A stretch of 51,725 bases of DNA, the filler included, from Jimgerdemannia flammicorona (taxonomy: Eukaryota), in the NCBI GenBank assembly GCA_003990765.1. It is 2 parts of 2 records of this genome, joined end to end, with 100 filler letters (N's around TTAATTAATTAA, not from the genome) between each part and the next. Parts side by side here need not be neighbours in the genome. Positions count along the whole stretch, not along the records: positions 1 to 25,813 come from RBNJ01000788.1; 1 more part is not named here. One strand, 5' to 3'. The translations under genes and the position numbers were made by a program. The stretch's first letter is position 1. Each line of letters starts with the position of its first letter. The notes below the pieces were generated by a model. That model saw nothing but the letters and a program-made list of their open reading frames with translations. It did not search any database and was not told the origin of the DNA. Shown piece by piece: positions 1 to 51,725 of the stretch.

Positions 1-122
1 AAAAAAAAAAAAAAAAAAATCAGAAATCTCACAACAGGCTACGGTTGTATTGGCATTGGGTGAGATGCGCTTCCTTGGATATATGAGTCGGGAAAGTGAC
101 ATGGCTCAAAAACCACAGTGCA

Positions 123-3100
123 CAGCTTTACCTTCAGTCTTCGCTTTCTTCCGCTTCCATACCGCCTCGATGATCTCCAGGTGCACGATATGCTTCACAG
201 CAACATGACCAACAACGAAGAGGAGTTGGCTCAACTGAACGGAGCTGGCAGGGAGGACATCTTGATGTGCGGAAGGAATTTCCTCGTCGACTTGCATCTC
301 ATCTTTGAGGACAGCATCTTTCGTCTCGGGTGCCTTGTTGCCGAAGACCTGCATTGTTTTGGTTTTGATTATTTCCGCACAGAGGATGTCGGGATGTTCG
401 CCAAGGAGATAGATGGTATTGATAGCCTGCTCTGCGACGGCATACCTAGTAGGGTTTAACGATTCTACGAGTAAGAATCACAATCGCAAGGCTAACAATC
501 AAATATATTACATGTGAATCGTACCATTCTGTCGAAGTGCTTGGCCCATCCACAATATCCCTCAGTCTTTCGAAAATAGGAAGAGACATCGGAAGGCGAA
601 TACCTTCATCTAATGCTCTCCCTGAAAAATCGAATATACAGATAATAAACAAGGCAGCCCAGTGTTCAGTGTATAATAAATGATGAAAGCAAACCACATA
701 CCCTTCTCTTTAGTCTTGTTCCCACCCAGACGCTGCAGCGCCATACATGTGTACTTGGCCAATGACAAATCCGCCTGCGCAAATCCAACCGAAAACGTAT
801 TAATTTCTAGAATCAAGTAAGAGTCCCTAAACCCCGAGAAAGAGGACGCAATAATCATCATAGTCACCTTTCCCAGTGATCCCAACCCTATCTTCAACAA
901 TGTGTCGGTTTTCTCGGACACAATCTCCATTCTCGCCTTAGCCAGCATACCCAAGATGATGATCGCGCCGCGGCGCTGTGCCTTTGGGATCTCTCTTTTT
1001 GTGACGCCTGCAAACGCATTGATTGTCATCTGATGAGCTCCAAGATTTTCATGCTAGCTAAAGAAAGAGGAATATATAAGCTCGGGGCTATCCTACCATA
1101 CACAGCCCATAGCTTATCGATGACATCGTCCTCGATGTGGCCTTCGGTCATGAGTGTACTTAGTACTTGTTCGAGCGATGTCAGCTCGGCCAGGGTCGTA
1201 TTGAACGTCAACCTGCATGGGAAAGAAATACAACAGAGGTTGGTGGACGACGATCATTGCATGGTTGCCAGCGCGAAAGAAAATAAGTCAGGCGCGCGCA
1301 CGCACGTACTGGATCAAATTTCGCGCGATCTTGTTCACGTTTTCCTTAGGAGACAGGTTGCCGTCCAACTCCAAATATAACGTCCGGTAGCAATCGAGAA
1401 GCTTTGTTTTTACTCCCTTGCCCTCATCGCTGTTATCCTTGGTCCAGATAAGGTGCAACATCTTCTTGATGCCATCCTATATCATTCAGCAAGAAATGAT
1501 TGCAACGTAAGTGTCATTTTCGGCAAATAGAGAAACTAGGATCAAAAAATGACAACATACATACCGACGCAGCATCGATCCTGTAATTATTAGCCATGAC
1601 CAGAAAATCCATTGCTTCCAGTACTTCGGCCTTGGTTTTGGACGCGAGCAGCAAAACAATAATAGGGGTAGCGGCATGGATCTGCATGATAAACGTGATA
1701 GCGTCTGTGCAAAACCGCTTGGTCAGATCCAGCTGTACATATTTTTCAGGGGAGGCCAGCCCGATCATCTGCTCGTCCGTCAGCATCGCATCGTCATCGC
1801 TGCTGGGTGCCACAGCATCCTTTCCGTGTTCTTCCGCCGCATCAGCATCTTCCATTTCTTCATCAGAATCTTGCTCTCCCACCGACCGTTCTTCATTCTC
1901 ATCTCCTTCGTCGTCATTCGCCTTTTTCTTTCCATTGGCATTTGGCCGTTTTCCCGTTGCCTCTGGTTCCCGCGGAACTTCTTGCAATTCTTCGGGAGGT
2001 TTCAGAGCCTGTAATAGCAGAAAATCACATTTCTCAATGAATTGATCAACGATGAAAAGATTTAACTGAGAGGCCATTTTCTAGCACGGATGTCATTCTG
2101 TCCGGAGATCAGATAAAACTTACCGCCATCTTCTCCATGATCTCGTCGCGCCTATTCTCCCATTGCTCGAGGATCAGTTCGCCACCATACATGCTATATG
2201 GGTGCGTTGCGATCAATCGCGTGAGAACCTTAATTGCGTTCTTCCGTACATGACTGCTCTTGTCTTCAAGGTGGCGGATGGCAAGATCGCATAGCGTTTG
2301 GCGACGCTTGGGGAACTTGGCACGCAAACTATTGGATATAGCGGTCGTGTGTGATGAGTGATGTCCTGTAGACTGCATCTTTGCGGCGCATGGTTATTCA
2401 ACAGGGATATGAGAAGAAATACCCACTCTAACAACTTTAAGTACACTTGGAGCAGCTTTGAACGGCAAAAGGCAGTGTTGTCCAGGAACCGCTCCTCAAG
2501 GATATCGAAAAAGTTGTTGATCTGGTCTTTCTGGTTGAGGCTCTGCAACTCCATGTTGGCAAGTTCGGTGATGAGGTTGCCAAGAATTTCGATAATTGCC
2601 ATGCGCATCATGTACGACTGTTTCAAGGATATGTCAGCGAGGTTCGCGCTAAACACCATTTCAACTATCAAACATAATAAATCAACGAACATAATACACA
2701 CCTCGCTATCCAATTGACGAATCAAGATCTGCATATTCTTGAGCACCGACCTAGGTAATAACTCGGACAACCTGGTGAGGAACGCAGCAAACGTCTTCGG
2801 GTTAGGCGTGTCCTTGACCTCCTTGGTAGTGGTGTCCTTGAACTCCTTGTTCCCAATCTCGCGCAAAATCTCGTCGGTCAGTTGTGTGTAGTCGTGCTGC
2901 TCCGCAAGCGAAAAAAGGAACTCGGCCATCATGTCGGCCGAGTGCTCCCAATATTGTAGGTCTTGTATGATGGTCGTTTGTGCGGCTAGGTGGGTGACGC
3001 GGAAATACGTCAAAACTTTCGCTGCGCAGACGGAAAAGAGGCAGTCATCCTTTCAGAAATATCTTACCAAAGGATTGATTGAAATTTTTGATACAGATCC

Positions 3101-4282
3101 CAAGTATCTTGAACACACTCATTTTTATAGCAGCCGCTTTGGTATTGTCCTTATTTTCAAATATCTGGAATGCCGGTTTTGTGAACAGGCTACCGAGCAG
3201 TATAGATATGATGATATTTAGGCCAATGCATTATTGATGCCAAACTGCTTCATCGCAGGCGCAACCCCAAAACTGTTTCTCCTACCTGATGAACACATCT
3301 CTCTCCGGTGTCAACGTCCAAATTTTGTTGATCCTTAGATCCAGCACGCGCGCCATGAGGTCGAATGCCTTCAACTTCTGTTTGGTCCATTCCCAGCTCG
3401 GACCAGTTTCGTCCTCTTCCCTCCCCTTACCTGCGCGTCCTCTCTGAATGATCGGGATAGATGGAAGCGGCCAAAATATCAGGTACCGAGATATTAAAAT
3501 GGTTAAATCAAACCACGTAGAGAACGTCGACAGGTCCAATCGCGCAAGCTCGATTGAAAAGCGAACCTTGGGCTTCGCGGCAGCAATTGCTTTTTCCGCG
3601 ACGACCTTCGATGTGGATTTCTCCTCGGCAATGTTGACGAACCACTGTAGGACGAAGCCGTACATCTCCAGCGCAAGGCGATGCTGCGGAAAACTATCAG
3701 TTTCGTCGCCGTCGATGTCATCTGATGTCGCTTTTAATTCAGCTTGAAAACCTGACGAAACCAATAAAAATAAACGACGTTTGAGTTTGACTTTGTTTGG
3801 CTACAACAGGCCAAGCCAGTAGCAGTGGGCTTGTAACAGCTGAACGTGTATACCTGAGAGTATAATGTCAAATAATCGCGCAACAATGTGCGTTTTCAGG
3901 TGATGGAAGCTCCTAAATATAAAAGAAAAGGAAGAGTCAGGGACATTCTCATTACAGCGTGAATCAGGGTGAGAGAGTCAAGCTGCCTACTTGATGAAAC
4001 TTCGAATCTTGTCAAAGACAATTTCATCTGTGATGTTCTCCGGCGAATCTTCTACCTTGTCAACAATGTCTGGAAAAAAAGGAAAAAAAAAAAAAAATCG
4101 CATCGGTTATTATCTAATAGTTGGGGAAGCACGTTTTATGAAGAGTTGTACCAACCAATGAGGTATCGTTCGAGTTCTTTATCGTTAGCGCCTTCGATAG
4201 TGACGGAGTTTGGAATGAAGTAATCCTTCGGGTCTTCTTGGAGCTTTATCAGCTCGTCGTGAAGGCGGAAGGCGTCGGCCAT
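123..4282 (-). CDS. YCS4: Condensin complex subunit 1 (Cnd1/Ycs4/NCAPD2), multi-exon, 3' part runs off the window start
   Basis: ATG at 4282 (MADAFRLHDELIKLQED). Spliced exons give HEAT-type motifs AAQTTIIQDLQYWEH, LEDKSSHVRKNAIKVL, LLASKTKAEVLEAMDF, GIKKMLHLIW, LAELTSLEQVL, LSQLLFVVGHVAVKHIVHLE. GT-AG introns. Confidence 0.93.
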
Positions 4283-4456
4283 TGTTCCGGGTGTGTGTGT
4301 AGAACTGGTTGGCTATGTATATCGTCCCGCGAAATCGACGCGTTTTTGGGACGGGGGGGGCACGACGTCATCAAACAATATCCAATTATAAGCCACAAAA
4401 TGCGCTCACATACACGCACATCTTTGCATACACCTTCTTTATATTTGTATACCATC
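4283..4456. promoter_or_regulatory. Short divergent promoter with MCB/SCB-like elements
   Basis: 174 bp between the condensin and cupin ATGs, containing CGCGAAA and ACGCGT (~4328-4343). Another ACGCGT lies at ~4939 upstream of the KNL2-like gene. Confidence 0.45.
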
Positions 4457-4878
4457 ATGAAGGTCACTTTGCTCTCCGCCCTCCCTGTCGCAACGGTTTC
4501 TCACGACCCCATCGAGAAACGTGTGATTCTAAAGAATGGCGACGTTCCTCACATCACACAAGTAAAAATCCCGCCACTCTTCTGCTTTGTTGAGGCGTCA
4601 TTCTATGCAGTCCTCAACCCTGTCTGATGCAATGCAATCCATCACCATCACAGCTCGCGTGCGCCACCATCAAGCCGGGACAAATCTCATCAAAGCATTC
4701 CCACGTTGATATGACGGAGACTTTCTGCTTCCAAAGTGGGATTGGCGAGATGGAGGTGGATGGGAAGGTTTTTGAAATATGCTCAGGAACAAATGTCACG
4801 GTGTACCCGGGAGAGGCGCACGAAATCCGGAACACGGGGACGGAGGATGTTGTTGTGCTATACTTTGGGGTTGTGTAG
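4457..4878 (+). CDS. Small cupin_2-domain protein (2 exons)
   Basis: MKVTLLSALPVATVSHDPIEKRVILKNGDVPHITQ, intron ~4562-4653, then LACATIKPGQISSKHSHVDMTETF...VYPGEAHEIRNTG...YFGVV*. Cupin motif 1 (HxHxxxxE) and motif 2 (PGxxHxxxN) are present. Confidence 0.85.
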
Positions 4879-5007
4879 TGTGATTAGTATGATTTTACGT
4901 CATCACTTCTTTGCGGTTAAACAATGCAGTCCAATTTGACGCGTCGTTCTATATAGCAAAGCCTTCGTCCTCTCCCATCGTTTTCACCACCATCCGTGTG
5001 CAGAGCT

Positions 5008-5660
5008 ATGGACGGCAACCAACAAACATACCCAATATTAAATATACCCAATCAAGCTGTCCTACGTTCTCCCATCTCGAGACACGCGTTGCTACCAACA
5101 ACTGCGCGATCGGCATTCTCCACCCCCAGAGCAAGCCACACATCGGCCTTTAACACCCGTAACACCATTACCAACAACACTGCCTCGCATCACGACCACT
5201 CCGAGCCTCTTCAACAACCCTTCCCATCCTCCGTCACAGGATCGCCGACAGTCAGACCGGCACCTGTCCTCCCTGATACCGTCAGCCCGTCATCATTCTT
5301 CGCCAAAAGCCCTGAGCCCCTGCACAGGCCTAGCGAGTTTATTACCCCCGATAACACCCCAACGCGAGGACCGCACCATGGATCCGCACAACAGTCGAGC
5401 TGGAGCCCTGTGCAATCGCCATTTGGGTTGAACGGTGTTGCACCATTGTCAACGCAGATCCCAGTCTTTTTGACTACTACTACTACTACTACTACTACAC
5501 GATCGCATTCTGCCGGAGAAGAACAGGACGCGCTCAGATCTGATATTGCTGCAAGAGAAAGGTTTGAAATATTGAGTATGAGAAGCCCAATGCCCAAGGT
5601 GATGATAATACTCAAGCCCAAGCATCCCCATATACACAAGTTTTTTTTCTTCGTTAACCC

Positions 5661-5703
<43 letters not shown>

Positions 5704-8700
5704 CTCGTTGCCTCATTAGATTGTCGACCAAGTACGTCACAACATCGCACCACAATCTACTTTTAAGGTGCCATCATCCCCACAACACATGAATGGCTCC
5801 GCGCATCGCGCGAACATTTTCTCCAAAGTCTCCTCTCCTGCACCGTCGACCACGTACTCTACGCTCTCGCCTTCGGCAGTATACAGAGTTCCAAAACAAC
5901 CCAGCATGCGGGAGCTCGATTTTATTATGGCGGCCAGTCGGAATACATCAACAACGTCTTCCGCACATACCCCGTCATATTTTGGGAAAGCACCCGGTTC
6001 GGAGAACGAGTACGGCATGCAGAGATTGATCAACGGCCACCCCTTGATTGATAATTCGCAGCTTCCATACGCGGAAGGGGCAGACGGTCGAGGAAACGTT
6101 TCCTCGTCATACGAGTTGCCCTCTCAGTCTGTCTCCACCTCCGGCCCCGTCCCTGACGTGATAAAATCCAATTCGATGGTTAGGTCGATAGTATCTACGA
6201 TCAAGAACTCTAACGCTGCCGACGCAACTGGCATGGACATGAGCGATTCAACGACCTCGCTGACACCAAGTTTCGTCAGCACAAACGACACATACGATAA
6301 CGAGATGACAGTCACACCAACATACCAGGGACTTGGGCAAATGAACTCTGCTGATATTTTGACTGCTCAATCGCGTCTGCTATCTCCCTTCGATCTACCG
6401 CCCTCGCGCTTGGCCCATATTATTCAGGGTTTGAATTATGACGCTCAACCTTCTGACGACGAGCACGCCAATAATAACGAGTTCGATGAGTACGTGTACC
6501 TCTCGCCGAATGGTGGAGCCGAGGATGCGTTTTATTCGCCCACGCGCAAGTTCGCAGAATTGCAACGTGGGGCCTCGCCGGAGCCAATGGGTTTAAGCAA
6601 CGGTGTTGCCAAAGACGACGTTGTCGTTCGCGAGGAGCATCCTATAGACGCTGCCATAGACGTGCCGGCATTAGTCAAGGACACATCGGTCGCGTCGACG
6701 GCCTCTTCCATGCCTACATCGAGTCCGCAAGCATGTGTGATGGAGACAAATGCGATGCCTGTAGCCAAAAAGCCAGATAAAATGGAGTCGAAGGGGTTGG
6801 AGGATGAGGCGACGCATCTTCTGCAATGGAAATTGGGAGCGGCCAATAGGAGCGAGGTACACGTTTTGCTATTCGCATCAATTTTGTGGCTTTGAAAGTA
6901 GTTGTGGTATAGTTTGCTTATTGAAACTTTCTTGTATTTTTTGCTTGTTTATGGCAGGAGCCCGTTATTTTTGTGTCCGGATTGCATTCAGAGTCGAAAA
7001 AGGTATGTGCGAAAGTTATGGAGCAATTGTGGATGGAATCGACATTTTAGTTATTTTATTTTGGGGGGAGTTATGAAATGATGGACATTGGCTTTGATTT
7101 ATTTTCAGCTATGGAAGACAAATGAAATTGTCGAACGCATTGATGCACGGACACTCAAATCGTGTACAGGAAAAATCTATCATATTGATGGAGACCCAGA
7201 TACTCAGGAAATGCTGTCACGAGGTGATTGTTAATCCTTTAAGGTTTTTCTTTGCATCTCTATTAAACATATATCTTTTTCTGATCTTTCTGCTCCGAAC
7301 TGAACATTGTAGGAATCTCATATACTCTTTGTGAGGCCTTTAACAATGGTTTCCCTGAAAACTGGAAGCAACTCGTGTGGGACGACCTTGAGAATATTGG
7401 TCACTCGTCAACGATCTCACTGTCTACGAAAACTTCACCCCGTACGGAGAAGCTACATTCCGGTTCGTGGGATGCAAACACGAAAAACGTTCGTGTCACC
7501 AGGACATTTACACCGACAAAGACACCAAAGCATTCGAAGCTTGTACAAGAGCCTGTGACACCCCCACTCGCGAATAGGACGAGAAGTTCTGTTGCGGGGA
7601 AATCACCAATGTCATCGGCCGTCAAGGAAGTCGCGGTGACGGATAAGGATGCCGTTGATGCGACGGCGCACAAAACGCTCGACTCAGCCCGGAGGACGAG
7701 GGGACGACCACGACGACGCAAAATAATCAGGGATTCCAGTGATGATGACACCAGCGAAAACGGTGGAAAGCCGACTGAGGACGTGGGCCGTAGGGCCGAT
7801 GACAAGGCCGAACATGCACCATCCAAGGAGACGGCGCGAGGGCGCGTGCCATGGTCATTGGTGAAGTCGAGGTTACGAGATGTGGTGATCGAAATTCCTC
7901 CATTCACAAAGGTGCCTAGGAACGTGAATGAAATCCATGCTCGTAAAGAGGTACTTGTTACCTCGAGGCTTGAGGCGGGTCTTAAGGACGAAATCGGGCA
8001 TCCAAACACTAATGAATCAGAGACTGGAAGGGATGTGAAAAATGAGATACTGGTGAACGATGAACTGAACAAAGACTCAAGCGAGAGCGAGAGCATGTCA
8101 GCGGAGGAACAGAGGACAGTAACTGAGATTGCACAAAATGACACGATCGTCGATGATGTCAAAGTCACTGGAGAGTTAGCAGATAGCATACTAGAAGATA
8201 GAGCAACCAAGAACATTGGTAACGTCAAAGACGATACCACGGTGGTTGATGTCAAAGTCACTGGAGAGTCAACAGATACCATATCAGAAGATAGGGCAAC
8301 CAAGAACATTGATAACGTCAAAAACGATACGGTGGGTGATGCCGAAGCTCGCGTAGACTACGTGCCGAAAGATCGCACGGCCAATGACGTGGGAACTATC
8401 AAACTTAATGCAAAGCAAGAAAGCTCGGAAGGTGAATATGCCCTCGACAATAGCACCGGAGTTTCATCGGTCACTAAACATGGATGCAGTGCAGCGAAAC
8501 ATGCAACCTTTCTGAATTCGTCGAAAAAGCGAATTGATCCACGCCATAGCGCAGGTGCGAGCGAAGATCGAGCTGACGACGCAGATATCGAAGAAGAGCC
8601 ATTATCGAGCAGGAAGAGGAAGACACGAAGATACACCATTGACAAGGATGCGGAACAACCAAAAAAGAAGAGGACGTCTGTTAAGGTATATATTCTGTAT

Positions 8701-9800
8701 CCAGGGGGTGATACTTGGATGAATTGTTTTGTAAGCGTGTTTAAACTAAAAAGTATACGCGTTCTTTTCGACAGGTTGAAGCTTCGCTTTTGCCGTCACT
8801 AGGTGCATTGTCAACTGCGACGCGATCTGGCAGGAATGTGAAACCGCCTGCAGCGTGGTGGGAAGTGAAGTTGGAAGTGAAGGATGAAACCAAGCAGAAG
8901 GGCAAGTCTGTGGAGGAAAATGATGAGGTCAAGCAAAGAATGATAGTCGTGAAAGAAAAGAGAGAACGGCCCCGCAAAGAGAAGTCGAACAATATGACAG
9001 TAGCGTCGCCCGAATCGTCGTCGAAGCACCAGTATACTGCTTCCAGTACAGCGCGGCCGTTACCGTTCCAGGCGAATCAAGCTGGCAAAGACGACAATGT
9101 GTTGATTGCAGACCGATTCTTGCCTCCGGCAAAAGAGGTGCAGAGGACAAAGGTACTTGAGAAGAGCGATAGCGAGGTTAAATCACGTACAACACAAGTC
9201 GCCAGAGCAACGAAAGCGGCGAGAGTGAACAGCACGTCCCCTGCGAAGAGCGAGAGCGGAAGTAAGTCATTTATTGATTGAAGGGCGCATGGTGGTGCAC
9301 ATTTGATTTGACTCGCTTTGAAAATGATGTCGTGTATGTTCGCTTCTAACATTGATTCACACCATACATATAGAATCTACCAAGCGCAAACCAAGAAAAC
9401 TTCCTTTCCTCAAGGAAGGACGTCGGCGTAGAGGTGGGAGTGGTAAGCAGACACTGAAAGTGTGTGAAAGCGAGGAGGAAAGCAGGGAGCCCAGTGTACC
9501 GACCGACATTGGCGAAATAGGCCATCATCTCGTGCAAAATGAAGTAACGGCTGGAGAAGATGGGAATTCGAATGCTGCAGATCAGGAATGTGAGGCTGAA
9601 GATTGGGACTTAGAGAATACGTACGGTGATGCTAATCTGGAGAAATTAGGTTCTACGCAAAACACCTTGGTCGGCTCATCCTCAAGAGGTATGTCTCTTT
9701 CCGTCTAGGTATATTCATTCGTAAAAAGATCGAAAAAGAGATGGTCCAAACCATTTCTCATTTGGGGTATAAAGATATATATTACATCGCCCACCGTGCA

Positions 9801-9863
<63 letters not shown>

Positions 9864-10200
9864 ACGCGTGCCATTTGTTTATGTATCATCAAGAAATTGT
9901 AGAACCCGAATCGTATGATCCGTACAACGTCGACACATGGGTTAAAACCCCAACAAAAAAGAAGTCTAGGGTATGTTTTGAGAACTACTTTTCAATCGAG
10001 TCCTGCGACTTTGATCTGAGAGCACAAAGGACTCACTCGTATTGTGCCTTACCTAGTCTAATGTGACACCGACGAGAATCAAGCGTGACAAAATTTCAAG
10101 TGTGGAAATGAAATCCAAGGCGTCAACGTCATACTCGCTTAAACGGGCAAGGGGTGGAGAAGATGAACTTAGTACCGACCAGTACGTGTTCTCGGATTGA
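5008..10200 (+). CDS. KNL2: KNL2/M18BP1-like centromere licensing factor (SANTA domain + CENPC-k motif), multi-exon
   Basis: Exons across ~6800-7385 splice to LLQWKL..IFVSG..LWKTNEIVERIDARTLKSCTGKIYHIDG..CEAFNNGFPENWKQLV (SANTA signature). RSGRNVKPPAAWW at 8823-8861 matches CENPC-k. The rest is low-complexity. Probable stop TGA at 10198-10200; exon structure partly uncertain. Confidence 0.78.
8137..8330 (+). repeat. In-frame 93-bp (31-aa) tandem duplication in the KNL2-like CDS
   Basis: NDTIVDDVKVTGELADSILEDRATKNIGNVK followed by DDTTVVDVKVTGESTDTISEDRATKNIDNVK. Confidence 0.85.
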
Positions 10201-10372
10201 ACATAATGTGTAGTTTCAAGTGTTGTAATAATGTGTGTTTTTGTTTGGTGGGTTACTACATATATATTACATATAATGACTGACTGAGCCACCCAAAAAT
10301 TATTAATATGGAAATAATTCATCTGTGACGGATATATTCGGGGTCTGTTGGCTTGCACCATAAACATTTGTC

Positions 10373-13300
10373 ATGTTCTCAACCACACTTCGAACAACAC
10401 TCCGAGACCTATCCATATCGTCTCTACCTCGTCGACAGTACGCGCGTGATTCTTGTACACGGCCCGCTATAGCCTTCTGCCGAACGGTGAAGAACACCGT
10501 AGGTCAATACCGCTCTCTACACGCGACGTGCTATATGCGCTTCAGACCCTTGCCACAGGATGCCCGTTCCGTCGGACCCGGCAGCAAAAACACTTCATCG
10601 CTCTCGGGCCTCGGTGCACCTGTTGTTGAGAAAGAATACAGCGCACGCAAATTCAGAGAGCCGGCCGTAGCGTTACTCAGGAAGGTTGATTCGCAGGCGA
10701 AAAAGTGGCACTCGAGCAATGCTGGCCGGTTTCGAGAGAAGCCTGTTGATGATTTGACAAATACAAAATGGGCGCGACCGACCGAGCGGCGGGCTAACCA
10801 GGCGGAGAATTCACGTCGTGGTAGAGATCGGCCACCCAACGATCGCGGATTCAGTAAGTTTCAGGAGGCTGTTCCCATCCAGGCACCGAAGCCAATTAAG
10901 AAGCCACCTGTAGTTGCGAAAGTTCAGCGAGACGTGTTCATCCCAGAAGTGGTGAATGTGACCAATCTAACCAAGATTTTGGGTGTTCGGTTAGGTAGGT
11001 TTCGGAAATCTGTGATATGTGCATGTGCATTTGGGTTTGTTGTTCGGTATCCAATTCTTAAATGACTATGATGCTTGACACATTCTTCCGTCTGCACATG
11101 CAATAGAAATGCTGGTCCGGACAATGCATAGATTGGGCATGGAAAATGCGACACATGACCATCGTGAGTAGCCGTCCCTTGTGTCTTCTCTATCTTTCGT
11201 AACACCTGTTTAGTTTACGTCATCCTTTTGCTGATGCCATGTCTCATTGTTGTCTGTGATTGCAGTGCTTAATTCGGACGAAGCTAGCTTAATAGCCATG
11301 GAGTTGGACTTGAATCCAATTGTTGATTCGGAGGCTGCTATCGATTTGTATCCACGGTATGTACGACTAGATTTCTGGTATTCGTATTACCATCATTGGT
11401 GGCTCGGTTCTCTGGTACGTGTCGCATTCCTATACCTACACGAGTCGGAATTTAATTAAATCCACGCTGCGCAGAATTCTTCCTGCAGATATGTCCTCCT
11501 TTCCCCTTCGACCGCCAGTCGTCACCATCATGGGTCATGTCGATCACGGAAAGACGACATTGCTGGATACATTGCGGAAGACGGCGGTGGCGGCGGGAGA
11601 GGCCGGTGGGATCACACAACATATCGGCGCGTTCTCGGGTGAGTTTACATCTTGGAAATATGTTATCGGGATATAATTTGACCCCTAATGTCGTAGTCCT
11701 CGTCTATTGATTATGGCAATATCGGAAGATTGTATAATCACTCTCAGAATTCAACAACTCCAATTTCTTATCATGTCCACCCCCTTAGTCGACCTCCCCT
11801 CTGGCAAACGCATCACCTTCCTTGATACTCCAGGTCACGCCGCCTTCTCTGCCATGCGCTCCCGCGGCGCCAATGTTACTGATATCGTCGTCCTCGTCGT
11901 TGCAGCCGACGACGGCGTGATGCCTCAAACGATTGAAGCGATTAAGCACGCCCAAGCCGCCAACGTGCCTATCGTCGTGGCCATCAACAAGTGCGACAAG
12001 CACGACGCCGACCCACGCAAAGCCAAGGAAGGCCTGTTGCAGCACGGCATTCAGCTCGAAGAGTTTGGCGGCGAGACCCCGGCGGTGGAGGTGTCGGGTA
12101 TAACCGGCCTTGGCCTACCAGAACTGGAAGAAACGGTGGTGACGCTGGCGGAGGTTTTGGAACTGAGAGCGGATAAGGGGGGTGCCGCGGAAGGAGTGGT
12201 AATCGAGTCACAGGTGGAGAAGGGAAGGGGTACTATGGCGACAGTGTTGGTCAAACAGGGTACGTTGACGGTTGGGAGCTATATTGTTGCAGGAACTACA
12301 TGGTGTAAGATCAGATCGATGACCGATGATAAGGGGCGACCGGTGAAGGAAGCAGGGCCGGGGGCACCGGTCAAGGTGATAGGATGGAAGGAGATGCCGA
12401 ATGCGGGGGATGAGATATTGCAAGCCGAGGACGAGGTGCGCGATTTCTTTGTTCCCGCTCATGTTTTCATGGTACATCAAAAGAAATGTTGGCTGTTTTA
12501 CAAGATTGCTTTTTCTTGCATATAGGCACTCGCCAAAACGGTCGTGGAAAACCGCATAACCAAACAACAACGAGAAACGCAACTCAGAGATTTGGAGGTA
12601 ATTAATGACAAGCGTCGCAAAGATAAGGAGGCGGGCACAATGGAACGGGCGGTCGAAAAAGCCCAGAGGAAGGAACTCTGGATGTTTCATCATGGTATGA
12701 TAAAGGACTTGCCAGATGCGGCAAATATCATAAATGAAGATGATGAGGGGGACACGAAGAAAGCGAAAGTGGAAGTGAAGGAGTTCAGGGCAGTTGTGAA
12801 GGGTAAGAATTTGACTTTGTATATTTTAAGCTCACCATTCTGAACATCGCCACATGCTCACATCATGGCGGTAACTTGTATTCGAATCTGTAGGGGACGT
12901 TAGCGGCACTGTGGGGACCGTCGTTGATTGTTTGAACGGCCTGTGCACTCCAGAGATAAAGGTGAAGGTCGTAGGCTCTGGTGTTGGCAACATTACAGAC
13001 GGGGATGTACAACTGGCAGCAGCTTGTGAAGGTAGTGAATTTATAAGTGCTCAGTTTTCGTGCCTGTTTGCTATTTTGGATAGGCAACATAAATCAACAC
13101 TCTTCCTCCATGTTTCACTCTCTTCTCGCGGGTCCCAGCCAGCATTATAGGCTTCAACGTGAAAACTGATAGAAAGATTCAACATGACGCGTCAGTGGCC
13201 AGGGTGCCCATCAAATCCTATGACGTCATCTATAAGTTACTGGACGACATCAAACTGACGCTCGGTGAGATGCTGCCACCGATTGTAACGACACAGGTTA

Positions 13301-13691
13301 ACGGCGAAGCAACAGTGTTACAAATCTTCCAGATCAATACGCAAGGCCGTGAGACTAAGGCGGTTGCCGGCTGCAGGGTTACGAACGGGAGTATGACCAA
13401 GATTGGGAGGGTCAGAATCATTAGAGATCACAAGCAGATATGGGAAGGTGAGGCGTGCTGCTTTAGTTTTGATGAGAGGTTTTTTTTTTTTGGACAACAG
13501 AACTGACCACATGGCATGATCCTCCATATGCAGGCGAACTTGAGACTCTAAGGCAAGTCAAAAAGGATATCATGGAAGCCAAAAAGGGTCTGGAGTGTGG
13601 CATGTCGTTTAACGATTTCTATGATTTCAAAGAGGGTGATGTGATACAAAGTGTGGTGACCGTCACCACACCGAGGTCGTATAATACCTAG
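10373..13691 (+). CDS. IFM1: Mitochondrial translation initiation factor IF-2, multi-exon
   Basis: Arg/Ser/Thr-rich N-terminal presequence. Motifs [71 protein letters not shown]. Stop TAG 13689-13691. Confidence 0.96.
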
Positions 13692-14125
13692 ATTAATTCA
13701 AAGTGTCGGATATATTTTGCACGACGTTGAATACAAAAGATATAGAAGGGCATTAAATTTGTTGTAGTTTGATCGCTTATATGGGTTGATGTTTTGAAAG
13801 TAGAACATGTAATTATGTAGGATAAACGTCATGCCTATCTAGGGGTGAGAGGGCTGGGCTCCTGGCAATGTTTGCGAATGAGATTGGGCTGGGCACGGAC
13901 GCCCACATGAGGTGGACGGTGTAATTTGCCCAATGCAGCAATTCGTGCCTTGGCTCTTCCATCATCCCGACCAACCGCAGCATGCCATTGGCCACAAGCC
14001 ATACGTGACGTGCAAGTAAGACCGCTTCAAGACCAAGAACCCCTCGCGTTTGTTTACTGCTGCAACCAACACCCCAACCCTCGACATTCACCCCTACTCT
14101 CTCGCCATCAACCCCCGTTCCAACA

Positions 14126-15444
14126 ATGAAATATCTTGAAGTGCCAGCCCTCGATGCTGTGAACAATATACTCTCATGGGAGACACCGGAATGCAAAATA
14201 TTTGGACGAGTCGAAGCCTACTCATGTATGTGCTTCCACGCTAACACCTGCACCACATCACCTGTGGGATAGACCCGTCTATCACCCATCACAACCGCCC
14301 TCATTCTTACTGTAACCGAAACACCGCCGCATTTACCAGGTAAATCTGCTGGAACCGACAAGAAGCTCTTCAAGCAGCTTGAAACTAGATACACTACAGA
14401 CCTATCGACGTCCCAAGGCTCTTTCTCTCCTGAGGATCACTTTCACATGGGCTCACCGTTTGGTCCCATGGACCAACCTTCGTCAAGAAAAACGCTATTC
14501 TACCTCATCGGTACCCTGAACTCCTCTTTCCCTGACTACGATTTCAGGTAAAGATATTTCGAGTGCTATACGAACAGAACTAGTATCGTTGAATAGTTGT
14601 AAACAACACTTACCGGACATTCACGCATATCAGCGAGGTGAAACCAGAACAATTCAGCAAACAGCCTTCATGTCAGTTGGTGATCAATTCTGTCAACAAC
14701 ACTCTCTTCAACATGGGCAACGAACGAATCGTCAAAGACCTTCGCCTGTGGGATGTCATTGACAACATTATCGATCTTAACGATTGCAACGTCTATTCGT
14801 ACAACCCGGACATGGATGACGATCCGAATGGCGAAGAAGGATCGATGTAAGTGTGTAGCTGGTTTTGGTGAATTGGACATGAGGCAATTCAGAGAGACAG
14901 CGTGATTCATATTGCAAACCCTCGAAGATATCTGATTTCCTAAAATGAATATTTCATAGCTGGTCGCTTAATTACTTCTTTTTCAATCGCAATCTGAAAC
15001 GGATGGTCTTCTTTTCACTTCGAAGTCTCAGGTAACCTATGCTTGATGTATATAGCGATTATCTCTATCAGTGACCAACTCCTGTCAACTACGAATGTTC
15101 AATTTCGTGTCATGGCTTACCCTTCTTTCTTTGCAACCGCTCGCCGCCCACACACAGTCCGAACGCACCGATGCAAGAGGGTGAGGACCTTGACGCGTTC
15201 TCTGACTCTGAAATTGATCCGAATCGTGAAGGGTATGTATGGATTCATGTATATATGAATCAGAGATATACAAATCTTGCCTGGTTGAGCAATCTGGTTT
15301 TGAGAATACGTTGTCCTCGATTCTCATTGTCTGTCGTTACTTGTTCATATAAATCCGTCAAAATATCGGCACGTCTATCTCCACTGTTGATCAATTAGAT
15401 ATGCTTACCAGGAATACGTGATGGGCGACATGGAAGGATTGTGA
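14126..15444 (+). CDS. MAF1: RNA polymerase III repressor Maf1, multi-exon
   Basis: MKYLE...[93 protein letters not shown]. Confidence 0.95.
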
Positions 15445-16501
15445 GAAGTATAATCGCCAACATTTCGCTACAATGCGAATTTCCCGATCTTGCAATTCGT
15501 GTGAGTCCGCGATGAGTCCTAGATTGCCGCAATATCGTCATCCCCTTTGCAGTTCTCTTCTAGTGTACAAATTTATTTGATTTATCGATGTTGGATGTTG
15601 TATATTAGTATTTTTCAAATCGAAACTCATCGTCCGTTGTTGAATGTTATTACTTGTTCCATGTAAACCTATCTGGAAACACCAGTTGTCCGATAAACAA
15701 ATCGATGCAAATAATTGTCACCTTTGTTCAAGTCTTCCAGATACGTTCGATGTCCACCAATTGTGGAGCAAAGGCCGCAAATTTTGCATGCCCCAGCCCC
15801 AATTGAGTATTCATTTTTATAGAAACATAATTAAAAAAACTGTGGTCATTGCTCCAGAGAAACAAATTGAATTCGGTGAACACAACCAACCCACCTGAGA
15901 TATTGGCTGCGAGACAGTTTTATTACTCCTACTAGTGTATGCAAAGACGGAACATCTAACAAGCATAGTTGGGCTGCTCGGAACTCGAACCGGACCGCCG
16001 CAGGCACACGTCGGTTTGCAGAGCGAATGCACCTCGAACCGTGGCAATATAGATAGAAACTTGCATCTTGGAGTGAGCATAGCTTCGATTAGATAAAAAT
16101 ATTGTTTTCTCCTGGTTGCGCAATGCTGGAGCCTCCAGTCGTGGAGTAGCGACCGTTCGCTAATTGCTGGGGTTAGGGCCTGATTCGAGATTGTAGGAGC
16201 AGAAAATTGAAAGGGTAGCGCAGGGTACTCGTCGTCGGAAGAGGTGAGGGATAAGAGTAGAAGTGTGGCTGAGGAATGCAATGAGGCGGCTTGTTGCCGG
16301 GGAGAAAGGTAGAACAGGAATCGGTGATGCAGGCCTGGACGTACCGGCGCCACGAGAAAACTTTAGAGGCAAGTATTGATAAAGGCATTAAAAAAAAAAA
16401 AAGAGCGGAAATACTAGGGCTAAGGTTCTGGAGCTGATGTTTTTTTTTCTTGTCTTTTGGCATGAATTTTCGTGACTCACTTGCTGCGCGTCCACTGAAT
16501 A

Positions 16502-16762
16502 GGAATTTGCGTGACTTCGTATTTCACCAAGCCACAATTCCGGTTCGACTCATCCGTCCATCTCAATCGCCCATCTCAATCTAATCGATTCCACCTATTG
16601 CTCGAGTCCCCACCAATATTCAATATATATTCAGTAGTCAGCAGTCAGCTTCTTCATCATTTTAGTCTTAGTCTTATTTTTATCTTAATCACCAACAATT
16701 TTAGTTTTCATTGCCAAGCTGACCGAGGATTGACAGTCACAAAATGAAGTCACGCAAATTCC
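16502..16762. repeat. 261-bp segment bounded by perfect 17-bp inverted repeats (possible MITE)
   Basis: GGAATTTGCGTGACTTC (16502-16518) and GAAGTCACGCAAATTCC (16746-16762). No convincing TSD. Confidence 0.5.
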
Positions 16763-16839
16763 GCCTGAACCATGGGTTAATTGATTATGACAAAAACAGA
16801 CTGCAAGTCATGTCAACCCGGCAGTCATCAGGGCTGGGG

Positions 16840-17490
16840 TAGGTACTACTTCAGTGAGACCTTTTGATTAATATAGAGCAGTTAAGTAATAGGTATCACT
16901 CTCAGCTTCTTTTGATGATATATGAGGTTGGGTTCCAGTTATTGGGAGGAGTTGGGGGGCCCAAGGCTATCTATTTCAGGTATCTTGGCTGCACTCAATT
17001 AGAACTGAGAGCTGACATGACAATGTGATCAAGGCCTGCAGGCTTGAGTAGTGAGATATTGGGGGTCTTCTCTCACCTTATATATAAGTTCTTTACTTAT
17101 GTATCTCATCTGGGAGAATCAGGTCCTATCTACTATGATGTACTTTGATGAGAGTTTTTTTCTTTATCTGTCATTCTTCTTAGAATAGCAGAGGCTATTC
17201 TATTCAGCTTAGGCATAACCTTATATATATATTAGGGTCTCAAGTATGCACTTCCAGTTATTGATATATGACTGGGTTTCCTCTGATAGTAAGAAGAGTA
17301 TAGTATATAGAATGAGGTATAGGCTACTATAGGCTCTGCTGTATTTAGTATAGTTGAGCTGCTGGATAATAGTTAGTCTAGATTAATAGAGGAGCAGTAC
17401 TTAGTGAGTAGTGGGAGAGAGTTTTGGTCTATATAGTCTAGGTTCTCTTTCAATAAAAATCTATAGGACTCTGAATCTGTAAAATAAAAA
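16840..17490. mobile_element. Degenerate, hypermutated repeat fragment of unknown family
   Basis: CpG-depleted, TpA-rich, no ORF. Abuts the truncated LTR of the old gypsy element. Confidence 0.35.
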
Positions 17491-20400
17491 AAAGATGACT
17501 AATAGAATTTTACAATATTTCAAAAGATTTTATAACTAGCTAAAATAAGATACTTAATACTAAAAAAGATAAAAATATTCTAGTAATATCTTGATACCAA
17601 GAGAAGATTTCTAAATATTCAAAAGATATTAAAATATAGTAGAATATTCAGAAAAAGATAAGAAAAGACTAGAGAAAAGATGTAAAAAAATATTAAAACT
17701 AAAATATGATTATAAAATTATTACATCTCTCTCTTTTTAAGAACTAATATCCTTATTGAGTTTTTAAGTAATATAAGACTAAATATATTTAACTAAAATT
17801 TCTCAAACTTATATTAGTACATTAGTAAGAACTACTCATCCTTATATAGAATAGAAAATCTATTACTAGACTAACTAACTGGAAGAGATTCAAACTTAGC
17901 TAGTAGCTTCATTTTGATAAACTTCTTATTTACTAGATGATCTTCTAGTTCTAAGATCTCAAAGTAAACTTCTGATATATAAAATACTAATTATTACTAT
18001 AGATCATTAATAATCCAAGAAAGTCACTATAGAGATTAAGTAATATATTTTATCTCAAAGTCTTGAACTAAATCTTGAAAGTTTTTAAGGTTAATCAGTA
18101 GTTCTTATATAGTATTATATTCAGAATAGTCCATCTACTTGACCAGATATTTAGGATAACAGTAGTGAATTCATTTGTTAAGAATTTTCTTAACTTTATA
18201 CTTAATATAGGTTTCAATAATTACAGAGGTAGATAGCTTGAGAATTTAACTAAGATAGAGTGGTAACTAGTTCCAGATCTTAAGATGTAATATATAAAAG
18301 ATTAGGTATACTCTTATAGTTTTAGGTAGTTTGAGATAATAGAAGAATATAGAGACTTATTCAGTAATCTTAAAGAGTCTAATATACTTGAGTTGGAATT
18401 TGTTCAATAGGTAGTTAATTTGAGATTATATCTTGGGGTTCTTAGTAAACAGTTGGACTTGATTATTAATAGTATAGATAATATTACAGTATTTCTTATC
18501 AGTATACTTGGCTTGATGCTGTTGGGTCTTCTGGAGGTTTATAGTAGCAATCTTAAGTAGTTTGTTCATTTTATCTATAAAATTCTTAGTAGTAGAGACT
18601 TATATTTAACTGCTTTTCTTGAAAGAAACTAGACTTGCAGGAGTCTTGAAATCTTGACTATAGAGTAGCCAAAAAGAAAAAAGACCAATAGATAATTAGA
18701 TGGTATTATTATATATAAATTCTGTATAAGTTAAGTAATAGTCTCAATTATCTTACTTATAAGAAATATAGTTTCTAAGTATTTATTCTAAAGTTCTGTT
18801 TATGACTCAGTTTGTCTATCAGTTTGCAGATAAAAGATAGTAAACATAGCTAGTTGAGTTTTCAGAGTCTTAAAGAGAGTTTACCAGAAGTAACTAGTGA
18901 ATTTGGGGTCATAGTTACTAATAATTACTTGTAGTAGATCATAGTAATAAAAGATAGACTTGAAGAAGACTCTTGTAATTTCAGGTATAGTAGCATTGAT
19001 AGTGATTGGTTCAGCAACTATAGTTTTGATCAGATAGTCAATAAATATAATAATAGCATTAGTACTAGATTGGATTTATAGTAGCTAAGTTATAAAGTCT
19101 ATTGTAACTTATTTAAATTTCTTAGTTAAAATTAGTAGTAGTTATAGTAAACTAGCTAGTACTTGATTGATAGACTTGTTGTACTGACAGAGATCACAGC
19201 TAGTAATATAATTCTTAATTTTCTTAACTATGCTTGACCAATAGTAGTGATATTGTATATTCTTAACAGTTTTCTCAATTCTAAAGTAACTGACAAGAGG
19301 AGAGTTATAATTTTCTTACAGTATCTTAAAGTATAGATTTATATTATTAAATAGATAGACTTTGTTTTGATAGTAGAGATCAGATTGTTCTCAGTAGTAT
19401 ATATATCCTTGAGCTTATTTGAGAAGACTTTAGTAGTAATAGTATCTTCTTTATAAGCTTATCTGATTTGATTTAGAAATTCTGATACTAAGATAACTTA
19501 TATAATTACAATAAGGTCTAGATATCTAGATAAGATATCTGGTACTATAAGTTTCTTACCAGGCTTATAGATAATCATCAGATTAAAGGTTTGAAGCTTT
19601 AAACTCTACTTGGCTTATAGATATAATAGAGTAGATTGAGTATTGATATACTTGAGTGATTGATAATCAGTAATAACATCAAACTCAATACCTTCTAGAT
19701 ATCATTACTAGTAGTTTAGTATATATATTATTACTAGTAGCTCTTTCTTGTGAGTGACTAGCTTTTGTTTAGCTAGGGTCAACTTGTAGAACTTAAAGAT
19801 AATAGAGTGGTATTCTTTACCATCTTATAATAGAACTGCTTAAATGGTAAAATTTAATACATTAGTAGTAATGGTAAATTTCAGACTTGAATCTGTATTA
19901 TATAAGACTAGAGTATAAGTTAGATAGTTTTTAAGTTCTTAGAAGACTTATTGACAAAAGAGATCTCAGATATAGAGTATATAGTAATCAGAGTTAGAGG
20001 TCTTTCTTATGAAATTAGTCAGTAGCTCAGTAATACCAGAGAAGTTTCTGATAAAGCAATAGTAGTAGCCAACTAGACTAAGAAAAGATCAGAGTTCTGT
20101 GAAGTTTAATAGAATAGACTATTCTTGAATTATCTCTATCTTATATAGATCTACTTGAATTTCTTATATAGAGATAATGTGATCAAAATATTTAACTTAT
20201 TCTTTGAAGAATTCACATTTTTTAAGCTTTATATAAAACTTGTATTTTTATAAAATCTTCAGAACTACTCAGATATACTTGAGATACTCTTCTTTAGTTA
20301 TACTAAAGATCAGAATATCATTAAGATATACCAACAAAAAGATGAATAGTTGGTCCTTAAATATCTTATTTATAAGAGTCTGGAATATAGTAGATATATT

Positions 20401-21420
20401 GGTAAAACCAAATACTAGAACTAGAAATTTATAGAGTTTAAAGGGAGTTATAAATACAGTCTTAATAATATCTTCTGGCTTAATTCAGATTTAGTAGTAA
20501 TCTGACATAAGGTTCAGCTTAGTGAAGTATGTAGCATTTTTGAGAATATCAAAAATTTGATCAATTAAGAGTAGCAGATATTAGTTCTTATCTATAAGCT
20601 TGTTAAATACTCAGTAGTCTATATATTATATAAGATACTATCTTTTTTCTTAACAAATAAGACTGGTGAGCTATAGGAGAATTTGCTTGATTGAATAGCT
20701 CCTCATATAAGTAATTATTCTAATTTCTTCTTAACTACTTCAATTTTGAGAGATGACATATAGTATATGTATATATTTTTTAGAAGATATAGCTCCTGAG
20801 ATCAGTTTAATTTTATGATCAACTTCTTATACAGAGAGTAGACTAGGTAGTTTGTCTGGAAAGATATCCTTAAATTCTTTAAGCAATAACTTAATACTTT
20901 TATTAATTGATAGCTTTTTGTCTTGCTTCTTGAGATAAACTATTGTAATAAAAGTATATACTGTTTTCTTGAGTATTTTCTTATACTGTATTGCTGATAG
21001 TATTGCAATCTGAGTTTTGTTTATAGGCTTGTCTGTCTTGATAGTAATATTGACTCCTTCTTAAAGTAGAGTAACTTTATTCTTATATTAATTAATATTC
21101 AGATTATATTTCATAAGCCAGAGTTTTCCTAAGATCAAATTATGATCTTCTAGTAATACAACCTTGAAGTCTACTTATTCTTAATATTTCTGGATCTTGA
21201 TGAGTAGTTTGGCAGCAATTAACTCAATAGAATACAGTATACCATCTATAGTAACTATATTGTTATTCTTGAGTATAGGCTTGGTAAGAATCTTGAGGTT
21301 TTTGATAAGATTCTGATTGATGAAGTTTTCTATAACTCTACTATCTATAAGTACTTGAACTTTCTTTCCTTTAATGAGATCTTTGAAAATGAGTATAACT
21401 TGAGCTCAGTTTTTAGTAAG

Positions 21421-23429
21421 TGTAAGCATACAACCTCCAAGCTACCAAAATCACACATGACCTCTGAACAAATCTGGAAATCACCTGTTTGATCACAAAG
21501 CTGAGTCAATATAAAGTTACAGAACACAAAATTCACACAAATGGAATCTTACCAATCAGGACCAAATACATATATACTGAGTACCAAGATATGTCAAATC
21601 AGAGAACTAAAACAAAACAACAACTACAACTTTCAAACACACAAACATGACCACTGAGATCTACACCTGTATCTGCACTGACATTTAGAATGCTATTGTC
21701 AACCAAGCCACACCCCCTCTATCCCTCATGAATATCCATAGCCTAGCACTCCTCTACTTCATGGAAGCCTAATGGAATGCTCTGAATATGCTTAGCGAGG
21801 CCCACCGAATTGGACAAATTTCAAGCTACTACTAGATTAGCCGCCTTCTAGAAGATATGATCGAACACTACCATAATACAAACATTACCCAGATGTCTCA
21901 ACACCAGAAGCTCATTGCCTACAAACATCGAGAACTCTTTTACAAGTATAGTACCATTATTCCCCGCCTTCAAGTTATTACCAGTAAAATGGTTGCTACC
22001 CTGTCCTATGACCAAATCGATGACATGATACAAGAACTCAACCACAAGTACCTTAAGTATGTCAAAACTACAGACAGAACCTTCCCACACCCCAATGATC
22101 ATATCCTGCAAATGCCCCAAGTTGGATACGCCATGAAGGACATCTATGATATAATCCACTTTGATGAAGATGAAGCAGAAGACAATGATCCCTCTGATAC
22201 TGATATGACCCTAAGCCAAGGATCCCTGTCAACACTAATTATACCACCAACCTTGCCAATGAACTTACAACAGTTCATAACCACATATGAGACTTATTGG
22301 AACAATGACCACTGGCACGAATACCAATCCACGTTCACTCCCAATTACTTCAACTATAATGAAGAGACTGGAGAACACAACCTATACCTCCAGACAACCC
22401 TTGAGATTGAACCAACTACTCCACCATCCAAGTATGAGTAATATGAACTACAGCTACTAGCTTACTACAACCCCATGACTCATAGTGCTATAACCTACAG
22501 AAGTATGCAGACAGCGAATCTAATGAAAGTGAAGATAATGTATCTCTCCTTCACCCACCAACATCTTACCCAGCATACAAAATTAATGATACCATCTTGT
22601 GGGATGGAGATGAAGTCCTAATGTATTATTACCTCAGCGAATAAGGAGAAGTAATCTGCGAACCACTCTTCCTAGATGACTACTTTATCAGAGATGATAT
22701 AATTGATGGTAATGTCATCAAGAACTACCCAGAAAGTGCCTAAACTATAAATAGCCTAGCAGTCATAGTATAGTTAGATTAGCCTTATATGATATGACTG
22801 TGAACTGACTCAGCAGTCAGATGATCTCTTGATATATCAGATCATACTTATACTATGTAACTGTATTCTGACTCAGCAAAGCACTTAGTGCTATATCCAT
22901 ATCTAGTATAGTTCAGATAGCCCCTCACTAGTATAAATGCCCCCTTCCCCAGACCTTAGAATCTCAGATTTGAATACTTGAACAATCCGAACACAACTCC
23001 TGAGCACTTCCCCACAATATCCCTTCACACAACTGCTCCTAGTATAGCAATATCATAAATAGTGAATAAACCTATTTAATAATCCACAAACCACTCTTAA
23101 GTAAATTTATTCCTTGTTAGATCCCACTCCTAACCCCATCATGAAATTTCCTAATTGGGTATTGTCTGCAGCAATATGTCAATTCAACTAAGCTGGTCTT
23201 AGTTTCTTGAACTTCCTGAAATATGGAAAATTCTAAACATCTAGAACTAGTCCGAAAAAAGGACTTTGGTTGAGACATCAATCTGAACTTGAAATCAATA
23301 AGTGTAGAGGATGTACTCTATATAAAATTGATCTTGACCATAAGAAAACAGTCTTCCAGAATATCTAGAACTTCCAGAAAACCCTTCCAGAACTATGTAA
23401 TAGTTACCTTAAAAAGCAACCCTCTTATA
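21421..23429 (+). mobile_element. Solo LTR (2009 bp) of the long-LTR family
   Basis: TGTAAG...CTTATA (terminal CA mutated to TA), with 5-bp TSD GTAAG at 21416-21420 and 23430-23434. Colinear with the reverse complement of 41170-43243. Confidence 0.95.
21647..22743 (+). pseudogene. LTR-encoded ORF (solo-LTR copy), disrupted
   Basis: MTTEIY...YPESA*. Several C-to-T/G-to-A stops and a 1-nt deletion near 22502. Confidence 0.8.
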
Positions 23430-25813
23430 GTAAGACTTACTGCTTAATTAGTACTACCAAAATATTTTTAGTCTTACTTAGTTTAACTAGCTTTTTTTAG
23501 AATCATTTGTATGACTCAGTCTCCTTCCTTAACTGTATAGTCTTGATCTTTCTGATTAATAAGTAAGACTTAAACTTGTTCTCAATAGTCTAAATCAATA
23601 ATACTAGTACTAATATCCAAATGATATTTGATACTAAGTTCTGATTATAGTGTAATTTTAGTATAATATTCTTCAGAATATTAGATTACAATTCTAGTAG
23701 ATATCAGAGTTCAGTCTTTAGCTAGAATAGTAACTTACTTAACAGAGTATAGGTTAAAATCAATGACTCTTTCTAATTGACATTGAGGAATCTGGGCCTT
23801 TAGATGAAGCTTCTTGATCTTGGGTTCAGATTGACTAATAGTAGGATTGATAGATACATATATCTTTGGACAATACAATAATTGGTCTTGATAGTTTACT
23901 GGTCTTCTTAGGATATTTATTTGTAATGTATCCTATTTAACAACAGAAGAAATAAGCTCTAGATTTCTTTAAACAATTCTTTTCTTTTAGAATAAGCTTA
24001 ATATTCTTCTTATTTATAGTATCTAAGTCTATTGGTACTGAGCTAACTGCTTTGGGTTAGTTCTTGTGATAGTTCTCAAAATAGTTCTTCTTGTGATATT
24101 TTGGTTTAAAGTAGTTGCTAAAGATGATAACATTAAATCTATTAGTAATTCTCATAGCTTTATTGAAGGTCTATGGCTTCTCTAACTCAATCTTAACTTA
24201 TGTATTTTCTTTCAGATCTTAAATATAGTGATCTATCTTTTTATCTTTAGCAATTACTAGTAGTTTAAGTAGAATTAATAGAAATTATACATTATAACTT
24301 TATATAGACTTGAGTTACTTGATGTTTACTAACTTATCTCAAACTAGCTTAATAGTATTAGCAGACTTGAACTGCTAGTAAAGGACCTCCTTGAAGGATT
24401 TCTAATCTTGGATTCTTGTGTTTAAATAAGAAGTAGTGGTTATAATATAATTATACTATCAAATAGCTATATTTCCTCAGAAGAGTATAATAGCAAATTA
24501 GACTTATATATCTTCTTTTATTCTTATAAGTTTGAAGTATTGGTCCAACTAAAAGGTCTATATATCTATAGTCAGTTCTCTTCAATAACTATTAAAGATA
24601 TCTGACTTGAGTAGCTTAAAGCTAACTAGTATGATAGTAGAATATAATATAGTTATAGTTCTTGTTTTCTGATATTCTAGTTATACTTGAAGTTATTGAA
24701 TTTGATGAGCCATAGTGGTAATTATATTCTCTAGATTGACTTATAGTTCTATATTATCTGTTTCTTCTATAGCAGAGAGATCTAGATAGTAGGCTGATTC
24801 TCCATAGCTCATTTGGACTTATATAATCAGTTGTGACTAGTTTTCAAATTCATATAAGGTTTTTTAATAAGGCAAGATATAATAACACTACTGCTACTAA
24901 GTGTAATAGTTCTAGTTTCTTTAAGAGAAAGTACTAAGTTTTGAAAATTCTAATGAGTCTAAAGTAATTTAAAGAGATACTTATAGGTTTAAGTATTCTT
25001 AAAGAAATTTTAGAAAAAAATATTCTAAGCTTTATTTAAATAGAAAATAAGGATATTTATACAGAATTTGAAAGAAAGATCTAAAAGGATTTTAGAAAAA
25101 AAGAGAAAAGTCAAGAAATAGGTTCTCAGTAAAAATGACTAATAGAATTCTATAATATTCCAAAAGGTTCTATGACTAGCTAAAATAAGATACTTAATAT
25201 CTAGAAAAGACAAAAATGTTCTAATGATGTCTTAGTGTCAAAAGAAGATTTCTAAATATTCAAAAGGTACTAGAATATAATAGAATATTTAGAAAAAAAC
25301 AAAAAAAGACTAAAGAAAAGATATAAAAAGTATTAAGACTAAAATATGACTGTGAAATTATTATATTAACAGATTTTGCTATAAAGCTATAGATCTTAAA
25401 AAAAGAGAACAATATGAAGTAAATTTAGTTATACTATGAGATTTAAATATAGTAGTGAAAAGGCAATCTATATTTACTATCAGTTGCTCTAAAAAGGCTA
25501 CTATATATATATAGCTATAAGGTCTGTAAATTCTGAAATCTAAAGAATCACTATAAGTTATTACCAGAATTCTCTCTCATCATTATCATTGCCATTACTA
25601 TTGCTATTACTATCACTACTTTAGCTCTTAATAAGTAGTTTATATACTATCTATATAAGAAAAAATTTAATATTATTAGTAGAGAGTATTTTTTTATCTC
25701 AAATATTCTCTTTTTTAATAATTATTAATAAATAAAACAAGTAGACTAATATATAATTAAGAACTACTATTTATTTATTTATAATATAATAGTGCAGTAA
25801 GATAGAAAAAAAA

Positions 25814-25913
25814 NNNNNNNNNNNNNNNNNNNNNNNNNNNNNNNNNNNNNNNNNNNNTTAATTAATTAANNNNNNNNNNNNNNNNNNNNNNNNNNNNNNN
25901 NNNNNNNNNNNNN
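25814..25913. other. Assembly gap with artificial linker
   Basis: N-run, TTAATTAATTAA (25858-25869, stops in all frames), N-run; 100 nt in total. Confidence 0.95.
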
Positions 25914-25949
25914 AAAAAAAAACACACTATCACGCCGTAGCCATTAACA

Positions 25950-28514
25950 TTACTCCTTCACTTCTCCTTCCTCTCCTTTTTCAACACTATCCTTCACTTC
26001 TCCTTCCTCTCCTTTTTCAACACTATCCTTCACTTCTCCTTCCTCTCCTTTTTCAACACTATCCTTCACTTCTCCTTCCTCTCCTTTTTCAACACTATCC
26101 TTCACTTCTCCCTCCTCCCCTTTCTCAACGCCATTGCTATCATCCACATCCACCTCCATCGGCCTGATTTTGCCATTATCATGGGCCTTGTCTTGCTCCG
26201 CCGTAACCTCCTTCCGCTCATTGGCCCCATCTCTACCCTTGCCCCTTCTCTCCCTGCTCCGACTCCTTTCGTCCCTTCCCTTTTCCTTCCTTTCATCGCT
26301 CCGACTCGCCTCTTTCCTCTTCCTATCCTCCCTATCGCCCTCCCTTCCCTTCCTATCCTCCCTATCGCCTTCCCTCCCCTTCCTATCCTCCCTATCGCCC
26401 TCCCTGCCCTTCCTTTCTGCACTTCTGCTCCTCCGCCTCCTCTTCACCGAGTCATCATCCTCATCCCGCCTCCTTGTCTCCCGATCGCGATCGTAATCAT
26501 CGTCATTGCGTCTGCGCCGATCCCTATCCTTATCTCCGTCCCTATACCTCTCGCGCTCTCTCTCCTTCTCCTTCATTCTTTCATAGCTTTCAAACTCGTC
26601 CTCAAACCTCCTCGACCCACCAGGCCTCGGCGGCGTCAACTCCCATCTTCTCCTTCCGCCATCGTCCCTCTCGCGAGACCGGTCCTTCTCCCTTTCCCTC
26701 TCCCGTTCTTCCTCATACCTCCTCCCGCCGCGCCTGTCGCGTTCGTCGTAGTCGTCGTACCGCCTACCCCCGCTCCCACCTCCACCGCGCTTCTCGCGAT
26801 CGTCGTGGTCATTGTACCGACGCCGATCGCGCTCATCCCTTCGCCGAGACGGCGGCGAGCGGCTCCGGCTGCGACTCCGACTGTAGCGCGCACGCCCGTA
26901 GTCGCGGTCACGGTCACGACCGTCGCCATGGCGGCCCGATGCAGAACGCGCCTGCGAACCTTCGCGGCTGCGACTGCGGCGGTTGTGGTCGTGGTCGGAG
27001 CCGGGGCCACGGGGGTCCAGGTCGTAGGTTGGGGAGCCGCGTCTGGTGTATGGTGAAGGAGGGGAGGAAAGTGAAGATGTGATCCATAAATTAACAAGAT
27101 TCTGCTTTTCAGAGTATTACGCATGTCACAGCCATAACCACATTTTTCCAGTCATTTTTTTTTTTCGTGTTATATATCTTCACCTCATTTTTCCGACACC
27201 TCGTTGTCGCCTACCGAGCTTCCCTTCCTGAACGAACGTGCCAGGTCAAGGCTACCCGACACAACAGGAGGATAGCGCGTGCAACTTGGCAAACGGAACA
27301 TAACGCAGAGCCGCAGGAGTGCATCACGAAATTATAAGCTGAGGTATGGGTGCTTACCTAACAGGCGCCGGAGGCGCCACTGGAGCCGTGTACGTTTGGC
27401 TGTCATAATCTTGCAACTTCAGGCCGATGTCGCGCGCGATGGGGACGGGAATACGCGGGAGCATCGTGCCGAGGAATTTCTGCTCCGTAAGGAGGTCGCG
27501 ACAAAGGCGTCCAATGGTTCTGAAGTAGGTAGAAAACGATGATACGGTGGGGTATACAAGGTAAGCTAAACAGATAGGACACACTAAAATGACATCGGGA
27601 TAATTCTGCGTTTATGTTCTTCGATGCCGGTGGTTTTTTGGTGGTACGTACGTTGTGATGGGACGGACACCTCCGGAGACTTGGATAGGCTCTTCGTCCT
27701 CCAGGTAACCGTCGAACCATTCCCACAGCTTGGCGGGGGCACAGACGAAGCGGAGATAGAGAAAACCGATGCCGCGGATGTATCTATTTCCAATGGAAGA
27801 TGTTCCAATGACATTGAGCGAAGTCAGATATTGCAGAGGGGAAAAGGCAAGAGGGGATAACAGCAAAGAAGCAGCACAACAAGGCAAGATAGGTCCAAAG
27901 CAAGATGCTTACGGCGAGTCAACATGATCAATAAGTCCTTCAACCTGCTTGATAGTTAACTTCAGCGTCCAGAGCTTGTAGAGGAGGCAGAACGCGGTCG
28001 AAGGTGTGGTATTCTTAAGGAAAGGCTCTGTTGCGTTGGATGCAGTTTAAGGCGTACATCAGATCTTGTTGTACAGGCGGGAGGAAGAAGCAGCATTGAA
28101 GTGAGATAAAGGAAAAGTTGGTTTGATTACCTACCGAGGTTGGTCACTGTGGGATGAGGCAAGAGACAAGGGAACATGGTAAGAATGGATGGCAAAGTTC
28201 GAAAGCAGAAGCAAAGCACGGAAAAGTGTAAGCACATTTCATACCGTTGTTATAAATCTCGTCGATCACTTCGTGATACGTTTTCTTATCGCTGTGAGTG
28301 TGCAACGGCAAGTTGAAGGTTAGCATCACAATTGCAACTTGGGTTCAAAAATCAAAGACAAGAGAGGTATGATGAACCTCACAGTTCGTCGAGCGGACAC
28401 GTACTAGAGGGTCTTGAAGTAAGGAGAAGCGAGGATATTCTGGTATACAATTGGATTCATGTTCATTGAGACCTCGTTGCCCCATGTTTCCAACTTGTTG
28501 CTTTGCTTCGACAT
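25950..28514 (-). CDS. PRPF38B: Pre-mRNA splicing factor PRP38B-like with RS/RD-rich C-terminus, multi-exon
   Basis: MSKQSNKLETWGNEVSMNMNPIVYQNILASPYFK; KKTYHEVIDEIY; STAFCLLYKLWTLKLT; YIRGIGFLYLR; MLPRIPVP; long Arg/Ser/Asp tail. Confidence 0.92.
25953..26135 (-). repeat. Coding 36-bp tandem repeat (~5x VEKGEEGEVKDS)
   Basis: Visible in both DNA and translation at the C-terminus of PRP38B. Confidence 0.9.
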
Positions 28515-28965
28515 GATTGCGGAGACGGCAAGAAGGAAAACATCCTAAGCAGTGATGTCAGCTCGTGTTCTTGACATGAAAGACGTCAGCCATCACGTGA
28601 ACCAACTAGCATAATTAGATGGCGCTATGCTGGATGCGAGCACGTAATTATCAACTACCCGTAGCCGTATCATTTTAATATGTCGTTGAGCCTATTTACA
28701 TTGTTACGTTGGCTAAGTGGCTAGGATATTCTGCAGCCGAAGACAAATCTTTTGAAGAAAAAAATATACTTTCCCTAATCCACCCCCCTCTCATGTGGAA
28801 CAAAAGAAAAAGAAGAAAAAAAGGACGCATGTTGTGCGAATACCCCTAAAAATACCTTTACTACATAGTAAGTTACAATAGACCCAAAACCGTTCCACTA
28901 TAGCTCGATCCCGATCCCACTCATAACCGAACCCCTCAACTTTGGGCAGGTGCAACCGGCGCACC

Positions 28966-30668
28966 CTAAACGTACCCCTTTACCCCATCTAGCAGCATCC
29001 TGCCCTCGGCACGCATCTGGTCCTCCGTCCAGCGCCCCGCTGTGCCCTCGCCCCTGGCGTTCGAGCCTGCAGGTGGTTCGTCGATCAGCGTGGCCCAGAA
29101 AGAGCGATACTGCTCCACGAGTTGGAGTTCGGTGTGACCATAGGCTTGCTGAGAAGTGGTTGAACGGAATTAAAAACCAGACAGAAATCAGGGTAAGAAA
29201 CCGACACCATTTTCGAATTTTACAAAGCAGATTATCCATCGTCTTCCCCCGCTACACATACCGTCCTAATCCCGTTCGTGACCTGCTTCCTCAGCCTCTC
29301 GAGCATGATCCTTGCCCAATCCTTGAACTGTGGGAACTGCCACAGCGACTGCCTGACAAGCTCCTGGTGCCTGAGTATGAGCTCAAACATCTTGAACGCC
29401 TGCGCGGCGAGGGCCCTGGCGAGCTCAGCGGTGATGAAGGCGTAGAACTGGCGGGAGCAGACAAGGGCGGCGACCCATGCGCGGCGGGCGGCGACGGACT
29501 GGAAGGCAGGCGGTGTCTGGAGGTTAGCGCGGAATCCGTCGTGCAAGGACTCGAGGATGCGAACCTTGGCCGGGAGGACGTGCGGCTGCGCCGTGTCGCG
29601 TAGGATGGTCACCAGAGCCGTGCGTGTGAAGGCCGTGAGGTGTGCGGTGGCGAGGAGGGGCGGCCCCGTGGACGGGGTGGTATTTTGCGCATGACTGAGG
29701 AAGGTGAAGCTAGATTCGAGGCGCTTCAAGAGGCGGAGGCGGCCCGACGTGGTGAGGGGGCGGAGAGCAGGGCGTCGCGATCGGGTGGAGCGGGAGGAGG
29801 GTGGTGGTGGTACTGGGTTCAGGCGGGGGTCCATGTCGTTGAGGAAGCGAGAGATGCTACGGTGGAGGAGGTCTGGGACGTGAACGCCACAGGCGTCAGG
29901 GGCGAGGCTCGAACAGCGTTGCTGGAGAAGGAGGAGAAGGGTCGCGAGATACTCTTGACGGTGAATCGTGATGGGCAGAGTGGCGAAGGTGAACACGAAG
30001 TCGACCGTAATCTTGACACGGTCGCGGATGAAGCGTGACGAGGGTGTGTCACTTCCGCAACCGGCGACGCCTCCGCATACATTGTCGACGATTATTTGAA
30101 GAATTTTTGCGTCAAGCTTTTCTATGAAGGTGACGAGGGCTCCTCTGAGGGATAGGAGGAGTTCGACGGCATCAGCACCTCCCTCAAGGCATCGCATGTT
30201 CAGATCGAAAAGCGAGGACAATGCCTGATAGCACACGTCCCGACACGCGGTCGACACTTGTGACAATCTCCATAGCTCGTGGAAGGAGAGATATTGTGCA
30301 ATGTAAGATAGAACGTCATCGGGAAGCGAGCTAAACTCGCACAGGGCGGCTTTGATACTGACGGTGGTTGGTACCGGCCTAACAATCCCCAGAATACTGA
30401 TGGTGGTTGGTGCCGGCCTAGCGATCCCCAAAATATTGGCGGTGGTGATTGGTGCCGGCCTAGCAATCCCCGAAATACTGACGGTGGTTGGTGCCGGCCT
30501 AGTCCCCAGAGACGAACCCTGCTGTAGGTGGACCTGGAATGGGGTACGGCGTTGGCGCTTTGGAGCGGACGTATGGTTGGCAGGGCTGCTATCCGGTATG
30601 TGTTTGCGTTTCTTTGTGGCTCGAAATTTTGTTGTTATCGCGGGGTTATCTGTGGTACGGTCGGCCAT
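28966..30668 (-). CDS. F-box domain protein (2 exons)
   Basis: F-box FSSLPDDVLSYIAQYLSFHELWRLSQVSTACRDV. Intron GTATGT(29261)..CAG(29149), last exon QAYGHTELQLVEQY...VKGYV*. Confidence 0.8.
30355..30508 (-). repeat. Coding 39-bp tandem repeat (4x ~LGIARPAPTTISI)
   Basis: GTRPAPTTVSIS/GIARPAPITTANIL/GIARPAPTTISIL/GIVRPVPTTVSI immediately before the F-box. Confidence 0.85.
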
Positions 30669-31051
30669 GGTTGCGAAGAAGAAGAGGAGGAGAGACGCCA
30701 TTCCCCCACAAGGAAGAAGAAATGTGCCCAAAGATGGGAAAATGACGTGACGTCACTTTATCAGCCTTTCTTGTGACTGCCTTTCATCATCACATTCGTG
30801 CCCTTCCAACCTGTAACCCAACCCAGACCATTGGTGTAGCCCGTGTTATTTTTTTCCCTATGAGCCAGCGTCCCTGTATTCCGTACTGTACGTCTATCAT
30901 TTCCTTCCTTTTCAGATTATGTAGACAACATCCTTTCCGTATGTGAATAATACCGACCAAACAGTATTTTCAACGGAAATGTATAGAAAGCCAAACCCCA
31001 AACACATCAATTATAAACGTAGTACACGTAAAGTAATAACCATCGTCTCAG

Positions 31052-31885
31052 TTACCCCTCCTGGTAGACAATTTCCGTCAATCTCTTCCGCACCACGCGT
31101 TCATAAACGTTGAACACCTCTTGGGCGTCTCTCCCCAGGATGAAGAAACCTGAAAGCAGCAACGTCAATTTGAGAAAGCACAATGTGATTCAAGGGGTTA
31201 GAAACAATGTCTACAGACACAAAACGCCACCATCATGCCACTTACCATGGTTTCTCCTGATCCAGACCTTATACTCTGGCCACGGCCACTTCCTCAGCAA
31301 CTGCATCATCTCCTCCGTATCCTCCCTCGTCGAAAACCGCGTCTCCCTCTCGCTCAATGGTATCCCCCACACCCTCAGCTTGTCCTCATCCTTCGCCAGC
31401 GCATGTCCATGCATCGCGAACAGCGGCCGCTCGGTCCACCCGAGTTCATGCGGGGCACGCACAAGGCACACCCAGTAGAGTGGTGTGTCGGACGTCGGGG
31501 CGTGGGTCAGAGTGGCGGACGAGAAGGTGCACGACCAGGCGGCGGTGTCGAAGTTGTGGACCAGGCACATGTCCGTAGCGGGGTCGAGCGCGTGGAGGTG
31601 CTGCTTACCGGAGCGGGAGAGGAGGAGCTGTGGAGGGGTCGAAGTGTCGGGAAAGGAGGAAAGAACGCAGCACGCGTTGCCGCCGGTCTTGCCGTCGGGG
31701 AGGACGGGGGCCGCGCCGTCGCGCTCCATCAGAGCGATCGCCTGAGCGAGTTCAGAGGCGCGGGAGAGGAAGGTCTCGTCGGATAGGAGCGTGGGAGATA
31801 AGGGTTCATCGTGACGTTGGAGCTCGAAGAGGATGCGTTTGGCGTCCGGGTCGGAGAGGGGTAGGTGCTCGCTTGGGTCCGACAT
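31052..31885 (-). CDS. Class II aldolase/adducin-fold protein (2 exons)
   Basis: Ordered motifs GGN, SRSG, PTSDTPLYW, HGH and, after splicing the intron at 31245-31150, RRNHGFFILG. These parallel GN, TPSG, PSSExxxH, HxH and NHG of the FucA/AraD/MtnB family. Confidence 0.68.
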
Positions 31886-31957
31886 TTGTAGGAGCGCAGG
31901 ATTTCGAATGCCCTAGATGACGCCACGGCTCAGCCACCACACACTTCGCTCAATATC

Positions 31958-32737
31958 ATGAGCAACTTACGAATCCTCGTCTGCGACCCCGCCTTTATGG
32001 CGACCATCATCACACTAGTTTTTGCGCTCCTAGTGGTAAGCGCACGTGCTTCCTTCCTTCCATCTCCCCGTCCCCAACCCTAATCATTAGCCATTCCCAT
32101 CGCCAGTTCTCACAACCATCCTACGCCGCGAACCCGGTGACCTTCTGCAAATGCACCTGCGGTGCGAACAGCAGTATTCTCGAGCTGCCAGCTAACGAGA
32201 CCAAGCCATGCGCTCTCTGCAACAAGCAGTATTGCCTCGAGAAAGTGGTTAACGGAACTTGCGAGGGCATCCGCGACAGCACCTGCCCGAGCACGGACTT
32301 CAAGTCGGCATGCTTCGGTGTGTGTCCGTTGGTGGGGGATCGGGATAGGGAGTCGCTGTTGGTGGAAATTTGGGTCCTTCGATTACGTCGCGTGTTGGCC
32401 GGTTTGCCTTGATAGTTTCTGTGGGATATGCCCGTACTTATCAAAACTATCTCGGATTTATGTATAGCGCGCGATTCCGTCAAGGACGAAATCATTGTGT
32501 CGTCCTTTCTCGTCATCACTATTGGGCTCCTAGCCATTGCCATACTGCGACCCTACGTGACCAATTGGTGGCGGGTAAATCCAAACTCCTCTCTTTGACG
32601 GCTTGGGGGAGAACTGCTCGCTGGCCATTCGCACTTTAACCTAATTTTCTGCTTCGTCACATGTTTCCATGTTCACCATTCAGCAACGGCAAATCCGCAA
32701 CACGTACAGCTCCATGCCCAACGCGGGGCCTTTGTAG
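31958..32737 (+). CDS. Small Cys-rich single-pass membrane protein (4 exons), uncharacterised
   Basis: Hydrophobic N-terminus; FCKCTC..CALCNKQYC..C..C..CF-ARDSVKDEIIVSSFLVITIGLLAIAILRP (TM); short tail ending at TAG 32735-32737. Confidence 0.75.
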
Positions 32738-33561
32738 GATGTTTTGGAATGTTCGTTTTGAAATGTTCGTTTGGGGCGCTGGATAGAAGATCATTGATCA
32801 TAATAATGGTGATCTGTGGAATGATATGGATGCCTGTAATGTAAAAACGTCACGCTTATTGCAATCCCACCATCCCGAATTTGAGTATTAACGGATCGAA
32901 AATCTGGATTGTGTTGGTGTGGATGGGGTTGACAGAGCTGGGGCACTCCATTTATCCTATTGTATTGATGAGTCTGGCTGTCCGCGCCTTCCAATTTGAA
33001 GGGGAGACGGGGCGGAAAGGCGCATCATTGATACGTGATATTCTATTGAGTGCGTGAATAAGGATGTCTCTTGATTATAATAGCAATGTATTAAAAACAA
33101 GGTCGTCGTCCTATTCATCTACGAAACTGTTCGCTCAATCAGCATGTCACATCAGTTCGCATCGATGCTATACTTTGAAGGCTCTTTTGAATCACTTCCC
33201 ACTGCAATCCCACGTTGAATTGCGGTATTCATTTATCTATCAGTTGGCTTGGCCATTGTGGACGATATCAAAGAGTGTGTATATCCAACTCACCATCTAC
33301 CATCTACGATACATTCATTCACAAATTCTACGAGCACCGGCGTGATGAACAGGAAGTGGAACGAAACTGATCCCAGCGTCAGAAGCCCAATCCTTCAATT
33401 ATATAAAAGCGCTCCCGAAAACACTCGACCTTCCTCATCCCAGCTCAAAGCATCTACAACAACTCCTACAGCACCAACCCAAGCAAACACCTCCAGCGCC
33501 TACCGTACAAACTACTCCCGACTTCCCAAACCTTCCTTCCCAAACCACGCTCCACATCATC

Positions 33562-35604
33562 ATGCACATCCCAACCCTTTTCTGCGCCGCCGCCCTACTC
33601 CTCGCTAGCCTGACCCCGCGCGCCGCCGCCTCCGGCAGCACTCTCGACGTAAGCGTGATCCTGCGTGGCGGCGAGGACTCGCAGAAGCAGGGTACCACGG
33701 ACTCGATGGCCTCCGAGGGCGCCAAAGAGGGCTGCCCGGCCGTCGTCAACTACCCTAGTCGTAAGTAATCCCGGTTTTTTTCCTGTGGAGTGGTTCGGTT
33801 TTACTTGAACGCGCGAACGCGATCATCCCGCCTGATTTCGTGGCATCTTCAGTGAACCGTCGCGACACTGTTCTTCTCCCCTCTTGCAACTCTGCCTCGA
33901 CCTCCGTAAAACCCATCCCTGCCGTCATCGCCGCCCGCCTGTCGACCGTGACCGTCTCCCACCGACCGACGACGACGCTGTACATGCATCCGCTGACGAC
34001 GGACACCATCAACCCGTAAAAATAGAGCACACGGCATGCAACCTGAACTTGGTAGTCCCCACGGCGGAGGACGAGCAAGAATTTACACAGGCGGTGCCCA
34101 AGGCCGCCCAACAGTCCGATTTCGTGCTGGCTATGGGCTACTTTGCACAGAAGGCCGTGCATTCTGCCGCGCAGCAAAACCAAGACAAGAAGTTCGCCAT
34201 CCTCGACTTTGAGTTTACACCGCCTGTGCCCAATATCGCTAGCGTGCTATTCAAGGACGACCAGGAGGGTTTCCTGGCGGGCTTGCTGGCAGGGGAAATT
34301 GCGAGCAGCAGAAACAAGAAGGTCGCGGGTGAGTTTTGAGATGAGAGCCGATACGTATATCTTTCTAGATTTTCGTAAAGCCCATCCAATCGTCTTCGCC
34401 TCTCTCTACGATAATTTCTAGTCATCGGCGGTGTCAATCAGCCCGACGTTAGAGTAAGCAACCCACATGACGCCAGAAATCTACGGTGTATATATCAATC
34501 AATCACACCACACTAATCCATCCTCACAATTCCATCCTTTTCCCCAGCGCAAGGTCAATGGCTTCGCCAACGGTGTCAAGTACGCCTGCCCTGACTGCAC
34601 CCCCTACTGCATCTACACCAAGTCGTTCATCAACGAGCACCGTGAGAGCGACTCGATTGCGGCCAGCATTCAGGCGCTGAACGGCGTCGACGTCGTGTAC
34701 AATGCTGCCAGTATCACGGGCACGATGACCCTCAAAAAACTGACGACCGAGAACGGAATCCTGGCCATCGGTGATACCACGGATGAGGTGTGCAGTCCTG
34801 CAAGGAGAGAAAGGCGTGGGTCAAGGGGTAGTCGGAAATAGGTGGCATGTGTGTACTGATGTTTGGTTGATTTTTTTCTGTAGTGGATTACTAACTGGGC
34901 CATGGGGTCCGTGCCCGGGTCGGAGAAGGTCCTCACATCCGTTATCCGCGACTACAGGTACTGCCAATGCCCAAATAAAATTTTCACCGCATCCTTCACC
35001 TTCATCCTTCACCTTCATCCTTCACCTTCATCCTTCACCTTCATCCACATCCTGACTATCCTACTCTTTCCCTCGCTTTGCAGGGTCATGGTTCGCGAGC
35101 TCATCAAAGCTGCCATGAACAATAGCTTCACAACGGGGCTGACGCTCCTGTACGGCGTAACAAACAATACGGAGACGACGGTGCTGCGACTGGCGGACTG
35201 CCATGAGGCGTGCGACGTGTACAACGCCGACCTGCGCCGCAAGATGGAGGACTATATGACCAAGCTGGGCAGCGGCGAGATCAAAACCGACATCGACCAC
35301 AAGAGCGGCATGTGGAAGACCCAGGGCGGCGGTACATGTTGGCCCTTGCCGATTGAACAAATCGTCTGATGTTGATCACTAATCGTCGAATTTTCGCGAT
35401 TACGATTCTGTAGGCGGCACCCAGTGCAAGAACATCGACAGCGTGCCTTCGAAGGCAGCCAACAACAGCCACCAGAAGAACGCGACCAAATCCGAAGGTT
35501 CGTTGACTCGTGGTGGGGCTGTGGTGGATGGGGCGACGTACTATGCTGGCGTTTTGGCCCTGTTGGTCTTGTCGAAGGTCATGGTTGACGCTGGATTGAT
35601 GTAA
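33562..35604 (+). CDS. Secreted, probably GPI-anchored BMP/PnrA-family (periplasmic binding protein type 1) protein, ~7 exons
   Basis: Signal peptide MHIPTLFCAAALLLASLTPRAAA. BMP motifs DKKFAILD, NIASVLFKDDQEGFLAGLLAG, KVAVIGG, NGFANGVKY, GVDVVYNAA, AIGDTTD, VLTSVIRD. C-terminal small-residue site plus hydrophobic tail YAGVLALLVLSKVMV. Confidence 0.85.
34991..35045 (+). repeat. (CCTTCA/ATCCTTC)n microsatellite in a BMP-gene intron
   Basis: Direct reading of atccttcaccttcatccttcacc... Confidence 0.85.
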
Positions 35605-35968
35605 GAGGAAAGCCGGGCAAGAGACGTAAGCAGTGGGAAAGCTGTGCCGAGAGCTTGTTGGCTTTAATAGTTAGACGTAGCATATCGAGTAAACGAATAC
35701 CTACATAATACATGTCCTGATGTAATGGAAGCGTTGATGTCAGGGGACCAATTTTCAATTTTTTTCTCGCAATAAGGTTTTCCATGGCGCCGGGCATATT
35801 CCTAAAAACAGGGATTACAGTGATCTATGGTCACATGATCAACAGTCAGGCAACTTGGTGACTGGCTCTCCTTATATTCATTCAACCTCGCGACATGACT
35901 CAAAATCAACTTCCTTTTCCTTCCAACCTTCCCACCCATCCACATACCCTACTCCACTCATAATAATA

Positions 35969-37677
35969 ATGGCTGACCTTATCGACAACACCGAGCCCGC
36001 CATTGCTACCATTCCCGAGCATCTGCGCAAAAGGCTCGAAGAAGAGGAGGCCAAGTCCTCGTAGGTAGCTCCTCCACACGTGTCTTCAAACGCGGCTTTG
36101 GAATTCTCACGCTACGCGACCACCCAAAGCAAAGAGAACCGACCCCGAGACAATACTGAAGTTCGTTACTCTACGTACGATATATTAACCACCCTTCTTT
36201 CGTTCGTTCTCCTCTCCTTCATCAGTCTCACTATGGAGGAATGGGACGCTAAGCATGCCGCTGTCGAGGAACGCAAGAAGAAGCTCGAGACCGAGCGCAT
36301 TCAAAAGGTCCGCGAAGACCTAGAGCGCGCCAAGGAGGTCGCCGACAGGATCAAGGCCGAGGCCGCGGAGAAAGACGCCCAGCTGGATGCGCTGAGGGCG
36401 AAAATGGCGGACGCGGAGAAGAGGAAGGAAGAAATTGTATGTGAGAAAAATTACTATGTGCCCTCTTTGGGTGGCGCGGTGGGAAGCTAATGACGCGTGT
36501 GTTGTGTGTGCAAGAGTGTTTTTTTTTTTTTAATGCACACAAAGCGATTACCATTTTGACCAATTTGCTCCACCCTCCCTCACGTCAAACAGGAAAAGCA
36601 GAGGATCGGCCGTATTGAGCACCACCACCACCAAGTTGATAAGATGAGAACGGCAGAGGAAGAGATGTAAGTAACGAAACGTCACACCCTCGTGTTGATC
36701 GCCCGAAATTGTGGTAACTAATTCCATCTCGCGAAACAAATCCCAAATTGAATATATTAGTCAAGAGCGCACCAAAGAGATCGAGGAGAAGCTAGCCGCC
36801 GCTGAAGGGAGGCGTAAGGTTAGTAATATTATGATTTTGTATGTATGCATGCGACAACTTTTATATTTGAAAATTGGTTAATAAATTACCTGTCATTGAT
36901 TCTGTGCGTACAATGGTAACCCCAGGCTATTGAGGAGGAGAAGATTCGCAAGGCCCACGTCGAAGTCCGTCGCAAGTCCGAAAATTCGGACGAGCTGTAT
37001 GTTTGTTGTCTTGTCTCATTTGGGGAGACTACTCTCAGTAGTCCTCTTTGGAGCATGCAACATATATATTAATAATTTTCTTTCCTCCCAACCCAGCCTA
37101 GGAAAGAAGATCGAGGAGAAGTTGGCCGCCGCCGAAAACAGGCGTATGGTATGTGTGATTTCTATTTCCTAAATAAGTATGCTCGCGGATATATTAGGGT
37201 TAGCCCATTTGAACCCTTTGTTTTTCCTCTCGTCTCACCGTATCACAAATATATCCTCCTCGACACCACTGATCCGCATAAACCATAAAGTCTCTTGACA
37301 AAGAGAAGATGCGCAAGATTGAAGAACGTCTACAGAAGGTCGAATTGAACGAGAGGCCTGGGTAAGCAGGAGGTCATTCACTCACCGTCGGTTTTGATTT
37401 TGTAATTTTTTTTTTTTTTTTTTTTTTCCAAACTTCATCCTGATCGAGCCCTTTACATCCGCCGCATCATTTCGGCACCGACGCGTCCTGCAGTCCCACC
37501 ATTTCTAAGGAGGATGTTGACGCCAAGCTTGCCGCGGCTGAGGCACGCCGCAAGGAGGCCGAGCATGAGAGGTTGGAGAAGCTGCAGGAGAAGGAGAAGT
37601 ACGCCAACGAGGTGAGGAAGCGTGGGGCCGAGAATGCCCCACAGGATGCTGACACTGACAAGACCGCGGCCGTCTAG
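35969..37677 (+). CDS. Coiled-coil protein with repeated stathmin-like motifs, ~8 exons
   Basis: Spliced product contains LTMEEWDAKHAAVEERKK, LRAKMADAEKRKE, EIEEKLAAAEGRRK, KIEEKLAAAENRRM and ISKEDVDAKLAAAEARRKEAE. Stop TAG 37675-37677. Confidence 0.72.
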
Positions 37678-38223
37678 GCTTACTTGATATTTATGTATGG
37701 GTCGTCGAAAATTTTTTCGAATGTGAACTTCGGCTTCTGTACCGTGTTCTTTCCTTTCTTTTGTACTTAGTTCTTGATATTCGTTTTATAAGAAATGTTT
37801 GCTGTGCATTTTCCGTATTTCGTCTGATGGTTGTATTGGTATGGGTTGAGTGTGGGTACCATATGGAGACTTGACCCGGTTATAATGAATGGTGACTGTG
37901 AAACCAGATGTCGATTCAGATGTTGGATCATCGGAATGCCACTACGTTTAAGATGACCTGGACTTGATTGCTCAAGCTACATAATGCCGACTGTCACTCA
38001 AATGGCCCGCGTAAGCTCATCGCGAGACCCATTAGGACGTAAGGACACTACGTAGTGTATTTTGTGTCATGCAGGCTGTAGACGGCTGGCCGAGTCGCGA
38101 AAAGCAACCCAGTGAAACGTTCAGGTGTAACGAGACATTTACCATAGCTATATCGAGAATGTAATCATGAAATGTCGACTCGCGAATCCAAACAAGTATA
38201 TAAACCTATCATCCTCGCCGCAA

Positions 38224-38483
38224 CCCTCCGATGATTCGACCCCTTTCTTCCTCCCAACCTAGCACCCAATCCTCTGTGCAGCAACCTCGCGATCGGCCTC
38301 GAACCTGTTGGTAACCTTCGCGACGACCTCTCCTTGGTTGCTCGGCCGGTTGAAGTCGTCGGAGGGAAGTACGGGAATAGGGTCAGCGATATTGCCGGGG
38401 CCCGGGATATCTTCCCCAGCGTCAAAGTTCGACGAACTGGGTGGTCTCGAAGCACCTCCGAAAACCCGACCCGACCTACTTCC
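38224..38483 (+). ncRNA. Candidate structured non-coding RNA, family unassigned
   Basis: GC-rich island downstream of TATATAAA (38197-38204) with several nested helices (see findings), followed by a T-rich tract. Confidence 0.35.
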
Positions 38484-39960
38484 ACCAAAATTATTCTACT
38501 CTTTCTTCTAAAAACAAAATGTATTTGTCTTTTACATTTATTTATCTTATTGTTTTTTCTAAGCAATTTATATTGTCACCTAGCTATATAATCTCAATAT
38601 CTTATAGTAATTTTTTTAATAGTTACAATTAGCATTTTATATATAGAAAATAAAACTCTATAATTAATTATGTCGCTGACATTAGATGAGACTGCTATTT
38701 TGGCGATCAGGTGGGTGGCGTAAGGTGGCTGACTGACCTGACGTCATTCGTAACGTATATATCTAGTGAGACATACTAGTAATGATCAAGCGCCCTAGTC
38801 TCCCATATAAAAAGTCACGTCTGAACATAAGTGTAGTTCGGACGGGCACACAGTATCCGCAGCTGGGTATGGGCCTGTCAATGCACCTACCTGTATGTAG
38901 GGCGAATCTCATCGGTTCAAAGACATCCGAAAAATAAAAATGTAATGGATATAGCAAAACGGAATGGAATGGCTGCACACTAGGAAGCGGCGCAAGACCC
39001 CTCCTTGAATGGTCAAACACCCCTTGGATCGTGGTCTAATAGTTGCCAACTCTGGATCACAATCCACTGATGGACCAGGGGCGTGTCGCGATGCGATGTG
39101 CTACATGGCACGGGTTTCGTTCAGATCAACACTTTCAAGAGACAAACACCATTTAAACAACCCTTAGATGTATCCCATATTTATTGCCCGCCCTGTCGAG
39201 TGGTTCATACGTTGCTCAGAGTCTCTTCTCGAAGTTGCAAGAGTGGCAAGTTTGCACTGTGTCGAAAGGAAGAAAACGTGCGTTCCGGCACAGCCTTATC
39301 CCTCGAGCAAGAACGAGATCGGCTTATCCCGACCTATTCAGATAGGCGTGCCAACCACTTTAACCTAATGAGATGAGGGTAAACATATCGAAAAATGCTA
39401 AGCATAACAAGTTATCCAACAGGCTTCGGTCCCAACAAGCCCTGAAAACGATACCCCTTCCTTGTGCCAACCTCTCTTCCCAACAGGACATGCCCGCGTC
39501 ATTCTCCATCACATGGCTGCTGACGCACACGACATCCCTACGTTGCATACTGACCAATATAATTACGAAGCCAGAGATAAATAACCAAGACGATACCGAT
39601 TACAATCCTCCAACAAAACGTCTCGCATGGATTCTGCACGGTGTTTACCTACTATGAGGCGTCAGAATCCATACAAATCTCCATCTACAAATGATAGTGA
39701 GTTCACTAGTAAAAGACGCGGAGAAAGGCCAATAAAATAAATTCCACCACTCGAAAAGGAAAGAGCAAGTGGGAACAGACGACGACTGTAAGAAATCGCT
39801 TGCCATGCTTATCAGACCACATGAGATATTATTTCGGATTATCTTTTCAGATAGTGATTCTCAGTTTCCAAAAGGCTGTGGGCATATGCTTTAACCACCT
39901 TTGAAGAATTTTCACAGCCTGTCCCTACCAGAGAGATGTGTATTTTGTGCGTTTTGTATG

Positions 39961-40008
<48 letters not shown>

Positions 40009-41858
40009 TTTAAAAATCGCTTGCTTTCAAGTGGTACTAATATACTAAAAAATGGGAGTAAAATTTTGTTTCTGCTATAAAGGCTATTTATTGGGCCTGG
40101 GATATATCCTTAATTAAGGTTCCTAGAAACAATTATAATGGCGAGCGGGTTTATCAAACTGGAACACCCACATACTCACAAACATGCTGATATCCTTGTC
40201 AAAGAATACCAACAGTGACAACTGCAAATAAACCAGAGTCCGTGTCAAGGTCTCCGCCACTGATGATCACCTGGCTGAGCTCATTGAATGTAATGGCCAA
40301 ATCGACAACATGATATAAGAACTCAACCACAAGTACCTTGAGTACGTCAAAACCACAGACAGAACCTTCCCACACCCCAATGATCATATCCTACAAATGC
40401 CCCAAGTTGGATATACCATGAAGGACATCTATGATATAATCTACTTTGATGAAGATGAAGCAGAAGACAATGATCCCTCTGATGCCGACATGACCTCTAG
40501 CCAAGGATCTCTGCCAATGCTGATCATACTGCCAACCTTGCCAATGAACTTACAACAATTTATAACAGTATACAAGACTTATTGGGACAATGACTACTGG
40601 TATGAATACCAACCCACGTTCACCCCCGATTACTTCAACTACAATGAAGAGACTAGAGAACACAATCTGTACCTCCAGACAACCCTCGAGATTGAACCAA
40701 CCACTCCACCACTTGAGTATGAGTGATATGAACTACAGCCACCAGCTTACTACAACCCCATAACTCATAGTACTGTAACCTATAGAAAATATGCAAATAG
40801 TGAAACTAATGAAAGTGAAGATGATGCACCCCTCCTTCACCCACCAACACCTTATCCAGTATATGAAACTGATGATACCATCTTGTAGGACAGAGATGAA
40901 GTTCCAATATATTATTACCTCAGTGAACAAGGAAAAGTAATCCGTGAACCACTCTTCCTAGATGACTACTTTATCAGAGATAATGCAATCAATGGTGATG
41001 TTATCGAGGACTATTCAGATAGCACCTAAACCTATAAATAGCCTAGCAGTCATAGTATAGTTAGATTACTCTTATACAATGTGACTGTGAACTGACTCAG
41101 CAGTCAGATGATCTCTTGACATGTCAGATCACACTTGTACTATGTGACTGTATTCCAACTTAACAAGATTGTAAGAGGGTTGCTTTTTAGAGTAACCGTT
41201 ACGTAGTTCTGAAAGGGTTTTCTGGATATTCTGGATATTCTGGAAGACTGTTTTCTTATGGTCAAGATCAATTTTGTATAGAGTACATCCTCTATGCTTA
41301 TTGATTTCAAGATCAGGTTGACATCTCAACCAAAGTCCTTTTTTGGACTAGTTCTGGATGTTCAGGATTTTCCATATTTCAGGAAGTTCAAGAAACTAAG
41401 ACCAGCTTAGTTGAATTGGCATATTGCTGCAGACAATATCCAATTAGGAAATTTCATGATGGGGTTAGGAGTAGGACCTAACGGGGAGCAGATTTACTTA
41501 AGAGTGGTTTGTGGGTTATTAAATAGGTTTATTCGCTATTCATGATATTGCTATACTAGGAGTAGTTGTGTGAAGGGATATTGTGGAGAAGTGCTCAGGA
41601 GTTGTGTTTGGATTGTTCAAGTCTGTTCAAGTCTGAGATTCTGAGGTTTGGGGGAGGGGGTATTTATACTAGTGAGGGGCTATCTGGACTATGCTAGATA
41701 TGGATATAGCACTAAGTGCCTTGCTGAGTCAGAATATAGTCACGTAGTACAAGTGTGATCTGATATGTCAAGAGATCATCTGACTGCTGAGTCAGTTCAC
41801 AGTCATGTTGTACAAGGCTAATCTATCTATACTATAACTGCTAGACTATTTATAGGTC

Positions 41859-42956
41859 TTAGGCACTATCTGGGTAGTCTTCGATAACATCACCATCGAT
41901 TGCATCATCTCTGATGAAGTAGTCATCTAGGAAGAGTAGTTCGCAGATTACTTCTCCTTGTTGGCTGAGGTAGTAATACATTAGGACTTCATCTCCATCC
42001 CAAAGGATAGCATCGTCTGTTTCGTATGCTGGATAAGGTGTTGGTGAGTGAAGGATGGGTGTATTGTCTTTGCTTCCATCAGATTCGCTGTCTGCATACC
42101 TTCTATAGGTTACAGTACTATGAGTTGCAGGATTGTAATAAGCTGGTGGCTGTGGTTCATATCGCTCGTACTCAGGTGGTGGAGTGGTTGGTTCAATCTC
42201 GAGAGTTGTCTGGAGGTACAGGTTGTGTTCTCCAGTTTCTTCATTATAGTTGAAGTAGTCAGGGGTGAACGCGGATTGGTATTTATACCAATGGTCATTG
42301 TCCCAATAAGTCTCATATGCAGTTATGAACTGTTGCAAGTTCATTGGCAAGTTTGGTGGAGTGATCAGGGTTGGCAGAGATCCTTGGCTAGAGGTCATGT
42401 TGGCATCAGAGGGATCATTGTCTTCTGCTTCATCTTCATCGAAGTGGATTATATCATAGACGTCCTTTATAGTGTATCCAACTTGAGGTATTTGCAGGAT
42501 ATGGTCCTCAGGGTGCGGGAAGGTTCTGTCTGTAGTCTGGACATATTCGAGGTACTTGTGGTTGAGTTCTTATATCATGTCGTCGATTTGGCCGTAGGAC
42601 AGGGTAGCAACCATTTCGCTGGTAGTAACTCAGAGACAGGGAATAAAGGTGTTGTACTCATAGAAGAGTTCTCAATGTTTGCGGGCGATGAGCTTCTGGT
42701 GTTGAGACATCTGGGTAATGTCTGTATCATGGTGGTGTTTGACCATGTCTTCCAAGAGGCGGCCGATCTGGTAGTAGCTTGATATTTGTCCAATTCGGTG
42801 GGCCTCACTAAGCATGTTCAGGGCATTCCATTGGGCTTCCACGAAGTAGAGGGGTGCCAGGCTATGGATATTCATGAGGGGTAGAGGGGGTGTGGCTTGG
42901 TTGACAATGGCATTCCAAATGTCAGTGCGGATACGGTTGTAGATCTCGGTAGTCAT
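41859..42956 (-). pseudogene. LTR-encoded ~365-aa ORF (3' LTR copy), in-frame stops only
   Basis: ORF-track pieces 42672-43082 and 41859-42398 share one frame. The interrupting stops are CGA-to-TGA and CAA-to-TAA types. Confidence 0.85.
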
Positions 42957-43670
42957 ATTTGTGTGTTTGGAAGTTGTGGTTGTTGTTGTTTTGGTTCTCT
43001 GATTTAACACATCTCGGTGCTTGGTATATATGCATTTGGTCCTAATTGGTAAGATTCTGTTTGTATAGATCTTGTGTTCCATGACTTCGTGTTGACTCAG
43101 CTTTGTGCACTATGACTTCGGTTTGACTCAGCTTTGTGATCAAGCAGGTGGTTTCCAGATTTGTTCAGAGGTCGCGTGTGATTTCAGTGGCTTGTTCAGA
43201 GGGTGACATGTAATTTCGATGGCTTGGAGATTGTGCGCTTACAACTCTCCTCTTCTTAGCTTTCGACATCCTCGTCGGGGCCTTCTAATTTGTTCTAGTG
43301 TTATTATATCATTTGGGAGGTCAAAAGTCTGGTAAGGTCCATTTTTCTCAGAAAGTGGCATACTCGTAGTACAGTTGCCTAACGCATTGGATTCACACAT
43401 TAAAGAGTCGTGTGTTCAATACTGTGCACCAGAAGTGATTTAGACGTCATTCACTGCTGGAGAATTTCCTCTAAGGAATCTTCTTAAATGTTTACACCTT
43501 GTTTCCCACCAGTGGTACAGGGAGAATAGGCTTGCTTTCAGTTTTGCTATTTTTTCCAGAGGGTCGGTATTCTTGTCTTGTTTTGCTGAGTCCTTGACTT
43601 GGTTCGTGATAGTTATAATGTTCGGGAGGATAATATATAGTATGTACAGATAGGTACAGAGCATTTGGTT

Positions 43671-44780
43671 CTAGTTGTTCAAGGAATCATATTCCTGAAC
43701 TAGGTCAGTAGCATTCTGGAGATTGGTCTTGGGTTCCCAGGTTGCATCGTGGATTGGGTAACCTTTCCACTTGACAAGATACTCAGGGTGGTTCTTGTTG
43801 CCATGTTTGTTGAGGATTTGTTCAACTTCATACTCTTCTTGGTCATTAATGATGACAGGTGCAGGTGGTTTAGTAGTCCAGTTTGGAAATAGCTTGTCAT
43901 TATTCTCATTGTATTGCTTGAGATGTTGGACATTAAAGACTGGGTGAATCTTAATGGTGTCTGGTAGTGCCAATTTGTAGGAGGTTGGAGAGACTTGTGC
44001 AATGACTTCAAATGGTCCAATGAACTTGCTGTTCAGCTTTGTGGATGGTCTGTGCTTGAGGTTGTCAACTCGGTATCCTCTGATGTCTAGTAGAACTTTT
44101 TCTCCAATGTCAAAGGTTTCTTCTCAGTGGTGTTGGTTAATATACTGTGACTATTGTTCTTGAGCTTGTGATAAATTCTCAATTGCGATCTGGCTTAGAT
44201 TATGCATTCGGAGTAGGAATTCTTCAACAGCTTCGACTGTGGAGGGTTCTTCAGTGGTTCGGATAAGTGTCAATGGGGTGTTTGGGTTTTGTCCAGTGTT
44301 GGTGAAGAATGGGGTCATTCCAAGAGAGGCTTGCTTGCTATTGTTATAGGCAAACTCAACTGTGGTGAGGTATTCATGCCAATCATCTTGTCTGTAGGAA
44401 ACATAGTTTCTTAGCATTTGTTCCAGAGTTCAGTTCATTCTTTCAGTTTGGCCATCAGTTTCTGGGTGAAAGGCTGTGGACAGTGCAAGTTTTGTTCCAA
44501 GGTGTGCATGGAGGGCTTTCCAAAAGTGGCTGGTGAATTTCGGATCTCAGTCACTAACAATGATCTTAGGGAGACTATGATAGCGGAAGATATTGTCAAA
44601 CAAGAGTGTGGCTATATCTGGTACTATTGCAGTAGTGGTAGTAGGCACAATGTGGGCTTGTTTGCTGAGATAGTCCACAAAGACAACAATTGCATCTTTC
44701 CCGTTCTTGGTTCGGGGTAGCTGTACAATGAAGTCCATGGAGATTTGTTCCCAATTTGCAGATGGTACTGGGATAGGGTG
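43671..44780 (-). pseudogene. Integrase core + GPF motif + chromodomain remnant
   Basis: [92 protein letters not shown]. Confidence 0.93.
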
Positions 44781-46620
44781 GGTTCATGGTTTCTGGGTGT
44801 CCAAGAGGTGGATGTGGAGGGAGCTCGAGATACCTTGTACTTGGGTTCTTCTTTCTTGGTCCAAGTTTTTTCCTTGTTGTTGAATTGTCTTCAGGGCAGA
44901 ATTGGTCCAGCTGTTAGGATTCGCTTGACCATGGTCTTGATTCTTACTAGGCACCATTGTTGGTGATCACAACCAACTGGGCAGCCTTGTTCTTGGATTT
45001 TTCTAGTAAGCCATTCAGGCAGGGCATCGAATAAATGGTCTGCTCTTATATCATTTTGTGCTTCATCATTGGCAATATATCCTAGGCCAACAGTGTTCAG
45101 GAGTGACTCGAGTTTTGTACAGAAGGTTTCAAATTCTTCTTTGCCATGTACATCAAATTTGAGATTGCATAGTTTTACTCAAGATTCAGTGATCATGGTT
45201 TCACTGTGGTATTGGGCAATCATGAGTTGTTTGAGTCCAGGGGCTGTAGGATGGGCTCCGTATCCTGGGGTATTGTTTGCTGCATTCTGGGCAACTACTG
45301 CAGATTAGGTATCCCATGTGAGGGGTTTTTCAGGAAGGGTTCGCCACCATTCTTTGGCAGGTCCTTGGAAGAATGTAACAACTTGGCGGACATAGGCTGT
45401 AGTTATAGCAAAGAGTTGTTCCAGAGTGTGGTCTTGATTGTTTGTCAGAACGCAGTCAGCAACTCGCTCATTGGTCCATTGATTGGCTTCAAAGTTAGTG
45501 TCAACTACACTAATGAAGCTTTGGACTTCTTGTGCAGTATCATTGAAGGTAGGTAGGCTCAGATTTTTGGTAGGTCGGGTCTGTTCAGCTAAGGCAGTAA
45601 TGGTTGCTACCATTATAGCTACTTGGGCTGTGAGGTCTAGAATCTGTTGGTTCACCATGTTGTTTACTGGAGGTGGTTGGACTGCTGGTAGTGGTGTTAC
45701 TGATACTACTTGAGGTATTGGTGCAGAATGTGATGGAGTTCTTTGGGTCTGTGTAAGTTACTGGAGTAGTAGTTGTGGATCTGGAGTGAGAGCTTGATAG
45801 ATAACTGTTTGTTGCTGTATAGGTGTATTCTATTCTGATAGAGGTACATCTTCTTTGGTGGTGTATCTGGGATCAAATTCAGTAAGATACTCTTCCTCTT
45901 CTTCGGTTTGGTCCCCGTGTAATTGGGTTTGCTCAGCGTCAAAGTAGACAGAATCAGTTGTATATCTGATTTCAGACGGACTTAATTCAAAGTCGAGTTC
46001 AGGTTCAGTATTGGTTTCGGATTCAGGTAGGGCTGTAGCAGGGCCTGCTTCAGGTTCGGGGTCAGGTAGTTGATGAAGGGTTTCTCTTGCTTCTTCCTTA
46101 AGGATATGGCAGGCCTTGCTGTTCTGGAATCGGTAGTATAAGGCAGTCTTGGTCCTAGTGCGGTGAAAGTCGGTAGAGTTGAGCCACTTAACTACAGAGG
46201 CTTGGGCTTCGTGAGAAACTATGGCTAGAAAGACTGCTGCTGGTTGTCCTAAGTCACTCGGATTTGTAGAGCTGACAAAACTCTTATTGAGAAGAGTAAA
46301 GAAGGCTTCAATAAGACCTTCTTCGTCTTGACTTGCTGGGTGTAGTGCAAGGAGTTTGGTGAATAGGATTTCGCCTATTTGCTGGTTTAACTTGAGTACT
46401 TCTTTCTTTGAATGAAGTTTATCTCACTTGTTGCAGGTGTGGAGGTCAAATTGTCCTTGTATTTCAGGTTCAATTCTCTCCAGATTGTCAGATGGTTCAG
46501 AATAAATTCCAGTTCAGAGGTTGGGCTTTATACCAACTTGTAGGAATTCACAGAGAGGTTTGTAGCAGGGTGAGGAAGCATCTTGAAGTGGAATTGGATT
46601 ATAAACTGCTGCTACCAAGT
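44781..46620 (-). pseudogene. Long gag-like ORF with scattered transition-type stops
   Basis: One frame from the PBS region (LVAAVYNPIP..QIGEILFTKLL..) through LPTFND..VQSFI and FFQGPAKEWW (retrotransposon gag-like) to ..TPRNHE. Confidence 0.75.
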
Positions 46621-47309
46621 TGTAAGAGGGTTGCTTTTTAGGGTAACCATTACGTAGTTCTGAAAGGGTTTTCTAGATATTCTGGATATTCTGGAAGACC
46701 GTTTTCTTATGGTCAAGATCAATTTCGTATAGAGTACATCCTCTACACTTATTGATTTCAAGATCGGGTTGACATCTCAACCAAAGTCCTTTTTTGGACT
46801 AGTTCTGGATGTTCAGGATTTTCTGTATTTCAGGAAGTTCAAGAAACTAAGACCAGCTTAGTTGAATCGGTATATCGCTGCAGACAATACCCAATTAGGA
46901 AATTTCGTGATGGGGTTAGGAGTAGGACCTAATGGGGAGCGGATTTACTTAAGAGTGGTTTGTGGGTTATTAAATAGGTTTATTCGCTATTCATGATATT
47001 GCTATACTAGGAATAGTTGTGTAAAGGGATATTGTGGGGAAGTGCTCAGGAGTTGTGTTCGGATTGTTCGAGTCTGTTCAAGTCTGAGATTCTGAGGTCT
47101 GGGGGAGGGAGTATTTATACTAGTGAGGGGCTATCTGGACTATACTAGATATGGATGTAGCACTAAGTGCCTTGCTGAGTCGGAATATAGTCACGTAGTA
47201 CAAGTGTGATCTGATATGTCAAGAGATCGTCTGACTGCTGAGTCAGTTCACAGTCATGTTGTACAAGGCTAATCTATCTATACTATGACTGCTAGACTAT
47301 TTATAGGTC

Positions 47310-48407
47310 TTAGGCACTATCTGGGTAGTCTTTGATGACATCACCATCGATTGTATTATCTCTGATGAAGTAGTCATCTAGGAAGAGTGGTTCGTGAATT
47401 ACTTCTCCTTGTTGGCTGAGGTAGTAATACATTGAGACTTCATCTCTATCCCAAAGGATAGTATCGTCTGTTTCGTATGCTGGATAAGGTGTTGGTAGGC
47501 GAAGGATGGGTGTATTGTCTTTGCTTCCATCGGATTCACTATCTGCGTACCTTCTATAGGTTACAGCACTATGAGTTGCAGGATTGTAGTAAGCTGGCAG
47601 CTGTGGTTCATGTCACTCGTACTCAGGTGGTGGAGTGGTTGGTTCAATCTCGAGAGTTGTCTGGAGGTACAGGTTGTGTTCTCCGGTTTCTTCATTGTAG
47701 TTGAAGTAGTCAGGGGTGAACGCAGGTTAGTATTCATGCCAATGGTCATTGTCCCAATAAGTCTCATATGCAGTTATGAACTATTGCAAGTTCATCGGCA
47801 AGTTTGGTAGAGTGATCAGAGTTGGCAGAGATCCTTGGCTAGAGGTCATGTTGGCATCAGAGAGATCATTGTCTTCTGCTTTATCTTCATCGAAGTGGAT
47901 TATATCATAGACGTCCTTCATGGTATATCCAACTTGAGGCATTTGCAGGATATAGTCCTCAGGGTGCGGGAAGGTTCTGTCTATAGTCTGGACATATTCG
48001 AGGTACTTGTGGTTGAGTTCTTGTATTATGTCATCGATTTGGCTATAGAACAGGGTAGCAACCATTTTGCTGGTAGTGACTCGGAGGCAGGAAATAAAGG
48101 TGTTGTACTCATAGAAGAGTTCTCAATGTTTGTGGGTGATGAGCTTCTGGTGTTGAGACATCTGGGTAATGTCTGTATCATGGTGGTGTTTGACCATGTC
48201 TTCTAAGAGGCGGTCAATCTGGTAGTAGCTTGATATTTGTCCAATTTGGTGGGCCTTGCTAAGTATATTCAGGGCATTCCATCGGGCTTCCACAAAGTAG
48301 AGGGGTGCCAGGCTATGGATATTCATGAGGGGTAGAGGGGGTGTGGCTCGGTTGACAATGGCATTCCAAATGTCAGCGCGAATACAGTTGTAGATCTCGG
48401 TAGTCAT
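47310..48407 (-). pseudogene. LTR-encoded ~365-aa ORF (5' LTR copy)
   Basis: Offset 5451 from the 3' LTR copy. ORF-track pieces 48123-48461 and 47781-48065 are in the same frame. Confidence 0.85.
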
Positions 48408-49927
48408 ATTTGTGTGTTTGGAAGTTATGGTTGTTGTTGTTTTGGTTCTCTGATTTAACATGTCTCGGTGTTTGGTATATATGTATTTGGTCCTGATTGG
48501 TAAGATTCCGTTTGTGTAGATCTTGTGTTCTGTGACTTCGTGTTGACTCAGCTTTGTGTACTGTGACTTCGGTTTGACTCAGCTTTGTGATCAAGCAGGT
48601 GGTTTCCAGATTTGTTCAGAGGTCGTGTGTGATTTCAGTGGCTTGTTCAGAGGGTGATGTGTAATTTCGGTGGCTTGGAGGTTGTACGCTTACAAAGATA
48701 CTTAGTGCTATATCTATATCTAACATAGTTCAGATAACCCCTTACTAGTATAAATACCCCCTCCCCCAGACCTCAGAATCTCAGACTCAAACATACAAGA
48801 ATAATCCAAACACAACTCCTGAGCATTTCCCCATGATATCCTTTTACACAACTACTCCTAGTATAGCAATATCATGAATAGCAAATAAACCTATTTAATA
48901 ACCCACAAACTACTCTTAAGTAAATCTGCTCCCCATTAGGTCCCACTCCTAATCCTGTCATGAAATTTCCCAATTGGGTATTATCTGCAGCAATATGCTA
49001 ATTCAACTAAGCTGGTCTTAGTTTCTTAAACTTCCTAAAATATAGAAAATCCTGAATATCTAGAACTAGTCCAAAAAGGAACTTTGGTTGAGATGTCAAC
49101 TCAATCTTAAAATCAATAAGTATAGAGGATGTACTTCATATGAAATTGATCTTGACCATAAGAAAACAGTCTTCCAGAACATTCAGAACCTCCAGAAAAC
49201 CCTTTCAGAACTATATAATAGTTATCCTAAAAAGCAACTCTCTTACATTGAAAGCCATTTCTTCAATGTAAAACCCAACTCTGCGGATCTCAGAAAATGT
49301 GGAAAAATATTGTTCTGGGCTCTCTTTTCCTTGGGATGATGTACCCTAGATATTCTATTCTAAAAGAACTTGCATTTGCTCATGTTAGCATATAGCTTGT
49401 ATTCTTAGAGTAGAGTCAGAATATTACAGAGGTAGATATAGGGAAGATTTATAGGTTTGATATAGATAAGAATATCATTAATATATATATATATATTAAA
49501 GAATGGTTTAAAGATATTTTGTATTTATTAGACTTTAAAAGATAGCTAGTATATTGATAAGTTTAAAAATATTACTCAGAATTAATAGAATTTAAATTAA
49601 ATATAGAATATAGTCTTCTTAATATTCTTTCTTTAATGAGAATTTAATAATATCTACTTGAGATAACTTCATAGTTTTAAAATTTTTATATATATAGTAG
49701 TTTATTTTCTTTAAAAGAATATATCTATTTTTGATAGCAATCTTATTAAAAACTCAATAGTCTATAATTAAAAGTCTATTATTAAGACATTTAAACTATT
49801 TTAATTTAAGATTTATTTACTTATAATATTAAGATTATTTATTTAAGTTTACTATACTATATTGATTAAATAAGTAATTAATTTATATCTTTATTATTAT
49901 TAAGATACTTTAATAACTAGTTTTAAG

Positions 49928-50215
49928 TAGTGCTTCCAATAAATTAAATTGAATCAAAGGTCCAATTCAATTGAATTTGAATCAAATCAAAGGCTAATTT
50001 AATTTGAAATTCAATTTGAATCCTATTTTTCAAAATTTAATAACTTAACAAATATATATCTAAATTTAATGATCTTTAGCTTGTTAGATTCCTCTATATA
50101 AGGTGAATCTAATAAGTTAAAGATTGTTAAATTTGGACATATTTTTATTGAGTTATTACATTTCTAAAAATAGGGTTTGAATTAGACCCTTGATTTAATT
50201 CATTTAGGAGTACTA
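49928..50215. mobile_element. Fold-back MITE, hAT-like
   Basis: Ends TAGTGCTTCC...GGAGTACTA. Long imperfect inverted arms meet at ~50090-50105. 8-bp TSD GTTTTAAG at 49920-49927 and 50216-50223. Confidence 0.8.
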
Positions 50216-50560
50216 GTTTTAAGTGTTACTAAAATTATGGCTTAATATAAATATTATTAAAAGTATAATTCTATAACTTTTATCTTTATATTAAATCAAG
50301 AATTTAAACTTAAGATCTATTAATCAAATATCTATTTTTATTTATATAACTATATCATAATAACTACTATTATAAGTTAAAATAAATAGTTATTATTGAG
50401 AAGAAAAAAAAAAAAACCCCCCCGTTTTTTTAGATTAAGTATTTCACTCAATAATGTAGATCCTGCGCCAGTTTATGAAAAATAAGTCACCTCTGATCAA
50501 ATTTCCTATTTCAAAATTTGAATTAAAAACATATAATTTATAGTTATCATGCAATCAAAG

Positions 50561-50631
50561 GCGTAGTTGGTTTAGTGGTATAATTCTCGTCTGCCACGCG
50601 GGAGACCTGGGTTCGATTCCCAGACTACGCA
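50561..50631 (+). tRNA. tRNA-Gly(GCC)
   Basis: Acceptor stem GCGTAGT/ACTACGC plus discriminator A; D loop TAGTGGTA; anticodon loop CTGCCAC; T arm CTGGGTTCGATTCCCAG; no intron. Confidence 0.96.
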
Positions 50632-51045
50632 TATATGTATTTCTTTCTTTGCCTTATGACAAATTCGTAGTTTCTCGCTTCCTCTTTAGGGTTTCACAGT
50701 GGATGAAAGGACAAGACTGACTTTTACATGAGAGGGAGGTTTTGTTCCTCGCATGAATGGGCTGCTCGCAGTAAATGGATGAATTGGACCATACACCGTC
50801 ACATGGCCTCATTCTCCGTGGGAATTCGACGCTCCGACAACCGTGCTTGAACGTTGACGTCTTTGAAAAAAGAAAACATGATATCATCTGCCTGATATAC
50901 CAGATGCATTTCATAAATCGGCGAGCCATTCATTACAATTAGCTTTCATTACATCGAGCACAGCCATGTTCTACGGATAGCGGGGAGTTACAGTGGCGGC
51001 TTCAACAGTGAGGTTAATTCGCGACACAACCATCCTTGCACAGGA

Positions 51046-51637
<592 letters not shown>

Positions 51638-51725
51638 GATAAAACCAAAAACCCAACCGATTGCTAACCGTCAGTTCAGACATTCGTTAAAATCTCACGT
51701 GATCTCAAATCAACACCCCCCCCCC

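What the first reader, a model, noticed from the sequence alone, without database searches (positions are those of the whole stretch)
16840..25813. RIP-like CpA-to-TpA (plus CpG) hypermutation in an apparently non-Dikarya fungus
Seen: repeats are extremely TpA-rich and essentially CpG-free, while the genes are not. Diagnostic changes include YLDD to YLND (TG to TA), Trp TGG to TAG in the chromodomain and PBS, and LTR ends CA to TA (23428, 25364). The differences I read between the two young LTRs were transitions in CpG and CpA contexts. Severity is graded: old element, then lone LTRs, then the young element. Known: CpA-directed RIP is established in ascomycetes and RIP-like patterns in some basidiomycetes; I know of no demonstration in Mucoromycota. 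Deamination of non-CG methylcytosine is the alternative. LTR-divergence dating would be inflated here.
Basis: partly seen in the sequence, partly recalled or inferred. Interest (0 to 1): 0.7.

Follow-up and report, generated by a model that had tools for sequence, protein, structure and literature searches.

The report
Transposon C-to-T hypermutation, Endogonales fungus
Dead transposons in this early-diverging mycorrhizal fungus have been riddled with C-to-T changes, most at CpG, then CpA and CpC, hardly at CpT, while neighbouring genes are untouched; it looks like repeat-induced point mutation but fits DNA methylation by DIM-2-type enzymes better than classical RIP.

Summary
16840-25813 is a nest of dead Ty3/gypsy pieces: old parts 26% GC with 0 CpG, flanking genes CpG o/e about 1.05. 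Five sister-LTR pairs differ by 334 transitions and 7 transversions. The organism is Jimgerdemannia flammicorona, Mucoromycota. The spectrum is not CpA-specific: CpG 29% > CpA 11.9% > CpC 7.7% >> CpT 2.4%, about 390, 160, 100 and 30 times the transversion rate. That order matches Dim2 methylation in Zymoseptoria, not CpA-dominated RIP. The genome has three DIM-2-like genes; no RID, DNMT1 or DNMT5 was found (own searches insensitive; a published table agrees). Non-CpG hits show no clustering or strand bursts, and a 90-95% identical tandem LRR array escapes while its paralog is mutated. Best reading: locus-specific DIM-2 methylation turned into T in many small steps; active mutator or premeiotic DIM-2 RIP remain open. 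CpG decay masks RIP indices (8 of 456 sampled windows positive). LTR dating is inflated about 20-fold. I found no paper reporting this in Mucoromycota; this scan noted it before on other pieces of the same genome.

The parts
1..16800 (.). Unmutated gene-rich control (condensin Cnd1, mitochondrial IF2 and others)
   Evidence: CpG o/e 1.05, TpA 0.65; Cnd1_N; IF2 hits
16820..17493 (.). CpG-free fragment of another repeat family abutting and truncating the old left LTR
   Evidence: 77% matches in L034, L069, L066, L077; 0 CpG, CpT o/e 1.64
17491..17725 (-). Truncated 3' LTR of the old Ty3/gypsy element
   Evidence: 85% to 25131-25366; 33 transitions, 0 transversions in 223 columns
17726..21415 (-). 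Old chromovirus-type pol (chromodomain near 18080-18160, RT motif 20317-20328), about 100 stops per frame
   Evidence: 1143 first-look candidates in G000, best other copy 84%
21421..23429 (+). Solo LTR of the 2-kb LTR family inserted in the old element, target duplication GTAAG, terminal CA reads TA
   Evidence: CpA loss 0.23 versus 0.04-0.12 in 30 other copies
23435..24901 (-). 5' internal part (gag region and PBS) of the old element
   Evidence: 77% colinear with L105 and L109; PBS reads TAG
24902..25365 (-). 5' LTR of the old element, terminal dinucleotide mutated
   Evidence: matches the L105 LTR over 474 bp
25367..25813 (.). AT-rich CpG-free repeat remnant at the contig end
   Evidence: 80% to L092; GC 0.21
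40293..41169 (+). First half of an LTR split by the young element (other contig)
41170..48694 (-). Young internally deleted Ty3/gypsy element, LTRs 41170-43243 and 46621-48694, target duplication AAGAT, chromodomain ORF 43671-44123
   Evidence: 118 transitions, 0 transversions between LTRs; Chromo and SH3_Tf2-1
48695..49247 (+). Second half of the split LTR
   Evidence: 0 CpG in 553 bp
49250..50420 (.). Very AT-rich repeat remnants
   Evidence: GC 0.20, 1 CpG; matches in L071, L092, L088, L069

Best explanation
Transposons are packaged as heterochromatin and methylated by DIM-2-type cytosine methyltransferases in the order CpG >> CpA > CpC >> CpT. The methylated cytosines are converted to T on both strands in many small steps over time, so each element decays from CpG-free to CpA/CpC-poor and finally AT-rich. 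Targeting is by locus (chromatin state), not by sequence duplication as such, and needs no RID. Shown here: spectrum, direction, size of the excess, restriction to repeats, escape of some duplications, presence of three DIM-2-like genes with intact catalytic motifs. Inferred: that these enzymes methylate in this order here, that 5mC is the intermediate, and that conversion is mostly unrepaired deamination rather than an active step.
For: Pooled sister LTRs: CpG 41/141, CpA 137/1151, CpC 52/674, CpT 31/1319; CA vs CC p=0.005, CC vs CT p=5e-8. Young pair 27%, 7.5%, 3.8%, 0.7% against Z. tritici TE methylation CG 43-61%, CA 10-22%, CC 3-8%, CT <0.01% (PMC8016269 section 8). Three DIM-2-like loci C8187, C11271, C3657 with motifs I, IV, ENV and X; best solved-structure hit E 6e-39 versus 1e-25 for DNMT1; nearest named relatives are Mucoromycota Dim-2. 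PMC9963178 Dataset S1 lists three DIM2 and no DNMT1, RID1 or DNMT5 for this species among 83 rows. Both strands hit alike per copy (rho 0.80); no spatial clustering and no strand overdispersion of non-CpG hits. LRR tandem array L108 unmutated (CpG 21/381, CpA 9/499; 78 ts, 58 tv) while paralog L107 is mutated (CpG 21/33, CpA 36/446, CpC 29/173, CpT 5/329); gene duplicate L097 unmutated. Mucoromycota Phycomyces has DIM2 and TE methylation in CG and CHH (PMC11258239 passages).
Against: No methylome. The excess (100-400 times the transversion rate) is far above the roughly tenfold CpG effect recalled for mammals, and a TDG/MUG fragment and two UNG loci exist, so purely passive conversion is not assured. 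In Z. tritici and in Neurospora DIM-2 RIP, mutation is CpA-biased even where CpG is most methylated, so methylation order need not equal mutation order. CpG hits show mild per-copy strand overdispersion (chi 44.9 vs 26.2+-6.6, p 0.01). One inverted repeat (L081) has CpA 12/128 but CpG only 2/50. L108 could be homogenised by recent gene conversion.
Confidence: 0.55

Rival explanations
1. DIM-2-dependent active mutator in vegetative nuclei (the 'mitotic RIP' of Zymoseptoria tritici), here with a broader CpG/CpA/CpC range.
For: Excess of 100-400 times over transversions is like Z. tritici, where >95% of mutations were C>T in 5mC regions; three DIM-2 paralogs; repair glycosylases present.
Against: In Z. 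tritici >98% of the C>T changes were at CA and CG was not mutated; here CpG is first and CpC substantial. Rates per context follow methylation-like proportions.
Confidence: 0.22
2. Premeiotic, homology-triggered RIP by the RID-independent DIM-5/HP1/DIM-2 branch, acting in zygospores over many sexual cycles.
For: Neurospora DIM-2 can mediate RIP without RID (bioRxiv 115501 passages); no near-identical copies seen: best other copy 92% among 40 scored of 4824 LTR candidates; mild strand overdispersion at CpG; many weak rounds would blur bursts.
Against: That branch has a very strong CpA preference, is triggered very effectively by tandem arrays and spreads into single-copy flanks. Here CpG leads, a tandem array and a gene duplicate escape, and borders are sharp. 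Lack of identical copies may be assembly collapse.
Confidence: 0.15
3. Canonical RID-dependent CpA RIP.
For: C:G>T:A only, repeat-confined, CpA loss real.
Against: No RID in own searches or the published table; RID-1 reported exclusive to Pezizomycotina; all DIM-2-like and DNMT2-like loci read keep ENV, which RID lacks; spectrum not CpA-led.
Confidence: 0.04
4. Ordinary CpG decay only, or editing of retroelement cDNA during transposition.
For: CpG is the top target; 221 of 456 sampled windows have CpG o/e <0.1, many without CpA depletion.
Against: Fixed-A columns lose 45.6% of C, CpC 36-52%, CpT 13%. Sister LTRs, identical at insertion, differ on both strands, and a non-retro LRR array shows the same spectrum.
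Confidence: 0.04

Closest known systems
Dim2-dependent TE methylation and mitotic C>T mutation in Zymoseptoria tritici (PMC8016269; passages and section 8 read)
   Same: DIM-2 present; TE-restricted C>T; context order CG>CA>CC>>CT equals its methylation order.
   Different: There mutation is >98% at CA and spares CG; Dnmt5 and rid are present. Here mutation follows the whole order and no DNMT5 or RID was found.
DIM-5/HP1/DIM-2 branch of RIP in Neurospora crassa (bioRxiv 10.1101/115501; passages)
   Same: RID-independent C>T of repeats by a DIM-2 enzyme.
   Different: Premeiotic, homology-triggered, very strong CpA bias, spreads into flanks; here CpG-led, CpC hit, sharp borders, some tandem repeats escape; timing unknown.
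Canonical RID-dependent RIP of Pezizomycotina (PMC12543289 sections 8-9; PMC7882544 passages)
   Same: One-directional C:G>T:A on both strands, AT-rich TE relics, stops in TE genes.
   Different: No RID found; RIP indices mostly negative (8 of 456 windows); genome is 231 Mb and TE-rich.
RIP-like TpCpG hypermutation of Pucciniomycotina (PMC3318451; passages)
   Same: CpG-centred hypermutation of gypsy elements outside Ascomycota.
   Different: No TpCpG preference here (ApCpG 0.30, CpCpG 0.21, TpCpG 0.16, GpCpG 0.15), and non-CpG cytosines are hit.
RIP-index signal in Entomophthorales, Zoopagomycota (PMC11105155; passages)
   Same: RIP-like composition reported outside Dikarya (24% of windows in Zoophthora radicans). 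One of its 'RID candidates', DSO57_1016267, appears among my DIM-2-like hits.
   Different: Index-based only, no alignment spectrum, different phylum.

Membership tests
RIP (Neurospora type) | Only C:G>T:A transitions, both strands | tested here: met
   334 ts, 7 tv; 116 of 118 polarised to C/G
RIP (Neurospora type) | CpA is the preferred target | tested here: not met
   CpG 29% > CpA 11.9% > CpC 7.7% >> CpT 2.4%
RIP (Neurospora type) | Confined to repeated DNA | tested here: met
   genes CpG o/e 1.02-1.05, sharp border at about 16820
RIP (Neurospora type) | Triggered by duplication itself (linked, >400 bp, >80% identity) | tested here: inconclusive
   L108 array and L097 duplicate escape, L107 does not; leans against, but recent homogenisation or selection is not excluded
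RIP (Neurospora type) | RID/Masc1 gene | tested here: inconclusive
   None, none in the published table; own family search is insensitive (PF03167 missed UNG); no RID sequence was available as query
RIP (Neurospora type) | Acts premeiotically | not testable with these tools
   needs crosses; no runs listed
RIP (Neurospora type) | Clustered, strand-coordinated bursts (recalled) | tested here: inconclusive
   none for non-CpG events, mild strand overdispersion at CpG; many rounds would blur it
DIM-2 methyltransferase family (three genes in G000) | RFTS-like, BAH and C5-MTase domains with PC and ENV motifs, closer to DIM-2 than DNMT1 | tested here: met
   reciprocal-BLAST class DIM2 in PMC9963178 Dataset S1
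DIM-2 methyltransferase family (three genes in G000) | Methylates CG and non-CG cytosines in H3K9me heterochromatin | not testable with these tools
   no methylome or ChIP
Z. tritici Dim2 mitotic mutator | >95% of changes C>T in methylated repeats | tested here: met
   334 of 341 differences are transitions
Z. tritici Dim2 mitotic mutator | >98% of C>T at CA, CG spared | tested here: not met
   61 of 118 CpG-capable, 36 CpA
Pucciniomycotina TpCpG hypermutation | TpCpG preferred over other CpG | tested here: not met

The most novel reading that the evidence does not exclude
J. flammicorona runs an active, RID-free transposon mutator built on an expanded DIM-2 set alone, with its own CpG>CpA>CpC>>CpT signature. 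DIM-2-driven hypermutation would then be an ancient fungal defence older than Dikarya and RID, hidden from RIP-index screens by CpG decay, and probably shared by other DIM-2-bearing early-diverging fungi (Glomeromycota, Phycomyces, Entomophthorales).
Probability: 0.33. Interest if true: 0.82.

Novelty: new variant of a known kind. Interest (0 to 1): 0.58.

Why it matters
A 2025 kingdom-wide screen found RIP-like signatures only in Ascomycota (PMC12543289). This genome shows repeat-confined non-CpG hypermutation about 100 times above background in Mucoromycota, and shows why such screens can miss it: CpG decay creates CpA/TpG and cancels the index. With three DIM-2-like genes and apparently no other DNA cytosine methyltransferase, it is a clean natural case for asking whether DIM-2 alone can mutate repeats, and whether RIP grew out of that. 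Practically, LTR-divergence ages and TE landscapes in this genome are overestimated about 20-fold unless C>T changes are excluded.

Tried and rejected
IF2 fragment search gave no useful taxon; the DIM-2-like exon did. The look-up of sequencing runs listed no run, so no second isolate or within-sample variation was examined. More full-length young elements could not be fetched, so sister-LTR pairs came from loci already held (5 pairs; L090 left out because its repeats were not a clean pair). One control row (L108 array shift 1) was dropped: the aligner matched the array to itself. The first strand-run test was confounded by mutual exclusion within a CpG and redone; the p=0.005 run in one LTR ignores base composition. 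Old-family copies were picked by similarity to a heavily mutated query, so their loads are biased upward; columns with C in <20% of copies were excluded. PF12047 search found only a DIM-2-like locus. All 150 top relatives of P0121 were DIM-2-like, so no DNMT1, DNMT5 or RID query was at hand. TpCpG, cDNA editing and CpG-only decay were rejected. Literature searches showed no report of this pattern in Mucoromycota; subscription papers, including primary Endogonales genome papers, and the SI pdf of PMC9963178 could not be read and may bear on novelty.
Full report
Anatomy. The window joins two contigs of G000 (231 Mb, 35,354 contigs): C788 is 1-25813 and C789 follows an N spacer; contigs are numbered by length, so they need not be neighbours. 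From about 16820 to the end of C788 lies a nest of repeats: a fragment of one family (16820-17493), an old minus-strand Ty3/gypsy element with LTRs ending at 17725 and 25365, a 2-kb solo LTR inserted in it (21421-23429, target duplication GTAAG) and an AT-rich tail. C789 holds a young element of the solo LTR's family (41170-48694, duplication AAGAT, chromodomain) inserted into a further LTR.

Observation. The old parts have GC 0.26 and no CpG in 5.9 kb, CpA/TpG o/e 0.72-0.75, CpC 0.63-0.72, CpT 1.72; genes have CpG o/e 1.02-1.05. The young LTRs differ at 118 of 2070 columns, all transitions. In 116 of 118 the C or G base is present in the other 28 copies, in 111 as the majority; contexts are 61 CpG-capable, 36 CpA, 14-17 CpC, 4 CpT.

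Spectrum. Five sister-LTR pairs (two in the window, L068, L076, L105) give 334 transitions and 7 transversions in 4653 columns; C>T per site is CpG 41/141, CpA 137/1151, CpC 52/674, CpT 31/1319, about 390, 160, 100 and 30 times the transversion rate (approximate, since sites lost in both copies are unseen). In 30 copies of the old family, CpG is gone and columns followed by an invariant A are 45.6% T, CpC 36-52%, CpT 13%; as GC falls from 34% to 27%, CA+TG and CC+GG fall, TA rises and CT+AG stays near 500. So CpA loss is real and not a by-product of CpG decay, but the rule is 'CpG first, CpT spared', with a 5'-A preference and no TpCpG preference. Unmutated duplicates have ts/tv about 1.5, so LTR divergence overstates age about 20-fold (inference).

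Genome-wide. In 60 contig starts sampled across the size range, 221 of 456 1-kb windows have CpG o/e <0.1, 61 have composite index >0 and 8 pass the stringent RIPper cut-offs of PMC7882544. CpA o/e rises to 1.2-1.3 while CpG decays and drops below 1 only under about 30% GC. This masking is a likely reason why index or k-mer screens would not flag such a genome (inference); PMC12543289 found RIP-like signatures only in four ascomycete classes (abstract, sections 8-9), and its main text does not name this genus.

Host and enzymes. An exon of a G000 methyltransferase is 100% identical to two Jimgerdemannia flammicorona proteins: Mucoromycota, Endogonales. Own-genome searches found three DIM-2-like loci (C8187, C11271, C3657) and DNMT2-like pieces on C58, C2181 and C1744 (the DNMT2 label is my reading of the motifs). 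The three keep motifs I, IV, ENV and X and are themselves unmutated. P0122 hits a fungal solved structure that I recognise as Neurospora DIM-2 (label recalled) at 6e-39 and DNMT1 at 1e-25; nearest named relatives are Dim-2 proteins of Mucorales, Glomeromycota and Basidiobolus. I found no RID, DNMT1 or DNMT5, but such searches miss genes here: PF03167 missed UNG, which TIGR00628 found. Independently, all 83 C5-methyltransferase rows of PMC9963178 Dataset S1 list three DIM2 and no DNMT1, RID1 or DNMT5 for this species, while Endogone has DNMT1; the text calls RID-1 exclusive to Pezizomycotina. A TDG/MUG fragment sits at a contig end.

Tests against RIP. Per copy, both strands carry matching loads (rho 0.80). 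With a null that keeps copy loads and site rates, non-CpG hits show no clustering or strand overdispersion; CpG hits show mild overdispersion (p 0.01), which may reflect shared ancestry or a few hits per round. Two paralogous LRR arrays of 159-165 bp exon-intron units give a natural control: L108, 90-95% identical head to tail over about 4 kb, keeps its intronic CpG (56 in 18 units) with a neutral spectrum, while L107 has 12 in 23 units and the full spectrum. Gene duplicate L097 is also untouched. Neurospora tandem arrays are very effective RIP triggers and DIM-2 RIP spreads into flanks (bioRxiv 115501 passages); here the border is sharp. Against my reading: inverted repeat L081 has CpA 12/128 but CpG 2/50; no copy above 92% identity was seen among 40 scored of 4824 candidates, though assembly collapse can explain that.

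Mechanism. The mutation order equals the Dim2 methylation order in Z. tritici TEs (CG 43-61%, CA 10-22%, CC 3-8%, CT <0.01%). I put 0.55 on DIM-2 methylation of heterochromatic loci converted to T in many small steps, 0.22 on an active vegetative DIM-2 mutator, 0.15 on premeiotic DIM-2 RIP, 0.04 on RID RIP and 0.04 on CpG decay or cDNA editing. Methylation, timing and the conversion step are inferred, not shown.

Novelty. Eight literature searches showed no report of this in Mucoromycota. Outside Dikarya, an index-only RIP signal was reported for Entomophthorales (PMC11105155 passages) and none for chytrids (PMC6572847 passages). Other papers seen as passages: PMC13297926, PMC10386755, PMC11258239, PMC3318451. 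It works like RIP in outcome but fails the CpA test, so I file it as a new variant of DIM-2-linked repeat mutation, not as RIP. Earlier notes of this scan on other pieces of the genome agree; my reading was recorded before I saw them and they are not independent support.

Noticed in passing
window 25814-25913: N spacer joins two contigs (C788, C789) that are adjacent only in a length-sorted list; features on either side are not shown to be linked.
   Followed up: yes
L107:1866-7163 and L108:2969-6862: Paralogous LRR genes built of about 159-bp exon-intron tandem units; one is hypermutated, the other intact, so host genes can be captured by the process.
   Followed up: partly
window 40293-49247; L022, L015, L011: The 2-kb LTR family is repeatedly found inserted into its own LTRs or other TEs, in line with chromodomain targeting of heterochromatin.
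   Followed up: no
window 21836-22441 and 41859-42569 (-): The 2-kb LTRs contain an ORF of 200-240 aa with no Pfam match.
   Followed up: no
L081:4832-6408: Element with 670-bp inverted repeats keeps its CpG (2/50 changed) but shows CpA changes (12/128); unexplained.
   Followed up: partly
P0184: Entomophthora muscae DSO57_1016267, a published 'RID candidate', ranks among DIM-2-like proteins.
   Followed up: partly
L063/L065 (C1744) and L003/L002 (C58, C2181): Apparently two DNMT2-like genes.
   Followed up: no
window 33836-34339 (+) onward: Intron-containing gene with a bacterial-type Bmp/PnrA substrate-binding domain (E 4e-11).
   Followed up: no
window 50561-50631 (+): tRNA-Gly(GCC) just beyond the AT-rich block keeps its CpG.
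   Followed up: no
G000 C1630 and C5369; C34337: Two UNG loci and a TDG/MUG fragment at the end of a tiny contig.
   Followed up: partly

Follow-up and report, generated by a model that had tools for sequence, protein, structure and literature searches.

A probable accessory gene inside the long terminal repeats of a chromovirus in Jimgerdemannia flammicorona

Introduction

Can an LTR retrotransposon of a fungus carry a protein-coding gene inside its terminal repeats? For the layout of a gene within an LTR, the main precedents come from a handful of retroviruses, and in the relevant sections of the literature (e.g., PMC2118998) the term "LTR ORF" refers essentially to MMTV only. The question is raised by a stretch of 51,725 nucleotides, filler included, from J. 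flammicorona (GCA_003990765.1; two parts of two records joined end to end), which we call the window. A first-pass annotation of this window had described a chromovirus family with unusually long LTRs, each containing a frame of about 365 codons, and had interpreted that frame as an accessory gene. Here we ask whether the LTRs are genuine, whether the frame is or was a gene, where in the LTR it lies, and what its product might do.

Results

The carrier of the frame (Table 1) is supported as a chromodomain-bearing Ty3/gypsy element with true LTRs. The TG..CA ends, two independent 5-bp target-site duplications (AAGAT and GTAAG), primer-binding site and polypurine tract by which the LTR limits had first been fixed were all confirmed, and the junction between the 5′ LTR and TGGTAGCAGCAG is bridged by outside contigs (runs X1 and X4). 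The two LTRs of the element, copies A and B, differ at 118 aligned sites, every one a transition and none a transversion (94.2% by blastn). The element is nested within LTR copy D, that is, within a member of its own family. Two tandem repeats lie upstream of the frame, one copy of each being present in solo LTR C and two copies in A and B.

Table 1. Positions of the LTR copies, the carrier element and the LTR-borne frame, counted from the first letter of the window
Feature	Position	Strand	Details and basis
LTR element, chromovirus type	41170-48694	-	LTRs, TSD, PBS, PPT, integrase-chromodomain
5′ LTR (copy B)	46621-48694	-	2074 bp, TGTAAG..CTTACA; blastn, end inspection
3′ LTR (copy A)	41170-43243	-	2074 bp, TGTAAG..CTTACA; blastn, end inspection
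Target-site duplication AAGAT	41165-41169 and 48695-48699	.	5 bp, on both sides of the element
Primer-binding-site-like TGGTAGCAGCAG	46606-46617	-	3 nt inside the 5′ LTR
Polypurine tract AAGAAGAGGAGAG	43244-43258	-	Directly adjoining the 3′ LTR
Leader and gag-like frame	44781-46605	-	~640 codons, 8 stops
Integrase core, SH3_Tf2-1 and chromodomain	43671-44780	-	4 internal stops and terminal stop
Promoter-like stretch upstream of the frame	43025-43207	-	Two tandem duplications, ~34 and ~31 bp; motifs, putative function
TATAAATA boxes and AATAAA	41528-41854	-	TATAAATA at LTR positions 1390 (5 nt past the stop) and 1576, AATAAA at 1711; motifs only
Solo LTR (copy C)	21421-23429	+	5-bp duplication GTAAG at 21416-21420 and 23430-23434
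LTR copy D, left part	40295-41169	+	5′-truncated, split by the nested insertion
LTR copy D, right part	48695-49247	+	Resumes from 41169 across the duplicated AAGAT
Frame, copy A	41859-42956	-	365 codons and stop; internal stops at codons 95 (TGA), 109 (TGA) and 129 (TAA)
Frame, copy B	47310-48407	-	Internal stops at codons 95, 209, 227 and 265
Frame, copy C	21647-22743	+	5 stops and one 1-bp deletion
Frame, copy D	40295-41029	+	Partial, codons 122-365; 3 stops

The integrase frame matches the domains rve (E 2.7e-6), SH3_Tf2-1 (E 3e-18) and Chromo (E 9.6e-17), and the sole family match of the gag-like frame is to Retrotrans_gag, at a non-significant E of 0.26. Protease, RT and RNase H are absent from the element, whose internal region measures 3368 bp and in which the gag-like frame runs directly into the integrase core; the assignment to the Ty3/gypsy chromoviruses consequently rests on integrase and chromodomain only. 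Their absence marks the element as an internally deleted, non-autonomous copy, a point that the earlier reading had overlooked. The deletion joint lies near 44781-44840, where outside contigs continue unlike the window; contigs of three runs diverge from it at 44781, which fits the existence of fuller copies elsewhere.

As first described, the 2.07-kb LTRs each contain a frame of ~365 aa, which we confirmed in copies A, B and C and, in part, in D, thus in all four LTR copies of the window. It comprises 1098 nt at LTR positions 288-1385 of 2074 and lies wholly within the LTR. None of the window's copies is intact, and no full-length intact copy was seen. Stops occur at 11 sites across the copies, each of which reads CAA, CAG, CGA or TGG in some other copy. 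All 11 are a single transition away from the sense codon kept there, and eight are private to one copy, the common ones being codons 95 (A and B), 129 (A and D) and 265 (B, C and D). The view that the stops are transition products mostly differing between copies, and that the consensus is open, therefore holds, some copy keeping a sense codon at every stop site. This pattern supports an ancestral frame that would have been open, with the window's copies since broken by mutation. Among the full-length copies, the sense frame has 4-5 stops in A and B (terminal stop included), compared with 14-33 in four other frames; in the codon-aligned antisense frame, copy C has 24 stops but A and B have only 6-7. 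The openness of the sense frame relative to the other frames is far from chance.

Outside contigs from all four runs (four studies) cover the frame, and contigs of other runs (records 10 and 18) bridge its start and its stop into flanking LTR sequence. Counting against the gene, the stop at codon 95, common to both LTRs of the element, suggests that the donor copy may already have been broken, and hence that the gene would not be needed in cis. Alternatively, codon 95, a CGA hotspot, may have been hit in parallel in the two LTRs; codon 265, stopped in B, C and D, indicates that parallel hits occur.

Where in the LTR does the frame lie? The first-pass annotation had placed it in U3, upstream of a TATAAA at 22932 and an AATAAA at 23065, and both motifs are present in copy C. 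All promoter and poly(A) assignments concern short AT-only motifs, which C>T decay cannot erase; judged by these motifs, the frame probably lies in U3. The two canonical TATAAATA boxes precede the AATAAA by 320 and 135 nt, which is the usual LTR layout. A different arrangement would follow if transcription began from a TATATA at LTR position 214, located 74 nt 5′ of the ATG (which has an A at -3) and after two tandem duplications that vary between LTR copies like enhancer repeats. The frame would then lie in R, not in U3, and would be the first cistron of the genomic RNA, an "ORF0" before gag like that of rice Retrosat2, with a second copy at the 3′ end in an R of ~1.5 kb. Long-LTR plant elements with extra ORFs upstream of gag are indeed on record in the pertinent part of PMC3485330, and the survival of the TATAAATA boxes under C>T decay is uninformative because they contain neither C nor G. 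Against this arrangement, the poly(A) signal at LTR position 1711 would also work in the 5′ LTR and end the genomic RNA 1.5 kb from its cap. An R of ~1.5 kb would, to our knowledge, be longer than known examples and indeed far beyond any known length. We consider a frame in R unlikely and retain the U3 placement. The TATATA and the tandem repeats 5′ of the ATG also suggest that the LTR could function as a gene on its own. The indel just 5′ of the MTTEI start that had been cited in favor of this ATG was recovered, with 2 bp in the window and 1 bp, at 42985, in outside contigs.

Searches for homologues of the frame product covered 1.84 billion representatives and 5.8 billion proteins and brought up two relatives. 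The representatives yielded three matches: two fragments of the same family, P0002 and P0003, and one doubtful repeat protein (E 6e-5). The contigs that bear the two fragments are 998 and 1180 bp long, and an LTR location for P0002 would be conjectural. P0002 is open throughout its 247 residues and shares 159 of 250 aligned positions with the frame product (64% identical; 204/250 positive); the alignment gaps span complete codons, and its C terminus falls at the same residue. P0003 (128 aa) shares the MTTEI start and carries Arg at the two positions at which copy A has TGA stops. That only two true relatives occur among 1.84 billion representatives counts against a gene.

The divergence of P0002 was compared with a neutral simulation in which unconstrained mutation proceeded to 64% identity; three transition/transversion ratios were used, each in 2000 runs. 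Just 0.4-1.5% of the simulated runs were free of stops, and conservative replacements, which account for 45 of the 87 observed, reached 28-30% in the simulations, with the observed value attained in 0 runs. That the frame is open and the replacements are conservative at a protein divergence of 36% implies selection over a long time. The comparison of indels with the non-coding LTR that had been suggested at first pass gave 1 indel within the 1098-nt frame versus 7 in ~976 nt of non-coding LTR in the window; in outside contigs (four runs, four studies), among the 12 indels listed out of 28, 0 fell in the frame and all 12 in non-coding stretches. Transversion columns in the frame favor third codon positions (10, versus 5 at first and 3 at second positions), two of these columns, one second-position and one third-position, falling at the ragged edge of copy D. 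We regard it as quite likely that the frame is a real, element-borne gene. A separate observation counts against this: at the DNA level the frame is not better conserved than the remaining LTR, transversions between A and C numbering 14/1097 within it and 3/910 outside.

The base composition of the frame is that of the G-poor element and is unlike that of host genes. G makes up 0.17 of the frame (0.13 at third positions) and 0.16 of the element's integrase (0.12), compared with 0.23-0.30 (0.24-0.33) in host ORFs. This match to the element and not to the host bears on whether the frame could be a passenger, namely host sequence (a whole gene or a piece of one) that was transduced into the LTR, with no role in the life cycle and conserved only while young. 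Host-sequence transduction by retroelements is documented in the section of PMC7264820 on the subject, but transduced genes are said there to occur in one or few copies, whereas the frame is in every LTR of the window and is covered in every run. Its protein has no retroelement-like domain, P0002 could be the host source, and the codon 95 stop common to both LTRs would also suit a passenger. Nevertheless, the 1.84 billion representatives, among which relatives of the host may be sparse, contained no cellular or longer homologue, and the divergence of P0002 with its open frame and conservative replacements stands against conservation only while young. Capture of a host or transposon fragment had been a concern at first pass; no source was found in the searches, nor in the window, where the frame resembles neither the element's own gag or pol nor any other sequence. 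We therefore judge a passenger quite improbable and return to the element-borne gene.

Already disfavored, and in our estimate extremely improbable, is a non-gene in which the long frame is a by-product of G-poor, A/C-rich LTR composition and constraint on U3 nucleotides: a sense strand poor in G and T has fewer stops, the antisense codon-aligned frame of A and B is also comparatively open, and fold predictions are poor, but four other frames are full of stops where the ancestral sense frame has none, transversions favor third codon positions, and no simulation run matched the open relative with its in-phase gaps and conservative replacements.

The product is an orphan protein with no family or fold match, and the earlier remark that it was not recognizable stands: Pfam gave no family match at E<=1, a PDB sequence search no match below E 0.2, and a fold search no match at E<=0.001. 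The same searches and thresholds showed no relationship to Sag, Nef or Bel. It has a pI of 4.3 and is predicted to consist of a helical N-terminal part of ~130 residues followed by a ~225-residue tail with predicted disorder and an acidic, Tyr- and Pro-rich composition (D+E 45 versus K+R 8, with 22 Tyr and 22 Pro). Structure predictions were poor, with a pLDDT of 33 for the whole protein and 60 for the N terminus, while the model supplied by the Atlas scored 0.39; such values are also compatible with a non-protein.

Discussion

We conclude from sequence comparison that the frame is a putative accessory gene. Overall, it is quite likely to have been a real LTR-internal chromovirus gene that was formerly under purifying selection and of which all window copies are dead relics. 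The accessory-gene interpretation put forward at first pass thus stands in part: real LTRs, an open ancestral frame in four of four copies and a 64% identical relative that neutral drift fails to reproduce all favor it, with its position in U3 probable and its expression and the proposed roles conjectural.

Purifying selection would have maintained the frame in an active lineage, and the four window copies would have been inactivated by transition-only decay, which could be RIP-like or 5mC-deamination-like. Because the frame lies wholly inside the LTR, reverse transcription would duplicate it at each transposition and solo LTRs would retain it. Each LTR might then be a self-contained pol II unit, comprising the tandem repeats and TATATA (first 290 bp), the frame and the LTR's own AATAAA. 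The protein could act in trans for the element, and its acidic-aromatic tail would fit a transcriptional activator or a host-factor-recruiting adaptor, like retroviral accessory proteins. We offer this combination of self-contained unit and activator as a tentative model. More doubtful is its extended form, in which the LTR would be a complete pol II gene. Every 5′, 3′ and solo LTR would then independently supply a trans-acting factor with a helical binding domain and a long acidic Tyr/Pro-rich effector tail, and this factor would activate or protect the LTRs of its own family. Such an element, if real, would represent a fungal-type "complex" retrotransposon that has a feedback loop resembling Tas/Tax and in which gene dosage rises with the number of solo LTRs.

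Known systems share parts of this layout. MMTV sag, like the frame described here, is complete inside the LTR, with the TATA and poly(A) motifs lying 3′ of it, and hence present at both provirus ends. MMTV, however, is a vertebrate retrovirus with env, and sag is placed in U3, whereas here that placement is deduced from motifs. Sag is a membrane glycoprotein; the frame product, by contrast, is acidic and largely predicted to be disordered, with nothing retroviral in its similarity.

The aORFs of rice Retrosat2/RIRE3/RIRE8 (ORF0), maize Grande, Silene Retand and Botrytis Boty are described, in the passages of PMC7264820 and PMC3485330 that deal with them, as orphan frames beside gag-pol, found in most family copies and without outside homologue or known function; the LTRs of Retrosat2 are given there as >3.2 kb. 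Our frame resembles them in its presence in all or most copies (here four of four LTRs) and in that no similar gene was found outside elements, the context of the two fragments aside. The aORFs are located internally, either ahead of gag or in the stretch from pol to the 3′ LTR (same passages of PMC7264820), whereas the present frame is wholly inside the LTR, so that each element has it twice and solo LTRs retain it. Cassandra, Helenus and Ajax, which are non-autonomous plant LTR elements, likewise bear in each LTR a unit that resembles a gene and has a promoter of its own, but these units, in the accounts excerpted from 10.1101/2023.07.14.548913 and PMC10886601, are short and derived from pol III RNA genes (5S rRNA and other small RNAs), in contrast to a protein-coding frame of ~1.1 kb.

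With fungal and plant chromoviruses the element has in common rve, SH3_Tf2-1 and Chromo, a 5-bp target duplication, TG..CA ends and nesting in its own family. It differs from them in its 2074-bp, frame-bearing LTRs and in being a copy without protease, RT and RNase H. A neighboring Ty3/gypsy element in the same window has terminal repeats of ~234 bp.

Structure of the element and its LTRs

Self-comparison of the window returned a 2.08-kb direct repeat (41161-43244 versus 46613-48695, 94.2% identity), and the same repeat sequence recurs in three more pieces at 21494-23427 (opposite orientation), 40295-41167, and 48700-49247. The boundaries listed in the table come from aligning these copies and inspecting their junctions. 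Both LTRs of the element start with TGTAAG and end with CTTACA, and AAGAT stands as a 5-bp duplication on both sides of the element. Because TGGTAGCAGCAG sits 3 nt inside copy B and AAGAAGAGGAGAG directly adjoins copy A, the element reads along the minus strand, with copy B as its 5' LTR. These limits agree with those of the first-pass annotation, which had drawn them from the TG..CA ends, two independent target-site duplications, a PBS, and a PPT; the frame was likewise recovered at the positions and on the strands proposed for copies A to D. Comparison with the solo LTR showed that the two halves of copy D rejoin exactly over one AAGAT, and copy D, the LTR that hosts the element, belongs to the same family (40295-49247). 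In one outside contig (run X2, one of four sequencing runs whose contigs were compared with the window), an LTR terminus abuts position 41540 of another LTR. The chromovirus family may often insert into its sister copies, which would fit chromodomain targeting.

The internal region spans 3368 bp and contains an integrase core (rve, E 2.7e-6), SH3_Tf2-1 (E 3e-18), and Chromo (E 1e-16), with a gag-like frame of ~640 codons upstream of the integrase domains whose sole family match is non-significant (Retrotrans_gag, E 0.26). This region lacks protease, RT, and RNase H, so this copy of the element is internally deleted and non-autonomous. Contigs from three of the outside runs part from the window sequence at 44781, the start of the integrase frame, a divergence compatible with fuller copies of the element elsewhere. 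The sense strand of the element is strongly A/C-rich, and the plus strand has a GC skew of +0.25 and an AT skew of -0.22 over 42001-48000.

Coordinates of the LTR copies, the copies of the frame, and neighboring features
Feature	Position	Strand	Remarks
3' LTR of the element (copy A)	41170-43243	-	exactly 2074 bp
5' LTR of the element (copy B)	46621-48694	-	exactly 2074 bp
Solo LTR (copy C)	21421-23429		own 5-bp duplication GTAAG
LTR copy D, two halves	40295-41169 and 48695-49247		5'-truncated LTR into which the element inserted
Frame, copy A	41859-42956	-	3 internal stops
Frame, copy B	47310-48407	-	4 internal stops
Frame, copy C	21647-22743	+	5 stops and one 1-bp deletion
Frame, copy D (partial)	40295-41029	+	3 stops
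Frame antisense to that of copy A	42048-42782	+	244 codons, stop-free
Second Ty3/gypsy element	17490-25363	-	GC 0.24-0.36
Terminal repeats of the second element	17490-17723 and 25131-25363		~234 bp, 85% alike
Host-type ORF	3282-3800	-	condensin Cnd1_N
Host-type ORF	11689-12525	+	translation-factor GTPase
Host-type ORF	29232-30752	-	F-box protein
Tandem array	25946-26129		period ~36 nt
Low-complexity runs	5663-5703, 9806-9862, 39963-40005

An ancestrally open frame in every LTR

Each LTR carries a frame of 365 codons that occupies LTR positions 288-1385 and has the same orientation as the element. No intact full-length copy was seen, which counts against a gene. Eleven sites hold a stop over all copies, and at each of them at least one other copy has CAA, CAG, CGA, or TGG, one transition away, which implies that the ancestral frame was open end to end. 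The 118 aligned differences between the two LTRs of the element are all transitions, and among singleton changes over all copies, C>T and G>A predominate on both strands, with CpG hit most and CpA/TpG next; judged by this spectrum, the decay of the copies after insertion is RIP-like or 5mC-deamination-like. The proposal that the stops are C-to-T and G-to-A products in a once intact frame agrees with the sense codons kept in other copies, each one transition away. Some sites were hit recurrently: three independent copies have a stop at codon 265, and two have one at codon 129. Both LTRs of the element share the stop at codon 95, which counts against a gene; it stems either from a donor that was broken beforehand or from two hits at a CGA hotspot.

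Of the other frames across this stretch, four contain 14-33 stops in the full-length copies. The codon-aligned antisense frame has 6-7 stops in copies A and B and 24 in copy C, and a long stop-free antisense stretch occurs in copy A (see table); this openness is probably a by-product of sense codon usage.

Several features support the ATG as the start of the frame. Copy C has a 2-bp indel just upstream of it, and most outside contigs have a 1-bp insertion at 42985; an indel before MTTEI had already been put forward in support of this ATG. A database protein, P0003, is also called from the same Met, and an A stands at -3. An in-frame ATG 42 codons upstream in copy A was rejected as the start, as it is missing in copies B and C and indels lie between it and the frame.

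Evidence for a probable protein gene

Relatives of the frame were sought in 5.8 billion cluster representatives, among which one lay in the length range. A single-protein search for shorter homologues gave 1 match, and a full HMMER profile search of 1.84 billion representatives gave three (P0002, P0003, and P0004). P0002 is a stop-free protein of 247 aa that aligns to residues 115-364 with 159/250 identical and 204/250 positive positions and two 2-residue gaps, and it ends at the aligned C terminus, one residue beyond the local alignment (..EYPDSI versus ..DYPDSA). P0003 (128 aa, 91% identical) begins with the same MTTEI as the frame, has Arg at the two TGA stops of copy A, and terminates at the TAA of copy A. 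The contigs that carry these two proteins are 998 and 1180 bp long, and an LTR location of the frame in the diverged lineage would be conjecture, which counts against a gene. Locus scans of metagenome contigs (run twice) and of viral contigs found no relatives of the frame. P0004 (436 aa, six ~60-residue repeats) gives a weak match in 6 stretches to TLSYGQIDDMIQELNHKY (residues 112-148, E 6e-5); it is doubtful as a relative, and the match would reflect either chance or a common short helical motif.

To compare the P0002 alignment with neutral change, the matching stretch of copy A was randomly mutated to 64% protein identity in 2000 runs at each of three transition/transversion ratios. The simulated sequences acquired a mean of 4.1-5.2 stops, and just 0.4-1.5% of runs ended stop-free. 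Of the changed residues, 28-30% were conservative replacements in these runs versus 45/87 observed, a value that no run reached.

Within the window there is 1 indel in the 1098-nt frame versus 7 in ~976 nt of non-coding LTR. In the outside contigs (four runs from four studies, at least 85% likeness), the frame contains 0 of the 12 indels listed, a further 16 being unlisted; the 12 lie downstream of the stop, 1 nt past it, 29 nt ahead of the ATG, and in the interval between the chromodomain and the LTR. The decay process produces no transversions, and those in the frame number 10 at third, 5 at first, and 3 at second codon positions, including two (one second-position and one third-position) at the ragged edge of copy D. 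Between copies A and C, however, the frame has more transversions (14/1097) than the non-coding LTR (3/910), which we count against a gene.

The composition of the frame is that of the element. Its G content is 0.17, with third-position G of 0.13, and the integrase has 0.16 and 0.12; four host ORFs tested have 0.23-0.30 and 0.24-0.33. No similarity was found between the frame and the gag or pol of the element or anything else in the window. Taken on sequence evidence, by which the earlier proposal of an element-borne accessory gene is well supported, the frame likely represents such a gene.

The predicted protein

The predicted protein has a pI of 4.3 and is composed of 8.6% Tyr, 9.1% Asp, and 7.5% Pro; its last 225 residues hold 45 acidic versus 8 basic residues, 22 Tyr, and 22 Pro. 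Neither the frame, read through with X, nor P0002 matched a Pfam family at E<=1, and a sequence profile search of the PDB gave no relative (best E 0.22). AlphaFold2 predicted five helices over residues 3-127 of the N-terminal 128 aa (pLDDT ~60). Modeled whole, the protein reached a pLDDT of 33 with nothing confident beyond the N-terminal helices, and this poor fold also counts against a gene. The Foldseek comparison recommended in the first-pass annotation returned 0 PDB matches at E<=0.001 and only generic and designed helical bundles; neither the models nor these matches are informative. In the ESM Atlas, P0002 had no feature match, and TM was <=0.30 in all structure rows. Conservation between the two lineages is highest over residues 229-250, which read FTPDYFNYNEETGEHNLYLQTT in copy A and are identical in P0002 at 21/22 positions. 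A late-domain/Nedd4 role was rejected, as the PPxY-like motifs of copy A (PPPEY and PPAY) are not kept in P0002.

Position in the LTR and possible expression

The TATAAA and AATAAA reported earlier for the solo LTR are present at 22932 and 23065, and in copy A they lie at LTR positions 1576 and 1711. A second TATAAATA occurs at LTR position 1390, 5 nt past the frame stop. If either box is taken as the element promoter, the frame falls in U3, followed by an R of ~130-320 nt and a U5 of ~340 nt. All of these motifs consist of A and T, which makes their survival under C>T decay uninformative. The frame likely lies in U3.

Upstream of the frame are two tandem duplications of ~34 and ~31 bp, with two units of each in copies A and B and one in the solo LTR, and after them a TATATA box 74 nt before the ATG. 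Judged by these motifs, the likeliest arrangement is that the tandem-repeat and TATATA stretch would drive a transcript of ~1.5 kb ending at the LTR's own poly(A) signal. A self-contained transcript of this kind would make every LTR, solo copies included, a small gene. Alternatively, the frame could be expressed from a retrovirus-like spliced RNA derived from the 3' part of the genomic transcript. The genomic RNA could also start upstream of the frame, which would place the frame in R rather than in the likelier U3.

Comparison with known systems and significance

In layout, the closest known system is MMTV sag, an "LTR ORF" in the U3 of a retroviral LTR, like the putative U3 frame here. A limited phrase search of the full-text literature found no description of a protein gene inside a retrotransposon LTR; the relevant uses of "LTR ORF" concerned MMTV, and two fungal-looking ones had "LTR" as shorthand for a whole element. 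The relevant passages of Vicient and Casacuberta (PMC7264820) describe additional ORFs of LTR retrotransposons as orphan, present in most copies, and of no known function, and place them in the internal region only, whereas the frame lies inside the LTR. Rice Retrosat2 has LTRs of >3.2 kb and an orphan ORF0, but the corresponding passage puts ORF0 upstream of gag-pol and does not describe it as within the LTR, as our frame is (PMC3485330). Cassandra, Helenus, and Ajax are reported to carry small-RNA-gene-derived sequences in their LTRs, and a gene inside an LTR is therefore already known for pol III units. By its sequence features, we class the frame among the additional ORFs of LTR retrotransposons, as a putative case with a retrovirus-like position inside the LTR.

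Retrotransposon LTRs are treated as non-coding control regions and are masked by annotation pipelines. A protein gene in the LTR alters how an element should be counted, as each element would bring two gene copies, and because the gene is kept in solo LTRs through LTR-LTR recombination, it can become more numerous than gag-pol. Such a gene would also extend retrovirus-like accessory genes beyond the vertebrate retroviruses, which bears on the origin of "complex" retroelements. The chromovirus family occurs in contigs of 4/4 outside runs, three of them labelled soil metagenome, yet it is almost absent from protein databases, which suggests that LTR-borne genes of this kind are systematically missed.

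Surroundings in the window

The solo LTR sits in another Ty3/gypsy element, unrelated to the first and heavily decayed, with short terminal repeats. Read through with X, this element matches Ty3_capsid, dUTPase (E 5e-12), RVP_2, RVT_1, RNase H, and Integrase_H2C2; fungal gypsy elements bearing a dUTPase are known. GC content is 0.24-0.39 in the repeat-rich parts (16000-26000, 40000-42000, and 48000-50000) versus 0.44-0.55 in the gene-bearing parts. Three host-type ORFs were noted (see table), and they show the window to be eukaryotic. The GTPase ORF among these has GTP_EFTU and EF-G_D2, and in the Atlas the clusters closest to it belong to the IF-2/EF-G type. A tandem array is also present, and the three low-complexity runs align with each other without mismatch at many one-base offsets.
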